64,000 nt of DNA, from NCBI GenBank assembly GCA_963783375.1, contig CAWANH010000001.1, positions 64,001 to 128,000 of the forward strand. The letters run 5' to 3'. This document shows, piece after piece, positions 1 to 64,000 of the stretch. The translations under genes were made by a program, and so were the position numbers. The stretch's first letter is position 1; each line of letters starts with the position of its first letter. The DNA is from Candidatus Eiseniibacteriota bacterium (GTDB lineage Bacteria; Eisenbacteria; RBG-16-71-46; JABDJR01). The notes beneath the pieces were generated by a model. That model ran no database searches. It had not been told where the DNA came from and saw nothing but the letters and a program-made list of their open reading frames with translations.

Positions 1-63
1 GCTGACGCCTCCCACCGCCACCGTGCTCCCGTACCGCTTGGCAAGGTGGTCCACGGAAATCAT
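1..63 (-). CDS. ABC transporter ATP-binding protein, N-terminal fragment (runs off window)
   Basis: Reverse strand from ATG at 63 reads MISVDHLAKRYGSTVAVGGVS, a typical ABC ATPase N-terminus; GGAGGAGAGGAG SD-like sequence upstream. Not in the ORF track. Confidence 0.8.
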   Translation of the reverse strand, partial: MISVDHLAKRYGSTVAVGGVS

Positions 64-121
64 CTGGGTTTGACTCCTCTCCTCCTAGACAGACTCTGGC
101 GATCGTCCCGACCGGCGGGGT

Positions 122-149
122 ATTATAGAAAGGTTCGCCACCCTGTCAA
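122..149 (-). promoter_or_regulatory. sigma70-type promoter for the leftward ABC gene
   Basis: Minus strand TTGACA-16 nt-TATAAT, an exact consensus in a high-GC background. Confidence 0.8.
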
Positions 150-210
150 AGCGCCTCGGGCGCCCGGGGTGCTCTCCCATTTCGGCCCATCGGTTCGGAG
201 GCGATCTGCC

Positions 211-1059
211 GTGTCACTCCTGAAGCTCGAAAGACGTTCCCTGAAATTGCTCCTCTCGGGGACGGCGCTGGCCGTGGTCGCGGCCATCCCCGCGGCGGCC
301 GATGGCCCGGCGGAGGCCCCCGCTTCCCACGAGGCCTTGACCCTGGAGAAGGGGGAGTTCGATCCGGCCCTCTACGACTCGCTCCTGGGACTCTACGTGA
401 AGACGGACGGAGTGGACTACGCGACCTGGAAGGCGGACGGCCCGGGCGAGCTGGACCGTTTCCTGGAGAGGGCCGGGAACTACGATCTCGGATCCACCAT
501 GGGCAAGGAGCCGCGGGCGGCCTTTCTCATCAACGCCTACAACGCGTGGGCGGTGCGGCAGATCCTGGATCACTACCCGGTGAAGAGCGTCCGGGACATC
601 CCCGGTTTCTTCGACGGGAACACCCGCAGGATCGCCGGCAAGGACATGACCCTGGACGATATCGAGGCTGAGCTGGCGACGATCCTTCCCCATCGGCCCT
701 ATTTCGCGTTCACCCTGGCGCCGGGAGCCCGGGGGATGCCCGCGCTCGCCGGGAGGGCGTATACCGCGCACGAGTTCGATCAACGCGTGTTACACGCGGC
801 CAAGACGTACCTTACGTCCGACCTTCTCTACTACGACCAAAAGGAAAGTACCCTCCACATGCCCCCACAATTCCAGAAGCATCTGGAACTTTTTGAGGGT
901 CTTCCCAAGGGCCTGAATCAGGCTCTGGGCTCGTTCCTGCCCCTTTCCCAGCTGAGCGCCCTCCTGACCGATCCCGAGGCCAAGTACGTGTACGACCAGG
1001 TGGACTGGTCCCTGAACCAGGCCCCCGCCCCGGTTCCGGAGAGCGGGGAAGGCAAATAG
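211..1059 (+). CDS. DUF547-family secreted protein
   Basis: AFLINAYNAW..ILDHYPVKSVRDI..FFD..MTLDDIE pattern; signal-like segment; GTG at 211 with GGAGG upstream preferred over the ORF start at 46. Confidence 0.75.
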   Translation: MSLLKLERRSLKLLLSGTALAVVAAIPAAADGPAEAPASHEALTLEKGEFDPALYDSLLGLYVKTDGVDYATWKADGPGELDRFLERAGNYDLGSTMGKEPRAAFLINAYNAWAVRQILDHYPVKSVRDIPGFFDGNTRRIAGKDMTLDDIEAELATILPHRPYFAFTLAPGARGMPALAGRAYTAHEFDQRVLHAAKTYLTSDLLYYDQKESTLHMPPQFQKHLELFEGLPKGLNQALGSFLPLSQLSALLTDPEAKYVYDQVDWSLNQAPAPVPESGEGK

Positions 1060-2240
1060 TGGAAGCCTACGCCCAGGTCGATGCCCGCCTGAACCGCCAC
1101 GGGATGGCCCGCTGGCGCTCCGGACATCCGTGGATCTTTCGGGCCGGGATCGATGTGGTGGACGAGACCACGGGGAACGAGGCGGTGGCCCGGGTGGTCG
1201 ATCCCCGCGGCCGCACCCTCGGCCAGGCTCTGTTCAGCCGGGAATCCCAGATCACCCTCCGGTTTCTCACCCGGAGCGAGGAGCCGGTGGACCGGGCCTT
1301 CTTCCGAAAGCGGGTGGAGCGGGCGGTGGGATACCGGGAGAGGCTCTCCCCCGGTCGGGACGCGCTCCGGCTCGTGTTCGGCGAGTCCGACGGCCTTCCC
1401 GGCCTCATCGTGGACCGCTACGGCCCCCACCTGGTGGCGCAGTTCCTTTCCTGGGGGATGGACGCCCTGGGCCCCGAGATCGTGGAGATCCTGAAGGATA
1501 CCGTCTCCCCCGCCTCGATCCTGGCCCGGAACGACCCCGCGGTCCGGGTCCTGGAGGGGCTCCAGCGGGTCGTCACCCCCCTCCACGGCGAGATTCCCGA
1601 AACCGTGGTCTACCACGAGGGAGACCTGGTGATGACCGCCGATCTTCGCCGGGGGCAGAAAACCGGGGCCTTCCTGGATCAGATCGACAACCACCGGCTG
1701 GCCGGCTCCCTGGCCCGCGGGCGGGTCCTCGACGTGTTCACCTATTCGGGGGGATTCGCCCTGGCTGCGGCCGGATCGGCGGAGGAGGTGACCGCGGTGG
1801 ATTCCTCCTCGGAGGCGCTGGCCCTGGCCCGCGCCCACGCCGGCCGGAACGGAATCGACAACGTGCAGTGGGTCGAGGCCAACGCCTTCGATTTCCTCAA
1901 GAACGCCGATCGCCGCGGCGAAACCTACGACATGGTGATCCTGGATCCCCCCGCCTTCGCCAAGAACAAGCGCGAGCTGGCGGGGGCGCTTCGGGGCTAC
2001 AAGGAGATCAACCTCCGGGCCATGAAAATCCTCCGGCCGGGTGGTATCCTGATCTCGTGCAGCTGCTCCTACCATCTGAGCGAAGCGATGATGGAGGAGA
2101 TCCTGACCTCGGCGGCATCGGACGCCCACCGCGCCTTCCGGGTGGTCGACCGGCGTCGCCAGGCGGCGGATCACCCCATCCTCCTTGGATTCCCCGAGAG
2201 CCTCTATCTCAAGTGCCAGGTGTTGGAGCTCCTGGATTAG
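1059..2240 (+). CDS. rlmI: RlmI/RlmK-family SAM-dependent rRNA methyltransferase
   Basis: GHPWIF PUA start, ESDGLPGLIVDRY, GQKTGAFLDQ, VLDVFTYSGGF, ILDPPAFAK, SCS, YLK. Confidence 0.85.
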   Translation: MEAYAQVDARLNRHGMARWRSGHPWIFRAGIDVVDETTGNEAVARVVDPRGRTLGQALFSRESQITLRFLTRSEEPVDRAFFRKRVERAVGYRERLSPGRDALRLVFGESDGLPGLIVDRYGPHLVAQFLSWGMDALGPEIVEILKDTVSPASILARNDPAVRVLEGLQRVVTPLHGEIPETVVYHEGDLVMTADLRRGQKTGAFLDQIDNHRLAGSLARGRVLDVFTYSGGFALAAAGSAEEVTAVDSSSEALALARAHAGRNGIDNVQWVEANAFDFLKNADRRGETYDMVILDPPAFAKNKRELAGALRGYKEINLRAMKILRPGGILISCSCSYHLSEAMMEEILTSAASDAHRAFRVVDRRRQAADHPILLGFPESLYLKCQVLELLD

Positions 2241-2306
2241 GAAGGCCGGTTCCGGCCGCGCCGCCCGGAGCCGGGCGGTACATCACCGAACGAGGAGGAG
2301 GCGACG

Positions 2307-3587
2307 TTGCCCGAGACTCGTCCCGATCCGGACCGTTCCAAGCTCATCTACGACTGGAACGTGGCCGACGGCATCACCCAGATGAGCCCGGCGGTCATCT
2401 CCCTGGACGACGAGACCCTCCGGGACGGCCTCCAGTCCCCATCGGTCTCGGATCCCACGATCGACGAGAAGATCGAGATCCTCCACCTCATCGAGGGTCT
2501 GGGCATCCACTCCGCCGATCTGGGGCTTCCCGCCGCCGGCCCCCACGCCTACGAGGACACCCTCGCCCTGACCCGGGAGACCGTGCGCGCCTCGCTGTCG
2601 ATCCGGCCCAACGCCGCCGCCCGGACCATGATCAAGGACATCGAACCCATCGCCGCGATCAGCCAGGCCGCGGGCTGTCCCCTGGAAGTGGCGATGTTCG
2701 TGGGCTCGAGCCCCATTCGGTTCTACACCGAGAACTGGGAGCTGGCAAAGCTCCTGCGTCTTGCCGAGGAGGCGGTGACCTTCGCGGTGTCCGAGGGACT
2801 CCCGGTGATGTTCGTCACCGAGGACACCACCCGGGCCACCCCCGAAGCCATCAAGGCGCTCTACCAGACCGCCATCCGTTCGGGAGCCCACCGGATCACC
2901 GTGGCCGACACCGCCGGCCACGCCACTCCCGCGGGCGTTCGCGCCGTGGTCACCTACGTGCGGGAGATCGCCGATCAGACCGGTGAGGACGTGCTGATCG
3001 ACTGGCACGGCCACAACGACCGCGGTCTCGGGGTGGTGAACTCGATCACCGCCGCCCTCGCCGGCGCCGATCAGATCCACGGCACCGCGCTCGGCATCGG
3101 AGAACGATGCGGGAACGCGGCCATGGACCAGATCCTGGTGAACCTGAAGCTCATGGGCATCATCTCCAACGATCTCTCCCGCCTGGGGGAGTACTGCGAG
3201 GCGGTGGCCCGGGCGGTGGGGATGCCGATCGCGGTCAACTACCCCATCCTGGGCCGCGACGCCTTCCGCACCGCCACCGGGGTTCACGCCGCCGCGGTGC
3301 TGAAAGCGTCCCGGCTCGGCGACACCTGGCTGGAGAACATGGTCTATTCCTCGGTTCCCGCCTCGATGATCGGGCGTGAGCAGGTGATCGAGATCGGCCC
3401 CCTGAGCGGGGTGGCCAACGTCGTCTACTGGTTGACCCGCCACGGGTTCGAGACGGAGCCGGTTCTGGTGGACGCGATCTTCGAGGCGGCGAAGCGGTCC
3501 AAGTCGGTGCTCACCGACGAGGAGATCCGCCGCCTGGTGACCGAGAAGGGCGGGAAACCCCTCGCCTCCTCGTCCACCCCCGAGTAG
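2307..3587 (+). CDS. 2-isopropylmalate/homocitrate synthase-family (DRE-TIM) enzyme, short form
   Basis: DETLRDGLQ, HGHNDRG, GIGERCGNA motifs; no C-terminal regulatory domain. Confidence 0.85.
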   Translation: MPETRPDPDRSKLIYDWNVADGITQMSPAVISLDDETLRDGLQSPSVSDPTIDEKIEILHLIEGLGIHSADLGLPAAGPHAYEDTLALTRETVRASLSIRPNAAARTMIKDIEPIAAISQAAGCPLEVAMFVGSSPIRFYTENWELAKLLRLAEEAVTFAVSEGLPVMFVTEDTTRATPEAIKALYQTAIRSGAHRITVADTAGHATPAGVRAVVTYVREIADQTGEDVLIDWHGHNDRGLGVVNSITAALAGADQIHGTALGIGERCGNAAMDQILVNLKLMGIISNDLSRLGEYCEAVARAVGMPIAVNYPILGRDAFRTATGVHAAAVLKASRLGDTWLENMVYSSVPASMIGREQVIEIGPLSGVANVVYWLTRHGFETEPVLVDAIFEAAKRSKSVLTDEEIRRLVTEKGGKPLASSSTPE

Positions 3588-3620
3588 CCCGGCCCGCCGC
3601 CGGCCGGAAGAGGAGGGCCC

Positions 3621-5348
3621 ATGACCGCGTCCACGCTCCATCCGACCGCGGCCGCGACCGTCGCCGCGTCCATCGCTCTCGCCCTCACCGCCTGCGGGGG
3701 GGCCTCGGAGAAGGGAACGCCGGGGCCTCGGGTGAACGCGCTCACCGGCCGGGCCGCCGCCGACCGCGGGGCCGACGTCTCCCCCGACTCCACCTATCTG
3801 GTCTTCATCTCGGATCGCGACGGCGGAGACGATCTCTACCGGATGGACTTCCCCACGAAGGCGGTGACCCGGCTCACCCGAACCGCGGCGGACGAATCCG
3901 ATCCCGCCGTCTCCCCCGACGGAAAGTCGGTGGCCTTCATCCGGACCGAACCCCGGGGAAGCTCCCTCTGGCTGCTCCAGAACCTGGGCGGGGACTCCGA
4001 CACCGCCACCCGCACCGCCACCGACACCTCGGGCCTCGCCTCCCCCGCCTGGTCCCCCGACGGGAGCCGGATCCTCTGCGTCTCCGGGGCCCGCGGCTTC
4101 GTGCTGTTCCCCGCCGGGGTGGCCACCGGTGAGCTCCCCGGAGCGCCCGTGGACTGGCCGTTGCCGGTGGATGCCTCCGAGCCCGCGTGGGGCGCGGACG
4201 GAACCGTGGTCTATCGAGCCGGCGCGCCCGGGGCCGGAGATCTCTATGCCTACGACCCCGCGGGCTCCGCCGGACCCCGCCCCGTGACCCGGACCCCCTT
4301 CGACGAACGCTCCCCCTCGCTCCGGGACGGCGTCCTGGCCTATCTCGCGAACCCGGAGGGACACTACCGGGTTCACGTTCTCCGGCCGGGGACGGGGGTG
4401 GAAGCCGCGGTGGAGCTGGGCCGCGATCCCCGGAACTGCTTCGACCCCGCGGTCTGGCCGGGAGGGGGCTCGGTCGTCTACACCGAGGAGGCCGGGTGGG
4501 CGATCAAGACCCGGCCGGCGGCCGGCGGAGAGGCCTCGACCCCGGTTCCCCCCGACGCCGGAAACTTCGATCCGGTCTTCGACGCCGACGCCAGGAACAT
4601 CTTCTTCACCTCGGACCGGGACGGAAACGACGAGATCTACGTGGTCGAGATGGAGGGCTACACCGTGGCCAACCTCACCACCAACCCCGGCCGCGACTTC
4701 GAGCCGGACATGAGCCCGGCCACCCACCGTCTGGTCTTCACCACGGAGCGGGAGGGAAACCTGGAGATCCTGTCCATCGACGAGAGCGGGCTGGACGAGG
4801 TGTTCCTCGCCCCCGGCCCGGCCCGGGACTCCGAACCCCGGTTCTCCCCCGACGGAACCCGGGTGGCCTTCGTGTCGGACCGGGCGGGGAGCCCCGACAT
4901 CTGGATCGTGGACGCCGCCGGTGGGGAACCGGCGCGGCTCACCACCGACGGCAGCGCGGCGGAGCGGTTCCCCACCTGGGTGGAAGGCGGCTCGGCGATC
5001 GTCTACCAGTCCGATCGCGGCGGGGAGGAACGCCTCTGGCGGATCCCGGCGGCGGGAGGCGAGGCGGCACCCGTGTCCCTCGACTCCGAGGCCGGCTCGC
5101 GGGACACGCGGCCCTCCGCCTCACCGGACGGCGAGCGGGTGGTGTTCACCCGCGAGCGGGGCGGGGACCGGGACCTCTGGATCCTGGACCTGGCCTCGGG
5201 GCGGGCCGTCCCCGCGGTGACCGACTCCCTGAACCAGGACGACGCCGGCTCGTGGAGCCCGGACGGATCCACCCTGGTCTACCAGAGCGGGGGCGCCCGG
5301 AACCTCATCCGCCGGGCGCTTGTCGGCGCGGAGCGACCCGGCTCGTGA
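3621..5348 (+). CDS. TolB-like PD40 beta-propeller lipoprotein
   Basis: Lipobox LTAC; many PxxSPDG..xF.SDR repeats. Confidence 0.8.
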   Translation: MTASTLHPTAAATVAASIALALTACGGASEKGTPGPRVNALTGRAAADRGADVSPDSTYLVFISDRDGGDDLYRMDFPTKAVTRLTRTAADESDPAVSPDGKSVAFIRTEPRGSSLWLLQNLGGDSDTATRTATDTSGLASPAWSPDGSRILCVSGARGFVLFPAGVATGELPGAPVDWPLPVDASEPAWGADGTVVYRAGAPGAGDLYAYDPAGSAGPRPVTRTPFDERSPSLRDGVLAYLANPEGHYRVHVLRPGTGVEAAVELGRDPRNCFDPAVWPGGGSVVYTEEAGWAIKTRPAAGGEASTPVPPDAGNFDPVFDADARNIFFTSDRDGNDEIYVVEMEGYTVANLTTNPGRDFEPDMSPATHRLVFTTEREGNLEILSIDESGLDEVFLAPGPARDSEPRFSPDGTRVAFVSDRAGSPDIWIVDAAGGEPARLTTDGSAAERFPTWVEGGSAIVYQSDRGGEERLWRIPAAGGEAAPVSLDSEAGSRDTRPSASPDGERVVFTRERGGDRDLWILDLASGRAVPAVTDSLNQDDAGSWSPDGSTLVYQSGGARNLIRRALVGAERPGS

Positions 5349-5383
5349 TCCCGTCCGAACCGCTCGCCCCGGCGAAACCCGGG

Positions 5384-5992
5384 TTACCGGTTGAACTCGA
5401 TGTACTGGATCCCCGCGGCGTTGTTGGCGTTGTTGAGGCTCAGCTCCCACAGGGTGAAGTCGCGCTCTCCCCGGAGCTTGGGAATGAAAGCGAAGAACTC
5501 GCTCTGGCGCTGATCCTTGAAGCTGAGCCGGGTCTGGAAGGCGAAGTCCAGGCTCAGGTTCAGGTTCTCGCGGCCCACCCGGGCCTGGTCGAAGAGCGAG
5601 GAGGGCATGGGGCCCAGGAACTCGATCCGGCTGAGGTCCCGGAAGGGGACGTTCACCAGCCTATCGAAGGAGTCCCGGTAGAAGCCGAACACGGCATGGA
5701 TCCCGCGACGCCGGTTGAACTCGATCTCGAGATCGTCCACGTAGAATTGCCCGGTCTGGGTCACCATGGTGACGTCGAATTGCTCGCCGCCGGTGTCCGG
5801 TATGGGCTCGGGGGTTCCTTCGGAAATCGGCGCCGGCGCGCCGGCCGGCTGGTCGGCGGGATGCGGCGCGCTTCCCGAACCCCCCGCGCAACCCCACCCG
5901 GCCAGACCCAACGCGGCCATGAGAAGGAGCACCGGGGGCACCCAGGTCCCCGCCGAAGGTCCGTTGCCTGGAACGAATCGTGTTGGTTTCAA
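5384..5992 (-). CDS. hypothetical lipoprotein
   Basis: TTG at 5992 with GGAG SD; hydrophobic stretch ending GWGC; globular C-terminal half. The ORF extension to 6592 overlaps atoE and is rejected. Confidence 0.6.
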   Translation of the reverse strand: MKPTRFVPGNGPSAGTWVPPVLLLMAALGLAGWGCAGGSGSAPHPADQPAGAPAPISEGTPEPIPDTGGEQFDVTMVTQTGQFYVDDLEIEFNRRRGIHAVFGFYRDSFDRLVNVPFRDLSRIEFLGPMPSSLFDQARVGRENLNLSLDFAFQTRLSFKDQRQSEFFAFIPKLRGERDFTLWELSLNNANNAAGIQYIEFNR

Positions 5993-6197
5993 CGTCGTCT
6001 CCCCGGGTTGATGTCGGGAAACACCGCCTCGAAAATCCTTCGGTGAGCGTTCACCCGCGAGCCCGCTCAACTGGCGGAGAATACCAGGGAGCTTCCGGGG
6101 AGACAACGCCGCCCGCCGGCGCGAGGTCGCGCGCGAGGTCGCGCGGCGCCGGGGCGATGAGCGGCCCGGACCGAAGCGGAGGAAAGAGTCCACGCCC

Positions 6198-7574
6198 ATG
6201 ATCCGACGCCTGGGAGACCGATTCAGCCGTCTGTCCGAACGGTTCATCCCCCACCCCTTCGTCTTCGCCATCCTGCTCTCACTCATCACCTTCATCCTCG
6301 GCCTGGTCTGGACCCGGACCGCCCCCGGGGCCCTCCTCGCCGCGTGGTACGGCGGGCTCACCGACAAGGGGGGGATGGTATTCGCCTTCCAGATGGCCTT
6401 GATCCTCATCACCGGCCACGCCCTGGCCGAGACCCGACCGGTGCGCCGGGGGCTGGACCGGCTGGCCGGCCTCGCCCGGGGGACGGCGTCGGCGGTCGTC
6501 CTCACCTCCCTCACCGCCATGATCGCGGCGCTGGTAAACTGGGGGCTCGGTCTCATCGTGGGCGCCATCCTGGCCCGCGAAGTCGCGGCCACCGCGCGCC
6601 GCCGCGGCGTGGCGATCCACTACCCGCTGGTGGTGGCCGCGGGCTATACCGGGCTCCTCATCTGGCACGGCGGGCTCTCGGGCTCCGCCCCCCTCGCCGT
6701 GGCCTCCCCCAACCATCCCCTCGAGACCCTGATGGGGCGGATCCCCATCTCCCAGACCCTCTTCTCCCCGCTGAACCTCGCGGTGACCCTGTTCCTGCTG
6801 GTGGCGGTTCCCGCCGCGCTCGCGCTCATGGCCCCGAAGGATCCCGCTCACATCGAACCGGCCGCACCGCCCGCCGAGGCTCCGGAGACCGGGCCCGGCC
6901 CCGAAGCCCGCCCGCACACCCCGGCCCGCGCCCTGGACCGGAGTCGGCTCCTGGTCGGGCTGGTGGCGCTGGGGGGAGCCGGCTTCCTGGTCCCCTACTT
7001 CGCGTCCCGGGGGTCGGGAGGGGTGACCCTGAACGCGATGATCTTCATCTTCCTCCTTCTCGGCCTCCTCCTCCACGGCTCCCCCGCCCGCTACGCCCGG
7101 AGCGTGGACGCGGCGGCCGGGGGAGCGGGAGGAATCCTCCTCCAGTTCCCCTTCTACTTCGGGATCCTGGGGATGATGAACGGGGCGGGGCTGGTGGCGC
7201 GGTTCGCCCACCTCTTCGTGTCCGGCTCCGAGGCCCTCGCCGGGGCGGGAGTGCCGGTGGGCTCCGCCCACGCCGCCCTCACCTTCATGAGCGCGGCGGT
7301 GGTGAACCTCTTCGTCCCCTCCGGCGGGGGCCAGTGGGCGGTCCAGGGGCCGATCATGATCGAGGCGGCGGAGAAGCTGGGCACCCATCTGCCGACCACG
7401 GTGATGGCCCTGGCCTACGGCGACGAGCTCACCAACATGCTCCAGCCCTTCTGGGCGTTGCCGCTCCTGGCGGTGACCGGCCTCCCGGCCCGGAAGATCG
7501 TGGGGTACACCGCGCTGCTCATGCTGCTCACCATCCCCGGGTTCCTGATCCTGCTCGCCCTGTTCGGGGCGTGA
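6198..7574 (+). CDS. atoE: short-chain fatty acid transporter (AtoE family)
   Basis: FAFQMALILITGHALA, NWGLGLI, HYPLVVAAGY, FVPSGGGQWAVQGP, NMLQPFWALP. Confidence 0.9.
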   Translation: MIRRLGDRFSRLSERFIPHPFVFAILLSLITFILGLVWTRTAPGALLAAWYGGLTDKGGMVFAFQMALILITGHALAETRPVRRGLDRLAGLARGTASAVVLTSLTAMIAALVNWGLGLIVGAILAREVAATARRRGVAIHYPLVVAAGYTGLLIWHGGLSGSAPLAVASPNHPLETLMGRIPISQTLFSPLNLAVTLFLLVAVPAALALMAPKDPAHIEPAAPPAEAPETGPGPEARPHTPARALDRSRLLVGLVALGGAGFLVPYFASRGSGGVTLNAMIFIFLLLGLLLHGSPARYARSVDAAAGGAGGILLQFPFYFGILGMMNGAGLVARFAHLFVSGSEALAGAGVPVGSAHAALTFMSAAVVNLFVPSGGGQWAVQGPIMIEAAEKLGTHLPTTVMALAYGDELTNMLQPFWALPLLAVTGLPARKIVGYTALLMLLTIPGFLILLALFGA

Positions 7575-7636
7575 TACGATGAGGCTCCCCTCTTGCGATC
7601 CCGGCGGCACCGCCCGCCGGAAAGGGCGCATCCCCG

Positions 7637-8494
7637 ATGCATGAGATTGGATTCGGGTGGTTCGAGCCCGCCTTCGCCACCCTCCTGGCCGTCCTGGGAG
7701 GGCTCCTCCGCTTCCTTCGGCCTTCGGCGCGGTTCGGAATCGGCCTTCCCTTCGTGGACTCCGACGTGGACCTCCGGCGCCGCGCCCGAAACCGCGTGGG
7801 CGAGATGCTGATCCTGTGGGGCCTGTGGGTGGTGGTGCAGATGCTGACCGGGGCCCCGGCCACCTGGATGTCCACGGTGTGGGCTCCACTGATCATCGTG
7901 GCCGCCGTGGCCTACTCCTACCCGGCCCGCCTCTACGCCCGGCGGTACCTGGTCGCCGACGGGACGCTCGAGGACGCGGACGAGGAGCGCCCCTACCCGC
8001 TTCGCGGCGGATGGGTCGTGGTGCTCCTCCGGGAGATCATCCCCCTGGCCATGGTTCTGGCGCCCATCCTCGTGGTCCGGGACAACTACGGGCGGCTCCC
8101 GGGCCGGGTCCCGGTGGCCTGGACCCTGGACGGCGGGCCGCTGGTGTGGATGGGCCGGTCCGAGGCGGTGGCTCTCCTCCGGCATCAGACCATGCTGGTC
8201 TACCTCCTCCTGGCCGGCCTCGAGGGGGTCTACCTGATCATTCGGTGGGGCCGTGGACGGCGGGGAGACATCGCCCTACGGATGCTCACCCGCCGCCACT
8301 GGTTCTTCTTCCTGTTCCGGGTGGGCTGGGTGGCGCTCTTCGCCGGGATCAACCTCGGCTTCGTGTACCACGCCATGGCCGGGCGTTCGCCCTACCCGTT
8401 TCTCGTTCCCGGTCTCCTCGCCCTCTCCGCATTGGGAATCCTCATCGCCATGCAAATCAAGCGGATCCGGCGATCTCCTCGGACCGGGTCTTAA
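7637..8494 (+). CDS. multi-pass membrane protein with DUF1648-like segment
   Basis: About 7 hydrophobic helices; LPGRVPVAWTLDGGP resembles the DUF1648/SdpI loop. Confidence 0.55.
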   Translation: MHEIGFGWFEPAFATLLAVLGGLLRFLRPSARFGIGLPFVDSDVDLRRRARNRVGEMLILWGLWVVVQMLTGAPATWMSTVWAPLIIVAAVAYSYPARLYARRYLVADGTLEDADEERPYPLRGGWVVVLLREIIPLAMVLAPILVVRDNYGRLPGRVPVAWTLDGGPLVWMGRSEAVALLRHQTMLVYLLLAGLEGVYLIIRWGRGRRGDIALRMLTRRHWFFFLFRVGWVALFAGINLGFVYHAMAGRSPYPFLVPGLLALSALGILIAMQIKRIRRSPRTGS

Positions 8495-8495
8495 G

Positions 8496-8912
8496 TCAAC
8501 GGATCGATGCCGAGGTCACCGTGGTGGTCTTCTCCAGGTACCGGACGGCGGTGGCCGTCACCTGCACCCGCGACTTGAGACCCCCGCCCTCGGCGGTGAT
8601 GGGGCGCACATCGATGAGCGCGTCCGCCCCCACCTTCCGGGCCTCGTCCTTGAGGGTCTTGATCACCTGGTCGTAGGTGGACCGGTCGTTGTAACTGGGA
8701 TCCATGTCCTGCTTGGCGAACAGGGTCCCGATCACGATGTGGGGCACGCTGATCCCGCCCTCGAAAACCTCGATCTGGGCCGATTTGTCCTTGGCCGGGA
8801 ACTCGGTGGCGTCCATCCGGACGAACTTGACCCCCGAGCCGCAGGCGGAAATCGCCGCCGCGATGCCGATCAGGAGCGCGACCCTGGGGGCCGCGCGAAG
8901 GATGTTCTTCAT
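8496..8912 (-). CDS. small lipoprotein, YbjQ-like
   Basis: ATG 8912 with GGAG SD; lipobox ISAC; LKDEARKVGADALIDVR..VTATAVRY. Confidence 0.65.
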   Translation of the reverse strand: MKNILRAAPRVALLIGIAAAISACGSGVKFVRMDATEFPAKDKSAQIEVFEGGISVPHIVIGTLFAKQDMDPSYNDRSTYDQVIKTLKDEARKVGADALIDVRPITAEGGGLKSRVQVTATAVRYLEKTTTVTSASIR

Positions 8913-9050
8913 GGTTCTGGTCTCCCCGCGTGGGTGGTTACGGGTCCGCCCTCCGGCAGTTCCCATGTCGGTGATCGTCCATCGAGGGGGCGACCTTCAC
9001 TGAAAATGGCCCCCGGACCCCGAGAATCGGGGTTTTTCACGCGATTTCGT

Positions 9051-9080
9051 TTGACAGCCCGCGGCCCCCGTTGTTTCATT
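9051..9080 (+). promoter_or_regulatory. putative sigma70 promoter of the histone gene
   Basis: Exact TTGACA at 9051-9056; weak -10 (TTTCAT) 17 nt downstream. Confidence 0.4.
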
Positions 9081-9157
9081 TCGCCGGAAATCAAGGGCGG
9101 GACGGCGCCGGAAGGCCGTTCCACGGTTTACCCCCTTCCTCGAACAGGAGACACAGG

Positions 9158-9373
9158 ATGGCCAAGAAGATGGCGAAGAAGAAGACGGCGAAGAAGGCTG
9201 CAGCCGGTGAGCTGATCATCTCCAAGTCGCGCACCAAGGCCGCGGTCAAGAAGTGCAACGTGTCGAGCGACTTCTACGCCGCCCTCGACAAGAAGGTCCG
9301 GGGATTGATCGGCGATGCCGAGCAGCGGGCCCTGGGCAACAAGCGGAAGACCCTGAAGCCCCAGGACCTGTAG
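9158..9373 (+). CDS. bacterial histone-fold protein (Bd0055/HBb-like) with Lys-rich N-terminal tail
   Basis: ATG 9158 with AGGAG SD; 71 aa; ELIISKSRTKAAVK..NVSSDFYAALDKKVRGLIGDAEQRALGNKRKTLKPQDL fits the histone fold with the RKTxxxxD signature. Confidence 0.85.
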   Translation: MAKKMAKKKTAKKAAAGELIISKSRTKAAVKKCNVSSDFYAALDKKVRGLIGDAEQRALGNKRKTLKPQDL

Positions 9374-9404
9374 GCGTCCTTCCGGCAGATCGAAGGTCTT
9401 TAGC

Positions 9405-9438
9405 CAAGCGGCGTCGCAAGACGCCGCTTGTCGTTTTT
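9405..9438 (+). terminator. intrinsic terminator after the histone gene
   Basis: 11-bp perfect stem CAAGCGGCGTC/GACGCCGCTTG, GCAA tetraloop, followed by TCGTTTTT. Confidence 0.8.
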
Positions 9439-10898
9439 CAGCGGGCGGCGCCCACCGCCTCCACCTGCGAACGCGCCATCTCCGGCTCCCCGGAAAGCTC
9501 GGGGAGCCGCGCGCTCCCCTCGGCGAAGCGTGCGATCACTTCCGCGCTTCCCGCGCACTCGGCCTCGAAGGCGTCGCGCACGAAATCCGGATCCAGGGCC
9601 TCGCCGGTCCGATAGAAGTTCCTCCGGTCGAAGAGCCGGCGAAGCGCGCGGTTCAGGGCGCGAGGGCCGCACCGCGAGGTCATCTCCCGGTCGAGCAGCA
9701 GACCCACCAGGAACCCCCGTGAGTAGACCAGCTGGTAGGTGTCCATCCGATCCATGTGACGGGCCGCGGCGGCCAGGGTCACGTTGGACGGCGCCTTGCG
9801 GGTTTCGCGCTCCTTACGCGCGGTGACCTCCCGAAGACCGGCGGGGCTCAAGACCCCCGCCTCGACCATGAACCGGTAGGAGAGGTACTCGGTCATCCCC
9901 TCCACCAGCCAGATCAGGTCGGGGGAGTTCTGGTAGGGCGGCTCCGGACCGCCGGTGAGCGCCCCTCCGAGGTAGAAGTGCAGGCACTCGTGGGAAGCGA
10001 GCTGGGTGAGCGACTGGGGATCCGCAAAGCGGTCCGGGCTGGCCACGCAGAGAAAGGCGCCCTCCTCGCTGTTGCCGCTCATCACGCTCCGCCCCGGCGG
10101 CGCGGGTCGGGTGCGGTAGACCGCGAGGACGGCGAGGGAGTCTCCCCGGGGCGGCGCCCCGAAGAAATCGACCATTCGCCCGAGCACCGGGAGAAGCCGG
10201 TTGGCGATGGTGAGGCCGGTGCGTCCGGGCGCCGAGGCCTCGGTGAGAACGGTCACCGTGACCGGACCCCGGGCGAGGCGGGTGGAGGCGAAGTCGCCCC
10301 CCGCCACCACCCCGCTCCAGAGATCGTGGGCGGTGCCGGGGCGGTAGGCGCCCCCCTCATCCGGCCAGGACGACCAGAGGGAGGAGCCGGGGAGCGGCTC
10401 GACGCGCACGGTGACATCCAGGGGCGCGTAGTGGTCGATCCGAAGGGGCAGGAGGAAGAGCGAGTAACCCAGAATGACCAGACGGGAGCGGTCGACGAAC
10501 GACGCCTCCGCGGAGACGTCGGGCTCGTAGGACCGCACGCGGTAGCGGAGGACGGCTTCCCGGGGGCTTCCGGCCAGATGCCAGCGGGCGGTGCCCGATT
10601 CGGTCTCGGCGGTGACGGCGATCGGGCGGCCGGAGGGGTCGGTGGCGGAGAGGCCCTCGACGTGTCCGGACTGGTCCTGGAGAAGACCCCAACCGTCCAG
10701 GAGCCGGAAACCGCGGTGCGCGCCGCCGAGGCCGGAAGCGTGAAGGACGACGTCGAACCCCTCGCCGGGCGCCGGCCGCACCCGGTATTCAAGCGCGACT
10801 CCCTGGTTCCCGGTTCCCGGGCGCCACAGGGAGGCCACGAGCCCCAGGGCCAGGACCGGGAGCAGGAACCGCAGATACGCTTTGCGAGGTCGGGTCAT
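9438..10898 (-). CDS. secreted zinc metallopeptidase (M61/M1-like gluzincin)
   Basis: HECLH (HExxH), WLVEGMTEY, YSRG; N-terminal signal/TM segment. Confidence 0.75.
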   Translation of the reverse strand: MTRPRKAYLRFLLPVLALGLVASLWRPGTGNQGVALEYRVRPAPGEGFDVVLHASGLGGAHRGFRLLDGWGLLQDQSGHVEGLSATDPSGRPIAVTAETESGTARWHLAGSPREAVLRYRVRSYEPDVSAEASFVDRSRLVILGYSLFLLPLRIDHYAPLDVTVRVEPLPGSSLWSSWPDEGGAYRPGTAHDLWSGVVAGGDFASTRLARGPVTVTVLTEASAPGRTGLTIANRLLPVLGRMVDFFGAPPRGDSLAVLAVYRTRPAPPGRSVMSGNSEEGAFLCVASPDRFADPQSLTQLASHECLHFYLGGALTGGPEPPYQNSPDLIWLVEGMTEYLSYRFMVEAGVLSPAGLREVTARKERETRKAPSNVTLAAAARHMDRMDTYQLVYSRGFLVGLLLDREMTSRCGPRALNRALRRLFDRRNFYRTGEALDPDFVRDAFEAECAGSAEVIARFAEGSARLPELSGEPEMARSQVEAVGAAR

Positions 10899-11111
10899 GG
10901 GCTCGGTCCGGCATCGAGGAAGCACGTGCCGGCGAGCCTCCGGAGACGGCGACCCGCGAGCGCGATCGGCTCGGTCCCCCGATAGGACGACCGGGCCGGG
11001 TGGTTTATAGTTCCAACATCGGCACGGGAGGACCGGGGCTTAGCCGCGGCGGCCCGCGGAGGAACGCGGGCGGGGGAAGCGGCGTTCACCCTTCGGACGG
11101 CCTGGAGATCC

Positions 11112-11315
11112 ATGAAGCTGGTACTGAACGGAAAACCCTTCGAGTCCGGACGGGCGTCGGCCACGGTGGCCGAACTCCTGTCCGATCTGAAGCTGGCCGG
11201 AGACCGGGTGGCGGTGGCGGTGAACTACGAGATCGTTCCCCGCACCCGTCACACGGAGCAAGCGCTGGCGGAGGGAGACCGGGTGGAAGTGATTCACGCG
11301 GTGGCGGGCGGTTGA
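11112..11315 (+). CDS. thiS: sulfur carrier protein ThiS
   Basis: 67 aa, [13 protein letters not shown]-terminal GG, upstream of thiG. Confidence 0.95.
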
Positions 11316-11403
11316 GCCGGGGTGCGCACCCGTCGAGGCCTCGGCGGGACGGACACCGCGGCCCGGGCGATCCGGACCCCGCGGAGGGAGCGAAGAGGAA
11401 GCC

Positions 11404-12198
11404 ATGACCAAGACCAACGGTTCGGAAGAGAGATTGATCCTGGGGGACGTGAGCCTCCGGTCGCGGCTGCTGGCCGGAACGGGAAAGTACGCCGACGCCG
11501 CCGTCATGCGGGACGCGCTCCGGGAGAGCGGAGCGGAGATGGTGACCGTGGCCATCCGGCGGGTGGACCTCGAGGACCGGGGGAAGGAGAGCATCCTCGG
11601 CGTGCTGGAGGAGGGGGGCTACAAGATCCTCCCCAACACCGCCGGCTGCTTCACCGCGAAGGACGCGATCCTGACCGCTCAGCTCGCGCGCGAGGCCCTG
11701 GGCACGTCCATCGTGAAGCTGGAGGTGATCGGCGACCCGCGGACGCTGTTCCCCGACAACGAAGGTCTCCTGGAGGCGGCGCGGGTGCTGGTCGGAGAGG
11801 GGTTCACCGTGCTCCCCTACACCATCGACGACCCGGTGATCTGCCGGAAGCTGGAGGAGGCGGGGTGCGCGGCGGTCATGCCGCTGGCCGCGCCCATCGG
11901 AAGCGGCCTGGGGGTGCGGAACCCCTACAACATCCGGATCATCCTGGAGACGGTGAAGGTGCCGGTGATCGTGGACGCCGGGGTGGGAACCGCTTCCGAC
12001 GCCGCCCTGGCCATGGAGCTGGGGTGTCACGGCGTGCTCATGAACACCGGAATCGCCGGGGCCAAGGACCCGGTGCGGATGGCCCGGGCGATGCGCCTGG
12101 CGATCCAGGCCGGCCGCGACGCCTATCTCTCCGGCCGGATTCCGCGGAAGCTCTTCGCCACCGCGTCGAGTCCGCTGGAGGGCGTGATAGGCACGTGA
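11404..12198 (+). CDS. thiG: thiazole synthase
   Basis: [44 protein letters not shown]. Confidence 0.97.
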
Positions 12199-12848
12199 GG
12201 GGCGGTTTCCCTCCCGGGCTCCTTCTCATCACCGATCGCGGACAGGCGCGCCGGCCATTGGTCGAGGCCGCCGCCGCCGCGCTCGACGCCGGCTTCGCCG
12301 CGGTCATGCTCCGGGAGAAGGATCTGGAGGGGCGGCCGCTCCTGGAACTGGCCGCGCCCCTGGCCGCGCTCTGCGCCGCCCGCGGCCGGCCCTTCCTGGT
12401 GAACGACCGGATCGACGTGGCCCTGGCCCTGGACGACGCGGGAGCGCACCTGGGCCGGGAAGGGCTCCCGGTCGCCGCGGCGCGGCGACTCCTGGGGCCC
12501 GATCGTCTTCTGGGCTACTCCGCCCACGAGGTGGACGAGGCCGACGCCGCGCTGGCCGACGGCGCGGACTACACGATCCTGAGCCCGGTCTTCTCCAGCG
12601 CGAGCAAGCCGGGGCTTCGGGAACGCGGCCCGGAGTGGCTCGCCGAAGCGGCCGCCGCGCTCCCCGCGGGGCGGGTGGTCGGCCTGGGGGGGATCGAGAC
12701 TCCCGAGCGTGTGCGCGCGGTGAGACGGGCCGGGGCGGCGGGCGCCGCGGTCATGGGAGCGGTGATGCGGTCCGGGGATCCGTCGTCTTTGGCCGGGGCG
12801 ATGGCCGCGGCCTGGAAAGAGGCGGCGACCGGCTTGGAGTCCCCATGA
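12195..12848 (+). CDS. thiE: thiamine phosphate synthase (ThiE/TenI family)
   Basis: GTG overlaps thiG stop; [35 protein letters not shown]. Confidence 0.85.
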
Positions 12849-14599
12849 ACGCCCGGCGCCACCGGCGGTGGATCCTGGGGGGGATCTTCCTCCTGGCTCT
12901 CGCCCTCCGCGCGGTTCCCCTCGGTTACGGTCTCCCCCACACCTACCGCTACGACGAGGGCCGCTACGTCGGGGCCGCCGCCCACCTCGCGAAGGAGTTC
13001 TTCCACCCCCAGGACTATCTCTACGGTCCCCTCTATCCGTCGGTGGTGGCGGTGGAGTACGGCGCGCTGTTCGCGGGGGGCATGATCGTCAAGGCCTGGC
13101 CGGGTGGCCCGGGCTTCGAGGCCGCCTACTACCGCGATCGGACGCCGTTCTTCCTGATCGCGCGGGGCACCTCCGCGGTGGCGGGGACGGGGGCGGTCCT
13201 GGCGCTCCTGGCCGCGGCCGCGGCCTGGCTCGCTTTCGGGAAACGCCCCGGGGGCGCGGAGGACCCTGCGGGGGGACTTCGGCCGGGCGCGGTTCTGGCC
13301 GCGGGGGGGCTCGCGCTCCTCCCGGTCGCGGTCAGGTTCGGGGCCGAGGCGCAGGCCGAGAGCCTGGTCCTCCTCCTGGTGTCGCTCTGGCTGCTCTTCG
13401 CCGGCCGGTTCGCGCGGAGCGGGCGCACCCGCCACGTCCTGGCCGCGGGCTTGATGCTGGGGCTGGCCGGGGCGGCCAAGTACAACGCCTTCACCTACCT
13501 GCCCTGGCAATTCGTCCTCCCCCTCCTCTTCCTCGGCCGGGCCCCGGGCGCAAGGAAGCGGCTCTGGGCGGCGGCGGTTGTCGGGCCGGTCCTGGGCCTG
13601 GCGATCGGGGCCCCGTGGGTCCTGGGGGAACTCCGAGCGCTCTGGGCGGGCCTCCAGTTCAACGCCACGGTAAGCTCCCAGACCGGTTCCATCCCGGCGG
13701 GGGTGGCGCGAAACCTCGTCGCCCTCTTCCTCGGTCCCGAGACCTCGGGGTTGGGCCCGGTCCTGGGGATCCTGGCCCTGGCCGGTACGGTCATCGCCGT
13801 TCGCCGCTGGGGGCGGACCGGAGGCTGGCTGGCCGGGGCGGGCTGGGGATTCGTCCTGGCCACCGCGATCGCCAACCGCGAGACTCCGGTGCCCCGCTAC
13901 CTCCTCCCCGCCTATCCACCGCTCCTCATCCTCGCCGGCGGCGCGCTCCAGGCCTTTCTGGGCGCCATGGAGGCCCGTCTCACGCGGGTCCCGGGCCTGT
14001 TGGCCTGGGCCACGGTGGCGGCGCTCCTGGTCCCCGCCACCGTGCGCTCGGTGTCCGCGGACGCGAGGCTCCTGCGCGAGGACACCCGCACCGCCGCCGC
14101 GCGCTGGATCGTGGATCATGTTCCCGGGGGAAGCGCCGTTCTCATGGAAGACCCGGTGGCCTCGCCGCCGCTCCGGCCCGGCGAGACCGCGGTGAGCCGC
14201 GACCCGAGAGGGGCGCGCCGGGCCGAGGCCCTCGCCGACGCCGGCGGGCCGGCCTACGACCTCTTCTGGCTCCCGGTGCCGTGGGGAATGGTGAGCCGCG
14301 GCGAAGCGGAAACCCTGGCCCGGCGGGGAGTCCACGTTCCCGGATTCGGGACCGGGGACGCGGAGCAGCTCACCCTCGCCTACTGGCGCGCCCGCGGGGT
14401 CGGCGTGGCGGTGGTCTCGTCCTTCGTCTACGATTCCCACTTTCGGGGCGAACCGGGCGATCCCCCGGCCTACCGGTCCTTCTACGCCGCGCTCTTCGAT
14501 CGGGGCCGGCTCCTCCACCGGGAGGATCCGGCCGAGGGAAACCGGCCGGGACCGGTGATCCTGGTCTACGATATCGGAGGGGACGGCGAAGCGCGCTGA
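12845..14599 (+). CDS. GT-C fold membrane glycosyltransferase (ArnT/GT39-like)
   Basis: ATG overlaps thiE stop; DE motif after the first TM, GLAGAAKY, RYLLP, DTRTAAARWI. Confidence 0.75.
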   Translation: MNARRHRRWILGGIFLLALALRAVPLGYGLPHTYRYDEGRYVGAAAHLAKEFFHPQDYLYGPLYPSVVAVEYGALFAGGMIVKAWPGGPGFEAAYYRDRTPFFLIARGTSAVAGTGAVLALLAAAAAWLAFGKRPGGAEDPAGGLRPGAVLAAGGLALLPVAVRFGAEAQAESLVLLLVSLWLLFAGRFARSGRTRHVLAAGLMLGLAGAAKYNAFTYLPWQFVLPLLFLGRAPGARKRLWAAAVVGPVLGLAIGAPWVLGELRALWAGLQFNATVSSQTGSIPAGVARNLVALFLGPETSGLGPVLGILALAGTVIAVRRWGRTGGWLAGAGWGFVLATAIANRETPVPRYLLPAYPPLLILAGGALQAFLGAMEARLTRVPGLLAWATVAALLVPATVRSVSADARLLREDTRTAAARWIVDHVPGGSAVLMEDPVASPPLRPGETAVSRDPRGARRAEALADAGGPAYDLFWLPVPWGMVSRGEAETLARRGVHVPGFGTGDAEQLTLAYWRARGVGVAVVSSFVYDSHFRGEPGDPPAYRSFYAALFDRGRLLHREDPAEGNRPGPVILVYDIGGDGEAR

Positions 14600-14621
14600 G
14601 GCCGGCCCCGGGGAGGCATCG

Positions 14622-15680
14622 ATGAAGCTTCACCCCATGTGGACCGCGACCTTCGTCCTGGGCCTCGCCGCCTGCTCGGGCGGCGGCTCCCGGAATCCGG
14701 TAGGGACGTCCGATCCCGGACCCGCCAACGCGACCGCGGGCGAGGTGACCCTCGAGCCCGACCTCACCGGGCGGAGCGTGTTCCCGCTCAGCAACTGGTG
14801 GAACCTCGACGTCGCCACCGCGCCGGTGGACCCGAACTCCGGCGCCTTCATCGACTGGATCAGCGGCCGCACCCCCCAGAATCCGAACGCGGTACGCCAC
14901 CTCCACCCCGATTTCGGTCCACCCCCCTACGGCATACCCTACGTGGGGGTGACCGGAGGCCAGCCTCTGGCGCCGGTGACCTTCACCCTGTACGGCGACG
15001 AGAGCGATGACGGGGCCCCGGGGCGGCCTCCCGGATATCCGATCCCCGACCAGGCCCGGCTCCTTCCCAACTACATCGAGGGCGGAACGGCCGGCGGGGG
15101 CGCAAGCGGAGACCGCCACCTCTTGATCGTGGACATCGACCGCTGGCTCCTCTTCGAGACCTACGCCACCGGTTGGAATTCGAATCTCGGCCGGTGGGAG
15201 GCGGGTTCCGGGGCGGCGTGGGACATGGGGCGAAACGATCGGCGGCCGGAGGGCTGGACGTCGGCCGACGCGGCGGGTCTGGCTATCCTCCCCGGCCTGG
15301 TGCGCTACGACGAGGTCGCGGCGGCGGACGGGATCCGCCACGCTTTCCGCTTCACCACCCGCGCCACCGACGGCCACGTCTGGCCCGCCTCGCACTCCGC
15401 CGGCTCCACCGCGGGGGCCCCGCCCCTCGGCGCCCGCCTGCGGCTCAAGGCTTCGGTGGATCTCTCCGGGTTTCCGCCGGAGGTCCGGAAGATCTTCCAG
15501 GCCATGAAGACCTACGGGCTGATCCTCGCCGATAACGGCAGCGACATGTACATCAGCGGGACCATGGACGACCGGTGGGACAACGACGTCCTGAACCCGG
15601 CCTTCGGGAGCCTCAGCGCCGACGACTTCGAGGTGATCGAGCTGGGGTGGAACGCCGTGGTGACGGGAGTGCCGGAGTAG
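14622..15680 (+). CDS. conserved hypothetical secreted lipoprotein
   Basis: Lipobox LAAC; FPLSNWWN, GDRHLL, TSADAAGLAILPGL, ALK/AMKTYGLILADNG patterns. Confidence 0.7.
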   Translation: MKLHPMWTATFVLGLAACSGGGSRNPVGTSDPGPANATAGEVTLEPDLTGRSVFPLSNWWNLDVATAPVDPNSGAFIDWISGRTPQNPNAVRHLHPDFGPPPYGIPYVGVTGGQPLAPVTFTLYGDESDDGAPGRPPGYPIPDQARLLPNYIEGGTAGGGASGDRHLLIVDIDRWLLFETYATGWNSNLGRWEAGSGAAWDMGRNDRRPEGWTSADAAGLAILPGLVRYDEVAAADGIRHAFRFTTRATDGHVWPASHSAGSTAGAPPLGARLRLKASVDLSGFPPEVRKIFQAMKTYGLILADNGSDMYISGTMDDRWDNDVLNPAFGSLSADDFEVIELGWNAVVTGVPE

Positions 15681-15865
15681 CTAGCCCGGATTATTCATGC
15701 CCCCCCTGCTGCGGCGGGCATCTGACCGCCAACTCGGGTGTCCTCGCGATCCACCTCCTCGACGTACCGCATCGGGTACGCCTGCGTCGGCGGATCACTG
15801 CGGTACCCGATCTGACGGCCATCTCCTCCGCCTCGCTACGCGGCTTCATGAATAACCCGGGCTAG
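15681..15865. mobile_element. MITE/REPIN-like non-autonomous element
   Basis: Ends CTAGCCCGGATTATTCATG and CATGAATAACCCGGGCTAG form a 19-bp inverted repeat with 1 mismatch, CTAG at both ends; nested internal palindrome; no transposase. Confidence 0.75.
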
Positions 15866-18351
15866 CGCCGGCGCCGCCGCTTGGTTCCCCGGCGGCCGTC
15901 TCCGGGCTTCGCCGCCCGTCCCCCTTCGGAGCCGGCCGGGGTCTTGGGACCTCCCCCGGCCTCCGCCTTGGACCGACTTCCGGACTTTCCCCCGGACTTC
16001 TTCGCGACCTTGGTCGCCGGCTTCACCGCGCTCTTCCCCCCGGAGGCGGTCTTCTTCTTCGAGCCCCGCTCCTCCCGGGCGCGCTCGTCCTTCCGGCCCG
16101 CGCGTTTCCGCCCCCCCTGCCTCCGCGATCCCTTCTCGTCCCGGCGGGAGCGGGGGCGCTCGGGCCGGGCCTTTCCCTCGAACTCGGCGCGGGCCTTGCG
16201 GGCACGGCGGGCGTCGGTCTCCTCGGGGGTTTCCTCCTCCCCCACCAGGACGAAGTCGATCTGGCGGAGTTCCTTGTTCACGGCCAGGACCTGAACCTTG
16301 ATCTGGTCGCCCAGGGTGAACCGCCGGCCGGTGTTGCTACCCATCAGCGCGAAGTCGTCCTCGAGGTACTCGTAGTAGTCGTCCCCCAGGTTGTTCACGT
16401 GCACCAGACCGCTCACGAAGTAGCGTTCCAGCTCCACGAAGAACCCGAACACCTGGACTCCGGTGATGACCCCGGCGAACTCCTCTCCCACGTGGCGCTC
16501 CATGAACTGGATCTTCTTGAGCTCCACCGAATCGCGCTCCGCGCTCTCCGCGAGCCGCTCCCGGTCGCTGGCCAGGACCGCGGTGTCGTCCAGCCACTCC
16601 GTGTAACGCGCCTTCCCGTGGATCGGCCGCTCCTGCTTCCCGGAAAGGACCCTCAGGGTCCGGTGGACCACCAGGTCCGGGTACCGGCGGATGGGCGAGG
16701 TGAAGTGGGTGTAGTCCTTGAGCGCAAGGCCGTAGTGGCCGAGGGGATGGATGTCGTAGCGGGCGCGGGCCAGGCTCCGGAGCACCAGGGTGTTCAGGAT
16801 CAGCTCCTCCGGCTTGTCCTCCACCGCCTTGAGGATCCTCTGCAGCTCCTTGGGGGGGACCTTGCCCTTCTTGTCGGCATGGAGCGAAAGGCCGAACTTC
16901 CCGATCATCTCCTGGAGCTCTTCCAGCTTCTTCTCGGCCGGATCCTCGTGGACCCGGTACATCGCGGGCATCCCGGAGTGGAGGAGATGCCGGGCCACGA
17001 TCTCGTTGGCCAGGAGCATGAACTCCTCCACCAGCCGGTGGCTCTCCAGGCGCACCACCTTGCGGATGTCCACCGGGTAGCCCTCGGCATCGAGTTCCAC
17101 CCGGCTCTCCGGCAGGTCGAAATCCAGCGCCCCCCGCTTCATCCGTTTCCCGTTCAGGACCTGGGCCATCTTCTGCAGCCGGCCCAGGAGTCCGCCAACC
17201 GGGGCCAGGCTCTTGCGCAGGGCGGCGTCACCGTCGAAGAATCCCTGGGCGTCCTCGTAGCTCAGGCGCCGGGTGGAACGGATCACCGTGTCCTCGATCC
17301 GGTAGTCGAGGATCTTGCCCCGGGGGGAAAGCCTCGCCATCATCGAGATCGCCAGACGATCCACGTCGGGGTTCAACGAGCAGAGGTGATTCGAGAGCTT
17401 TTCGGGGAGCATGGGGAGGACGCGGTCCACCAGGTAGACGCTGGTCCCCCGCGACCGGGCCTCCTGGTCCAGTGCGTCGCCGAAGCGGACGTAGTGGCTC
17501 ACGTCGGCGATGTGGACCCCCAGCTCGAACTCGCCGTCCGCGGTCTCCTCCAGGGAGAGCGCGTCGTCGAAGTCCTTGGCGCTGGCCGGATCGATGGTGA
17601 CGATCTTGGTCTTGCGGAGGTCCACCCGCCGGGAGATCTCCTCGGCGGGGACCTCGTCGGGGAGCCGGTTGGCCGCCGCCTCCACTTCCGGGGGAAACGC
17701 GGTGGGTAGCCCGTTGTGCTTGATGATGACCAGGACATCGAGGCCGGGGGCGCCGGGCATGCCGAGCACCTCGGTGATCCGTCCCACCGGGCCCGAGGTC
17801 GGCGTCCCCCAGTCCAGCACGTCCACCACCACCTTCTCGCCGTCCTGGCCCTCCCCCGCCTCGGTCAGGGGGATGAAGACGTCCTTGCGGAACTTGCGGT
17901 CGTCCGGGCGCACCATGACGAAGTGCTTGGTGCGCTGGACGGTCCCCACGAACTGGGCGCGCGCGCGCTCCAGGACCCGGACCACCTTGCCCTCGGGCCG
18001 GCCGCGGCGGGACTCCACCCGCACCACGACCTTGTCCCCGTGGTAGGCGTTTCCCAGCTCATCGGCGGGGACGTAGACGTCCTCCCCTGACTTCTCGGGG
18101 GCGAGAAACGCCGCCCCGCTCCGGATCACCGCGAGGTGGCCCACCACCAGGTTGATCCGGTCGGGCGGGGCGTACCGCCCGTGCTTGACCTGATACAGCT
18201 CTCCCACCGCCTGCAGGCCGTGGAGGAAGCTCTTGAAGTCGCGGTAGTCCTCGGTGGAGACGTCGAGCACCCGGGCCAGTTCCTTGGCCTTGAGCGGCCG
18301 GCCGGCCTTCCGTAGCGCCTCCAGGATCGGTTCCTTCAGGAAGTCGGCCAC
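15862..18351 (-). CDS. rnr: ribonuclease R
   Basis: TIDPASAKDFDDALS, HIADVSHYV, EEFMLLAN, HFTSPIRRYPDL, S1 domain, basic C-terminal tail. Confidence 0.97.
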   Translation of the reverse strand: MADFLKEPILEALRKAGRPLKAKELARVLDVSTEDYRDFKSFLHGLQAVGELYQVKHGRYAPPDRINLVVGHLAVIRSGAAFLAPEKSGEDVYVPADELGNAYHGDKVVVRVESRRGRPEGKVVRVLERARAQFVGTVQRTKHFVMVRPDDRKFRKDVFIPLTEAGEGQDGEKVVVDVLDWGTPTSGPVGRITEVLGMPGAPGLDVLVIIKHNGLPTAFPPEVEAAANRLPDEVPAEEISRRVDLRKTKIVTIDPASAKDFDDALSLEETADGEFELGVHIADVSHYVRFGDALDQEARSRGTSVYLVDRVLPMLPEKLSNHLCSLNPDVDRLAISMMARLSPRGKILDYRIEDTVIRSTRRLSYEDAQGFFDGDAALRKSLAPVGGLLGRLQKMAQVLNGKRMKRGALDFDLPESRVELDAEGYPVDIRKVVRLESHRLVEEFMLLANEIVARHLLHSGMPAMYRVHEDPAEKKLEELQEMIGKFGLSLHADKKGKVPPKELQRILKAVEDKPEELILNTLVLRSLARARYDIHPLGHYGLALKDYTHFTSPIRRYPDLVVHRTLRVLSGKQERPIHGKARYTEWLDDTAVLASDRERLAESAERDSVELKKIQFMERHVGEEFAGVITGVQVFGFFVELERYFVSGLVHVNNLGDDYYEYLEDDFALMGSNTGRRFTLGDQIKVQVLAVNKELRQIDFVLVGEEETPEETDARRARKARAEFEGKARPERPRSRRDEKGSRRQGGRKRAGRKDERAREERGSKKKTASGGKSAVKPATKVAKKSGGKSGSRSKAEAGGGPKTPAGSEGGRAAKPGDGRRGTKRRRRR

Positions 18352-18762
18352 CTACGCCCCTCCTCCCGTCCCGCTGAAGTGCTCATCCTTGCTCTTGAAC
18401 AGGACGTTGAAGCTGGTGAGCGACCCGTAGATGCGGGTCACGTACTGCTGGAGCTCCACCTTGTCCTCGTCGGTGAGCTTGGGGTGGGCGTTCACCTTGG
18501 CTTCGAGAACCCGCAACCGGTCCCGCACCATGACGATCTTGTGGAAGAAGCTCTCCAGCGGGATCTCCTTGGGCTTGGCGGTGGAGTCGCCGGGCTGGAG
18601 CACCAGGGTTCCTCCCTCCCAACGCCCCTCCAGCCGGGTCTCGGATATCCCCAGCTCCTGATCCAGGATCTCACGCAGGATCTCGCGGAGCTCGTCCACG
18701 TGCATGGTGGGGGTGAACTCGGAACTTCCGGGGGCGGGGCCCCGGTCGGAATTGTATTCCAT
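18352..18762 (-). CDS. conserved hypothetical protein
   Basis: ATG 18762 with AAGGAGG SD; FFHKIVMVRDRLRVLE..LQQYVTRIYGSLTSFNVLF; stop abuts the rnr start. Confidence 0.75.
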   Translation of the reverse strand: MEYNSDRGPAPGSSEFTPTMHVDELREILREILDQELGISETRLEGRWEGGTLVLQPGDSTAKPKEIPLESFFHKIVMVRDRLRVLEAKVNAHPKLTDEDKVELQQYVTRIYGSLTSFNVLFKSKDEHFSGTGGGA

Positions 18763-18848
18763 GATGTCGTCCTCCTTGGCGGCGCGCCGGTGTCGAGGGC
18801 GCGCCCTAATGATGCCGGGGGGATCGGCTTCCCGCGGCGCTCCGGGGG

Positions 18849-19703
18849 TCAGGGAAGCCCTGAACCCTTTGCGGGCGAAACCGGCTGAAGCACGGTGGTC
18901 TTGTCCACCTGCTGGCCCGACCCGATGAAAATGGATTGGGATTGGTCCACATAGAAATGGGCGGGGTCGTGAAACCGAACCGTGAGTCGGGTGTTCACCT
19001 GCGCGCCGCCCTGGACCGCCCCGGCGTTGTCGGTGCGGGTGAAGGGCTCCCCTACCGGGAGGTCTTCCAGGAAATAGTTGCCGTCGGTGTCGGTGACCGC
19101 GTTCAGGACCGCCGGGTTGGTGAAGGCCAGATCGAACACCACCGGTCCGGCCCGGTTGACCAGGATCCCCTGTTCGAGGGCGGCCTTCTGGCTCCCGGCG
19201 GGCAGATATACCCTCACCGTGTAGTACCCGTTGGGCATGGCCTCCCCGATGTCGTCCTCTCCGTTCCAGGTCAGCGCCTTGACCCCGGAGAGGGAGCCGT
19301 TCAGGAGGGTCCGGACCGTGGTGGGAACCCCGCCCAGGACCGACCAGATCTCGATCTTGGCCGTGGTATCCCGATCGGTCTGAACCCGAATGGTGACCGG
19401 ACGGCTCGCCAGGTCGTAGGCCGGGTTGGGGTAGGGGAAGTCGAGGGTCACCCCGGCCGCCGGCGCGGCGGCTCCCTCCGGCGCCGGCGAAGGCAACCCG
19501 GGAGGCCCGGATCCCGGCTTCCGGCTCACCCACTCGTACACCACCGCCACCTGGATCTCCCGGATCCCGGTCCCCGCCGGATCCACCGTCCGCCCGAAAA
19601 CGGCGGTGGTATTGCCGGAGGATGACGTCAGTCCCTGACACCCGCCCCCGAAGAGGGCGGCGAGAAGTCCGGCGGCCAAGAGAAACTTGCAGTATCGGTT
19701 CAT
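18849..19703 (-). CDS. lipoprotein with FlgD-Ig-like domain
   Basis: MNRYCKFLLAAGLLAALFGGGC signal; YPNP..VRTL..LTWNGEDDIGEAMPNGYY. Confidence 0.7.
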   Translation of the reverse strand: MNRYCKFLLAAGLLAALFGGGCQGLTSSSGNTTAVFGRTVDPAGTGIREIQVAVVYEWVSRKPGSGPPGLPSPAPEGAAAPAAGVTLDFPYPNPAYDLASRPVTIRVQTDRDTTAKIEIWSVLGGVPTTVRTLLNGSLSGVKALTWNGEDDIGEAMPNGYYTVRVYLPAGSQKAALEQGILVNRAGPVVFDLAFTNPAVLNAVTDTDGNYFLEDLPVGEPFTRTDNAGAVQGGAQVNTRLTVRFHDPAHFYVDQSQSIFIGSGQQVDKTTVLQPVSPAKGSGLP

Positions 19704-19829
19704 TTGTCCGCTGATCGTATCCCGCCCCGCGGGGGACGGCAACCCGTTCCGCTTGCCGGGGGAGGCCGGGGCCCGTAGCATGGGGCGGGTCTGAAACGGG
19801 TCGAGGCAGCGGGAGGAAGGAGGCAAGCG

Positions 19830-20969
19830 ATGGACCTGAGCCTTTCCGAGGAACAGCGGGCGCTCCAGGAGCTGGCCCGGGAGTTCGCCCGGAACGAGAT
19901 CGAGCCGGTGGCCGCGGAACACGACCGGACCGGCGAGTTCGCCATGGACGTCTACCGGAAGGCGTTCGGGATCGGCCTCATGAACACCCACATCCCCGAG
20001 GAGTACGGCGGGCTGGGGCTGGGAGTGTTCGAGGGGTGCCTGATCGCCGAGGAGCTGGCCGCCGGTTGCAGCGGCATCTACGCCTCGATGGAAGTGAACA
20101 CCCTGGCCCAGGCCCCCCTCATCGTGGCCGGGAGCGAGGACCAGAAGCGGCGATTCCTCGCCCCCATGACCGAATCTCTGCAGTTCGCCGCCTATGCCAT
20201 CACCGAACCCGACGCGGGGAGCGACGTGGCCTCGATCGCCACCCGGGCGGTGAAGGACGGCAACGACTACGTCCTGAACGGCCACAAGATGTGGATCACC
20301 GGAGCCGGACACGCATCATGGTTCTTCGTCCTCGCCTACACCGACCCCGAGAAGAAGCATAAGGGCATGAGCGGCTTCCTGGTTCCCGCCGACACTCCCG
20401 GGGTGCAGGTGGGAAAGAAGGAGCTCAACATGGGGCAGCGGGCCTCGGACACCCGGGCGGTGGACTTCGATGACGTGCGCGTCCCCGCCGCGAACCGCCT
20501 GGGGGACGAGGGCCGGGGCTGGTTCATCGCCATGTCCGCCTTCGACCACACCCGGCCCCCGGTGGCCTCGGGCGCGGTGGGGGTGGCCCGGCGGGCCATG
20601 GAGCACGCGATCGCCTACGCCAAGGAGCGGAAGGCCTTCGGAATGCCCATCGCCCGCCACCAGGCGATCTCCTTCATGATCGCCGACATGGCCAAGGAGG
20701 TGGCCGCGGCCCGGCTCCTGGTGTGGCAGGCCGCCTGGAAGATCGATCAGGGGGAGCGGAACACCCTCGAGGCCGCCTTCGCCAAGTGCTTCGCCGCCGA
20801 CACCGCCATGCGGGTCACCACCGACGCGGTGCAGATCTTCGGAGGCTACGGCTACAACTCCGAGTACCCGGTGGAGAAGCTCATGCGCGACGCCAAGGTG
20901 TTCCAGATCTACGAAGGCACGAGCCAGATCCAGCGGATCATCATGGCCCGCGAGCTGCTGAAGGACTGA
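19830..20969 (+). CDS. acyl-CoA dehydrogenase
   Basis: ITEPDAGSD, LNGHKMWIT, QIFGGYGY, RDAKVFQIYEGTSQIQR. Confidence 0.95.
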   Translation: MDLSLSEEQRALQELAREFARNEIEPVAAEHDRTGEFAMDVYRKAFGIGLMNTHIPEEYGGLGLGVFEGCLIAEELAAGCSGIYASMEVNTLAQAPLIVAGSEDQKRRFLAPMTESLQFAAYAITEPDAGSDVASIATRAVKDGNDYVLNGHKMWITGAGHASWFFVLAYTDPEKKHKGMSGFLVPADTPGVQVGKKELNMGQRASDTRAVDFDDVRVPAANRLGDEGRGWFIAMSAFDHTRPPVASGAVGVARRAMEHAIAYAKERKAFGMPIARHQAISFMIADMAKEVAAARLLVWQAAWKIDQGERNTLEAAFAKCFAADTAMRVTTDAVQIFGGYGYNSEYPVEKLMRDAKVFQIYEGTSQIQRIIMARELLKD

Positions 20970-20976
20970 GTCCGCG

Positions 20977-21555
20977 ATGGTATGGGTCCTCCTCGTCCTC
21001 GGCGCGCTCCTCCTGTGGGGAATCGCCGTTTTCAACCGCCTGGTCGGTCTAAGGAACCGCGCCCGGGGCTCCTGGTCGGACATCGACGTTCAGCTCAAGC
21101 GGCGACACGACCTGATCGGGAACCTGGTGGAGACCGTGAAGGGCTACGCCGCCCACGAGCGGACCACCCTGGACGAGGTCACCACGGCCCGGTCCCGGGC
21201 GGAGAGCGCCCGGGACGCCGCGGGTCCGGAGGAGGCCGGACGGGCGGAGTCCGCGCTCTCCGGCCGGGTGCGGGGGCTCTTCGCCCTGGCCGAAGCCTAT
21301 CCCGATCTCAAGGCCAGCGACCGGTTCCTCGATCTCCAGCGGTCCCTGGCCGAGGTCGAGAACGACATCCAGAACGCCCGCCGCTACTACAACGCGGTGG
21401 TGCGGGACCTGAATACCCGGATCCAATCCGTTCCCGACGTCCTCCTCGCCCGGCCCCTGGGGTTCAAGGAGCGGGAGTTCTTCGAGCTCAAGGACGCTTC
21501 CGAGGCGGCGGCGCCCCGGGTGGACCTGGGCGGGACCGGGGCCGCGCCCGCCTGA
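20977..21555 (+). CDS. lemA: LemA family protein
   Basis: IDVQLKRRHDLI.NLVETVKGYAAHE, EAYPDLKA, ARRYYN. Confidence 0.93.
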   Translation: MVWVLLVLGALLLWGIAVFNRLVGLRNRARGSWSDIDVQLKRRHDLIGNLVETVKGYAAHERTTLDEVTTARSRAESARDAAGPEEAGRAESALSGRVRGLFALAEAYPDLKASDRFLDLQRSLAEVENDIQNARRYYNAVVRDLNTRIQSVPDVLLARPLGFKEREFFELKDASEAAAPRVDLGGTGAAPA

Positions 21556-21599
21556 TCCGGACCGAACACGACCGTCGCGATCCCAAGGGAGGTGTGCCC

Positions 21600-23354
21600 G
21601 TGACCCGACGCGCCCTGCTCATGATTTCCTTCGTCGCTCTCGCCGTCCTGGGGGCGGCATCCCCCGCCCGCGCCGACCTGGGGGGGTTCGTGATCCGGGA
21701 CTTCGACACCGAGGCCGCGGTGGAGTCCGACGCCGGCATGACGATCACCGAGCGCATCACCGTGGATTTCTCCGAGCCGCGCCACGGCATCTACCGGCTG
21801 ATCCCCGTCCGCTACACCGACCCCCTGGGCTACGGCTACGACCTGGGGTTCCGGTTCCTGGGCGCGGAGTACGAAGGGGGCGGAAAACCGGGGGTGAAGA
21901 TCGGGAACCAGGGCCGGTACGTGAACATCCGGCTCGGGGACGCCGCCCGGACGGTGACCGGCCGGAAGGTCTACGTGATCCGCTACCGGCTGGACCGCCT
22001 CGTGCACCGCCTGGCCGAGCACGACGAACTCTACCTGAACGCCACCGGCAACGAGTGGCCGGCGGTGATCGAGAAGGCCACCGCCACCATCCGGCTCCCC
22101 GCCCCGTTCCCTTCCGACTCCCTGAGCGCCCTGGCCTACACCGGGCGATTCGGCGGCCGGGGGGACGACGCGCGGATCAGCTTCCCCGCACCGGGAACGG
22201 TACGCTACGAGATCACCCGCCCCCTCCAACCCCGGGAAGGGCTCACCGTGGATCTCACCTGGCCCGCGGGCTACGTGAAGTTCCCGGGCGCACTCACCCG
22301 GATCGGCCGCTTCCTGGCCGACAACTGGGTGCTCCTGGCTCCCGTCTTCTTCACGGGGGTCCTCTGGCGCCGTTACCGGACGGCCGGCCGCGATCCGGAG
22401 GGACCCGCCGCGGTGGTCGTCCGCTACGAGCCGCCCAAGGATCTGACCGCGGCGGAGATCGGCACCCTGGTGGACGAGTCGGTGGACACCCGGGACCTGA
22501 CCGCAATGGTGGTGGACCTCGCGGTGCGGGGCTACGTCACCATCCACGTGGAGGAGAAGAGCCTCTTCCTGGGCTTGGGAAAGCGCGACGAGACCATCTT
22601 CGAGCATCGGCGCGAGAAATCCTGGGACGATCTCCCCCCGGCCGAACGCCTGCTCCTCACCGGGCTCTTCGAGACCGGCGACCGGGTCGAGGCCTCGGAC
22701 CTCAAGCAGAAGTTCTACGTTCACATCCCCAAGATCAAGGACGCGCTCTACCGGCGGCTGGTCGAACGCGACTATTTCGCCGGGAACCCGGCCTCGGTGC
22801 GCGGCCGCACCATGGGGCTCGGCGTCCTCGCCGCCGCGATCATCTTCGCGGTGGGCCTGGTGTGGATCCGCATGCGCGGCGGCATCCTCCCGAACGGCAT
22901 CGCGGTCCCCATCGTCTCCGCCGTCCTCACCTTCGGGGTCTTCCTGGCCTTCGCTCCCGCCATGCCCCGTCGCACCAAGGCCGGGGTCAAGATGCGGAAC
23001 TGGGCGCTGGGGTTCGAGGAGTTCGTGAACCGGGTGGAGAAGGAGCGGCTGGAGGCGGACCGGGTGAAGAACACCTTCGAGTCCCTCCTCCCCTACGCCA
23101 TGGCCCTGGGGGTGGCGGGGGCCTGGGCGCGGAAGTTCGAGGGCATCTACGACCAGGGGGCCCCCGGCTGGTACGTGGGGCCCCACCCAGGCGCGGTCTT
23201 CTCAACCATGGCCTTCGAGCACAGCCTGTCCTCCAGCATGAGCCGGGCCACCCAGAGCATGACCGCCGCACCGCGTTCCTCCGGGTCGAGCGGAGCGGGG
23301 GGCGGCGGGTTCTCGGGCGGAGGCGGGGGCGGGGGCGGAGGCGGCTCGTGGTAG
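21600..23354 (+). CDS. DUF2207 membrane protein
   Basis: GTG 21600 with GGAGG; signal peptide, HGIYR.IP, LPYAMALGV, Gly/Ser tail ending GGGSW; follows lemA. Confidence 0.85.
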   Translation: MTRRALLMISFVALAVLGAASPARADLGGFVIRDFDTEAAVESDAGMTITERITVDFSEPRHGIYRLIPVRYTDPLGYGYDLGFRFLGAEYEGGGKPGVKIGNQGRYVNIRLGDAARTVTGRKVYVIRYRLDRLVHRLAEHDELYLNATGNEWPAVIEKATATIRLPAPFPSDSLSALAYTGRFGGRGDDARISFPAPGTVRYEITRPLQPREGLTVDLTWPAGYVKFPGALTRIGRFLADNWVLLAPVFFTGVLWRRYRTAGRDPEGPAAVVVRYEPPKDLTAAEIGTLVDESVDTRDLTAMVVDLAVRGYVTIHVEEKSLFLGLGKRDETIFEHRREKSWDDLPPAERLLLTGLFETGDRVEASDLKQKFYVHIPKIKDALYRRLVERDYFAGNPASVRGRTMGLGVLAAAIIFAVGLVWIRMRGGILPNGIAVPIVSAVLTFGVFLAFAPAMPRRTKAGVKMRNWALGFEEFVNRVEKERLEADRVKNTFESLLPYAMALGVAGAWARKFEGIYDQGAPGWYVGPHPGAVFSTMAFEHSLSSSMSRATQSMTAAPRSSGSSGAGGGGFSGGGGGGGGGGSW

Positions 23355-23376
23355 CCGGCGGCGCCGGGGCTGCGGT

Positions 23377-24042
23377 ATGGGGACCGGCCGGGTTCGAGAC
23401 CTCCCCGTGACCCATACCATCGTCACCGCCACCGTGAGCCTGGTGGCCATCGCCAATCCCTTCGTGGCCCTGCCGGTCTATCTCAACCTGCGTGGCGGGG
23501 AGAGCGCCGATCCTGGCCGCACGCGGCGCGACGCCGGGCGCGCCGCGCTGGCCGTCGGGCTCTGCCTGGCCCTCTCGGTGGTGGCGGGGACGGCGGTGCT
23601 TCACGCCTTCGGGGTGAGCGTGGCCGGCCTTCGGACCGCCGGCGGCCTCATCGTCACCCTCATGGCCTTCCACATGGTTCAGGGGGAGCAGCCCGGGCCC
23701 CAGTTCTCCAAGGGGGACGAGCGGGTGGCCCAGAAACACTCGGACGAGGACCTCAGCATCTACGTGCCGCTGTCGATCCCCCTCATCGCCGGACCCGGCG
23801 CCATCACCACCGCCATCAGCCTGGCCGCCGGGCCGAGGGTGGGAACCGGGGGGGCGCTGGTCGCGGTGCTGGTGGACGCCGTTCTGGTGTTCCTGACCAT
23901 CTTCTTCGCCCGGTTCCTCTATCGCCTGCTCGGCGACTTCGGCCTCCGCCTCCTCACGCGGATCTTCGGCCTCCTGGTAATGGGCGTGGGGGTGCAGATG
24001 ACGGTGGCGGGGGTGCGCCAGCTCTGGACCACCGCGGGCTAG
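23377..24042 (+). CDS. MarC family membrane protein
   Basis: IANPF, AGGLI, VPLSIPLIAGPGAIT, TRIFGLL; start may be GTG 23407. Confidence 0.9.
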   Translation: MGTGRVRDLPVTHTIVTATVSLVAIANPFVALPVYLNLRGGESADPGRTRRDAGRAALAVGLCLALSVVAGTAVLHAFGVSVAGLRTAGGLIVTLMAFHMVQGEQPGPQFSKGDERVAQKHSDEDLSIYVPLSIPLIAGPGAITTAISLAAGPRVGTGGALVAVLVDAVLVFLTIFFARFLYRLLGDFGLRLLTRIFGLLVMGVGVQMTVAGVRQLWTTAG

Positions 24043-24758
24043 CCGGCGTCCGGGGAACGGATCCCGCGGGGCTTCCTCACCGAGAAGATGAACTTGTCCC
24101 TGAAGGGAACCGGCGGGCTGAACTCGAAGCCGGGGAATTCCGCCTTGTACCGGTCCATCGATCGTGAGACCTCGTAGAAGCTGTTCCTGGCCCCGTCCTC
24201 CAGCCACGAGGTGACCACGAATACCCCCCGCTCGGACAGCGATGCCCTCACGTTTCGCATGGCATACGAGAACTTGGGGTCGCTCGTGATGTGCTGCGTG
24301 ACGTCGATCATGACGATCAGATCGAACGTCTCGCCGATCTCTTCCTGGGCGACGTCCAGCTTGCGAAACCGGTAGCCGGGGAATCGGCTCCTCAGGTCGT
24401 CGAACAGGACATCCACGATATCGACGCCCAGGTAGTGGGTGCCGCCGTTGTCCATGAAGATCTCGGCGTAGAATCCGGTTCCGCACCCGACATCGAGTAG
24501 TTTCGAACTCGACAGATCGAGGCCGGTGTCGCGGCACAATGAGAGAAAGACGCTGCGCGCCTCCAGGTAGTCGTTCCGGTTGTCTTCAACGGACAGGGTC
24601 TTGTTCCCCACTCCCTGCAGGTTGAAGCGGTACTTGGAATGCCTGTCACGCCAGTAGCGCTTGGCGTTGTAGCCGTCCGGCGAGGAGTACCTCCATCTGT
24701 TCAGGATCTTCTCGGCCATCGCCTTGATCCCGTTCACCGGATTCCTGGTCAACCTCAC
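24039..24758 (-). CDS. class I SAM-dependent methyltransferase
   Basis: LLDVGCGTGFY, YLGVDI, FDLIVMIDVTQHI. Confidence 0.8.
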   Translation of the reverse strand: MRLTRNPVNGIKAMAEKILNRWRYSSPDGYNAKRYWRDRHSKYRFNLQGVGNKTLSVEDNRNDYLEARSVFLSLCRDTGLDLSSSKLLDVGCGTGFYAEIFMDNGGTHYLGVDIVDVLFDDLRSRFPGYRFRKLDVAQEEIGETFDLIVMIDVTQHITSDPKFSYAMRNVRASLSERGVFVVTSWLEDGARNSFYEVSRSMDRYKAEFPGFEFSPPVPFRDKFIFSVRKPRGIRSPDAG

Positions 24759-24920
24759 AGGTCTGCCCTTACCTCTGGTTCAGGTCCGGTCGGTCGCCCG
24801 GGTTTGCGGCGCGCGACCCGACCGGCCCCGCGCCGGCGCGGTCGGCGGGCGCGGCGCATCGTTCAAAGCCGGCGGCAAGGATACACTCTCCATCGAGGGC
24901 CGTGCGAGGCCGGGTCGCGA

Positions 24921-26432
24921 TCAGACCCCGGGGCCGCGGCCCCGCCGGCGGAGCCGCCCCAGGAACTGACCGGCCCGCACCCGCTCCTCGTCGCTGAAGA
25001 ACCCCATCACGGCCAGGAGAACCGGGAAGGCGAGAATGACCGCCAGCTTGAGCACGAAGTCGACGGGGCCCCGGTGGCCGATCACCGCGATGTTCACGAC
25101 CAGCGCGGCCGCGGTGCCGGCCAGGAGCACGACCAGGCGCCGCGCCTCGAAGAGGATCGGGTAGAAGCGGCGCGCCACCAACCACATCCCCACCGGGAGG
25201 CAGAGGAAGGAGATCAGGGTGGCCCAGGCCGCGCCCCAGAGTTTGAAGTGGGGAATGAGGAGGTAGTTTCCGGCCAGGTTGACCAGGGCGGCCGCTCCCA
25301 CCACCACCGGGACCCACCGGGTCTTGTCGGTCACCGTGACGCCCACGGAGAGAATGTAGTAGACCCCCTGGACGAGATAGGCGATCAGGATGAGGGGTAC
25401 CAGGGCGGCCGCCGAGGCATAGGCCGCCCCGGCGATCACGTAGACGATCTCGTGGCTCATCGAGGCCACCCCGATCAGGATCCCGCAGGTCACCAGGAGG
25501 TAGTAGGTGAGAACGCGGGCGAAGATCTCCGGGGCGTTCTTCTCCTCGGCGATCCGAAACATGACCGGGGGCCAGGCCACCACGAACGCGTTCAGCATCA
25601 CCGACATGCTGAGCCCGACCTTGTAGCCGAGGGAGTAGATTCCCAGCTCGGTCAGGTTGCCGAAGGCGTTCAAGAAGAACCGGTCGGCGCTGTTCATGAC
25701 GTACAGACCGAGCCCGCTGACCACGAGGGGAAGCCCGAACCCGGCCAGCCGCCGGAGCCGCTCGATCCGGATGGAGAGGCCGAACTCCCGGGCCGCGCCG
25801 ACCAGACCCAGGGCGAGCCCCACCGCGGATCCGAGGAGATTCCCGGTCAGGGCCCCGGCCACCCCCTTGTGAAGGACCCCCACCAGGAGCGCGTTCAGGA
25901 GCAGGACCGAGAAGAGCTTGCTCAGGTTGACCAGGGAATAGCGGACCGGGCGTCCCTGGGCCCGGAACAGGGACAGGAGCATCAGGCCCGAGGCGTCGAG
26001 GAAGACCCACGCGAACAGGAGCCGCCAGAGCCCGGTCTGGCTCGAATCCCGGAACATCATCCGGCTCACCGCGGGAGCGGCGGCAAAGAGGGCCGCGGCG
26101 GCGATCCCCGCCACCAGCAGAACCGCGCTGAACGCGGTCCGGAAGTACTCGGTGCGGACCGCGGGGTCCGGCTCGGGCACGTAGTAGCGCACCAGGGCGG
26201 AGTTGAATCCCAGGACGAGGACGGTGAGAAGGAGCGCCCAGCTCACGGTGAAGATCTCGAGGGCGCCGAACTCCGCCGGAGTCATCACCCGGGCATAGAG
26301 AGGCACCAGGAGGAAGGCGCCGGCCCGGCCCAGGAAATCGAAGACCCCGTAGACCGCGGAATGACGGGCCATGGTCTTGACCATGGAATAGAGGACGTCC
26401 TGAGTGCGGTCCCGCTCCGTCGGGTTCCCCAC
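24921..26432 (-). CDS. Wzx-like oligosaccharide flippase
   Basis: About 14 TM; FLLVPLYARVMTPAEFG, FGLPL, DRFFL, LGIYSLGYK, GAAWAT. Confidence 0.88.
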   Translation of the reverse strand: MGNPTERDRTQDVLYSMVKTMARHSAVYGVFDFLGRAGAFLLVPLYARVMTPAEFGALEIFTVSWALLLTVLVLGFNSALVRYYVPEPDPAVRTEYFRTAFSAVLLVAGIAAAALFAAAPAVSRMMFRDSSQTGLWRLLFAWVFLDASGLMLLSLFRAQGRPVRYSLVNLSKLFSVLLLNALLVGVLHKGVAGALTGNLLGSAVGLALGLVGAAREFGLSIRIERLRRLAGFGLPLVVSGLGLYVMNSADRFFLNAFGNLTELGIYSLGYKVGLSMSVMLNAFVVAWPPVMFRIAEEKNAPEIFARVLTYYLLVTCGILIGVASMSHEIVYVIAGAAYASAAALVPLILIAYLVQGVYYILSVGVTVTDKTRWVPVVVGAAALVNLAGNYLLIPHFKLWGAAWATLISFLCLPVGMWLVARRFYPILFEARRLVVLLAGTAAALVVNIAVIGHRGPVDFVLKLAVILAFPVLLAVMGFFSDEERVRAGQFLGRLRRRGRGPGV

Positions 26433-26584
26433 GGTCAGAACGCGGGGAACCGGCCCGGCCCGAAGGCGGGACCCGTGAGGCTCATGTTCCGATGATGCTG
26501 GTTCACCGGGATCGGCCGGGCCTCCCTGACCCCGGTAACGGCCCGGGGCGAACGATAGAAGACGACGGTTGAAGCGGAGCGCCG

Positions 26585-26613
26585 AGTCTAGACCGTACCC
26601 CGTTGCCGGTCAA
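26585..26613 (-). promoter_or_regulatory. putative sigma70 promoter upstream of the flippase
   Basis: Minus strand TTGACC-17 nt-TAGACT. Confidence 0.55.
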
Positions 26614-26796
26614 TCCGGCCGGGGAGACGGGGCCGGGCCCGGGCGACTCCCGGTTCCGCGAACCGCGGCAGCGCCGGGCGGGGGACGTCCCTCGCTCCCC
26701 TCTTCGCCCCGGCCCAAAGACACGGGCGTCCCCTCCTTGCCTCGGGAACGCCCGGAACCGACTCGGTTCACCGGAGGGGCCGCCCCCCGGGAACGA

Positions 26797-27441
26797 TTAC
26801 CTGTAATGCGCCTTGATCGTCCCCCAGCTCACCGGTTCCACCGCGGTGGGACACGCGTACTCGTAGGTGACGCACAGGGTGCCCTGGATGTAGGTGGACA
26901 CGTTGAACGATCCGTTGCCGGGGCTGGTCAGGCTGGTGAACGCATGGGCCTGGACCGGCACGATCACCGGGTTCGCGAAGATCGAGAGATCGGCGAAGGT
27001 CATGTGAAAATCGTTGAACGGCGCCCAGGCGAAGGGCGAGGTGTAGCCCGAGGGGCCGGCGAAATCGAAGGTCCCGTCGTAGGACTGGAGGAGGCCGCCG
27101 TCGGTGAAGGAGAAATCGTCCGCCAGGGGCGAGCCGTCAAGATCGTCGAGCGAGACCGAGGCATAGATCGAGTCGTACCAGGCGCACCCGGGGGCAATGC
27201 AGTTCCCGGTGTTCTCGCCGAAGAACTGTCCGTCGACCGAAACGTTCAACACCACGTCGGCGCTGATGAGATAGCAGTCGGCATACGGGAACGCGGGAAT
27301 GGTCACGTCGAAGTTGACGTCACGGAAGCTAGCCCGCGGAATGGTGTCGCATACGGTATACGTATCCGCGTGCGCCGGGACGGCCGGCCCGGAGAGGACG
27401 AGAACGCCCAGGGCCCCCAGGATCATGGTTGCTTTCTTCAT
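26797..27441 (-). CDS. secreted protein with C-terminal SWGxIK motif (choice-of-anchor-like)
   Basis: Signal peptide ending AHA; beta-rich body; ends PTAVEPVSWGTIKAHYR. Confidence 0.75.
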   Translation of the reverse strand: MKKATMILGALGVLVLSGPAVPAHADTYTVCDTIPRASFRDVNFDVTIPAFPYADCYLISADVVLNVSVDGQFFGENTGNCIAPGCAWYDSIYASVSLDDLDGSPLADDFSFTDGGLLQSYDGTFDFAGPSGYTSPFAWAPFNDFHMTFADLSIFANPVIVPVQAHAFTSLTSPGNGSFNVSTYIQGTLCVTYEYACPTAVEPVSWGTIKAHYR

Positions 27442-27552
27442 GGATGCTTCCCCCGGCGGGGTTGGGGACCCCGCCCACAGCTGGTCGCACGAAATCCGTC
27501 CGGGATGGTGGATGCGGCCGCGACCGATTGATGCTCGAGCCGCACAATCATA

Positions 27553-29088
27553 TCATCCGTCTCGCCGCCGGTCATTGTCCTTCGTCAAGCCCGGCCGGCT
27601 TTCCGACTCCAGATCGAAGACGCGAAGCGTCGGGCTGCCGAAGCCGAAGGATCGGTAGGCGGGGGCGATCTCCCGGTAGGGCCGCCGGAAGAGCGCCCGG
27701 TAGGCATGCACCCTCCGCATCACCTCGGGGCTTTGTCCTCCCAGCCGGCCGGCCAGGACGTAGCGGTCGTAGTCGAAGCTCGACACCACCATGTGGGTCG
27801 TCCCCGCCCGTCGGAGGGAATCGGGGTCGGCGTCGGTGATCTCGGCGCGGGAATCGAGGTCCGCGTAGTTTCCGAACCAGGCCCGCACCCCGGGGCCGGC
27901 GGCCCAGGCCTGGGTCCGGGCCCGGGTGTCCCGGGTCAGCTCCCGATCGATCCGGAACGACACCGCCAGAGGAATCGCCACCACCGCCACCGCCAGCCCG
28001 AGCCGGACCGGGAGCACGACCCGGAACGGAGCCCGGCCGGTCAACCGATCCGTCTCCCGGAAGAGCACCAGGAGGAGCAGGGGGACGATCGGGGCCGCGT
28101 AGCGCATGAAATCCGGGAAGGGCTTGGACGGTGAAGCCTCGACGGTCGCATAGAACAGTCCCGCGGCGAACAGGAGGACGCGCTCGCGAAGGTCGATGCG
28201 AGTCCAGCGAGCCAGGGCCCAACCCGCCGCGGCCACCGCCGGGAGCGCCGCCGCCGGGGTCATTCCAGGGAGAAGACTCCGCCGGAAATGGAAGGTGAAG
28301 GCCTGGGAGAGGGCGGGAACACGCACCTTGTTTCCCTCGCGCACCTTGTCGAGATCGTGAAACACCCCGGACAAGAACCCCGAGCCTCGGGGATGGAGTA
28401 GCGCCGGGTAGTTCACCGCCGCGAAAACCGCGGCCGCCGCCGCTCCCGCGATCGCAAGCCCCGCCGCCGAGCGCCGGAATCCGACCCGGGGCTCGAGGAG
28501 GAGCGCGGCCAGGATCACCGGGACCAGGAGGACCGCCTTGTAGTGGCTCGCCCCGGCCAGGCCGAGCGAGAGGCCGAGAAGCGCGAATCGGACCCCGGTG
28601 GGGCGCTCCAGGGTACGGAAAAGGAGATACAGGGTGAGCAGGCTGAAGAGAACGAGGAGGGCGTCCTCTTTCAGGTAGTGGTCGTGGGCCACGAGAATCG
28701 GCGACACCGCCGCGGCCAGCGCGGCCGCGTGGTCGTAGGGAGGACGCACCCACCCCCGGGCCAGCGCGAAGACGAGGAGCACGGACAGGGTCCCCACGAC
28801 GCCGATGATCGTGCGCCCGAGTTCCACCACCGCCTGGGGGTCCTCGAGATCGTCGACCGCGTTCGCCGCGCGGACTATCTGGAGCATGAAAAGAGGGTGG
28901 TGAAAATCCTGGGTTCCATCCAGGATGAAGCGCACTTTCTTGGGCTCGTCCCGGTGATAGCCCAGGGGAAATCCCTGGTTCCAGAGGTTCAACCACAGGG
29001 AGAGCGCGGCGATCGCGGCCAGGGCGAGGACCCCGCCGGACCGCAGTCCCGCCCGGGAACCCGAAGACGTGGACGTCATCTCGAACAT
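27553..29088 (-). CDS. GT-C fold membrane glycosyltransferase (ArnT/PMT-like)
   Basis: HRDEP after TM1, FHHPLF, HYLKED, GLAGASHY, DTRARTQAW. Confidence 0.75.
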   Translation of the reverse strand: MFEMTSTSSGSRAGLRSGGVLALAAIAALSLWLNLWNQGFPLGYHRDEPKKVRFILDGTQDFHHPLFMLQIVRAANAVDDLEDPQAVVELGRTIIGVVGTLSVLLVFALARGWVRPPYDHAAALAAAVSPILVAHDHYLKEDALLVLFSLLTLYLLFRTLERPTGVRFALLGLSLGLAGASHYKAVLLVPVILAALLLEPRVGFRRSAAGLAIAGAAAAAVFAAVNYPALLHPRGSGFLSGVFHDLDKVREGNKVRVPALSQAFTFHFRRSLLPGMTPAAALPAVAAAGWALARWTRIDLRERVLLFAAGLFYATVEASPSKPFPDFMRYAAPIVPLLLLVLFRETDRLTGRAPFRVVLPVRLGLAVAVVAIPLAVSFRIDRELTRDTRARTQAWAAGPGVRAWFGNYADLDSRAEITDADPDSLRRAGTTHMVVSSFDYDRYVLAGRLGGQSPEVMRRVHAYRALFRRPYREIAPAYRSFGFGSPTLRVFDLESESRPGLTKDNDRRRDG

Positions 29089-29220
29089 GCACCTCCGAAC
29101 ACGACCTCAACCGACGGGTGGCGGGGCCCCCGGCCCCTCCCCTCGCCTTCGGCGAGCGGACATCCTGTCACAGGCCGGCGGCCGCGGCGAGTCCCCCGGG
29201 CGGTTCGCGGAACCCATCCG

Positions 29221-30816
29221 GTGATCCCGCGGCTCAGGGCCCTCGGGTTCTGGTCGGCGGCCGGGCTCGCCTTCATGGTGAGCCACACCCAGGCGCCGCT
29301 CTACGCCGGGAACCAGACCACCAAATTCCTGATCGGCCTGGCCCGGGCCGGACGAGGGGGACTGGCCCGGGACTGGCTGGCCGGCGCCGTCGATCCATTG
29401 CCCGCGTTCACCGCCCTGGTCCGGCTCACCTACGGCTTCCTTCCCGAGGCGACGTTCTACGCCTACTACGCCGTCCTGGCCGGGATCTATCTCTACGCGC
29501 TCTTCGGGATCGCCGACCGCGCGGTGGGGCTTCGCCGATCCGGCCTCCGGTCCGCCCTCTTCCTGGCCGTGCTCTTCGTCATCCACTCGCGCCTGGTTCT
29601 CCACTTCGCGTCGGTCTGGGGGCTCGGGGATCTTCCCCTCCTCTTCCGCGAGGGGGTGGCCCACCAGTACGTGCTGGGACGGGTCTTCCAGCCGTGCGTC
29701 TTCGGAGCCTTCCTCCTCCTCGCCGTCCGGCTCCACCTCGAGGGACGCCGGACGTACGCGGCCCTCGCCCTGGCCGTGGCCGCCGTCTTTCACCCCGCGT
29801 ACCTCCTTCCCGCCGCCCTTCTGATCCTGGCCTTCAGCCTGGCCACCGCGACCGGGTCCCGGCGGGTCACCGCCGTCCTGGGCCCTCCCGCCGTGCTCCT
29901 CCTCCTGGTGGCCCCGGTGCTGCTCTACTCGCGCCTCGCCTTCGCTCCCCACGACCCCGTGGCGTGGCGGGACGGGCTCCGGTTCCTGGTCCACGACCGG
30001 ATCCCCTATCACTCCCTCCCCGGGATCTGGTTCGACCGGGGCACGTTTTTCCAGGCGCTCCTCATGGCCGCGGGAGTCCTTGCCGCCGGGCGGAACCGAC
30101 TCGGCGTGATCCTCGCCGTTCCCTTCGGCGTCGCCTTCCTGCTCACCGCGGTCCAGATCGTCTCGGGGAGCGACGTCCTGGCCTTTCTCGCTCCCTGGCG
30201 GGTCTCGGCCGTACTGGTCCCGGTGTCCGTCGCGCTCCTCGCCGCCCGCGGGGCCTCGGCCCTCGACCGCGCCCTCCTTCACCGGCCCGGTCTCGGCCGC
30301 GCCGGGCTGGGCCTTTCCACGGCCGCGACGGCGATCTGCGTGGTGACCGGCGCCCATCTCCAGTGGACCGACTTCCGGGATCGGAGCCGCTCCCCCGAAG
30401 CCTCGCTCTACGCCTTCGCGCGGGCCCACCTCTCCCCCGGGGACCTCTACCTGCTTCCTCCCCTGGATCGTCGACTCGACGCGTTCCGGCTCATGAGCGG
30501 GGCGCCGATCCTCATCAACTGGAAGTCCCACCCCTACCGGATGGACGACGAGTTCGGGGAGTGGCGGGAGCGGATCCGCCGGGCCGGGGGGTTCTACGGT
30601 TCCTCCCCGGACTCCGCCTGCGCCGCCGCCCGGAAACTGGAATGCGCCTACGGGATCACCCACGCGGTGGTGCGCCGGGACCCTCCCGACCCGGTCTGTC
30701 CCGGCTGGCGCGAGATCTACGAGAACGGGACCTACGCGGTGTACCGGCTCCCGGCGAACGGGGTGACCGGGACCCGGCCCGCCTCCCCCCTTGGCTTGTC
30801 ACCCGGCGTTCCCTAG
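29221..30816 (+). CDS. polytopic membrane protein (DUF6798-like)
   Basis: LYAGNQ, LARDWLA..DPLPAFT, FRLMSGAPILINWKSHPY..EWRERI; start uncertain. Confidence 0.6.
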   Translation: MIPRLRALGFWSAAGLAFMVSHTQAPLYAGNQTTKFLIGLARAGRGGLARDWLAGAVDPLPAFTALVRLTYGFLPEATFYAYYAVLAGIYLYALFGIADRAVGLRRSGLRSALFLAVLFVIHSRLVLHFASVWGLGDLPLLFREGVAHQYVLGRVFQPCVFGAFLLLAVRLHLEGRRTYAALALAVAAVFHPAYLLPAALLILAFSLATATGSRRVTAVLGPPAVLLLLVAPVLLYSRLAFAPHDPVAWRDGLRFLVHDRIPYHSLPGIWFDRGTFFQALLMAAGVLAAGRNRLGVILAVPFGVAFLLTAVQIVSGSDVLAFLAPWRVSAVLVPVSVALLAARGASALDRALLHRPGLGRAGLGLSTAATAICVVTGAHLQWTDFRDRSRSPEASLYAFARAHLSPGDLYLLPPLDRRLDAFRLMSGAPILINWKSHPYRMDDEFGEWRERIRRAGGFYGSSPDSACAAARKLECAYGITHAVVRRDPPDPVCPGWREIYENGTYAVYRLPANGVTGTRPASPLGLSPGVP

Positions 30817-30861
30817 GATGTCCGCGTCGACGTTCCCGGAAATCACGACGAGGAGAGGACC

Positions 30862-31512
30862 ATGGCCCAGCTTCAGAACCTGTTCATCGGCATCGCGGGC
30901 ATGATCGGGGCGGGGAAGTCCACCCTGGCCGCCGCCCTGGGAAAGCACCTGGAGATCGACGTCTACTACGAGCCGGTCGAGAACAACGAGTACCTCGAGG
31001 ACTTCTACCGGGACACCAAGCGCTATTCCTTCGCCACCCAGATCTACCTCCTGAACAAGCGTTTCCAGCAGCACCAGGAGATCATCTGGCGGGACCGCTC
31101 CGCGGTCCAGGACCGCACCATCTACGAGGACTCGATCTTCGCCCGGATGCTGGCGGAGACCGGGCTCATGGAGGAGCGCGACTACCGCACCTACGTGGAG
31201 CTGTTCCGGCACATGAGCAACTTCATGTGCAAACCCAACCTCATCGTATACCTGGACGTGAGCCCGGAGCGATCCATGGAGCGGATCCAGGCCCGGGGGC
31301 GCGCGGTGGAGGGGGGGATCAGCCTCGACTACCTGCGGGCCCTTCACAAGGGATACGAGGCCTTCGTGGCCGACATCTCCCGCATGGTGCCGGTGATCCG
31401 GGTGGACTACGACCGCTTCGCCACCGCCGGTGAGATGACCGAGGTCATCACCCGGGAGTACCTCGACCACAGCTTCCTGCGCGAGGCCGCCCGGTTCGAT
31501 CCCACCCGCTGA
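30862..31512 (+). CDS. deoxynucleoside kinase
   Basis: P-loop GMIGAGKST, YYEPV, DRTIYED, RIQARGR; strong SD. Confidence 0.92.
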   Translation: MAQLQNLFIGIAGMIGAGKSTLAAALGKHLEIDVYYEPVENNEYLEDFYRDTKRYSFATQIYLLNKRFQQHQEIIWRDRSAVQDRTIYEDSIFARMLAETGLMEERDYRTYVELFRHMSNFMCKPNLIVYLDVSPERSMERIQARGRAVEGGISLDYLRALHKGYEAFVADISRMVPVIRVDYDRFATAGEMTEVITREYLDHSFLREAARFDPTR

Positions 31513-31527
31513 CCCCCGGGCGGGAGG

Positions 31528-32382
31528 TCAGTCGTCGGAGAAGGCGGGGGGATGTCCGAGCCGCCGGGCCAGGAAGTAGCGCGGAGGCTCGTAGTGATTC
31601 TCCGCGGTGAACGGTTCCGCGAAGCGATCGCCGGTGAGATCGTCCCGCACGAAGTACGCGTTCCCCCCGGTGAGGCTGCACCCGACCAGGGAGTAGCCCA
31701 GGTCGCGGCCCAGCAATTCCAGGGCCTTGAGGCTCGCCCCGAAATACACGCTGCCGTTCCACGTCCGGTCCGGACGATCCTCCACCTTCCAGTCGACCTG
31801 GGGGGGGACGCTCGCGTTGTACTCCACCACCGCCACCCGGGGCCGGAACCGCCGGAGGGCGGCCCAGGTCCAGTAGGTGTTGCGGTCGATGTCCAGGGAG
31901 AAGAGGTCGCACTCCTCCGGGAGACCGTGATGGGCGAAGAGATCCCCGATGCCGTCGGAGCGGACGAAGGCCTCGATCAGGCGGAGTTGCCCCTCGTCCA
32001 GGGGGCGCCGGAAGGACCCGCGGATGGCGGTCGCATAGGCCTCGTTCCCCTCCACCCACCACCCCGACCAACCCTGCCAGAGCAGGAAGGAGGTGTTGTT
32101 CTCGAGGCCGTCCCCCACCCCGATCTCCACGAAGGTGCGCGCGTCGACGCCGATCCGCCGGAAGATCTCCGCGATCGCCCCGTCCTCGCCCCCCTGGGAG
32201 AAGACCTGCGCCTCGTGCCGGGCCAGCCTCCCCGGTTCCCGGTAGCGCTCCCGGGCGAGCAGGCGGTCCAGGTGATCCTGAACGCGCTCCGCCCGAAGCG
32301 TAGCCACGTCCACCTGGAGCCGTTTGAGATCCCGCAGGATCGGAAGCCGTCCACCCAGTTCAGACATCCGCATCGTGATCAC
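31528..32382 (-). CDS. FkbM-like methyltransferase / glycan-modification protein
   Basis: FSQGGEDG, FVEIGVGDGLENN, DLFSLDID, PRVAVVEYN, GASLKAL. Confidence 0.7.
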   Translation of the reverse strand: MITMRMSELGGRLPILRDLKRLQVDVATLRAERVQDHLDRLLARERYREPGRLARHEAQVFSQGGEDGAIAEIFRRIGVDARTFVEIGVGDGLENNTSFLLWQGWSGWWVEGNEAYATAIRGSFRRPLDEGQLRLIEAFVRSDGIGDLFAHHGLPEECDLFSLDIDRNTYWTWAALRRFRPRVAVVEYNASVPPQVDWKVEDRPDRTWNGSVYFGASLKALELLGRDLGYSLVGCSLTGGNAYFVRDDLTGDRFAEPFTAENHYEPPRYFLARRLGHPPAFSDD

Positions 32383-33241
32383 CTCCCGGGGACAAATCGT
32401 TCTGGAGAATCCGTTCCACCGCGGCCAGGACCCGCCCCCCCGGCGGGTTCCAGCGGAGCTTGGCCAGGACCAGGGCAGGATACACGGCTCGGGTCAATTT
32501 CCAGGTCCGGTCGTAGAGCGAGAGGAACTCGCAGCGGGTGTGGTGGGGGTTCCAGTCCACCAGATAGCGCCGGCGGTTGGTGACCGGGCTCCAGACGACG
32601 TGGGGGCACCCGGAGAGCGAAGCCAGGTGCATGGGACCGCTGGAGGGCCCCACCGTCACCGCGGCCTGGGAGAGGGCGCCGGTCAGAGCTTCCAGGGAGA
32701 TTCCCCGGAGGTCCCGCGTACCCGGCACCAGGTCGGCCCCGGTCGGAGTGCCGATCGAGGCCACGGAGAGCCCGCGGTCCCGGAGCGCGTGCACCAGGGT
32801 CGCCCACTTCGCCACCGGCCAGCCGCGCACCGAGCCGAAGCTCCGGGAGCGCGCGTGAACCAGAACGTCGAAGCGCGGCCCTTCACCGGCGTAGCGGATG
32901 AACCGCTGGCGGACGGTCTTCCCGAGAAAGTTCGCCGGATCGACGTGCAGGGTTCCCCGGAGCGGCGGGAGGAAAACGTCCCCCCGATCCCGGTCGGATT
33001 GGCCGAACTCGATGGACCGGGGGTCCACCCCCTCGCAGGCCCATCGATTGGCCCGGTCGCCGGGCACGTCCACCTCGACGTAGCGGGCGGCGAAATCCCG
33101 GTAGAGATGACCGTGGCCGGGGCGGCCGGCGACGATGAACTCGGCCCCGGGAATGCCGTCCTTGAAGGCCCGGAGCATCCCCTGCCAGTGGAAAAGCTCC
33201 CAGCCGAACTCCCCGATCCAGGGACCGGCGAAGATCCTCAT
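32360..33241 (-). CDS. glycosyltransferase family 9-like protein
   Basis: ATG 33241 overlaps the upstream stop; GEFGWEL, RGWP..KW, DLRG, VGPSSGPMHLASL. Confidence 0.7.
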   Translation of the reverse strand: MRIFAGPWIGEFGWELFHWQGMLRAFKDGIPGAEFIVAGRPGHGHLYRDFAARYVEVDVPGDRANRWACEGVDPRSIEFGQSDRDRGDVFLPPLRGTLHVDPANFLGKTVRQRFIRYAGEGPRFDVLVHARSRSFGSVRGWPVAKWATLVHALRDRGLSVASIGTPTGADLVPGTRDLRGISLEALTGALSQAAVTVGPSSGPMHLASLSGCPHVVWSPVTNRRRYLVDWNPHHTRCEFLSLYDRTWKLTRAVYPALVLAKLRWNPPGGRVLAAVERILQNDLSPGGDHDADV

Positions 33242-34020
33242 CCCCGGTCCCCCACCACGCAGGTCGTGGAGGCCAGCGACCGCACGCAGAACCCCGACCC
33301 GGTGAGGAGCACCACGATCTCGTGCTTGTCCCGGTCGCACCGGCACACCACCCGGCGGGTGCGGGCCAGGGTTCCGGCGGCGCCCCGGAGCGCGGAGAGT
33401 TCGTCCCCCCCGAGGTCGATCTTGAGCACGTCGATCTCCGGGAGATCGCCGGTCAGCCGGTCCAGGGTGGTCCGGGGAACCTCGATGAGCTCGCCGGTTC
33501 CCTCGGTCGCCTCGACCGTCCGCTCCCCCACCGCCGCCGTCTCGAGCCGCCAGGCTCCCTCCAACCCGTTCTGCTCCAGGTTCCGGCGACACTGGGCGGC
33601 GGACCGCGGGTCCGCCTCCACCGCCAGCACGAAGGCCGAGCCCAGCCCGGCGGCCTGGGAGGAGTGGAAGCCGATAGCGGCCCCGGCGTCGACCAGCACC
33701 CTCCCTCGGGCCCGGAGCGGATCGAGGATCGCCCGCTCGGCGTCCTCCTCCCGGCCCGGCAGGACGCTCAGGGGGTCGTCGGTGCCCGCCCGCACCTCGA
33801 ACCGGGTCCCGTTCCGAAGGACGACCAGGAACGGCCGGCGGGCGACGGGAAGGGGGCGTCGGCTGCGCCATCCGTATCGGAGCAGATCGACGAGGGCGGA
33901 TTCCCAGAGTGCGGTTCGCGGGGTGGGGCCGGTCCGCCGGCCCAGCCGCCACCAGAACAACCAGCGCGAAACCGGAGTCGAGCCCGCCACTTTCCGAAGC
34001 GTGTTCCGCGCCAGACCCAT
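33238..34020 (-). CDS. FkbM family methyltransferase
   Basis: LVDAGAAIGFHS, VLAVEADP, TTLD, IDVLKID.GG.E. Confidence 0.7.
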   Translation of the reverse strand: MGLARNTLRKVAGSTPVSRWLFWWRLGRRTGPTPRTALWESALVDLLRYGWRSRRPLPVARRPFLVVLRNGTRFEVRAGTDDPLSVLPGREEDAERAILDPLRARGRVLVDAGAAIGFHSSQAAGLGSAFVLAVEADPRSAAQCRRNLEQNGLEGAWRLETAAVGERTVEATEGTGELIEVPRTTLDRLTGDLPEIDVLKIDLGGDELSALRGAAGTLARTRRVVCRCDRDKHEIVVLLTGSGFCVRSLASTTCVVGDRG

Positions 34021-34062
34021 GTCGTCCCTGCTCTCCCGGGCTCGGTGCCTTGCGTCCCGGCG

Positions 34063-35328
34063 CTACCGGGATTCCCCCTGCGCTCGATCGGAAGACGCGA
34101 GGGCCGGCGCGAGGTCGACCCCGGCCAGCTCCGCCGTCCGCTCCATGACCGCGGCCAGGCGGGTGTCGGGGGTCGAGGCCCCGGCGGTGAACCCGATCCT
34201 GATCGATCCCTCCGCGGGAAGCCACCCCGAGGTCTCCACGAGGTCCAGCGTTCCCACCGGCTGATGGCGGATCCGTCCCCGCTCCAGGTTCCCGGCGTCC
34301 TCGATGTGGTAGGTCGGGATGGCCCGCGCGCCGGCGATCCGGGCCAGGTTCCGGGTGTTGGAGGAGTTGAACCCCCCCACCACCAGCATGAGATCGGGGG
34401 TGCGCCGCTCCACCAGGGCCACCATGGCGTCCTGGTTCTCCTGGGTGGCGTTGCAGATGGTGTCGAAATCGCGGAAGTGCTCGGCCAGGGCAGCGTCGCC
34501 GTGCCGGCGGCGGACCGCATCCTCGATCATCCGCCCGATCTCGCGGCTCTCCGAGGCCATCATCGTGGTCTGGTTGATGAGGGCCACGCGATCCAGGTCG
34601 CGTTCGGGGTCGAACCCCGGGGAGATCCCCCGGCCCAGCCGGGTCACGAGGGTCTCCGCGTCGACCGCGCCCTCGATGAAGTCGCAGACCGTCCGGGCCT
34701 CCTCCGGATCCCGCACCACCAGGTAGCGCCCCCCCTCGTGGACGATCAGCGAGCAGGTGGCCAGGGTCTCGGCGTGGCCGAGGGTGGCGTGGATGACGGT
34801 GGTGAAACCGGCCTCGATGTTCCGCTTGGTGCGGAGGTGCGGCTTCAGCACCCAGGGGCAGGTGGTGTCGATCACCGTGCAACCGATCTCCTGAAGACGC
34901 TCCACGTCCTCCACCTCGGCGCTGAAGGCGGGGATGATGGCCACGTCCTCGGCCGACACCCGCTCGAACCCGCCCGGCTCCGCGTAAGTCCCCTTGATGA
35001 ACCGGGCCCCCCGGGCGATGAAGTCACGGTTCACCCCGGGGTTGTGGATGATCTCGTTCAGGATCCAGATGCGCTTCCCGGGATAGGCGTCGATGGCCTG
35101 CTGGACGATGTCCACCGCCTTGTCCACCCCCCAGCAGAAACCGAACCTCTCCGCCACCTCCAGGGTGAGCCGCCCCACGGTGATCCGGTGGCCGTGGGTA
35201 CGCAGATGGTCCACCAGCGCGCTCCCATAGCTCTGGCGCTCGTCGGCCGACGAGCCGGCGCGCCCTTCGGCGTCGGCTCCCCGCACCAGGGTGGTGCCCT
35301 TGATGATCTCTTTTCGGGGGTGGCTCAT
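34063..35328 (-). CDS. ispH: 4-hydroxy-3-methylbut-2-enyl diphosphate reductase
   Basis: GFCWGV, EIIHNP, DTTCPWV, DTICNATQENQ, GGFNSSNT, TAGASTP. Confidence 0.95.
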   Translation of the reverse strand: MSHPRKEIIKGTTLVRGADAEGRAGSSADERQSYGSALVDHLRTHGHRITVGRLTLEVAERFGFCWGVDKAVDIVQQAIDAYPGKRIWILNEIIHNPGVNRDFIARGARFIKGTYAEPGGFERVSAEDVAIIPAFSAEVEDVERLQEIGCTVIDTTCPWVLKPHLRTKRNIEAGFTTVIHATLGHAETLATCSLIVHEGGRYLVVRDPEEARTVCDFIEGAVDAETLVTRLGRGISPGFDPERDLDRVALINQTTMMASESREIGRMIEDAVRRRHGDAALAEHFRDFDTICNATQENQDAMVALVERRTPDLMLVVGGFNSSNTRNLARIAGARAIPTYHIEDAGNLERGRIRHQPVGTLDLVETSGWLPAEGSIRIGFTAGASTPDTRLAAVMERTAELAGVDLAPALASSDRAQGESR

Positions 35329-35430
35329 GGTGGTGTTCCGGGAAGGGGCGGCGCCCGGGCCGGGCTCCGGTGCGCGCCCTCCGAGGCCTCGGAAGAGGCC
35401 CCGGAGAGGGCGGGAGGAGCCGCCGGCGCC

Positions 35431-37455
35431 CTACCCCTTCAGAAGCCGATCGAACCAGCCGGTGATCCGCTTCAGCCGCTCCAGACGGTTCTGGGGGCGG
35501 CCGGCCCGGGAGAGCCCGTGGGGCTCACCCTCGAAGCGGACGAACTCCACGTCCTTCTTCAATACCTTGAGAGCGGTGTAGAGTTCCTCGGCCTGGGACA
35601 CCGGACAGCGGTGATCCTCCTCGCTGTGGATGATGAGGAGCGGGGTCTTGACGTTCTTCACGTAGCGGATGGGCGACATGCGCAGGTACTCGAGCGCGCT
35701 CTCGTCGTCGTCCCACGGACGGCCGGTGAACTCCCACTCGAAGTCGTACCCGTAGTCGCTCTCCCCGTAGAAGGAGTAGAGGTTCACCACGCTCCGCTGG
35801 GTGGCCGCGGCCTTGAACCGGTCGGTGTGCCCCACGATCCAGTTGGTCATGTAGCCGCCGTAGGAGCCGCCGGTCACCCCCATCCGGGCCTCGTCCACGT
35901 AATCGAGCCCGGCCAGGTGATCGGTGGCGGCCATCATGTCCACGTAGTCCGCCCCGCCCCAGTCCTTGTGGATGGCCTTGGTGAAGGCCTCGCCGTAGCC
36001 CTGGCTCCCCCGCGGGTTGGTCCACATGACCACGTAGCCGAGGCCGGCCAGGAGCTGGATCTCGTGGAAGAAGGTGTGGCCGTACATCATGTGCGGCCCG
36101 CCGTGGATCTCCAGGATCGCGGGGTACCTTTCCCCGGCCTGGAATCCGTGGGGCTTCAGGATCCAGCCCTGAACCTTGATTCCGTCCTCGCTGGGGATCC
36201 AGACCTCTTCCGGCTCGCCGATCCGGTAGGTCTCCAGGAACTCCCGGTTGTGGGCGGTCAGGACCCGCGGGGCGCCGCTCTCGGACGGATCCAGCACCGC
36301 GACCTCGGCCGGGTTCAGGTGGTCGCTCACCAGGAGCGCGATCCGCCCGCGGCTCTTGTCGGCGGAGAGTCCGCCCAGCTCGCGGCCGGCCGGGGTGATC
36401 CGGTCCACCTTGCCGCCGGCCACCGGCACCCGGCAGATGTAGACGCTCCCGCTGTCGCTCATGAGGAACAGGAGCGACTTGCCGTCGGCGGACCAGATCG
36501 GGGGCTCCTCGCCGTTCCCCGCCTCGCGGGAGTCGGAGATCGAGTAGTTGGCGGCCATCCGCCCGAGGTCGGGGGTGACGTCGGTGGGCTCGCCCCCCGC
36601 CGCCGGGACGGTGAAGACGTGCATGTCCTTCCAGAACGACTCCCCTTTCTCGCCGAAGCGGCCGATGAAGGCCACGGTCTTGGCGTCCGGGGAGAAGGAC
36701 GGGGCCAGGTTGGGCCCGTAGGCGGTGGTGAGCCGCGTGAGGGCGCCGCCGCTCGCCGGCACCAGACAGATGTCGGCATTGTCCAGGTTGTGCTCCGGTT
36801 CGGGGAGCCGGTTGGAGACGAAGAGCACCGTCTTCCCGTCGGGGGAGAAGACCGGGGAAGCGTCGTTGGTCTCGCCGTCGGTGAGCTGGGTCGCCTCGCC
36901 GGTTTCGGCATCGATCAGGTAGAGGTGGAAGTAGGTGCCGAAGAGGAACCCGTCGCCGTCCTCCTTGATATGGAGGGTGGTGTGCACCTTGTACTGGGGG
37001 CGCTTCGCCGCGCGGTCCTCCTTGTTCGCCTGTCGCCGTTCCTTCTCCTCGTCGCTCAGGGGGCGGTAGGCCACCACCAGGCGCTTCCCGTCCGGGGCCC
37101 AGGCCAGAGCCGAGATGGCGCCGTCCAGGTCGGTGAGCCGGCGGGCCTCGCCGCCGTCCAGGGGAAGGAGGTGGACCTGCTGCTTCTTCTCGTGGCGGTT
37201 GGAGACGAAGGCCAGGGTGCGGCCGTCCGGGGACCACCGGGGCATGGCGTCGACGGTGTCGCCGAAGGTGAGCCGCCGGGGCTCCCCGCCGGTGGAGGGA
37301 ACGAGATGGAGGCTCACCCCGTACTTGTTCTCCTCGTAGTTGGCGTTCTTCACGCAGTAGGCAATCTGCTTCCCGTCCGGGGAGAGACGCGGGTCGCCGA
37401 CGAAGGCGAGCTCGAACAGGGACTCCGGGGTGACGGGCCGTTGCTTTTCGGTCAT
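35431..37455 (-). CDS. S9 family (prolyl oligopeptidase/acylaminoacyl) peptidase
   Basis: ATG 37455 with GGAGG; beta-propeller; IHGGP, GGSYGG, HSEEDHRCP, EPHGL. Confidence 0.93.
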   Translation of the reverse strand: MTEKQRPVTPESLFELAFVGDPRLSPDGKQIAYCVKNANYEENKYGVSLHLVPSTGGEPRRLTFGDTVDAMPRWSPDGRTLAFVSNRHEKKQQVHLLPLDGGEARRLTDLDGAISALAWAPDGKRLVVAYRPLSDEEKERRQANKEDRAAKRPQYKVHTTLHIKEDGDGFLFGTYFHLYLIDAETGEATQLTDGETNDASPVFSPDGKTVLFVSNRLPEPEHNLDNADICLVPASGGALTRLTTAYGPNLAPSFSPDAKTVAFIGRFGEKGESFWKDMHVFTVPAAGGEPTDVTPDLGRMAANYSISDSREAGNGEEPPIWSADGKSLLFLMSDSGSVYICRVPVAGGKVDRITPAGRELGGLSADKSRGRIALLVSDHLNPAEVAVLDPSESGAPRVLTAHNREFLETYRIGEPEEVWIPSEDGIKVQGWILKPHGFQAGERYPAILEIHGGPHMMYGHTFFHEIQLLAGLGYVVMWTNPRGSQGYGEAFTKAIHKDWGGADYVDMMAATDHLAGLDYVDEARMGVTGGSYGGYMTNWIVGHTDRFKAAATQRSVVNLYSFYGESDYGYDFEWEFTGRPWDDDESALEYLRMSPIRYVKNVKTPLLIIHSEEDHRCPVSQAEELYTALKVLKKDVEFVRFEGEPHGLSRAGRPQNRLERLKRITGWFDRLLKG

Positions 37456-37622
37456 GACTCCTCCACTGGGCGTGGCGGCCGGGCATTCGGACCGCCGCAA
37501 ATCGCCGGGACGGGGTGTAATGCAGACCGACGAGGATACCATGCCGGCCTGGAGAGGGGCGAGCCGGGGGGTACCCGGGTGGAACCCGCTCGGCAGACCC
37601 CGCGCGCCATGGGGCCCCGCGC

Positions 37623-38276
37623 TCAGTGCGCCTTGCTTCGCGGAGGGTCTTTCGAGGCTCCCGGCAGGAAGGGCCATCCGTACCGGTCCGCGAGCCACCT
37701 CGTCCAGTCTCCGGGAGGGTTGCCCAGGTATTCGACTGCCGGACCCAGCCCCTCGCCCAGGGCGCCGGACTCCAGGTCCCCGTTCCAGATGGCGAGACGG
37801 AATTCGCGGCCGGTCCGGACGGCGCCGTACAGGAGGAACCGCTTCGCGGAGATCCACTCGGCCGCCTGGAAGCTCGCGGACAATCCCGGGCTCATGATCA
37901 GCGTAGCCTTGCCGGTCGATCGGTCGACCAGCCAGACGTTCCAGGAATCCTCGTGCTGGATGGACCAGCCGTCGGCCGTCCAGGTGGTGACGTCGGACAG
38001 GTATTGCAGGGCGTGGAGCGAGTCGGGTGAGAACTCGGCCAAGCGCATGAAGGTGCCGGGAAGTTCGGCCGGATCGAGCCGGACCGGCTTCGAGGGAAAC
38101 AGATTCCGGATCCCGGCCGGGGAGAACGTAGCGTCCGCGGGCTGGTTCCAGAGCGCGAGCCAGTGGGAGCGAACGCCCGCCGGTGGTTCAGCCCGGGTCG
38201 TTCCCGGCACCCCGATGAACAGGAGAACTCCCAGAAGCACCGGCACCGATCCCGGCCATCCCTGGATCTGTCTCAT
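37623..38276 (-). CDS. hypothetical secreted protein
   Basis: ATG 38276 overlaps the upstream stop, GGAGG SD, signal peptide. Confidence 0.55.
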   Translation of the reverse strand: MRQIQGWPGSVPVLLGVLLFIGVPGTTRAEPPAGVRSHWLALWNQPADATFSPAGIRNLFPSKPVRLDPAELPGTFMRLAEFSPDSLHALQYLSDVTTWTADGWSIQHEDSWNVWLVDRSTGKATLIMSPGLSASFQAAEWISAKRFLLYGAVRTGREFRLAIWNGDLESGALGEGLGPAVEYLGNPPGDWTRWLADRYGWPFLPGASKDPPRSKAH

Positions 38277-38818
38277 TCGTCCTCCCGGCCCCGGTCGGCC
38301 CGGCCAGGTTCCGCGTCGTCGGCATCCGATCCGCCCAGCTCGCCGGCCACCGTCATCAGTTCGTGCAGGCGGTGGATGAACCGGCCGACCGGCGCCCCGT
38401 CGGTGACCGCGTGATCGAACACCACGCTCAAAGCGAGGATGTCCCGCCTCCCATCGACACCCGCCCGCCGCGCGATCCCCCCCACCCCGATCCCCAGCGG
38501 GTGCAGCGCCGGCGGAATCCCCCGGGTCAGGAGACCCGGGACCGCCATTCCCGGAGCGGTCACCACGACCGTGCCCATGGTCTGCTTGACCCGGGTGGGG
38601 TTCCGAAGGAACCGGCGCCAGAACACCAGGTCCCGCAGCCAGGCGGGAAGCCGGAAGAACAAGGGCTGGAGCCGCGCCAGCGCGGCGGTGACGTCGACCT
38701 CGAGCAGGATGGGGACCGCCAGACGCTTCTTGGCCCAGCGAATCGTATCGATGGTGGCGTTCCGTTCGGGACGGAACGGGACGACCTCGTGCGGGCCGAC
38801 CCGGCGGACATCGCGCAT
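38273..38818 (-). CDS. stand-alone 2-oxoacid dehydrogenase E2-like acyltransferase domain, apparently internally shortened
   Basis: LLEVDVT, GTVVVT, VFDHAVTDGAP (DHxxxDG); only 181 aa, no lipoyl domain. Confidence 0.65.
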   Translation of the reverse strand: MRDVRRVGPHEVVPFRPERNATIDTIRWAKKRLAVPILLEVDVTAALARLQPLFFRLPAWLRDLVFWRRFLRNPTRVKQTMGTVVVTAPGMAVPGLLTRGIPPALHPLGIGVGGIARRAGVDGRRDILALSVVFDHAVTDGAPVGRFIHRLHELMTVAGELGGSDADDAEPGRADRGREDE

Positions 38819-38898
38819 GTCTCCCCTCCTCCCCCGCGTTCACCCGGGTGAACGCCCGGCGGTCCCGGTGAGGGCGACGGACATCCGGCGACCGCGGG

Positions 38899-40125
38899 TC
38901 AGCCCAGGGACGCCGCGATCACCTCCACCGCCTCGTCCAGGAGCTTCTCGTCGATGGTCAGCGGCGGCGTGAGGCGGATCACGTGGTCGTGGTGGAGCGT
39001 CCACCCGAGGAGCACGCCGCGCTCGCGGCACCGCTCCACCAGGGCGCGGGCCACCGCCCCCGAGACCAGCTCGATCCCCACGAATAGCCCGAGGCCCCGG
39101 ATGTCGCGCACCGCGGCGTGGGCGCCCACCGCGTCCCGCAACCGGGCACGGAACCGCTCCCCCACCCGTTCCGAGCGGGCGGGGAGCCGATCGGCCAGAA
39201 GCACCCGGAGCGCGGCCCGTCCCGCCGCGCAGGAGACCGGGTGGCCGCCGAAGGTGGTGACGTGGGCGAGGGGCGGGTCGTGGGTCAGGGTGTCGAGGAG
39301 CGCCGAGCTTCCCAGGAACGCGCCCAACGGGTAGCCGCCCCCCAGCGCCTTGGCCAGGACCAGGAGGTCCGGCGTCACCCCCCACCGCTCGCCGGCGAAG
39401 AGGCGACCGGTGCGGCCGAACCCGGTCATCACCTCGTCGAAGATGAGAAGCGCGCCGGTCTCGCGGCAGCGGGCGGCCAACGCGGGGAGGAAGTCGTCAG
39501 GCGGAACGCGCACCCCGCCCTCCCCCTGCACCGGCTCCACGATCGCCGCCGCCGTCGTCTCGTCGATGGCGGTCAGGGCGTCCACGGCGCCGAACGGCAG
39601 CACCGACACGGGCCCCAGAAGCGGCTTGAAGGGATCCTGGTAACTCGCGTTTCCGGCGACGCTAAGCGCTCCGAAGGTGTCGCCGTGATAAGCCCCCTCG
39701 AAGGCCACGAACCCGGCGCGTCCGGTGGCCTTCCGCGCGGTCTTGAGCGCCCCCTCCACCGCCTCGGCCCCGCTGTTCACGAAGTAGGCCCGGTCGAGCC
39801 CGGCGGGGGCGGCGGCGCAGAGTTCCGCCGCATGGAGCGCCTGCTCCTCCTGGACGTACTCCCCGTAAACCATGACGTGATGGTGGCGGCGGTTCTGGCG
39901 CTCCACCGCGGCCACCACCGCGGGGTGGGTGTGACCGAGGTTGGCCACCCCGATCCCGGCCAGGAGGTCCAGGTAGCGGCGGCCGTCGGGGGTGAAGAGC
40001 CAGGGGCCCTCCGCCCGGTCCACCACGATCCCGATCGGCTCGGAGGACGTGGCCGCGAGGTGGTCGTCGAACGCGCGCCGCCACCCCTCGGATCCGCTCG
40101 AAGTCGACCCGCTCATCCCCTTCAA
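38899..40125 (-). CDS. class III PLP-dependent aminotransferase
   Basis: [52 protein letters not shown]. Confidence 0.92.
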
Positions 40126-41414
40126 TGCCTTCCGGTTGCCCGGTGGATGATGCGGCCGTTTCGAAGCATCTCGGCCAAGCCCGACCGCCCGTCGGCCCGC
40201 CAGCCGGCGGGGGGGTCCTGGAGCCGCTGGAGGAGGGCGGTGAAGGGCACGCCGCCCTTGGTGGCGGTCTCCCGCCAGCCACGCTCATGGGAGCCCAGGA
40301 ACGCCAACCCCATCCCCTGGATCTCACGCCCCTTCGGCGAGCGGAGGAGGGTGGTCATGGACTTCATGGAGAGCCGGCGGGTGATGCGCACGACCCGGGC
40401 CGGCGGGCCGGCGTGGAGCGAGGGCGCGTGGTCCCAGACCACCGTCCAGGCCGTGCCCTTGGGAGCGAGGATCCCCACCGTCTTTCCGTCCCCCATCTGG
40501 TAGCGGGAACGGAAACCGTGGATCTCCGAGGCCTCGGCGGGGGTTCGGGGACGCGCGGGCCATCGCCGCTCCCACAGGGCCAGGGCCTCGGCCAGACGGG
40601 TCGCGAACCGCCGGCAGTCCCCGCCCACGAAGAGGACCCGCGGCGAGAGACAGCCACCCTGGTCCCAGAGTGCGATCTCCCGCGCCGCCTCCTCCCACCA
40701 CACGTCCGAGGCGTTCCGCCAGCCGAGCCCCAGGATGCCGATCGAGTACTTCGGACCGTAGAGGAGCACGGGGCCGGCCACCCGGCGGCGAAGCGAGCCC
40801 ATGGCTCCCTCCCCCCCGCTGGCCACCACGAAGTCCACCTCGCCGAAGACCCGGGACTCCACCGACTCGTCGCCCCCCTTCCAGTTCTGGATCTGGACCG
40901 CGGCCCCCAGGGCCGGCGCCGCCCGATCCAGGCTTTCCTTCATGAGCGGCGCGGTGACCGCCTCCCCCGAGGCCGGCTTCACCACCACCGCGCTCCGGGC
41001 CAACAGCGCCTCGATGATCGCGGGGAGCGCCAAGCCGGTCACGTTGCCGGCCAGGATCTGGGCCACCACCTCGGGGCCGGCGGCCGGCGCGGGATCGGGG
41101 GCGGGAGCGGGAACCGAGGGCCGGCGTCCCCGCCCCGGGGCGGGAGCGGCAAAGGCCGCGGCTTCGGTCCGGGCTTCGGCGAGCCAGCGGGCCAGGGACG
41201 CGCGGTCGTGGGCGGCCAGCATCCGGGCCAGCCCGTAACGGACCATGGCCCGGCTCATGCCGCGGGACTCCGAGAGGTCCAAGGCCGCCCGGTCGGCGTA
41301 GCCATCCCGCTCGGCCCAAAGTGTGAGAGCGGCTTCGATACCCCCCAGCACCTCATCATCCGTCAGGGAAGCCAGGGCGGCCGATGCCGCGCGAAGGCGT
41401 TCCAGCGCACTCAT
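40122..41414 (-). CDS. LuxC-like acyl-CoA/acyl-protein reductase
   Basis: ILAGNV, VVKPAS, YGPKYS, DQGGCLSP with catalytic Cys. Confidence 0.75.
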   Translation of the reverse strand: MSALERLRAASAALASLTDDEVLGGIEAALTLWAERDGYADRAALDLSESRGMSRAMVRYGLARMLAAHDRASLARWLAEARTEAAAFAAPAPGRGRRPSVPAPAPDPAPAAGPEVVAQILAGNVTGLALPAIIEALLARSAVVVKPASGEAVTAPLMKESLDRAAPALGAAVQIQNWKGGDESVESRVFGEVDFVVASGGEGAMGSLRRRVAGPVLLYGPKYSIGILGLGWRNASDVWWEEAAREIALWDQGGCLSPRVLFVGGDCRRFATRLAEALALWERRWPARPRTPAEASEIHGFRSRYQMGDGKTVGILAPKGTAWTVVWDHAPSLHAGPPARVVRITRRLSMKSMTTLLRSPKGREIQGMGLAFLGSHERGWRETATKGGVPFTALLQRLQDPPAGWRADGRSGLAEMLRNGRIIHRATGRH

Positions 41415-41481
41415 GGGGAAGAGATTCCCAGGAAGCGGGCGTGGACGCAAGCGCGGGATTGCCCGCCGGGGCGGGCCGGCG

Positions 41482-42576
41482 TCAGCCGCCCAGGAGTTCC
41501 TCGGTGGCCAACGAGCAGCCGCGAAGTTCCGTCCCCCGGGCCCGGCCGTGGAAGACGAACCCCCCCGGCGCCTCGGCCCCCAGATCCTCGGTCACGATCG
41601 CCGCCACCGTCCAGGCGTTGGCCAGGTCGAAGTGGGCCAGGAGGCCGGTCCGCCCGGGCGGGAGCGGGTCCAGGGTGTCGGGGTCGAACGCCCGGGTGCG
41701 CACCCAGGGGGGCGCCTGGTGGACCCGCTCGACCGGGGCGCGGCCGGTCTCCGCGAACGTCCGGAGCGACGGCTCGTAGAACTGCGAGCTCATCTCGGTC
41801 ATCCCGTACTCCCCCACCACGTACGCCGGGGGGACCCCCAGCGCCGACCGATAGCGGTCGAGGAGATCCTCCCGGGACACCTCCCGCGCGCGGCCCTTGA
41901 ACCCGCCGGTGTCCATGATGCGGCTTCCCGGGGGCAGCGTGAACCGTGTCCCCTGCGCCTCCAGCACCCCCAGGAACTCCGCGAAGCCGAGCGCGGTCCC
42001 CAGGAGCATCACCGGCTCGCCCTCGTCCCCGGCTCGTTCCAGCGCGGCCAGGAGCTCCGCCGCGCAAAGCCCCCCCCGGTCCAGGAACACACCGCTCCCC
42101 GGGGCCCCGAACCGCGCGAGAACCGCGTCGGCCATGTAGGAGAGCGAGCTGTCCGGGAGTTCCCGGCCCTCCGGGATGAGGGAGACGACGCGCATCGCCC
42201 CCCGGTCGGGAAGGAGATGCCGCCGGAACGGCTCCACCCAGGCCGCGTCGTAGAGGGCCAGCTCCGGGAGATGGTGCGCCCCCCGCGCCGCCTCCCCCCG
42301 GGTGGTGCCGCTGGTCTTGAACACGCGCCGCGCCGGGGCGCAGGCCAGCACCGCCTCCTTGAACGCGGCGGTGGGAACCGCGGGCACGTCCTCCCAGCCC
42401 CCGACGGTGCGCGGCGAGATCCCGCGATGCTCGCAGAATCGGCGATAGGGAGCGTTCTCGCGGTACTGGAAGGCGAACACCGCCAGGGCCGCCTCCTCGA
42501 ACCGGTCCGAGGCCGGCTCGCGGATGAGAGCCAGGGCGCGCGCCACCTCGGGGGGGCGGACCGACGCGCCGGTCAC
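41482..42576 (-). CDS. LuxE-like acyl-protein synthetase
   Basis: FAFQYRENAPYRRFC, FKTSGTT, MDTGGFKGR, EYGMTEMSSQ, TEDLG, C-terminal RGCS; start approximate. Confidence 0.85.
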   Translation of the reverse strand: MTGASVRPPEVARALALIREPASDRFEEAALAVFAFQYRENAPYRRFCEHRGISPRTVGGWEDVPAVPTAAFKEAVLACAPARRVFKTSGTTRGEAARGAHHLPELALYDAAWVEPFRRHLLPDRGAMRVVSLIPEGRELPDSSLSYMADAVLARFGAPGSGVFLDRGGLCAAELLAALERAGDEGEPVMLLGTALGFAEFLGVLEAQGTRFTLPPGSRIMDTGGFKGRAREVSREDLLDRYRSALGVPPAYVVGEYGMTEMSSQFYEPSLRTFAETGRAPVERVHQAPPWVRTRAFDPDTLDPLPPGRTGLLAHFDLANAWTVAAIVTEDLGAEAPGGFVFHGRARGTELRGCSLATEELLGG

Positions 42577-42628
42577 CGCCCGCGCTCCCGGACATCCCAC
42601 CGCGCGAATCTCTCTCCTACGTCCGCCC

Positions 42629-43411
42629 TCACCGGAAGATCCGCCGGCGCATCCGGGCCACCGCCCATACCGAGGCCCCCGTCGCGGCCACCAGGATCCA
42701 CACCACATCCCCCCAGTTCCCCGTGCTCCAGGTTCCGTGCACCGTCCCCTTGGCGAGGTTCACGCAGTGGTAGAGCGGGGTGAACCAGGCGGCGATCCGG
42801 GCCCAGGGGGGAAGCCCGCTCACCGGGAAGAAGATGCCGCTGAACAGGAAGAGCGGGGTGAGCCAGATGGTGTAGTAGAACGAGTAGACGTCGATCACCT
42901 TGACGTAGCTGGTGAAGAGAAGGCCGAAGGCGGCGAAGAGCCACGCCGTCATCACGATCACCGGGACGATGAGGAGACCGGTCCAGCTCCGGGCCAGCCC
43001 CATCGCCGCCACCACCAGGGCGAAGATCCCCCCGTAGGCGACGCCCCGCGTCACCGCCCACAGGAGCTCGCCCACCATGGCGTCCTCCAGGTTCACCGGG
43101 GTGGCGGTGATGGCCTCGTAGTTCTTCCCGAAGTACATCTTCACGAAGATGTTGTAGGTGGTCTCGAAGCTCCCCCCGTTCATGGCGCTGGCCGCGATCA
43201 GCCCGGGGGCGATGTACTGGAGATAGCTGAACCCCTCGATGTTCCGGGTGATGTAGGCGCCGAGACCGACCCCCATGGCCACCAGGTAGATCACCGGCTC
43301 GAAGAAGTTGGGGAGGATGTTGAGCTTCCAGGTGTGCCGGTACACGGTGAAGTTCCGCATCCACACGTGTCCCGCGCCCCGGAACGAGATCAACGGCCCG
43401 GCTCCGGTCAC
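42629..43411 (-). CDS. ABC-2 exporter permease (NodJ-like)
   Basis: GTG 43411 overlaps the ATPase stop; EPVIYLVAMGVGLG, YIAPGL, PLFLFSGIFFPV..LP. Confidence 0.88.
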   Translation of the reverse strand: MTGAGPLISFRGAGHVWMRNFTVYRHTWKLNILPNFFEPVIYLVAMGVGLGAYITRNIEGFSYLQYIAPGLIAASAMNGGSFETTYNIFVKMYFGKNYEAITATPVNLEDAMVGELLWAVTRGVAYGGIFALVVAAMGLARSWTGLLIVPVIVMTAWLFAAFGLLFTSYVKVIDVYSFYYTIWLTPLFLFSGIFFPVSGLPPWARIAAWFTPLYHCVNLAKGTVHGTWSTGNWGDVVWILVAATGASVWAVARMRRRIFR

Positions 43412-44340
43412 TCGGTGAGCCTCCTTCCGGTGAGCTTCAGGAACACGTCCTCCAGGGTGGCCCGGCGGGCGTAGAGCTCCAGGTGGTCCAGCTTCCGGCC
43501 GGTGAGATCGTGAAGAAGGCCCTCGGCGTCGTCGGTGAAGAGAAGCAGGCGCTCCTCCAGCATCTCCGCCCCCGCCACCTTGTCCGCGTAGGCCTCGCGG
43601 ACCCGGCGGCGCACGTCGGGGGGCGCACTGATCTCCACCACGTCCCGGGCCACGTTGGCGCGAATGAGTTCCCGGGGCGTGCCCTGGGCCACGATCTTTC
43701 CCCGCTCCATCACCACCAGCCGGTCGCAGAGCTGCTCCGCCTCGTCCATGTAGTGGGTGGTGAGCAGGAGAGTCCGGTCCTGGCCCTTGAGCTGGCGGAG
43801 CTTCTCCCACACCAGGTGGCGCGCCTGGGGGTCGAGCCCGGTGGTGGGCTCGTCCAGGATCACCGCCCCGGGCTCGTTCATGAGGGCGCGGGCGATGAGG
43901 AGCCGCCGGCGCATCCCCCCCGAGAGCACCCGCACGCTCACGTCGATCTTCTCCCGGAGCTGGATGAACTCCACCAGCTCCGCCGCCCGCCGGCGAACCA
44001 TCGCGCGGGTGAGGTCGAAGTAGCGCCCGTAGATCTCCAGGTTCTCCCGCACGCTCAGGTCCAGATCGAGGTTGTCCTCCTGGGGGACCACCCCCAGCCG
44101 CCGCTTCACCTCCCGGGGGTTCTGCGCCACCTCCATCCCGAGGACCTGAAGCTCCCCGCCCCCGACCGGGGTGGAGCACCCGACCATGCGCATGGTGGTG
44201 GTCTTCCCCGCCCCGTTCGGACCCAGGAACCCGAAGCACTCCCCGGAGCGGGTGTCGAAGTCGATCCCGTCCACCGCGGCGAAGGAGCCGTAGTGCTTGC
44301 TGAGCCCGCGGGCCCGGACGGTGATGTCGCGCGCGTCCAT
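43408..44340 (-). CDS. ABC-2 exporter ATP-binding protein (NodI-like)
   Basis: GPNGAGKTT, LSGGMRRR, ILDEPTTGLDPQARH, TTHYMDEAEQLCD. Confidence 0.93.
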   Translation of the reverse strand: MDARDITVRARGLSKHYGSFAAVDGIDFDTRSGECFGFLGPNGAGKTTTMRMVGCSTPVGGGELQVLGMEVAQNPREVKRRLGVVPQEDNLDLDLSVRENLEIYGRYFDLTRAMVRRRAAELVEFIQLREKIDVSVRVLSGGMRRRLLIARALMNEPGAVILDEPTTGLDPQARHLVWEKLRQLKGQDRTLLLTTHYMDEAEQLCDRLVVMERGKIVAQGTPRELIRANVARDVVEISAPPDVRRRVREAYADKVAGAEMLEERLLLFTDDAEGLLHDLTGRKLDHLELYARRATLEDVFLKLTGRRLTE

Positions 44341-44341
44341 G

Positions 44342-44377
44342 GTGATCGGAATCCCCCCCCCGTGATCGGAATCCCCC
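44342..44377. repeat. 16-bp direct repeat with 20-bp period
   Basis: GTGATCGGAATCCCCC at 44342-44357 and 44362-44377, adjacent to the ATPase start. Confidence 0.7.
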
Positions 44378-44513
44378 GGCCGTCCGCGATCCGGGGCGCA
44401 GCCGCCCATGGTATCGCATGGGGGGAGAGCCCGCCGAGGCCTCGACGCCGCCGCCGGGCGTCTCCCGGGGAGGCCCCCGCCGCGCGGGGCGGACCGCCGG
44501 ATCAGCGAGTTCG

Positions 44514-46181
44514 CTAACGGAGGAGCACGAACTTGGCCTGGTAGGGCACCGGAAACCCCTCGAGCCGGGCCACGTAGACGCCGGCGGGCGCCATCCGGCC
44601 GGCCAGATCACGCCCGTTCCAGACCACCGTGCCGTGGCTGAGCCCGCCCGTCACCGGAAGCCGGGAGAGGAGGCGGCCGTCCGTCCCGTAGATCGCCACC
44701 GAGGGGTCCATTCCGGCCAACCCCGTCCACTCCAGCTCCGCCCGCCCCCGGGCCGGGTTTTGAAGAGCGCGGACCAGGTGCCCCATCACTCCCCCGTCGT
44801 CGGGAGGCTGGATCACCTCGTCGCCCCCCCCCGCGGCGGACAGGGCCAGCCGGTCCAGCAGGTTGGCGGTGATCCGGGCCACCGAAGGGTCGGACGCCAG
44901 CCCCTGGGCCCAGTCTATGGTGGCCGCGGTGAACACCGTCCCCCCGTCCGGGTGGACGTAGAGGCCCATGGTGGCGTTTCCCATGCTGGCCGGAGAAAGC
45001 CCCAGGATGGTGAAGCCGGCGGGAGTCCCGTCCCCGCCGGTGGCCACCGGGAGGCCGTTCTCCCAGGTGAACAGCGCCCCGTCGGTCTCGTACCCCACGA
45101 TGGTGGCGGCCCGGCCGAAGGTATCCCCGTCGGAAAGCCCGGTTCCCTCGTAGACCCAGTGGTCCGACCGGTGGACGGTGTAGCCGCCGTGACCCTGGGA
45201 GGCCGGGTAGAACCCGTGATCGTTGACGTAGCCGCCGTTCCGGTAGCTCACCCCGGTCATGGCGTTCTCGGGACGGAAGACCGGGTCGGCGTACCAGTTG
45301 ACGGTGACCCGGGACCGGTCCGTGCGGTAGAACGGATCGCGGTTCTTGTCCTTGTAGCAATAGATCCGGTCCCGCGAGTCCGAGAAGCGGATCTGCCACC
45401 AGGAAACGTTGCCGCTCAGGAAGGCGACGTTCCCGCCGGCGGCGATGCGCTCCTCCAGGTGGTCGCGCATCTCCCTGGACCAGTACTCGTCGTGACCGAC
45501 GCTCAGGAACAAGGGATATCGGGCCGGGAGATCCGGATCGTCGTGGAGGTCGACCCCGGTGCAATAGGCCACCCGATAGCCCGAGCCTTCCAGCCACCGG
45601 ATCATGGGGAGCTCCCAACTCAGGAACTGGCCCCGCCCGTCCTGGCCCTTGAACGGCCGCTGGAACGACACCACGTAGTTGTTCATGCCGCCGGGGGCGA
45701 GCGGGGTGTAGAGGCTGAACCCGCCCCAGTCGTTGTAGGCCTCCCAGGTGAGGAGCGAGGTCTGGAAGAGGATGGTCGCGTCCCGTCCCGGTTTGGCCTC
45801 CCGGACCACGAAGATCGCGTAGGCCGGGGAGGCGCCGGAGGCGTCCAGCCGCACCGTGTAGACCCCGCTCGGCCAATCCGGGGGGATCCGGACGGCGAAG
45901 GAGGGGACCCAGCCGCACCCGTCATCCCAGGGCCGCCCGGGGACCGGCTGGAGCGAGCCGGGAATCCCCGGAAGGGTCAGGTGGACCACGCCGGCCGCCC
46001 CCTCCCGGATGAAGGTCGCGTCGAAGGTGGCGGCGTCGGTGGAGACGTGGATCCGGACCGAATCGCCCGGAGCCACCGAGGTGGGCCACGCGTACCCCTG
46101 GACGGTGGCCGCGCCCGCGGGGTGGCCGAGGAGAAGAACCGCCGCCAGACCGCATCCCGCGAACCCAGCGCGCTTGTCCAT
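44514..46181 (-). CDS. secreted N,N-dimethylformamidase beta-subunit-family protein with C-terminal FlgD-Ig-like domain
   Basis: Signal peptide; TWEAYNDWGG.SLY, SFQRP, VGHDEYWS, FLSGN, GYETD; WNGRD..G...PAGVY. Confidence 0.8.
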   Translation of the reverse strand: MDKRAGFAGCGLAAVLLLGHPAGAATVQGYAWPTSVAPGDSVRIHVSTDAATFDATFIREGAAGVVHLTLPGIPGSLQPVPGRPWDDGCGWVPSFAVRIPPDWPSGVYTVRLDASGASPAYAIFVVREAKPGRDATILFQTSLLTWEAYNDWGGFSLYTPLAPGGMNNYVVSFQRPFKGQDGRGQFLSWELPMIRWLEGSGYRVAYCTGVDLHDDPDLPARYPLFLSVGHDEYWSREMRDHLEERIAAGGNVAFLSGNVSWWQIRFSDSRDRIYCYKDKNRDPFYRTDRSRVTVNWYADPVFRPENAMTGVSYRNGGYVNDHGFYPASQGHGGYTVHRSDHWVYEGTGLSDGDTFGRAATIVGYETDGALFTWENGLPVATGGDGTPAGFTILGLSPASMGNATMGLYVHPDGGTVFTAATIDWAQGLASDPSVARITANLLDRLALSAAGGGDEVIQPPDDGGVMGHLVRALQNPARGRAELEWTGLAGMDPSVAIYGTDGRLLSRLPVTGGLSHGTVVWNGRDLAGRMAPAGVYVARLEGFPVPYQAKFVLLR

Positions 46182-46681
46182 CGAATCCCCCCCCCTTTCG
46201 GGGGAAAAGAGCCGCCGCATCCCGGCGGTCCGGCGCCGCCCGGTTCCCGGGGGATCCCGGTGCCGGTCCGGCGCCTCGAAACGGACCCGACCCCCAAAAA
46301 AACGCGGCGCGCACCGTGCGCAACCACGACTCACCAGGGTACTCGGGTTCGGGTGTCCTTCGCTCGGTCACTCCCGGCGCCAGGCGCCCCGGAACCTGCC
46401 GCAGTATACACCCGGGTCTCCTCCCCGGCGCGGCCGGCGGGGGCGGAAGCCCGGGAGCCCCCCGCCGAGGGTATCCGGGCTTCCGGCCGATACCGGCTGA
46501 AATTGACTTATCCAATCTCTCGTCCCCGGTCGGGCTCGCCGTCCATGGAACTGCTCGATTCGCCGGTATACAATCGGGGCCGCACGCAAGGCTCCAGCGG
46601 TTTGCCGGGTCCCCGGTCAAGGGCGGGAGGTGCGATCCAGTCGCCGGCCGCGCCGGCGGCAGCGGACAAGGAGTGTCGGGA

Positions 46682-47965
46682 ATGACCAAGCCGTTCAACT
46701 CGTTCGAGATGGCCCAGGCCCAGTTCGACTCGGTGGCCTCCCTGCTGGAACTGGAGGAGGCCGCGCGGGAGCTGCTCCGCCACCCCATGCGGGAGTACAC
46801 CTTCGCCATTCCGATCCGGCTGGACGACGGCCGGATGAAGGTGTTCCACGGGTTCCGGGTACAGCACAACGACGCCAAGGGACCGTGCAAGGGCGGGATC
46901 CGCTTCCACCCGCTGGAGACCCTGGATACCGTCCGCGCCCTGGCCATGTGGATGACCTGGAAGTGCGCGGTGGTGGACATCCCCCTGGGGGGCGGCAAGG
47001 GCGGGGTGATCTGCGATCCCCACAACCTGAGCGCGCGCGAGCAGGAATCGATCTGCCGCGGCTTCGTGCGCCGCATGGCCTACGAGATGGGGCCCAACCG
47101 GGACGTTCCCGCTCCCGACGTCATGACCTCCTCCCAGCACATGCTGTGGATGTTGGACGAGTTCGAGGCGATCCACGGCTCCAAGCAGCCCGGGTTCATC
47201 ACCGGGAAGCCGGTGGCGGTGGGCGGGTCCCAGGGACGAACCGAGGCCACCGGATTCGGGTTGATCTTCACCCTCCGCGAGGCGATGAAGGAACTGGGGC
47301 TCAGGCCCCAGGACACCGTGGCCAGCGTGCAGGGCTTCGGGAACGTCGCCCAGTACGCCATCCGGCTGTTCGATCAGATCGGCGGCCGGACCCAGGCCGT
47401 CTCCTGCTGGAACCAGGCGGATCAGACGAGCTACACCTACCGGAAGGCCGGAGGGATCGACCTGGACGAGCTCCTGAAGATCACCGACCGGTTCGGGGAG
47501 ATCCACGCCGGCCGGGCCCAGGAACTGGGCTACGAGGCGCTTCCCGCCGACGCATGGCTGGAGGAGGACGTGGACATCCTGATCCCCGCCGCCATGGAGA
47601 ACCAGATCACGGAAGAAAACGTGGGCCTGATCAAGGACCGGGTGAAGATCATCGCGGAAGGGGCCAATGGTCCCACCTCCACCGAGGCGGACGAGACGAT
47701 CCGGGCCCGGGGGATCTTCCTCATCCCCGACCTTCTGGCCAACGCCGGCGGCGTCACCTGCAGCTACTTCGAACAGGTCCAGAGCAACATGAACTACTAC
47801 TGGGACAAGGAAGAGGTCCTGGGAAAACTGGACATGAAGATGACGGCGGCGTTCCACGCGGTAAGCCGGCTGGCCAAGGAGCGCGAGCTCTACATGCGGA
47901 AGGCCGCCTACGTCATCGCCGTCGACCGGGTGGCCCAGGCCTGCCGGGACCGGGGTTGGCTGTAG
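46682..47965 (+). CDS. Glu/Leu/Phe/Val dehydrogenase (probable glutamate dehydrogenase)
   Basis: ATG 46682 with AAGGAG; KGGIRFHP, GGGKGG, PAPDV, ITGKP, GFGNVA, EGANGP, NAGGVTCSYFE. Confidence 0.93.
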   Translation: MTKPFNSFEMAQAQFDSVASLLELEEAARELLRHPMREYTFAIPIRLDDGRMKVFHGFRVQHNDAKGPCKGGIRFHPLETLDTVRALAMWMTWKCAVVDIPLGGGKGGVICDPHNLSAREQESICRGFVRRMAYEMGPNRDVPAPDVMTSSQHMLWMLDEFEAIHGSKQPGFITGKPVAVGGSQGRTEATGFGLIFTLREAMKELGLRPQDTVASVQGFGNVAQYAIRLFDQIGGRTQAVSCWNQADQTSYTYRKAGGIDLDELLKITDRFGEIHAGRAQELGYEALPADAWLEEDVDILIPAAMENQITEENVGLIKDRVKIIAEGANGPTSTEADETIRARGIFLIPDLLANAGGVTCSYFEQVQSNMNYYWDKEEVLGKLDMKMTAAFHAVSRLAKERELYMRKAAYVIAVDRVAQACRDRGWL

Positions 47966-48077
47966 ATCCCGGGGGCGCGCAGCCGGGGGGGAGGATCGAG
48001 TATCCGGAAGAACGGCGAGTAGGCTTCCCCGATGGGAAGACCAGGAACGGGACCGGGGGAAAGGAGGCCGTGAGATC

Positions 48078-49841
48078 ATGAGCGGTGCGGGTACCGGTCG
48101 GCCTTCAGTGCCTTATTTCCGCCGCGGCTTCTTCCGTTCCGGCGAGCCGGTGAGCCGGATCGGGGACGGGGAGATCGGCGGCAAGGCGCGGGGCCTGGTC
48201 CTGGCCCGGGACCTCCTGCGGGAGGAGTTCGCCCCGACCGCATTCCCCAACCTGGAAATCCGCGTCCCCCACCTGGTGGTTCTGGCCACCGACGTCTTCG
48301 ACGCGTTCATGGAACGGAACCACCTTCACGAAACGGCGGTGGCGGACCTCCCCGACGAGCAGATCGCCCAGGCATTCCAGGCCGCATCGCTGCCCACCGA
48401 GATCCTGGGAGATCTCCGGGTCCTGGTGGAGGAGCTTCATCTTCCGATGGCCGTTCGGTCATCCAGCCTCCTCGAGGATGCCCTCTTCCGGCCGTTCGCC
48501 GGGGTCTACGAAACGAAGATGACGCCCAACGACCAGCCGGATCCCAACGCCCGCTTCCAGAAGCTCACCGAAGCCATCAAGTTCGTCTACGCCTCGACGT
48601 TCTTCAAGGCGGCCAAGGATTACATCCGAGCCACGCGGGAGCCGGTGGAGCGGGAGAAGATGGCGGTGATCCTCCAGGAGGTCGTCGGGTCCCGCTACGA
48701 CGTCCGCTTCTACCCCACCCTTTCGGGGGTGGGGCGTTCCTACAACTTCTACCCCGGTCCGGGGGCCAGGCGCGAGGAGGGGGTGGTCGAGCTGGCCCTG
48801 GGGCTGGGCAAGACCATCGTGGACGGCGGGCTCTGCTATTCGTACTCCCCCGCGCGGCCCCAATCCCCTCCTCCCTTCGCCTCTCCCGCCGAGTTCATGC
48901 GGAACACCCAGAAGACGTTCTGGGCGGTGAACATGGGAACCCCCCCCGTCTTCAATCCCATCCTGGAGACCGAGTACCTGGGCGAGGCCGGACTGGCGGA
49001 GGCGGAGTACGACGGGACCCTGCGATTCCTCTGCTCGACCTATCTTCCCGATTCCGGACGCCTGTCCCCCGGCGTCGGCAGCCCGGGTCCGCGCGTCCTC
49101 AACTTCGCCCCGCTGCTCGTGCTCGAGGAGTACCCGTTCAACCCGGCCATCCGGGCCCTCATGGACGCGGCCGGGCGGAAGGTGGGAAAGGCGGTGGAGA
49201 TCGAGTTCGCCATGACCCTTCCCCGGTCGGATTCGTCCCAGCCCGCCCAGCTCGGGTTCCTCCAGGTCCGGCCGATGCTGGTCTCCGACCGGCCGGTCGA
49301 GGTCACCGAGAAGGAACTCGCCCGCCCGGACCTCCTCCTGGCCTCGGACAAGGTGATGGGCAACGGCTCGCTGGACACCATCGAGGACGTGGTGTACGTC
49401 AGGCCCGACACCTTCGACGCCCGGTACACGCGCACCATCTCCGAGGAGCTCGAGCGACTGAACCTCCCGCTTTTCACCGAGGCCCGGCCCTACCTCCTGA
49501 TCGGCTTCGGCCGCTGGGGGAGCTCCGATCCCTGGCTGGGCATCCCCGTCCGCTGGGGACAGATCTCCGGGGCCAAGGTCATCGTGGAGGCGACGCGGCC
49601 CGACATGAACGTGGAGGCCAGTCAGGGCTCGCACTTCTTCCACAACATCTCCAGTTTCGAGGTCGCCTACTTCATGGTGAGCCACTCCCGCTCGCCGGGC
49701 ATCGACTGGGACTGGCTGGGGGGGAACGAGATCGTCACTGAAACCGAGTTCGTCCGCCACGTCAGGCTGGCCGCCCCGCTCCGGGTCAAGGTGGACGGCC
49801 GGACGGGACGGGGGGCGGTCTGGCGCTCCTCGGAGACGTGA
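48078..49841 (+). CDS. PPDK/PEPS N-terminal-type ATP-grasp protein (stand-alone), no pyruvate-binding barrel
   Basis: IGGKARGL, AVRSSSLLED..FAGVYET, MAVILQEVVG, EIEFA, LQVRP; C-terminal GRWGS..SQGSHFF. Confidence 0.85.
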   Translation: MSGAGTGRPSVPYFRRGFFRSGEPVSRIGDGEIGGKARGLVLARDLLREEFAPTAFPNLEIRVPHLVVLATDVFDAFMERNHLHETAVADLPDEQIAQAFQAASLPTEILGDLRVLVEELHLPMAVRSSSLLEDALFRPFAGVYETKMTPNDQPDPNARFQKLTEAIKFVYASTFFKAAKDYIRATREPVEREKMAVILQEVVGSRYDVRFYPTLSGVGRSYNFYPGPGARREEGVVELALGLGKTIVDGGLCYSYSPARPQSPPPFASPAEFMRNTQKTFWAVNMGTPPVFNPILETEYLGEAGLAEAEYDGTLRFLCSTYLPDSGRLSPGVGSPGPRVLNFAPLLVLEEYPFNPAIRALMDAAGRKVGKAVEIEFAMTLPRSDSSQPAQLGFLQVRPMLVSDRPVEVTEKELARPDLLLASDKVMGNGSLDTIEDVVYVRPDTFDARYTRTISEELERLNLPLFTEARPYLLIGFGRWGSSDPWLGIPVRWGQISGAKVIVEATRPDMNVEASQGSHFFHNISSFEVAYFMVSHSRSPGIDWDWLGGNEIVTETEFVRHVRLAAPLRVKVDGRTGRGAVWRSSET

Positions 49842-49920
49842 TCGCAACTTGCGGCCGGGACGCCGGCCCGCACCGACACGCATTCCACGGGTTCCGAGTC
49901 CCTAACCGAAGTTGGACACG

Positions 49921-52900
49921 ATGACCGACATGGACAAGTCGACCGAGAAGCTCCTGGCCGCGCTCCACGAACGGGCCAAGGAGCTCAACTGCCTGTATCG
50001 GGTGGACGAGATCCTGAGCTGGCAGGACGTCCCCGAGGACACCGTCTACCGGGCCCTGGTGGACGCGCTGCCCCCGGGATGGCAGTACCCCGAGGTCTGC
50101 CAGGCCCGCATCACCATCGGATCCGAGGTCTACCAGAGCGAGGGCTACCGGGAATCCCCCTGGACCATGCGGACCGAGATCGAGGTTCAGAGCGAGGTGG
50201 TGGGTGAGATCACGGTCTCGTACACCGAGGATAAGCCCCCCTCCCACGAGGGACCCTTCCTCAAGGAGGAGTTCCGGCTCATCGACGCCATCAGCGAGCG
50301 GATCGCGCTCTTTCTCATCCAGAAGCGCGTCCGCACCCATCACGAGAGCTGGCAAACCGCGGTGGAAGAACTCTCGTCCACCGAGCGCAAGCCGTGGGCG
50401 GTGCTGCTCGACTTCCTCCAGCAGACCGACCCGAGCCTCCTCCAGCGCATCACCCGGAAGATGATCAATCACCTGTGCTGGAACGGGGTGACCGAGGCCA
50501 ACGCCCTTCTCCAGGAAGGGCCGCCGGACGAGACGCAGCCTTCCTCCGAGGAGAAGGACGAGAACTGGCCCCAGCAGAAGCGCCGGCCCACCGACTCCAA
50601 GGATCTCACCCGTCGCACTTTCGAGATCGCCCTCCGACACCTCCGCGAAGAGGACGTGGTCCGGAGCATCCAGGCCTGGATCAACGAAGAGAACTCGACG
50701 TTCCTCATCAAGTCGCTGGAGAACCCGGGGACCGGTCTGGCCGAGCTGGCGGAGGCGGTCCGTCGTTTCCAGAACGCGGGCATCGAGGAGTCCGAGCTCG
50801 CCCCCGCGGTGGCCATGAGCCTCCGGGTGGCCCTCCTCCGGCGGTTCTTCGTGGACCAGCTCGAGTTCATCAACGTGGCCAAGGTCTACGTGGAGGTGAA
50901 GGACTTCTACGATCTGGTCCAGCGCATCATCTACCCGTCCCGGAGCCAGGGGAAGCTGGGCGGGAAAGGGGCGGGGCTCTTCCTGGCGGTCCAGGTCATC
51001 CGCAAATCGGACGAGTTCGCCGACGTTCTCAAGAACTTCAAGGTTCCCAAGACCTGGTACGTGGCCTCGGACGGGATCCTCGACTTCATCCAGCACAACA
51101 ACCTGAACGAGGTCTACAACCGCAAGTACATGGAGATCGAGCGGGTTCGCCAGGACTATCCGCACATCATCCAGCTGTTCAAGAACTCGGAGTTCACCTC
51201 CGAGCTCGTCAAGGGGTTGGCCGCCGCGCTGGACGACTTCGAGGACCGGCCCCTCATCGTCCGCAGCTCCAGCATGCTGGAGGACCGGGTGGGATCGTCC
51301 TTCTCGGGAAAGTACAAGAGCCTCTTCCTCGCCAATCAGGGGACGAAGAAGGCGCGCCTGGAAGCACTCCTCGACGCCATCGCCGAGGTCTACGCATCGG
51401 TGTTCGGACCCGACCCCATCGAGTACCGGGCCCAGCGGGGACTCCTCGATTTCCGGGAAGAGATGGGAATCATGATCGAGGAGGTCGTGGGCACCCGCGT
51501 CGGCCGGTACTTCTTCCCGGCGTTCTCCGGAGTCGCCTTCTGCAACAACGAATTCCGGTGGTCTCCGCGAATCAAGATGGCGGACGGCCTGGTGCGGATG
51601 GTCCCCGGCCTGGGGACCCGGGCGGTGGATCGGCTGGGGGACGACTACCCGGTGCTGATCTCTCCGGGACAACCCGGATTGCGGATCAACGTGACCCCGG
51701 ACGAGATCCTCCGCTACTCCCCCAAGATGATGGACGTCATCAACCTGGAGAGCGATTCCTTCGAGACCGTGGACGTGAGGGAAGTGCTCCGGGAGTACGG
51801 GGACTCGTACCCGGGGGCGCGCCGGCTGGTCTCCATGGTCGAGGAGGATCGGATCCGGGAGCCGCAGGGCCTGGAGCCGGACTGGGAGAAGGACGATCTC
51901 GTGGTCACCTTCGAGACCCTCCTCTCCCGCACCCCGTTCATCGGTCAGATCCACTCCCTGTTGAAGCTGCTTCGGGAGAAGCTGGGAATGCCGGTGGACA
52001 TCGAGTTCGCCCACGACGGCCAGGACCTCTACCTGCTCCAGTGCCGCAGCCAGAGCGGTTCCGAGGAGCACGCCCCGGCTTCGATCCCCCGCGACCTGCC
52101 GCGGGACAAGATCCTGTTCTCGGCCCGGCGATACGTGAGCAACGGACGCATCTCGAACATCACCCACGTGGTGTACGTGAACCCGGAGACCTACGGGGAC
52201 ATCTCCGACCGGCAGAAGCTCCGGGACGTGGCCCGCGCGGTGGGGAAGCTCAACACCGTCCTTCCCAAGCGGCAGTTCATCCTCATGGGCCCGGGGCGTT
52301 GGGGCAGCCGGGGAGACGTCAAGCTCGGGGTCGGCGTGACCTACTCGGACATCAACAACACCGCGATCCTGATGGAGATCGCCCGCCGGAAGGGGAACTA
52401 CGTTCCCGAACTCTCCTTCGGGACGCACTTCTTCCAGGATCTGGTCGAATCGGACATCCGTTATCTCCCCCTCTACCCGGATGAGGAGGGCATCGACTTC
52501 AACGAGCTGTTCTTCACCCGGTCCCGCAACATCCTGCCCGAGATCCTGCCCCAGTTCGCGCACGTCGCCGATACGGTGCGGGTCATCGACGTGCCCAAGG
52601 AGACCGGCGGAAACGTGATCGAGGTGCTCATGAACTCCGACCTGGACGAGGCGATCGGGGTGCTGGGACGACCGGATCAGGCCGGCGAGGAACCGATGAT
52701 ATCCCACGACGCCTCCACCCCGTCGCCTCAGAATCACTGGCGCTGGCGGATGCGCATGGCCCGGAGAATCGCCCGGCACCTCGACCCCGAACGCTTCGGG
52801 GTCAAGGCCGTCTACATCTTCGGCAGCACGAAGAACGGGACCGCGGGCCCGAAGAGCGACATCGATCTCCTGATCCACGTGGAGGCGAGCGAGGCGCAGT

Positions 52901-53106
52901 CCGAGGCCCTCACCACCTGGCTGGACGGCTGGAGCCGGGCACTGGCCGAGATGAACTACCTGCGGACCGGCTATGCCACCCAGACCCTGCTCGACCCCCA
53001 CTTCGTGACCGACCGGGACATCGCGGACAAGACGAGCTATGCCGCGAAGATCGGGGCGGTGACCGACAGCGCCAAGGCCCTGCCCTTGGGACCGCAGGGG
53101 ACCTGA
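49921..53106 (+). CDS. sensor-like domain + PPDK-type ATP-grasp + nucleotidyltransferase fusion
   Basis: ERAKELNCLY..GWQYPE..GPFLKEE N-terminus; LGGKGAGL, VRSSSMLED, DIEFA, LLQCR; SFGTHFF; C-terminal IFGSTKNG..SDIDLLI. Confidence 0.85.
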   Translation: MTDMDKSTEKLLAALHERAKELNCLYRVDEILSWQDVPEDTVYRALVDALPPGWQYPEVCQARITIGSEVYQSEGYRESPWTMRTEIEVQSEVVGEITVSYTEDKPPSHEGPFLKEEFRLIDAISERIALFLIQKRVRTHHESWQTAVEELSSTERKPWAVLLDFLQQTDPSLLQRITRKMINHLCWNGVTEANALLQEGPPDETQPSSEEKDENWPQQKRRPTDSKDLTRRTFEIALRHLREEDVVRSIQAWINEENSTFLIKSLENPGTGLAELAEAVRRFQNAGIEESELAPAVAMSLRVALLRRFFVDQLEFINVAKVYVEVKDFYDLVQRIIYPSRSQGKLGGKGAGLFLAVQVIRKSDEFADVLKNFKVPKTWYVASDGILDFIQHNNLNEVYNRKYMEIERVRQDYPHIIQLFKNSEFTSELVKGLAAALDDFEDRPLIVRSSSMLEDRVGSSFSGKYKSLFLANQGTKKARLEALLDAIAEVYASVFGPDPIEYRAQRGLLDFREEMGIMIEEVVGTRVGRYFFPAFSGVAFCNNEFRWSPRIKMADGLVRMVPGLGTRAVDRLGDDYPVLISPGQPGLRINVTPDEILRYSPKMMDVINLESDSFETVDVREVLREYGDSYPGARRLVSMVEEDRIREPQGLEPDWEKDDLVVTFETLLSRTPFIGQIHSLLKLLREKLGMPVDIEFAHDGQDLYLLQCRSQSGSEEHAPASIPRDLPRDKILFSARRYVSNGRISNITHVVYVNPETYGDISDRQKLRDVARAVGKLNTVLPKRQFILMGPGRWGSRGDVKLGVGVTYSDINNTAILMEIARRKGNYVPELSFGTHFFQDLVESDIRYLPLYPDEEGIDFNELFFTRSRNILPEILPQFAHVADTVRVIDVPKETGGNVIEVLMNSDLDEAIGVLGRPDQAGEEPMISHDASTPSPQNHWRWRMRMARRIARHLDPERFGVKAVYIFGSTKNGTAGPKSDIDLLIHVEASEAQSEALTTWLDGWSRALAEMNYLRTGYATQTLLDPHFVTDRDIADKTSYAAKIGAVTDSAKALPLGPQGT

Positions 53107-53140
53107 CCCGGCCCGAGCGCGAACCGGGGAGCCGGAGGGG

Positions 53141-54028
53141 CTAGATCAGGATCCGGGAAGCCGCCTCGAGATCCTCCAGGTCGAACCGGACCAGCGCGAG
53201 CTCGGGTCCGTCGTGGGCCGCTCCCATGATGGAGGTCCGGCCCAGCTTCTGCCGCCAAGCCCCGGTCAACCCCGCCGACTCGTGGATGTGACCGTGCAGG
53301 GTGAGAAGCGGCTGGCGCTCATCGATGAAGCGGCGTATGGCCAGACTTCCCACGTGGAGGTCGAGCGGGACGTGGTCCACCATCTTTCCGTCCAGGGCGG
53401 CGCGGTCGAGCGCGGTCTCGTGCGGCGGCGCGTGAAACAGGAATACGGCGTCCTCCAGGGATCGCCCGTCGACGAGCTTCCGCAGGTCCTCCTGGATCGT
53501 GGCGTACCGGACCTCGTTGGCGGGCACCGGAACGGTTCTCCGTCCTTCCTCCGGTGAGACGCATCCGGGAGGGATGTACCGGGAAACGTCGTACTTCTCC
53601 CAGTCCTTGAGCGCGAACGGAGTGGGCGGGACGTAGGCGTATCCGTACACGGTATGACGGCCCATCGGGAAGCGGCCGCCGTGGGCGCAGGTCCACAATC
53701 CCCCGCTCTCCCCCTCCAGGAACGACGGTTCCTCGATCCTCGCGTCGTCGTTCCCGGGGATGAGAAAGACCCGGGGATACCGGGATCCCATCCCTTCCCG
53801 CAACCGCCGGAATTCCGGGAGCAGGAAGTCGTGCAGAAAATCGGGGTATCGCGTCTCCGTGGCGAAACCGGCGCCCTGGCCGAAAGGGAGGAGATCCCCG
53901 CCGAGAAAGACCATCCCCGGCCGATCGGTCTCGATCGCCCGCGAGAGCTTCCGGAATCGGTCGACCCGGCCGTGGACGTCCGACACGAAGAGGCAAAGGC
54001 TGTTCCCGGATTCCATTGGCGTCTCCAC
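53141..54028 (-). CDS. calcineurin-like metallophosphoesterase
   Basis: SDVHG, GGD, PGNDD, FHAPP, HGHIHE. Confidence 0.88.
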   Translation of the reverse strand: METPMESGNSLCLFVSDVHGRVDRFRKLSRAIETDRPGMVFLGGDLLPFGQGAGFATETRYPDFLHDFLLPEFRRLREGMGSRYPRVFLIPGNDDARIEEPSFLEGESGGLWTCAHGGRFPMGRHTVYGYAYVPPTPFALKDWEKYDVSRYIPPGCVSPEEGRRTVPVPANEVRYATIQEDLRKLVDGRSLEDAVFLFHAPPHETALDRAALDGKMVDHVPLDLHVGSLAIRRFIDERQPLLTLHGHIHESAGLTGAWRQKLGRTSIMGAAHDGPELALVRFDLEDLEAASRILI

Positions 54029-54201
54029 GTGCGATGTCTCCTGCCGGCTCGACCGGCGATCGCGCCGGTTTCCGGACGCCCCGATGCGCTCGCGTCGAGG
54101 GGCCGCATCATCCTACGCCATCACCCCTCCCGCGCGCCCTCGGCTGCCGGACGCGGCGACATCCCCCTCTTCATTCATGACAAGAACGGGCTGCTATCAC
54201 G

Positions 54202-54230
54202 TTGACACGCCCCACCGCGGGCGCTAGGGT
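54202..54230 (+). promoter_or_regulatory. putative sigma70 promoter of gdhA
   Basis: TTGACA-17 nt-TAGGGT. Confidence 0.6.
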
Positions 54231-54421
54231 TCGCTGGTTCGAAATCGTAGAGTAGTTCCACGAACCGGGCTCCGAGATCCGGAAACGGCGACGGGTGGTT
54301 GGGTACGGGAATCTCCGGACCGCGGTCCACCGGCGGAATCGGATACGAGCTGGGGCCGATTAGCTGGAACTCCGGCCGCCGCGGCCCGGGTGGGGTCCGG
54401 TGGGTACATCAAGGGGCTTAG

Positions 54422-55806
<1,385 letters not shown>

Positions 55807-55831
55807 TCGCCCGGATCTGAGCCTGTATCAT

Positions 55832-55870
55832 CGCGGAGTGCCCATCTGAACGATCGGCACTCCGCGTTCA
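55832..55870 (+). terminator. stem-loop after gdhA (weak terminator or stabiliser)
   Basis: 11-bp stem CGCGGAGTGCC/GGCACTCCGCG, 13-nt loop, poor U-tract. Confidence 0.5.
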
Positions 55871-55887
55871 TATTCGGGGGAAACGAC

Positions 55888-58857
55888 ATGTCGACCGATT
55901 TTCGGGACCCGGAGCAGGTTCACAGCAAGCCCAGGCTGCGACGGTTCCAGGACCTGATGCGCCAACGGGTCCAGAACATCCTCCTGGTCTCGAGCCTCTA
56001 CGACTCATTCATCCTTGCCGAGGACGGACAGCTCAACGAGGCGCTCCTTCGCGAGTACATCGAGCTCAACCTGAGCCAGAACCCGGATCTCACCCGGGTT
56101 TCCACCGGGGCCGAGGCGGTGGCGCTGGCCCGCGCCAACCCGCGATTCGACCTGATCGTCACCACCCTGCGGGTGCAGGACATGAACGCGGTGGACCTCG
56201 CCCGGAACCTCCGGGAGGCCGGCCTCGACATACCCGTCGTGGTGCTGGCCTACAACAATCGCTCCCTCACCGATTTCGTGGCCCGCCACGACATCACCCC
56301 GCTGGAGAGGATCTTCCTCTGGCAGGGCGACGTCCGGGTGCTGCTGGCCATGGTCAAGTACGTGGAGGACCGGCGGAACGTCGCCCACGACTCGGGGAAG
56401 CTGGGGGTCCCGGTGGTCATCGTGGTGGAGGACAACATCCGCTTCTACTCGTCCTTTCTTCCCGTTATCTACTCCGAGCTGCTCAACCACACCCACAACC
56501 TGATCCGCGAGGGGCTGAGCCTGGCCCAGAAGATGATGCGCATCCGGGCGCGTCCCAAGGTCCTCCTCTGCACGACCTACGAGGAAGCCTGGCAGTACTT
56601 CTCCGCCTACGAGGATCAGGTGCTCGGGGTCATTTCCGACATCGAGTTCCCGCACGGCGGAAAGCTCGATCGACGCGCGGGGCTCGACCTGATCACCCGC
56701 ATCTCGGCGCTCCAGCCCGACGTGCCGATCGTCCTGCAATCGAGCATCCCAGGGAACGAGAACCTGGCCCGGTCCGCGGGCGCATCGTTCCTGCTCAAGG
56801 GCTCCCCGGTGCTGCTCCATGATCTGCGCCGGATCCTCAAGGATCATTTCGGATTCGGCGACTTCGTCTTTCGCACCCCGGACGGCCGGGAGATCGACCG
56901 CGCTCACGACCTGGGGTCGTTGATCGAGAAGCTCCGGACCGTGCCCGCGGAATGCCTCGCCTTCCACGGCGAGCGGAATCACATCTCGAACTGGCTCAAG
57001 GCGCGGACCGAGTTCGCGCTGGCCGAGGCCCTCCGCCCCCGCAAGGTCTCGGATTTTCCCGACCTCGAGTCCATGCGCCGGGAAGTGGTGCGGAGCATCA
57101 CCGAGTACCGGCAGGAGTGGGAACGGGTCATCGTGGCCGACTTCGACCGAAACCGGTACGACCCCCTCATCAGCATGGCCCGGATCGGAGGGGGCTCGCT
57201 GGGGGGAAAGGCGCGGGGGCTGGCGTTCGTCAACCGCCTGCTCAGCGAGTCCGACTGGGGCGAGCAATACCCCGGGGTCCGGGTGCTGGTCCCGTTCAGC
57301 GTGGTCCTGGGCACCGACATCTTCGACCAGTTCCTGGAACGGAACGACCTGCGTGACTTCGCCATCGAGGAGGCCTCGGACGAGGCGATCGAACGACGCT
57401 TCCTGGCCGCGTCGTTCCCCGAGGACACCGTGGAGGATCTGACCGCTTTCCTCCGCGGGGTCCGCTGTCCCCTGGCCGTCCGCTCCTCCGGCCTGCTGGA
57501 GGATTCCCCGAACCAGCCTTTCGCCGGCGTATATCGCACGCTCATGATCCCCAACAACGACGAGAGCGAAGAGCGCCGCATGAGTCAGCTGCTGGCGGCG
57601 GTGAAGCTCGTCTACGCCTCGACCTTCTGCGCCACGGCCAAATCGTTCCTGGAGATGACCCCATATCGCCTCGAGGAGGAGAAGATGGCGGTGATCATCC
57701 AGAAACTGGTCGGCTCCCCCCACGGGAACCGTTTCTATCCGGACTTCGCCGGGGTTGGACGCTCGTACAACTTCTACCCGACCGCTCCCCAGACCGCCGA
57801 GGACGGGGTGGTTGCGGTGGCCCTGGGCATGGGAAAGACGGTAGTGGACGGGGGTTCGAGCCTCCGATTCAGCCCCCGCTACCCCCGCCACCTGGTCACC
57901 CAGTCCAACGTGAAGGACGTGCTCAACAACTCCCAGCGCGAATTCTACGCGCTGGACCTGGACGCGCCCGCGGACGGGACCGCGAACCCGGGGTCCGAGC
58001 TGACCGCCTACGATTTGAGGGTGGCCGAGGAGGACGGGACGCTGGCCGCGCTGGCCTCCACCTACTCCCCCGAGAACGACGCGGTGTACGACGGGACCTC
58101 GCGTCCCGGATTCCGAGTGGTCAGCTTCGCGCCCATCCTCAAGCACGAGATCTTCCCCCTGGCCGAGCTCCTGGACGAGCTGCTCCGCCTGGGCGCCCGC
58201 GGGTGCAGCGCGCCGGTGGAGGTGGAGTTCGCGGTCAACCTCACCGTTCCCCCGGGGTCCCCGGTGGAATTCGGGTTCCTCCAGATGCGCCCCCTGGCCC
58301 TGTCCCGGGAACTGGAGGAGCTGGAAATCGGCCACGTGGACTCCTCGGACCTGATCTGCCGGAGCACCAAGGTGATGGGAAACGGCAAGGTCACCGATCT
58401 CAGGGACGTGGTGGTGGTGGACTACCACCGTTTCGAGCGCGCGCGGAGCGTCGAGGTGGCGGAAATCCTCGCCCGCGTCAACTCCCGGCTCCACGCCCAG
58501 GGCCTCCCCTACCTGCTCATCGGCGTGGGCCGCTGGGGCTCCGCCGACCCGTACCTGGGCATTCCGGTCTCCTGGAGCCAGATCGCCGGCGCGCGGATCA
58601 TCGTGGAGGCGGGTTTCAAGGACATTCGCGTCACCCCCTCCCAGGGAACCCACTTCTTCCAGAACATCACCAGCTGCAACGTGGGGTACTTCACCGTGAA
58701 CCCCGAGGCCGGTGACGGAATCCTGGACTGGGACTGGTTGAACGAGCAGCCCGCGCTGGACGAGGAGGACTGCGTCCGCCACGTCCGGCTCCAACGGCCG
58801 CTGGTGGTGAAGATGAGCGGGAAGAAAGGAGAGGGGGTCATCCTGAAGCCGGTGTAG
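55888..58857 (+). CDS. receiver-domain + PPDK-type ATP-grasp fusion protein
   Basis: Degenerate receiver (ILLVSS..DLIVT), second receiver (VVEDN..ISDIEFP..LQSS..FLLK); LGGKARGL, AVRSSGLLED, EVEFA, LQMRP; SQGTHFF. Confidence 0.85.
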   Translation: MSTDFRDPEQVHSKPRLRRFQDLMRQRVQNILLVSSLYDSFILAEDGQLNEALLREYIELNLSQNPDLTRVSTGAEAVALARANPRFDLIVTTLRVQDMNAVDLARNLREAGLDIPVVVLAYNNRSLTDFVARHDITPLERIFLWQGDVRVLLAMVKYVEDRRNVAHDSGKLGVPVVIVVEDNIRFYSSFLPVIYSELLNHTHNLIREGLSLAQKMMRIRARPKVLLCTTYEEAWQYFSAYEDQVLGVISDIEFPHGGKLDRRAGLDLITRISALQPDVPIVLQSSIPGNENLARSAGASFLLKGSPVLLHDLRRILKDHFGFGDFVFRTPDGREIDRAHDLGSLIEKLRTVPAECLAFHGERNHISNWLKARTEFALAEALRPRKVSDFPDLESMRREVVRSITEYRQEWERVIVADFDRNRYDPLISMARIGGGSLGGKARGLAFVNRLLSESDWGEQYPGVRVLVPFSVVLGTDIFDQFLERNDLRDFAIEEASDEAIERRFLAASFPEDTVEDLTAFLRGVRCPLAVRSSGLLEDSPNQPFAGVYRTLMIPNNDESEERRMSQLLAAVKLVYASTFCATAKSFLEMTPYRLEEEKMAVIIQKLVGSPHGNRFYPDFAGVGRSYNFYPTAPQTAEDGVVAVALGMGKTVVDGGSSLRFSPRYPRHLVTQSNVKDVLNNSQREFYALDLDAPADGTANPGSELTAYDLRVAEEDGTLAALASTYSPENDAVYDGTSRPGFRVVSFAPILKHEIFPLAELLDELLRLGARGCSAPVEVEFAVNLTVPPGSPVEFGFLQMRPLALSRELEELEIGHVDSSDLICRSTKVMGNGKVTDLRDVVVVDYHRFERARSVEVAEILARVNSRLHAQGLPYLLIGVGRWGSADPYLGIPVSWSQIAGARIIVEAGFKDIRVTPSQGTHFFQNITSCNVGYFTVNPEAGDGILDWDWLNEQPALDEEDCVRHVRLQRPLVVKMSGKKGEGVILKPV

Positions 58858-59054
58858 TTCCCGGGCGCCGGCGCTCCGACCCGCGAGGGGCCCGCCCCGG
58901 GTCGCGCGCGGCGGCCTCCTGCCTCTAACCCGATACGCTCTGTCATCTTTGGCCGGGGAATGCTATTCTGGATCCTTGTCAGTAACAGTTTATTCCCCTT
59001 GAAGTTAGGGTCGGATCGCCCGCGCCGCGCCCCGTCCGGCCGCACCGAGGTTCC

Positions 59055-60661
59055 ATGGACGTCCTGGAGACCCACGTCAACACCGCCGATCCCGGCTACC
59101 GGGAGAACCGCGCCCGCATGGAGGCCCTGGTGGCCGAGCTCGGCGAGAACGTGGCCGCCGCCCGCCGGGGCGGCTCGGAGAAGGCCCACCGCCGGCACTC
59201 CGAGCAGGGAAAGCTCTTCGTGCGGGAGCGCCTGAAGCGCCTCCTCGACCCCGAGACCCCGTTCCTCGAGCTCTCCCCCCTCGCCGCCCACGGGCTCTAC
59301 GACGGGGGGGCGCCCGCCGCCGGCCTGGTCACCGGGATCGGCCGGGTGAGCGGACGCGAGGTCATGATCGTGGCCAACGACGCCACCGTCAAAGGCGGGA
59401 CCTACTTCCCGCTCACGGTGAAGAAGCACCTCCGGGCCCAGGAGATCGCCATGGAGAACCGGCTTCCCTGCGTCTACCTCGTGGACTCGGGGGGGGCCTT
59501 TCTCCCCCTCCAGGACGAGGTGTTCCCCGATCGCGACCACTTCGGGCGCATCTTCTACAATCAGGCCCGCATGTCGGCGGCGGGGATCCCCCAGATCGCT
59601 TCGGTCATGGGGTCCTGCACCGCGGGCGGGGCCTACGTCCCCGCCATGAGCGACGAGGTGGTGATCGTCAAGGGCACGGGAACCATCTTTCTGGGCGGGC
59701 CGCCCCTGGTGAAGGCGGCCACCGGGGAGGAGGTCACCGCCGAGGAACTGGGAGGGGCCGACGTCCACGCACGGAAGAGCGGGGTGGCCGATCACTACGC
59801 GGTGGACGACGATCACGCGCTGCACCTGGTGCGCACCATCGTGGCCGATCTCAACCTGAAGCCCCGGGAGCCCGAGGACCGTCTCCCCCCCGAGGATCCC
59901 CTCTACGATCCCCGGGAGATCTACGGCATCATGCCCGCCGACTTCCGCAAACCCTTCGACGTGCGGGAGGTGGTGGCCCGGATGGTCGACGGGAGCCGGT
60001 TCCACGAGTTCAAGGAGCGCTACGGCGGCACCCTGGTCACCGGCTTCGCCCGTATCCACGGATACCTGGTGGGCATCCTGGCCAACAACGGGGTCCTCTT
60101 CTCGGAGAGCGCGCTCAAGGCGGCGCACTTCATCACCATGGCCGACAAGCGGCGCATCCCCCTGGTTTTCCTCCAGAACATCACCGGGTTCATGGTGGGG
60201 AAGGCCTACGAGGAGGGGGGCATCGCCAAGGACGGGGCCAAGATGGTGCACGCGGTGGCCAACGCCACCGTTCCCCGCTTCACCGTGATCATCGGCGGCT
60301 CCTTCGGGGCCGGGAACTACGGGATGTGCGGGCGCGCCTACCAGCCCCGCCAGCTGACCATGTGGCCGGGGGCCCGGATCTCGGTCATGGGGGGGAGCAG
60401 GCGGCCATGGTGCTGGCCCAGGTGAAGGAAGAACAGCTTGCCCGTTCCGGCCGGACCTGGACCGCGGAGGAACGGGACGCGTTCATGGCCCCGACCCTCG
60501 AGAAGTACGAACGGGAGGGGAGCCCCTACTACTCCACCGCCCGGCTCTGGGACGACGGCGTCATCGATCCCGTTGAGACCCGGGGGCACCTGGCCCTGGG
60601 CATCGCCGCCTCCTACAACGGCCCCTGGGAAGAGCCCAGGATGGGCATCTTCCGGATGTGA
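59055..60661 (+). CDS. liuB: methylcrotonyl-CoA carboxylase carboxyltransferase subunit (frameshift in G run 60389-60395)
   Basis: [41 protein letters not shown]; adding one G restores [24 protein letters not shown]. Confidence 0.88.
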
Positions 60662-60671
60662 GGAACCGATC

Positions 60672-61463
60672 ATGCCGGAGCGCGAACCGCTGAGGATCGA
60701 CCGCCGCGGCCCGGTGGCCCGGGTGGTCCTGAACCGGCCCGCCATCCACAACGCCTTCGACGACGTCCTCGTCCGCTCCCTGACCGCGGCCGCTCACGAC
60801 CTGGGGGCCGACCCCGGGGTCCGGGTGGTGGTCCTGGCCGGCGAGGGGAAGTCCTTCTGCGCGGGAGCCGACCTCAACTGGATGAAGCGGATGGTGGACT
60901 ACCGACCCGAAGAGAACCGTCGCGACTCCGAGGCCCTGGCCCGGATGTTCGAAGCGCTGGACGCCCTTCCCCGTCCGGTGGTGGGCCGCATCCATGGGGC
61001 GGCCATCGGCGGAGGGACCGGCCTGGTGGCGGTGTGCGACGTCGCGGTGGCTTCGTCGGAGGCGGTGTTCGGCTTCAGCGAGGTGCGGCTGGGGATCCTC
61101 CCCGCGGTGATCTCCCCGTTCGTGCTGGCCAAGATCGGCGCCGCCGCCGCCCGGGATCTCTTCCTGACCGGCGACCGTTTCGACGCGGCCCGCGCCCACG
61201 AGATCGGCCTCGTCCAGCGGGTAACCGATCCCGAGGCCCTCGATGCCGGCGTGGAGCGGATCGTGGCCTCGCTCCTCCACGGGGGACCGGAAGCCCAGGC
61301 CCGGATCAAGCGGCTCATCCCGGAGGTGGCGGGGCGCTCTCCCGCGAACGCCCGGGAGACGACCGCCGAAGCCATCGCCGAGGCCCGGGCCGGGGCCGAG
61401 GGCCAGGAGGGCATGCGCGCGTTTCTGGAACGCCGCCCCGCGCGCTGGCGGGAGGACGGCTGA
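60672..61463 (+). CDS. liuC: methylglutaconyl-CoA hydratase (enoyl-CoA hydratase family)
   Basis: LNRPAIHNAFD, FCAGADLNWM, AIGGG, FSEVRLGILPAVISP; liu context. Confidence 0.85.
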   Translation: MPEREPLRIDRRGPVARVVLNRPAIHNAFDDVLVRSLTAAAHDLGADPGVRVVVLAGEGKSFCAGADLNWMKRMVDYRPEENRRDSEALARMFEALDALPRPVVGRIHGAAIGGGTGLVAVCDVAVASSEAVFGFSEVRLGILPAVISPFVLAKIGAAAARDLFLTGDRFDAARAHEIGLVQRVTDPEALDAGVERIVASLLHGGPEAQARIKRLIPEVAGRSPANARETTAEAIAEARAGAEGQEGMRAFLERRPARWREDG

Positions 61464-61464
61464 G

Positions 61465-62958
61465 ATGTTCCGCCGGGTGCTGGTGGCCAACCGGGGAGAG
61501 ATCGCGCTTCGCGTGATGCGAACCCTCGAGGAGATGGGGATCGAGTCGGTGGCGGTGGCCTCGGAAGCCGATCGCGACGCCCCCCATGCGCTGGCGGCCA
61601 CGGAAACCCACGTCATCGGCCCCGCCCCCGCCGCCCGCTCCTACCTCTCGATCGACGCCCTGATCGGGGCCGCGCGGAAAGCGGGTTGCGACGCCTTGCA
61701 TCCCGGCTATGGATTCCTCTCCGAGAGCCCCACCCTGGCCGAGGCCTGCGCCGGGGCGGGGATCGCCTTCATCGGGCCGCCCCCCGCGGCCATGCGCGTC
61801 ATGGGCTCGAAGACCGAGAGCCGCGTGGCCATGGAGCGGGCGGGGGTGCCGGTGGTTCCGGGGTTCCAGGAGCCGGGCGCCGACGACCGGGCCCTGGCCG
61901 CGGCGGCGGACCGTCTGGGCTATCCAATCCTGGTCAAGGCCTCGGCGGGGGGGGGCGGAAAGGGGATGCGGACGGTGCGCGAGCCGAAGGAGCTGGCCTC
62001 CGCCCTGGCCATGGCCCGAGGCGAGGCCGGGGCCGCCTTCGGCGACGACCGGGTCTACCTGGAGCGGCTCCTCCTTCGCCCCCGTCACGTGGAGATCCAG
62101 GTGTTCGGCGATCGCGACGGTCGCGTGTTTCACCTCGGCGAGCGCGAGTGCAGCGTGCAGCGCCGGCACCAGAAGATCCTGGAGGAGGCCCCCTCCCCCG
62201 CGATGGATCCGGCCCTCCGGGCGCGCATGGGCGAGGCGGCGGTCGCCGCCGCCCGCGCGGTCGGCTATCGGAACGCGGGCACGGTGGAGTTCCTGCTGGA
62301 CGAGGACGGATCGTTCTACTTCCTGGAAATGAACACCCGGCTCCAGGTCGAGCACCCGGTGACCGAGATGGTGTACGGGGTCGACCTGGTGGCCGCGCAG
62401 GTGCGAACCGCGGCGGGGGACGTCCTCGCCTTCGATCCCGCCGCCCTGGCTCCCCGCGGCCACGCGGTGGAGGCCCGGATCTACGCCGAGGACCCCGCCC
62501 GGGGATTTCTTCCCCAGACCGGGCGGGTGCTCCGGCTCCGCCTCCCCCACCGCCCCGGGGTCCGGGTGGATTCCGGCCTGGCCGGGGGCCGCGAGGTGGG
62601 GGTTCACTACGACCCCCTCCTGGCCAAGGTGATCGCCTGGGGATCCGACCGCGACCGGGCCGTCGACCGGCTCTACGACGCCCTTGGCGAGACGGTGATC
62701 CTCGGCGTCACCACGAACGTGGACTTCCTCATGGACGTCCTCGCCCATCCCGCCTGGAAGGCCGGCCGGCTCCACACCGGTTTCCTGGGAGAGCACCTTC
62801 CGGGGTGGCGGGGCGCGGAGCCGACCCCGCCGGAGGTCGTGGCCCTGGCCGCCGAGGCCTCGGTCATGGGCGCAGGGCGCCGGGGAGACGGCGCCGGCGC
62901 CCCCTCCCCCACCCCCTGGACCACGCTCGGGGGCTGGTCCCCCTGGGGAGGGCGATGA
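61465..62958 (+). CDS. liuD: biotin carboxylase subunit of acyl-CoA (methylcrotonyl-CoA) carboxylase
   Basis: ANRGEIA, HPGYGFLSE, GGGGKGM, ERECSVQRRHQK, EMNTRLQVEHPVTE. Confidence 0.88.
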   Translation: MFRRVLVANRGEIALRVMRTLEEMGIESVAVASEADRDAPHALAATETHVIGPAPAARSYLSIDALIGAARKAGCDALHPGYGFLSESPTLAEACAGAGIAFIGPPPAAMRVMGSKTESRVAMERAGVPVVPGFQEPGADDRALAAAADRLGYPILVKASAGGGGKGMRTVREPKELASALAMARGEAGAAFGDDRVYLERLLLRPRHVEIQVFGDRDGRVFHLGERECSVQRRHQKILEEAPSPAMDPALRARMGEAAVAAARAVGYRNAGTVEFLLDEDGSFYFLEMNTRLQVEHPVTEMVYGVDLVAAQVRTAAGDVLAFDPAALAPRGHAVEARIYAEDPARGFLPQTGRVLRLRLPHRPGVRVDSGLAGGREVGVHYDPLLAKVIAWGSDRDRAVDRLYDALGETVILGVTTNVDFLMDVLAHPAWKAGRLHTGFLGEHLPGWRGAEPTPPEVVALAAEASVMGAGRRGDGAGAPSPTPWTTLGGWSPWGGR

Positions 62959-62959
62959 C

Positions 62960-63442
62960 GTGGAGGTGAAGCTCAACCGGGAAGGCGAGGTCTTCCGGGC
63001 ACGCCGCGACGCGCCCGGCGAGATCACGGTGCTCGGTCCGGACGAACCTGCGAGGTCGATCACCGTGCTCCGGCTCCCCGACGGGAGCTATGCGGTGGAG
63101 ACCCCGACCGGCCGTCACCACGCCGAAGCGGCCCGGGAAGGCGAGACGATCTGGGTCCGCTGGCGGGGGCGCACCTACTGTTTTCAGATGGACCGCGGGC
63201 GCGGACGGGCCCGGGACTTGGGTGGAGGCCTGGCTTCTCCCATGCCGGGGCAGGTGCAGAAGGTGCTGGTCGCGACGGGAGACGCGGTGGAAACGCACCA
63301 GCCGTTGGTGGTGGTCGAGGCCATGAAGATGCAGCTCGAGATCAAGGCCCCGCGCGCGGGGCGGGTGAAACGGTTGCTCGCCGCCGAGGGGGACCAGGTC
63401 GCGGCGGGAGCGCCCCTGGTGGAGATGGAGGAGACCCCGTGA
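62960..63442 (+). CDS. biotin carboxyl carrier protein
   Basis: SPMPG, VEAMKM biotinylation motif. Confidence 0.88.
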   Translation: MEVKLNREGEVFRARRDAPGEITVLGPDEPARSITVLRLPDGSYAVETPTGRHHAEAAREGETIWVRWRGRTYCFQMDRGRGRARDLGGGLASPMPGQVQKVLVATGDAVETHQPLVVVEAMKMQLEIKAPRAGRVKRLLAAEGDQVAAGAPLVEMEETP

Positions 63443-63452
63443 ACCCCTCGTC

Positions 63453-64000
63453 GTGGCCGGTCGTCGCCCCCCCCCCGGCGGGCTCCCCGAACGCGCGGTC
63501 ATCGTGGAGGTGGGGCCGCGCGACGGACTCCAGAGCCAGGGCACGGTGATCGCGGTGGAGCGGAAGGTGGAGTTCGTGAACCGCCTCGGCCGAACCGGGC
63601 TGCCGGTGATCGAGGCGGGAGCGTTCGTGAGCCCGGAGTGGGTTCCGCAGATGGCCGACTCCGAGGAGGTGCTTCGCCGGATCGAGAGGCGGGAGGGCGT
63701 GCGCTACCCGGTCCTGGTCCCCGATCTCCGGGATTGGAGCGGGCGCTGGCCGCGGGGGCGCGGGAGATCGCCGTATTCACCGCCGCTTCGGAGACCTTCA
63801 ACCGGCGGAACACCAACGCGGGGATCGTCGAGTCCATCGATCGCTTCCGGCCGGTCGCCGGGCGAGCCCGCGCCGGCGGACTGCGGGTGCGGGGCTACGT
63901 CTCCACCTGTTTCGGCTGCCCCTACGAGGGACCGGTGAACCCGGAGAAGGTGGTCGAGGTCGTCGACCGCCTCGACGGGATCGGGGTGGAGGAGTTCTCG
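63453..64000 (+). CDS. liuE: hydroxymethylglutaryl-CoA lyase, partial, frameshift at GGG 63730-63732
   Basis: EVGPRDGLQ, FVSPEWVPQMAD; the shifted frame continues GLERA..FTAASETF..RGYVSTCFGCPYEG; start uncertain. Confidence 0.88.

Follow-up and report, generated by a model that had tools for sequence, protein, structure and literature searches.

The gene at 9158–9373 on the forward strand of the window (the whole 64,000-nucleotide stretch of Candidatus Eiseniibacteriota DNA analyzed here) encodes a 71-residue protein that, judged by its residues and predicted structure, is an alpha3 histone of the published face-to-face (FtF) kind, whose signature residues it carries, and does not belong with Bd0055/HBb. 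We put the probability at about 80% that this is a monocistronic FtF histone whose four copies would form a ring and wrap about 60 bp of DNA regardless of sequence, while the four disordered basic tails would strengthen its hold on the DNA. The host genome is 4.73 Mb in size, 97% complete, and 69% G+C.

Translation of 9158–9373 yielded 71 amino acids plus a stop codon, with a C-terminus reading RKTLKPQDL, a pI of 10.4, a net charge of +14, and seven lysines within residues 1–13, in agreement with the basic, Lys-rich open reading frame of a preliminary description of this DNA; its assignment to the bacterial histone-fold proteins was likewise borne out by the homolog search and structure prediction, and the FtF assignment was reached by PDB searching and alignment. 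Both flanking genes, at 8496–8966 and 9438–10925, lie on the reverse strand, and the histone gene is therefore its own transcription unit, which accords with the monocistronic arrangement proposed earlier. The first of these genes is lipoprotein-like, with a weak YbjQ match and a divergent orientation to the histone gene that is kept across the order, and the second is peptidase M61-like; no functional link of either neighbor to the histone was seen.

Upstream of the gene, the −35 box TTGACA (9051–9056, +) was invariant in all six family genomes aligned, and is followed by a likely extended −10 region (9072–9080, +) consisting of TG and a T-rich hexamer, TTTCAT or TTCATT, of presumed promoter function. 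The hexamer lacked the usual A at position 2 in 6/6 family genomes, which explains why a consensus scan returned no promoters. Genome-wide, TAnnnT stood 16–18 nt from TTGACA at 80 of 228 sites and TTnnnT alone at nine. On sequence grounds, the promoter of the histone gene is likely to be real. A similar promoter motif, found at two sites only, was observed at C28:554107, 348 nt upstream of groES. The Shine-Dalgarno sequence AGGAG (9146–9150, +) ends 7 nt before the ATG at 9158 and recurs at comparable spacing in the six family genomes aligned. Downstream, an intrinsic terminator hairpin with a T-rich tail (9405–9438, +) was supported by a hairpin scan, folding energy, and conservation: the hairpin at 9405–9430 had a folding energy of −22.3 kcal/mol (z −4.95; none of 200 shuffles equally good), and in 4/4 relatives a comparable hairpin, its stem differing in sequence, lay 3' of the gene. 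Thus, the TTGACA box, the Shine-Dalgarno sequence, and the terminator listed in the preliminary description held, whereas the −10 element was non-canonical. A structured 5' leader was rejected as a candidate (z −0.02 and 0.46, poorly conserved). The abundance of the histone would follow by analogy from family members; a codon-usage proxy for abundance, built on a crude set of 3212 ORFs with 22 reference genes, decided neither way. Two RNA runs contained a fraction of 0.05 of the words, and their contigs were mostly 80–95% alike and hence from other organisms; contigs are, besides, uninformative on transcript level and strand.

Sequence searching of the PDB matched only HLp (9QT0, E 6.8e-4) and HTkC (9F2C, E 4e-3), and a profile search returned 9F2C at E 8.3e-7 and 9QT0 at E 1.1e-4. 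The histone-fold core, delimited by alignment, model, and Foldseek, spans residues 19–71 (9212–9370, +). Foldseek placed HLp and HTkC chains at ranks 1–4 and HBb 20th, none reaching E 0.001, and all of the fold matches listed were histone folds. In published accounts, an arginine and an asparagine close to the alpha2 end act with a free C-terminus to keep the FtF tetramer together (PMC11390915; PMC12701072), and the R45A variant of HTkC is described as a dimer (bioRxiv 10.64898/2025.12.06.692711). In the alignment, HLp R49/N53/R55/D62/F63 corresponded to R57/N61/R63/D70/L71 of the window protein. R57, N61, R63, T65, and D70 were invariant in 94/94 aligned sequences (94 of 121, with over-long starts, cut ends, and some near-duplicates left out), as was the RxTxxxxD clamp of L2/alpha3, present here as R63-K64-T65...D70. 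The FtF signature is present as R57 and N61 (profile R48/N52; HTkC R45) with the terminal L71 directly after the clamp Asp. The basic DNA-binding residues of the FtF type were also present, K23, R25, and K27 on alpha1 being invariant in 94/94, and the residues with which HLp is reported to contact DNA (S14, K15, K17, K21, T56, and T57; PMC12701072) aligned with S24, R25, K27, K31, K64, and T65. Cys33 (9254–9256), in the short L1 loop, was invariant in 94/94 close sequences, and the model shows it packed onto the partner chain; it is probably a packing residue, because Ile or Leu stands in its place in more distant sequences.

The structure model comprised helices at residues 27–33 and 38–60 (23 residues) and a one-turn helix at 68–70, with the chain ending at 71. 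It thus has the alpha3 of 3–4 residues and the shortened alpha2 by which alpha3 histones are recognized, and it departs from the archaeal nucleosomal (HMf-type) histones, with their full-length alpha2, in its one-turn alpha3 (versus about 10 residues) and in stopping at residue 71. A four-copy model gave an ipSAE of 0.87 against 0.00 for the best of three controls, with runs agreeing in at least 97% of contacts and a pLDDT of 82 or higher for the partners; of solved pairs, 20/30 reached the mark set for this complex score, as did 1/23 single chains. Its second (dimer-dimer) interface involved residues 56–57, 60–61, 63, 67, and 69–70, as read for one copy with all three runs agreeing, and therefore corresponds to an FtF homotetramer predicted to join through the alpha2 end, L2, and alpha3. 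The tetramer score may reflect likeness to the solved FtF structures. The histone-fold dimer envisaged in the preliminary description is predicted here too, and the model goes beyond it to a tetramer.

Among known systems, HLp of Leptospira perolatii (PDB 9QT0/9QT1/9QT2; PMC12701072), the best single-sequence PDB match, shares the bacterial alpha3 fold and a disordered N-terminus with the window protein at about 37–38% identity. The R/N/R/D residues and a hydrophobic C-terminal residue are kept, and the DNA-contact positions are basic or polar. Unlike HLp, the window protein has an L1 shorter by two residues, the invariant Cys33, RKT in place of RTT, and a tail of 18 residues with seven lysines versus about 7 unresolved residues; moreover, HU/IHF and a second histone are encoded in its genome, and its gene has no SMC neighbor. 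HTkC of Thermococcus kodakarensis (PDB 9F2C; PMC11390915; bioRxiv 10.64898/2025.12.06.692711) was the best profile match, with a short C-terminus and its tetramer arginine R45 equivalent to R57, and superposed on the model of the window protein with an rmsd of 0.4 Å over 37 columns; it differs in being archaeal and tail-less and in its L1, which is longer by four residues, and is reported to hypercompact DNA at high concentration. Nearer in sequence than either were haloarchaeal FtF-like histones of Halovenus and Halonotius (51–54% identity), which share the short L1 and an NVSSDFYAALD stretch with the window protein, but are tail-less and acidic and, in a tree of weak resolution, fall outside the 80-row clade to which the query belongs. 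HBb/Bd0055 of Bdellovibrio bacteriovorus (PDB 8CMP, 8FVX) has the alpha3-truncated fold and an RKTxxxxD motif in common with the window protein but, unlike it, is a DNA-bending dimer without the FtF R/N pair.

The counterpart of HBb in this genome is a separate, tail-less histone gene of 64 amino acids on contig C28 (1173238–1173432; locus L087:1489–1683, −), which was traced from a weak Pfam PF00808 match (E 0.07) and matched HBb at E 1.4e-12; the true Bd0055-like gene is therefore not the window gene, to which the C28 product showed 28% identity. With a single-protein query, HBb-like genes were found in 13/153 genomes of the phylum, all 13 copies having Asp at the position of FtF N61 and a longer C-terminus. 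Of the 15 genomes in the phylum that carry an FtF gene, nine also had an HBb-like histone, a co-occurrence for which no statistic is claimed because the genomes are kin. The same genome also contains two HU/IHF genes and a 120-residue protein (C29:61930–62292, +), labeled H1-like from its composition, that consists almost entirely of Lys/Ala/Thr/Arg repeats; a 358-residue protein on contig C3 has a comparable long basic repeat at its start. A search of the genome for DUF1931 gave no match. Bdellovibrio is described as having two histones plus HU (PMC12701072), and in the literature searched, as far as the accounts found extend, no statement on FtF and dimer histones sharing one genome was found.

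The N-terminal tail of the window protein (residues 1–18; 9158–9211, +) is rich in Lys and Ala, with seven Lys and one Glu, and is predicted to be disordered: pLDDT was below 50 at residues 1–5 and 7–15, and the tetramer model contained no confident contacts before residue 17. The basic tail itself thus stands as first described, whereas the surprise implied by the preliminary description does not, as basic tails are reported to be common in bacterial FtF histones (PMC11390915) and were found in every one of the 120 homologs listed (of 1842). In these 120, the tail was 9–20 residues long with a net charge of at least +2 in 120/120 and at least +3 in 117/120, and comprised 105 distinct sequences; in this census, where a predicted protein was over-long, a Met no more than 26 residues from the core was taken as its start, and the ranking favors tailed matches. 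Judged by these homologs, a lysine-rich tail is the norm for the FtF family. At the genome level, 79 of 81 loci had an assignable start (five duplicates included), and net tail charge was at least +3 in 68 and 0 or lower in six. Natural variants were 9–57 residues long and basic or acidic. Tails of 38–57 residues with repeated Lys/Ala units, and thus of H1-like length, occurred in six Planctomycetota orthologs (L036, L048, L053, L056, L060, and L061), and acidic tails with 0–1 basic and 3–4 acidic residues in one genus of the same class (L072:1477–1692 and L076:1498–1695, from genomes G038 and G021). The Lys/Ala/Thr repeats of the window tail resemble those of the H1-like protein of the same genome. 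Charge is kept while tail sequence and length drift, and a role as a polycation is therefore favored over a code that is read.

Two alternatives concern the protein itself. That there is no protein-coding gene here, or that translation begins elsewhere and leaves the tail longer, shorter, or absent, would fit with the lack of any Pfam match and of any NCBIfam match near the cut-off for the window protein, and with the in-frame starts TTG at 9071 and ATG at 9170, but it is hardly credible, since 1842 proteins among 1848 candidates were homologous at E ≤ 0.001 and divergence is biased toward synonymous changes. The 53-codon core is under purifying selection, with four synonymous-only and no non-synonymous codon changes relative to one relative (G002) and 12 and two, respectively, relative to another (G001). 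Furthermore, TTG 9071 sits inside the promoter region, and the Shine-Dalgarno sequence suits ATG 9158. The second ATG, from which the preliminary description had derived a shorter-tailed form, does exist, but its codon (codon 5) is M in just 3/6 family genomes and A, V, or K in the other three, and its Shine-Dalgarno-like match is only 4 nt long and 11 nt away; a form starting at M5 is thus unlikely from the sequence, and would still keep a 14-residue tail with five Lys. The other alternative, that the protein works like HBb/Bd0055, as a dimer bending or coating DNA, draws on the comparator chosen in the preliminary description. It is very unlikely, because HBb gave no match to the window protein by single sequence or profile at E up to 10, and because R57 and N61, equivalent to the R48 and N52 whose loss is described as defining bacterial dimer histones (PMC11390915), are both kept, with the chain ending one residue past D70. 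The four-copy model also has a confident second interface, placing the predicted assembly above the dimer, and the HBb-like histone has a locus of its own, its copies having D for N61 in 13/13.

A further alternative retains the FtF wrapping histone but makes its tail a switch, in which dedicated enzymes would acetylate or methylate the lysines and a sirtuin- or HDAC-like eraser would clear them, so that chromatin opens or closes as in eukaryotes and Asgard archaea. The seven tail lysines would offer targets, three HDAC-family genes and one Sir2 gene are present in the genome, and Asgard histone tails are reported to be acetylated and erased by Sir2 (bioRxiv 10.64898/2026.07.02.735847). Nevertheless, these deacylase genes are uninformative because HDAC matched in 9/14 and Sir2 in 10/14 control genomes, and in this genome both kinds sit on contigs other than that of the histone; a search of the 97% complete genome for SET domains gave nothing, and the tail sequence is not conserved. 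In 10 related loci, mostly labeled Myxococcota, a same-strand sirtuin gene precedes the tailed FtF gene by 0.25–2.4 kb (L016, L031, L032, L033, L035, L046, L050, L055, L059, and L066), directly adjoining it in L032, L055, and L059, but it is a rarer neighbor than DUF6178 (30 loci), a hydrolase (18), and threonine aldolase (15), and for this reason the arrangement is likely to be ordinary synteny within one clade. The neighbor survey covered 369 ORFs from 75 loci in 122 families, and the 68 families compared with Pfam (all 55 that occur at more than one locus, plus 13 of 67 singletons) included one Sir2 and no acetyltransferase, SET, or HDAC match. We regard a modified, switching tail as unlikely; the sequence tests are neutral on acetylation or methylation, and the sirtuin link stays a lead for tail acylation because Asgard sirtuins erase tail acetylation. 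A more elaborate version, which we consider a long shot, is a two-histone chromatin in which a tailed, wrapping FtF tetramer would act with a tail-less, bending HBb-type dimer and the H1-like protein, and reversible acylation of the FtF tail lysines with a sirtuin eraser would adjust the degree of compaction. Because the dimer-type histone has no tetramer Asn, its mixing into the FtF ring could cap or open that ring.

The preferred reading, a wrapping FtF tetramer with polycationic tails, can be laid out as a sequence of steps. Transcription would run from the gene's own promoter to its terminator and cover no other gene, the layout being observed and the activity presumed; given the Shine-Dalgarno sequence and the homologs, translation would start at ATG 9158. 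Monomers are predicted to pair into histone-fold dimers, two of which would join with R57/N61 meeting R63 and the free C-terminus opposite, a dimer-dimer mechanism described as demonstrated for HLp and HTkC (PMC12701072; bioRxiv 10.64898/2025.12.06.692711). DNA would then wrap the basic rim through K23/S24/R25, K27, K31, and K64/T65, the counterparts of the DNA contacts in HLp; HLp tetramers are reported to wrap about 60 bp (PMC12701072). The four disordered tails would act as polycations on entry, exit, or neighboring DNA, as Lys/Ala repeats do in H1-type proteins, instead of serving as a code read by its sequence. The histone would work beside HU/IHF, the H1-like protein, and the separate HBb-like dimer histone.

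Within the phylum, the FtF gene was present in 15/153 genomes (at least 85% complete), including 6/6 genomes of its own family and 0/61 and 0/30 in the two largest families. The 66 genome loci came mostly from records labeled Myxococcota, Planctomycetota, Methylomirabilota, and Eisenbacteria, plus two haloarchaea. A search for phage-encoded relatives gave 57 pattern matches, none of which was confirmed. The tree of 111 rows and 55 columns, from which HLp and HTkC were left out, was weakly resolved, its bootstrap had not settled, and it cannot decide between transfer and descent. One locus (L058:3998–4375, +) encodes two FtF folds in a tandem fusion of 125 residues whose halves are DNA-identical over 55 codons, which points to a duplication of very recent date or else to an artefact of assembly.

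The FtF family, its tetramer, DNA wrapping, and basic tails are already published (2024–2025), and for that reason the window histone is no discovery of kind. In the literature searched, which covered few subscription journals, there was no paper joining "histone" and "Eisenbacteria", no paper devoted to modification of bacterial histone tails, and, as far as the accounts found extend, no test of what those tails do. The finding places FtF histones in the Candidatus Eisenbacteria lineage, which is of modest value, and the coexistence of both histone types, FtF and HBb, within single genomes is new here. If the two-histone arrangement with reversibly acylated tails were true, bacteria would have a chromatin regulated through histone tails that is independent of those of Asgard archaea and eukaryotes. 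The protein is a small FtF histone that carries a tail by nature and has naturally occurring tail variants, and so offers material for asking what bacterial histone tails do.

Follow-up and report, generated by a model that had tools for sequence, protein, structure and literature searches.

The described systems closest to the catalytic part of P0001, a protein of 989 amino acids encoded at 55888..58857 on the forward strand of the window (the whole 64-kb stretch of DNA that was analysed), are rifampin phosphotransferase (RPH; PDB 5hv1) and the two-component dikinase HpeHI (9goj; PMC12167813). Like P0001, they combine a PPDK-type ATP-grasp domain, with a shared RSS..ED..FAG.Y stretch, and a swivel-like domain at the C-terminus in which a conserved His opens a helix. 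Compared to these enzymes, P0001 lacks a drug- or phenol-binding domain between the ATP-grasp and His domains, and its family has a PSxG[S/T]H motif instead of T/SxxGGxxxH, N-terminal receivers or sensors, and linkage to glutamate dehydrogenase (GDH). PPDK and PEP synthase agree with P0001 in the catalytic residues of the ATP-grasp domain and in having a His domain of the carrier type; P0001, however, has no PEP/pyruvate barrel and scores far below the family cut-offs. PTS enzyme I also contains a swivel His domain and is an established example of such a domain handing phosphate on to another protein, but it takes PEP and has an HPr-binding helical domain, whereas P0001 would take ATP.

Hybrid sensor histidine kinases resemble P0001 in combining a conserved His and a receiver with an intact pocket in one chain, as well as in occurring as split gene pairs. 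In contrast to them, P0001 possesses no HisKA/DHp or GHKL domain, its receiver precedes the catalytic module, and many members of its family are receiver-less. With regard to enzymatic response regulators, no cognate sensor kinase was found near P0001 in the window. Functionally, the control of glutamine synthetase by GlnD and GlnE offers an analogy, in that modifying enzymes, among them a nucleotidyltransferase and an eraser, are encoded for a central nitrogen enzyme. The catalytic module of P0001 is not homologous, however, and its target would be GDH. We know of no dedicated bacterial modifying system for GDH. A literature search returned no description of the family, while the response-regulator censuses of Galperin may list the domain combination. 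A table in PMC4001038 lists a PPDK-like gene of Desulfovibrio that lies in a cluster with kinase and regulator genes.

Domain architecture and conserved residues

P0001 is composed of a pseudo-receiver, a receiver, a DUF5752-like helical domain, a PPDK-type ATP-grasp domain and a predicted swivel His domain, all on the forward strand. Its AlphaFold model (mean pLDDT 86.9, pTM 0.77) has two beta/alpha receiver folds and no pyruvate- or small-molecule-binding domain. Since 7991 of 7998 scored candidates proved to be homologues and the residues named below, counted over 108 diverse full-length relatives, are conserved, the pattern in this open reading frame goes beyond chance. ESM Atlas matches comprised only unnamed clusters of the same family, and the region 53900-59200 gave no promoter or terminator matches.

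The first receiver (55969..56367, approximately residues 28-160; Pfam Response_reg E 7.7e-10) has neither the acidic pair nor the Asp or the Lys, an Asp being present at positions 92-94 in 3 of the 108 representatives. The second (56407..56847, approximately residues 174-320) contains E181/D182 in VEDN (56425-56436, residues 180-183), D251 (codon 56638-56640) in ISDIEFP (56632-56652), S285 in LQSS and K304 in LLKGS; D251 is retained in 97 relatives and the whole five-residue pocket in 88, and residues 184-240 form an insertion with three helices in the model (184-206, 212-220 and 231-240). A degenerate first receiver, followed by a second one with an intact acidic pocket, Asp, Ser, Lys and a helical insertion, is what the original prediction had described. 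Pfam scores the degenerate receiver of P0001 and not the second. The next segment, a small helical domain (56863..57129), resembles DUF5752 weakly, with a score under the Pfam cut-off; its W369 is invariant and H360 occurs in 94 representatives.

The PPDK_N ATP-grasp domain (57196..58311, residues 437-808; Pfam E 1.7e-34) carries K441, R532, E780, Q799 and R801, which are conserved in 104-108 of the 108 representatives, and its top Foldseek match is RPH 5hv1 (E 7e-12). No C-terminal PEP/pyruvate-binding barrel is present in P0001, the chain of which stops at residue 989 inside the His domain. This last domain (58330..58854, residues 815-989; model pLDDT 93) has a predicted swivelling beta/beta/alpha fold. 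Its H922 (codon 58651-58653), within SQGTHFF (58639-58659), opens a helix (922-929) in the model and is conserved in 106 of the 108 relatives. In VIA-align, the matches of this domain cover residues 3-179 and the best one is RPH 756-867 (Z 6.9, a moderate value below 8; rmsd 3.2, 112 aligned), followed by a DRTGG domain (6.8), the pyruvate kinase extra domain (6.7), PPDK carriers (6.7 for 2fm4, and 6.6) and enzyme I (2wqd, 6.0). Foldseek agrees weakly with a swivel fold, its best match being PPDK (E 0.016). Searching PDB sequences and Pfam with a profile of the C-terminal alignment yielded only chance matches, and hhalign against 24 PEP-utiliser domains scored below the maximum of shuffled controls. 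The swivel-domain motif is given as T/SxxGGxxxH in the available part of PMC12167813, whereas the His context in the P0001 family is PSQG[S/T]H or PSxG[S/T]HFF; the order of elements around H922 (strand, loop, helix, strand) matches that of the known motif in alignment A6. The proposed parallel between the His of SQGTHFF and the phospho-His motif of swivel domains would thus be one of fold (at moderate scores) and helix position, not of sequence, as neither the motif nor the profiles bear it out. Two of the three outcomes named as refuting the original proposal, a C-terminal domain unlike a swivel and a His that varies among homologues, were looked for and not obtained.

Receiver-less paralogues and the split form

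Two paralogues lacking receivers are encoded on the same strand of the window. P0002 (48078..49841, forward strand) is a bare ATP-grasp and His domain (H519), whereas P0003 (49912..53106, forward strand) has a sensor-like N-terminus, a helical region, an ATP-grasp domain, a His domain (H839) and a nucleotidyltransferase; homologues of P0002 are elsewhere naturally fused to homologues of P0003. The K, R, E, Q, R residues and the His are present in 27 of 27 members of each type. The sensor of P0003 also heads a NarX-type kinase in the same genome, a further feature shared with hybrid sensor histidine kinases, and one to approximately four copies of it precede the receivers in some relatives. Three genomes (G074, G083 and G090; 93-97% complete) have only receiver-less members, each at a GDH locus; they belong to a hand-picked second set of five genomes, the other two of which have the receiver form. 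Because the receiver-less paralogues keep the complete set of catalytic residues and these three genomes contain no other members, D251 cannot be the family-wide acceptor. All five genomes of the first set with P0002/P0003 loci carry the receiver form elsewhere, which leaves room for transfer in trans in those organisms.

In a split form (L113, L114 and L066), an ATP-grasp and His gene is directly followed by a stand-alone gene for pseudo-receiver, receiver and DUF5752; in L113 the pair occupies 5276-6940 and 6947-8422. This stand-alone family has 617 matches at E <= 1e-30, and DD, D, S and K are kept in 120 of 120 among the best 120 of them. P0315, the one record with a TIR/NB-ARC head, was left out of the counts.

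Linkage to glutamate dehydrogenase

A gdhA-type GDH gene (54443..55806, forward strand) ends 81 bases upstream of P0001. Compared with intact copies from the same genus it is broken by two single-base insertions, which are likely read errors. A second GDH of another subfamily (46676..47965, forward strand; closest model GdhA_Arch, start inferred inside ORF 46316-47965) is located directly upstream of P0002, and a calcineurin-like metallophosphoesterase (53141..54028, reverse strand) is of a kind seen only at loci with receiver-less paralogues. Among 80 GTDB loci, a GDH was found within 8 kb of the family gene in 43 and within 1 kb in 34; of the 47 loci flanked by 5 kb or more on each side, 30 have one within 8 kb. 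Order and strand of the two genes vary between loci, and the record titles name Acidobacteriota, Bacteroidota/Ignavibacteria, Gemmatimonas, Planctomycetota, Zixibacteria, Eisenbacteria, Thermoleophilia and Deltaproteobacteria. No close GDH was found at 37 of the 80 loci or in 33 of 54 Bacteroidaceae genomes, many of the contigs being short, and real separation was observed on closed or long contigs (e.g., G009, G018, G027 and G052). Other neighbours include 2-oxoacid:ferredoxin oxidoreductase alpha and beta (12 loci each), a GltD/NfnB-like pair (9 and 8 loci), proline dehydrogenase (6 loci) and class III aminotransferase (4 loci). On inspection by eye, no candidate acceptor residue specific to the linked GDHs stood out. 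P0361 resembles a GDH fusion but includes no more than the C-terminal half of the enzyme; it looks like a frameshift read-through and was not counted. As judged from gene neighbourhoods, GDH is the constant partner of the family and the strongest clue to its output, a link that the original prediction had missed.

In a Bacteroidaceae sample, the gene is single-copy in 54 of 61 genomes; a GDH lies no more than 5 kb from 21 of these 54 genes, and 8 sit between two GDHs. The copy in B. fragilis P207 (PTOS_003162, 2970 bp) has a PPDK_N match and two CheY-like matches, adjoins gdhA and is non-essential (PMC10197588 supplements). According to the published insertion data for this strain, gdhA insertions have a fitness of approximately +1 in deoxycholate, whereas PTOS_003162 insertions range from -0.11 to +0.08 and are near neutral in plain medium too. 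This difference indicates that the gene is not needed for the effect of that GDH in deoxycholate. The gene is not mentioned in the available parts of the main text of the B. fragilis preprint, PMC5552732 and PMC13508794.

Proposed role and competing explanations

Taken together, the family is likely to represent an undescribed ATP-driven regulator of GDH. For P0001 itself, we favour a signal-gated phosphotransferase that would act on GDH, with the receiver as a switch or sink, and assign this reading a probability of roughly 0.4. Its support comes from genomic context; the loci with no close GDH, the lack of a phenotype shared with gdhA in B. fragilis, the moderate swivel scores and the failure of any acceptor residue to stand out in linked GDHs count against it. 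By analogy with PPDK and RPH chemistry, ATP would be converted to AMP and Pi through phospho-His922, the His of the predicted swivel domain likely taking phosphate from ATP and passing it to GDH or to a partner in a GDH complex; comparative genomics suggests that the acceptor lies outside P0001. The same comparisons suggest that the N-terminal parts are interchangeable inputs (a receiver pair in P0001, a sensor in P0003, nothing in P0002). The receiver pair would likely serve as a switch on phosphotransfer activity, and the phosphate on D251 may come from a small donor, an unlinked kinase or, if the receiver is a sink, His922.

An internal His-to-Asp relay in P0001 is also possible. In its full form, the protein would be a convergent hybrid kinase in which the ATP-grasp domain phosphorylates His922 and the phosphate moves to Asp251, so that the phosphorylated receiver/DUF5752 module becomes the output that binds and controls GDH. 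We consider this rather unlikely, and we know of no swivel-to-receiver phosphotransfer. The original prediction that no canonical histidine kinase occurs in the window was upheld both by domain matches and by a purpose-built profile: all 49 HATPase_c matches in the genome (50 candidates scored) lie outside C1:64001-128000, a profile derived from 39 of these matches gave none in the window, and P0001 contains neither HisKA/DHp nor HATPase_c domains. Any kinase was present near family genes at 7 of 80 loci, which does not exceed the expectation from the kinase density of this genome (approximately 0.17 per 16 kb). Since no kinase is enriched and the pocket of the second receiver is widely kept, an internal donor fits better than an outside one, although a PAS histidine kinase directly downstream at two loci (L008 and L030) could be an outside donor. 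The split form resembles a kinase-regulator gene pair and the stand-alone receivers keep their pockets, both of which favour a relay; furthermore, the RPH-type swivel shuttles within one chain, as described in the available part of PMC12167813, and only the receivers and DUF5752 remain here as destinations. On the other hand, receiver-less subfamilies are fully equipped, and D251 was lost while H922 was kept in 11 of the 108 relatives, only 2 having lost H922. Thus, of the two options originally proposed, a hybrid kinase fails as a family-wide explanation, whereas gating by the receiver fits all of these observations.

Alternatively, P0001 may be a small-molecule dikinase working with GDH, the substrate of which would be a metabolite from the glutamate/2-oxoglutarate node that GDH may present, the receiver only gating the reaction. 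The nearest solved folds in Foldseek (RPH, HpeI and PEP synthase) are all small-molecule dikinases, the non-GDH neighbours belong to the same metabolic node, and HpeHI is a two-component enzyme according to the available part of PMC12167813. However, no substrate-binding domain is found, P0002 having only the ATP-grasp and His domains; the variable sensor or receiver heads, the fused nucleotidyltransferase and the linked phosphoesterase look like signalling parts; and the B. fragilis gene is dispensable and near neutral in both media. This explanation appears distinctly unlikely. Far less probable still is an ordinary PEP synthase, as suggested by database annotation: the PPDK_N domain and source names such as 'phosphoenolpyruvate synthase' agree with it, but the pyruvate-binding barrel is missing, P0001 scores 31 bits against a cut-off of 740 for the PEP synthase family TIGR01418, and canonical PEP-utilisers are encoded by separate genes in this genome (3 PF00391 matches).

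The family comprises thousands of proteins mislabelled as 'PEP synthase' or 'histidine kinase', and metabolic models that score the gene as a PEP synthase are probably wrong under either the relay or the non-relay reading. If the His-to-Asp branch were true, it would amount to two-component signalling without a GHKL kinase; a bacterial histidine kinase class assembled from dikinase domains rather than HisKA/GHKL ones, passing phosphate from swivel His to receiver Asp in cis or in the split form and controlling GDH across phyla including gut Bacteroides, is a doubtful but far-reaching version of it. The title of a 1996 paper by Baggio and Morrison refers to 'trans-acting gene(s) downstream of gdhA', for which the P0001 family is a concrete candidate. 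If the favoured phosphotransferase reading is right, this family would provide post-translational control of glutamate dehydrogenase, a central nitrogen enzyme.

Domain organization and conservation

The receiver-fused ATP-grasp protein P0001 (55888-58857, + strand, 989 residues) shows Pfam matches to a receiver (aa 42-124) and to PPDK_N (aa 437-808, E 1.7e-34), together with a sub-threshold match to DUF5752 (aa 338-415). Its AlphaFold model (76 sequences; pLDDT 86.9, pTM 0.77) comprises two receiver folds, a small helical domain, the ATP-grasp domain and a compact C-terminal domain, in that order. All motifs named in the original prediction lie where it had placed them, the helical insertion it described in the second receiver is present in the model, and the first receiver, which it regarded as degenerate, lacks an Asp where the phospho-acceptor would be. 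The window had also been described as free of canonical histidine kinases, and no HATPase domain was found among its genes, with 49 HATPase matches elsewhere in the genome. Foldseek with the whole model ranked rifampin phosphotransferase (RPH) first (E 7e-12), followed by HpeI, PEP synthase, PleD and PPDK. P0001 likely shares its chemistry with PPDK/PEP synthase and RPH-type dikinases, but it lacks a defining feature of each; membership of the hybrid kinases likewise fails on a defining feature. No description of the family was found in the literature, subscription journals and regulator censuses lying outside the search.

The family is large: 7991 of 7998 scored candidates were homologues, and a library clustered at 50% identity yielded 1361 representatives at E <= 1e-30. 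Conservation was assessed in 108 near-full-length representatives from 150 listed, fragments and long fusions being excluded. In the ATP-grasp domain, K441, R532 and Q799 are kept in all 108, E780 in 107 and R801 in 104, residues which we take to correspond to the catalytic residues of PPDK; a RSS..ED..FAG.Y stretch is common to the family and RPH. The conservation expected for the C-terminal His was borne out (H922, 106/108). The acceptor-position Asp of the second receiver is also conserved (D251, 97/108), accompanied by E181 (103), D182 (91), S285 (98, Thr in 6) and K304 (101). The full five-residue pocket occurs in 88 and all six putative catalytic residues in 106 representatives. H922 is retained in all 11 representatives without D251, and the receiver pocket in both without H922.

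A candidate swivel domain

Folded alone (104 sequences), the C-terminal domain reached pLDDT 93. In a VIA-align comparison with 48,161 chains, its top match was the swivel domain of RPH (Z 6.9, rmsd 3.2, 112 aligned), followed by a DRTGG domain (Z 6.8), the pyruvate kinase extra domain (6.7), PPDK carriers (6.7 and 6.6) and enzyme I (6.0), with further swivelling beta/beta/alpha proteins below. PEP-utilizer domains account for five of the top six matches, all Z scores being below 8, a range that may reflect merely a common arrangement. The best Foldseek match was PPDK (E 0.016). In the model, a strand and loop lead into the helix that opens with H922, and another strand comes after it, an order resembling that of the known phospho-His motif. 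The predicted swivel-like nature of this domain is supported by structure comparison but not by sequence: Pfam, PDB sequence and profile-profile searches gave no match, and the T/SxxGGxxxH motif described for swivel domains in PMC12167813 is absent. The domain is likely a divergent swivel domain.

Split and receiver-less forms

In three loci (L066:2643-5804, L113:5276-8422 and L114:4559-7710, the last preceded by gdhA), an ATP-grasp and His gene carrying TQGTHF is directly followed by a stand-alone receiver gene, whose pseudo-receiver/receiver/two-DUF5752 product has no Pfam annotation. This stand-alone family (617 matches) has two invariant His (368 and 461) and keeps DD, D, S and K in its 120 best matches (120/120, all 461-499 aa); it is rare in the source phylum (3/206 genomes). 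Since the LQxR motif is lost from the split catalytic half, its chemistry may differ from that of the fused form.

The receiver-less paralogues P0002 (48078-49841, +) and P0003 (49912-53106, +) represent types that retain the catalytic residues and His in 27/27 members each, sets that include 20 natural P0002-P0003 fusions (P0270, P0273-P0291; 1523-1655 aa) among 120 listed long homologues. Such fusion into one chain suggests that the two proteins form an obligate pair and contribute one active site each. Three genomes hand-picked out of 41 relatives (G074, G083, G090; 93-97% complete) have receiver-less members only, every one in a glutamate dehydrogenase (GDH) locus, and five other genomes with receiver-less loci have the receiver form elsewhere. 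The N-terminal ~120 aa of P0003 (49912-50320; ERxKELxC...WQYPE...GPFLxEE, no Pfam match) is an unnamed sensor domain. Because a NarX-type kinase of this genome begins with it as well (G000:C3:296918-297286) and, by eye, it occurs in one to ~4 copies before the receivers of P0188, P0217 and P0225 (in tandem in P0188 and P0225), the N-terminal heads look like interchangeable inputs.

Linkage to glutamate dehydrogenase and possible function

P0001 is accompanied in the window by both paralogues, one metallophosphoesterase and two different GDHs. The gdhA-type copy directly upstream (54443-55806, +) differs from its same-genus counterparts by two single-base insertions, and similar breaks occur at ~60400 and ~63700. 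As same-genus genomes keep the gene order with intact gdhA, the extra bases are probably read errors, and the breaks together suggest read errors in the assembly. Downstream, a carboxyl transferase gene (Pfam) precedes genes that by eye resemble those for enoyl-CoA hydratase, biotin carboxylase, biotin carrier and HMG-CoA lyase (59055-64000), as in a leucine-catabolism-type operon. Divergently from the first GDH of the window runs a gene (44514-46334, -) whose product looks secreted and has a domain like the N,N-dimethylformamidase beta subunit (Pfam E 8e-90).

Among the best 80 of 622 confirmed GTDB loci, whose kinship makes the counts non-independent and no statistical test, GDH lies <=8 kb from the family gene in 43 and <=1 kb in 34, in variable order and strand and in record titles spanning at least eight major lineages; of the 47 loci whose flanks each reach >=5 kb, 30 have a GDH, the expectation for a random 16 kb being ~1% by our arithmetic. 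GDH-less loci, many on short contigs, are mostly Acidobacteriota or Bacteroidales with 2-oxoacid:ferredoxin oxidoreductase genes; in the latter (L038-L044, L047, L048, L053, L063, L064), most of which have two tandem family genes, the oxidoreductase alpha/beta genes lie upstream. In a sample of 61 Bacteroidaceae genomes (the family of G001, named from the title of L074), the gene is single-copy in 54, of which 21 have GDH <=5 kb and 26 <=20 kb away; eight lie between two GDHs, those of G007, G008, G034 and G035 are immediately 3' of one, and several long contigs show genuine separation. The metallophosphoesterase (53141-54028) recurs in six of the 80 loci (L054, L059, L061, L066, L071, L078), all with receiver-less paralogues and four also with the nucleotidyltransferase, and may be an eraser for receiver-less systems.

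B. fragilis GDH reportedly undergoes reversible inactivation in vivo. PTOS_003162 of strain P207, matched to the family by length and signatures rather than sequence, is a 2970-bp gene that adjoins gdhA; it is annotated as PEP synthase but matches CheY-like signatures twice besides PPDK_N (PMC10197588). It is expressed and non-essential, with ~2-fold deoxycholate induction versus ~9- to 19-fold for gdhA; in deoxycholate, gdhA insertions have fitness of ~+1 and PTOS_003162 insertions near 0 (PMC10197588). These different phenotypes speak against PTOS_003162 being obligatory, as activator or subunit, for that GDH in deoxycholate.

An internal His-to-Asp relay within P0001 would suit a receiver pocket retained without a linked kinase, as well as the split form; histidine kinases occur in 7 of the best 80 loci, no more than background. 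Two of these, PAS/HisKA_3 kinases encoded immediately 3' of the family gene in two Ignavibacteria loci (L008:3230-4705, L030:4544-5599), are possible outside donors for the receiver. As a family-wide mechanism, however, the relay is opposed by the intact receiver-less types and by the three genomes that have these alone, and we rate an internal relay below the best-supported reading. A small-molecule substrate for P0001 appears somewhat less probable still. Best supported among the readings compared, at a tentative probability of about 0.4, is a signal-gated dikinase-type phosphotransferase, which is not exclusive of the relay: the His phosphate would be passed to GDH or its complex, and the receiver may serve as a switch or sink.
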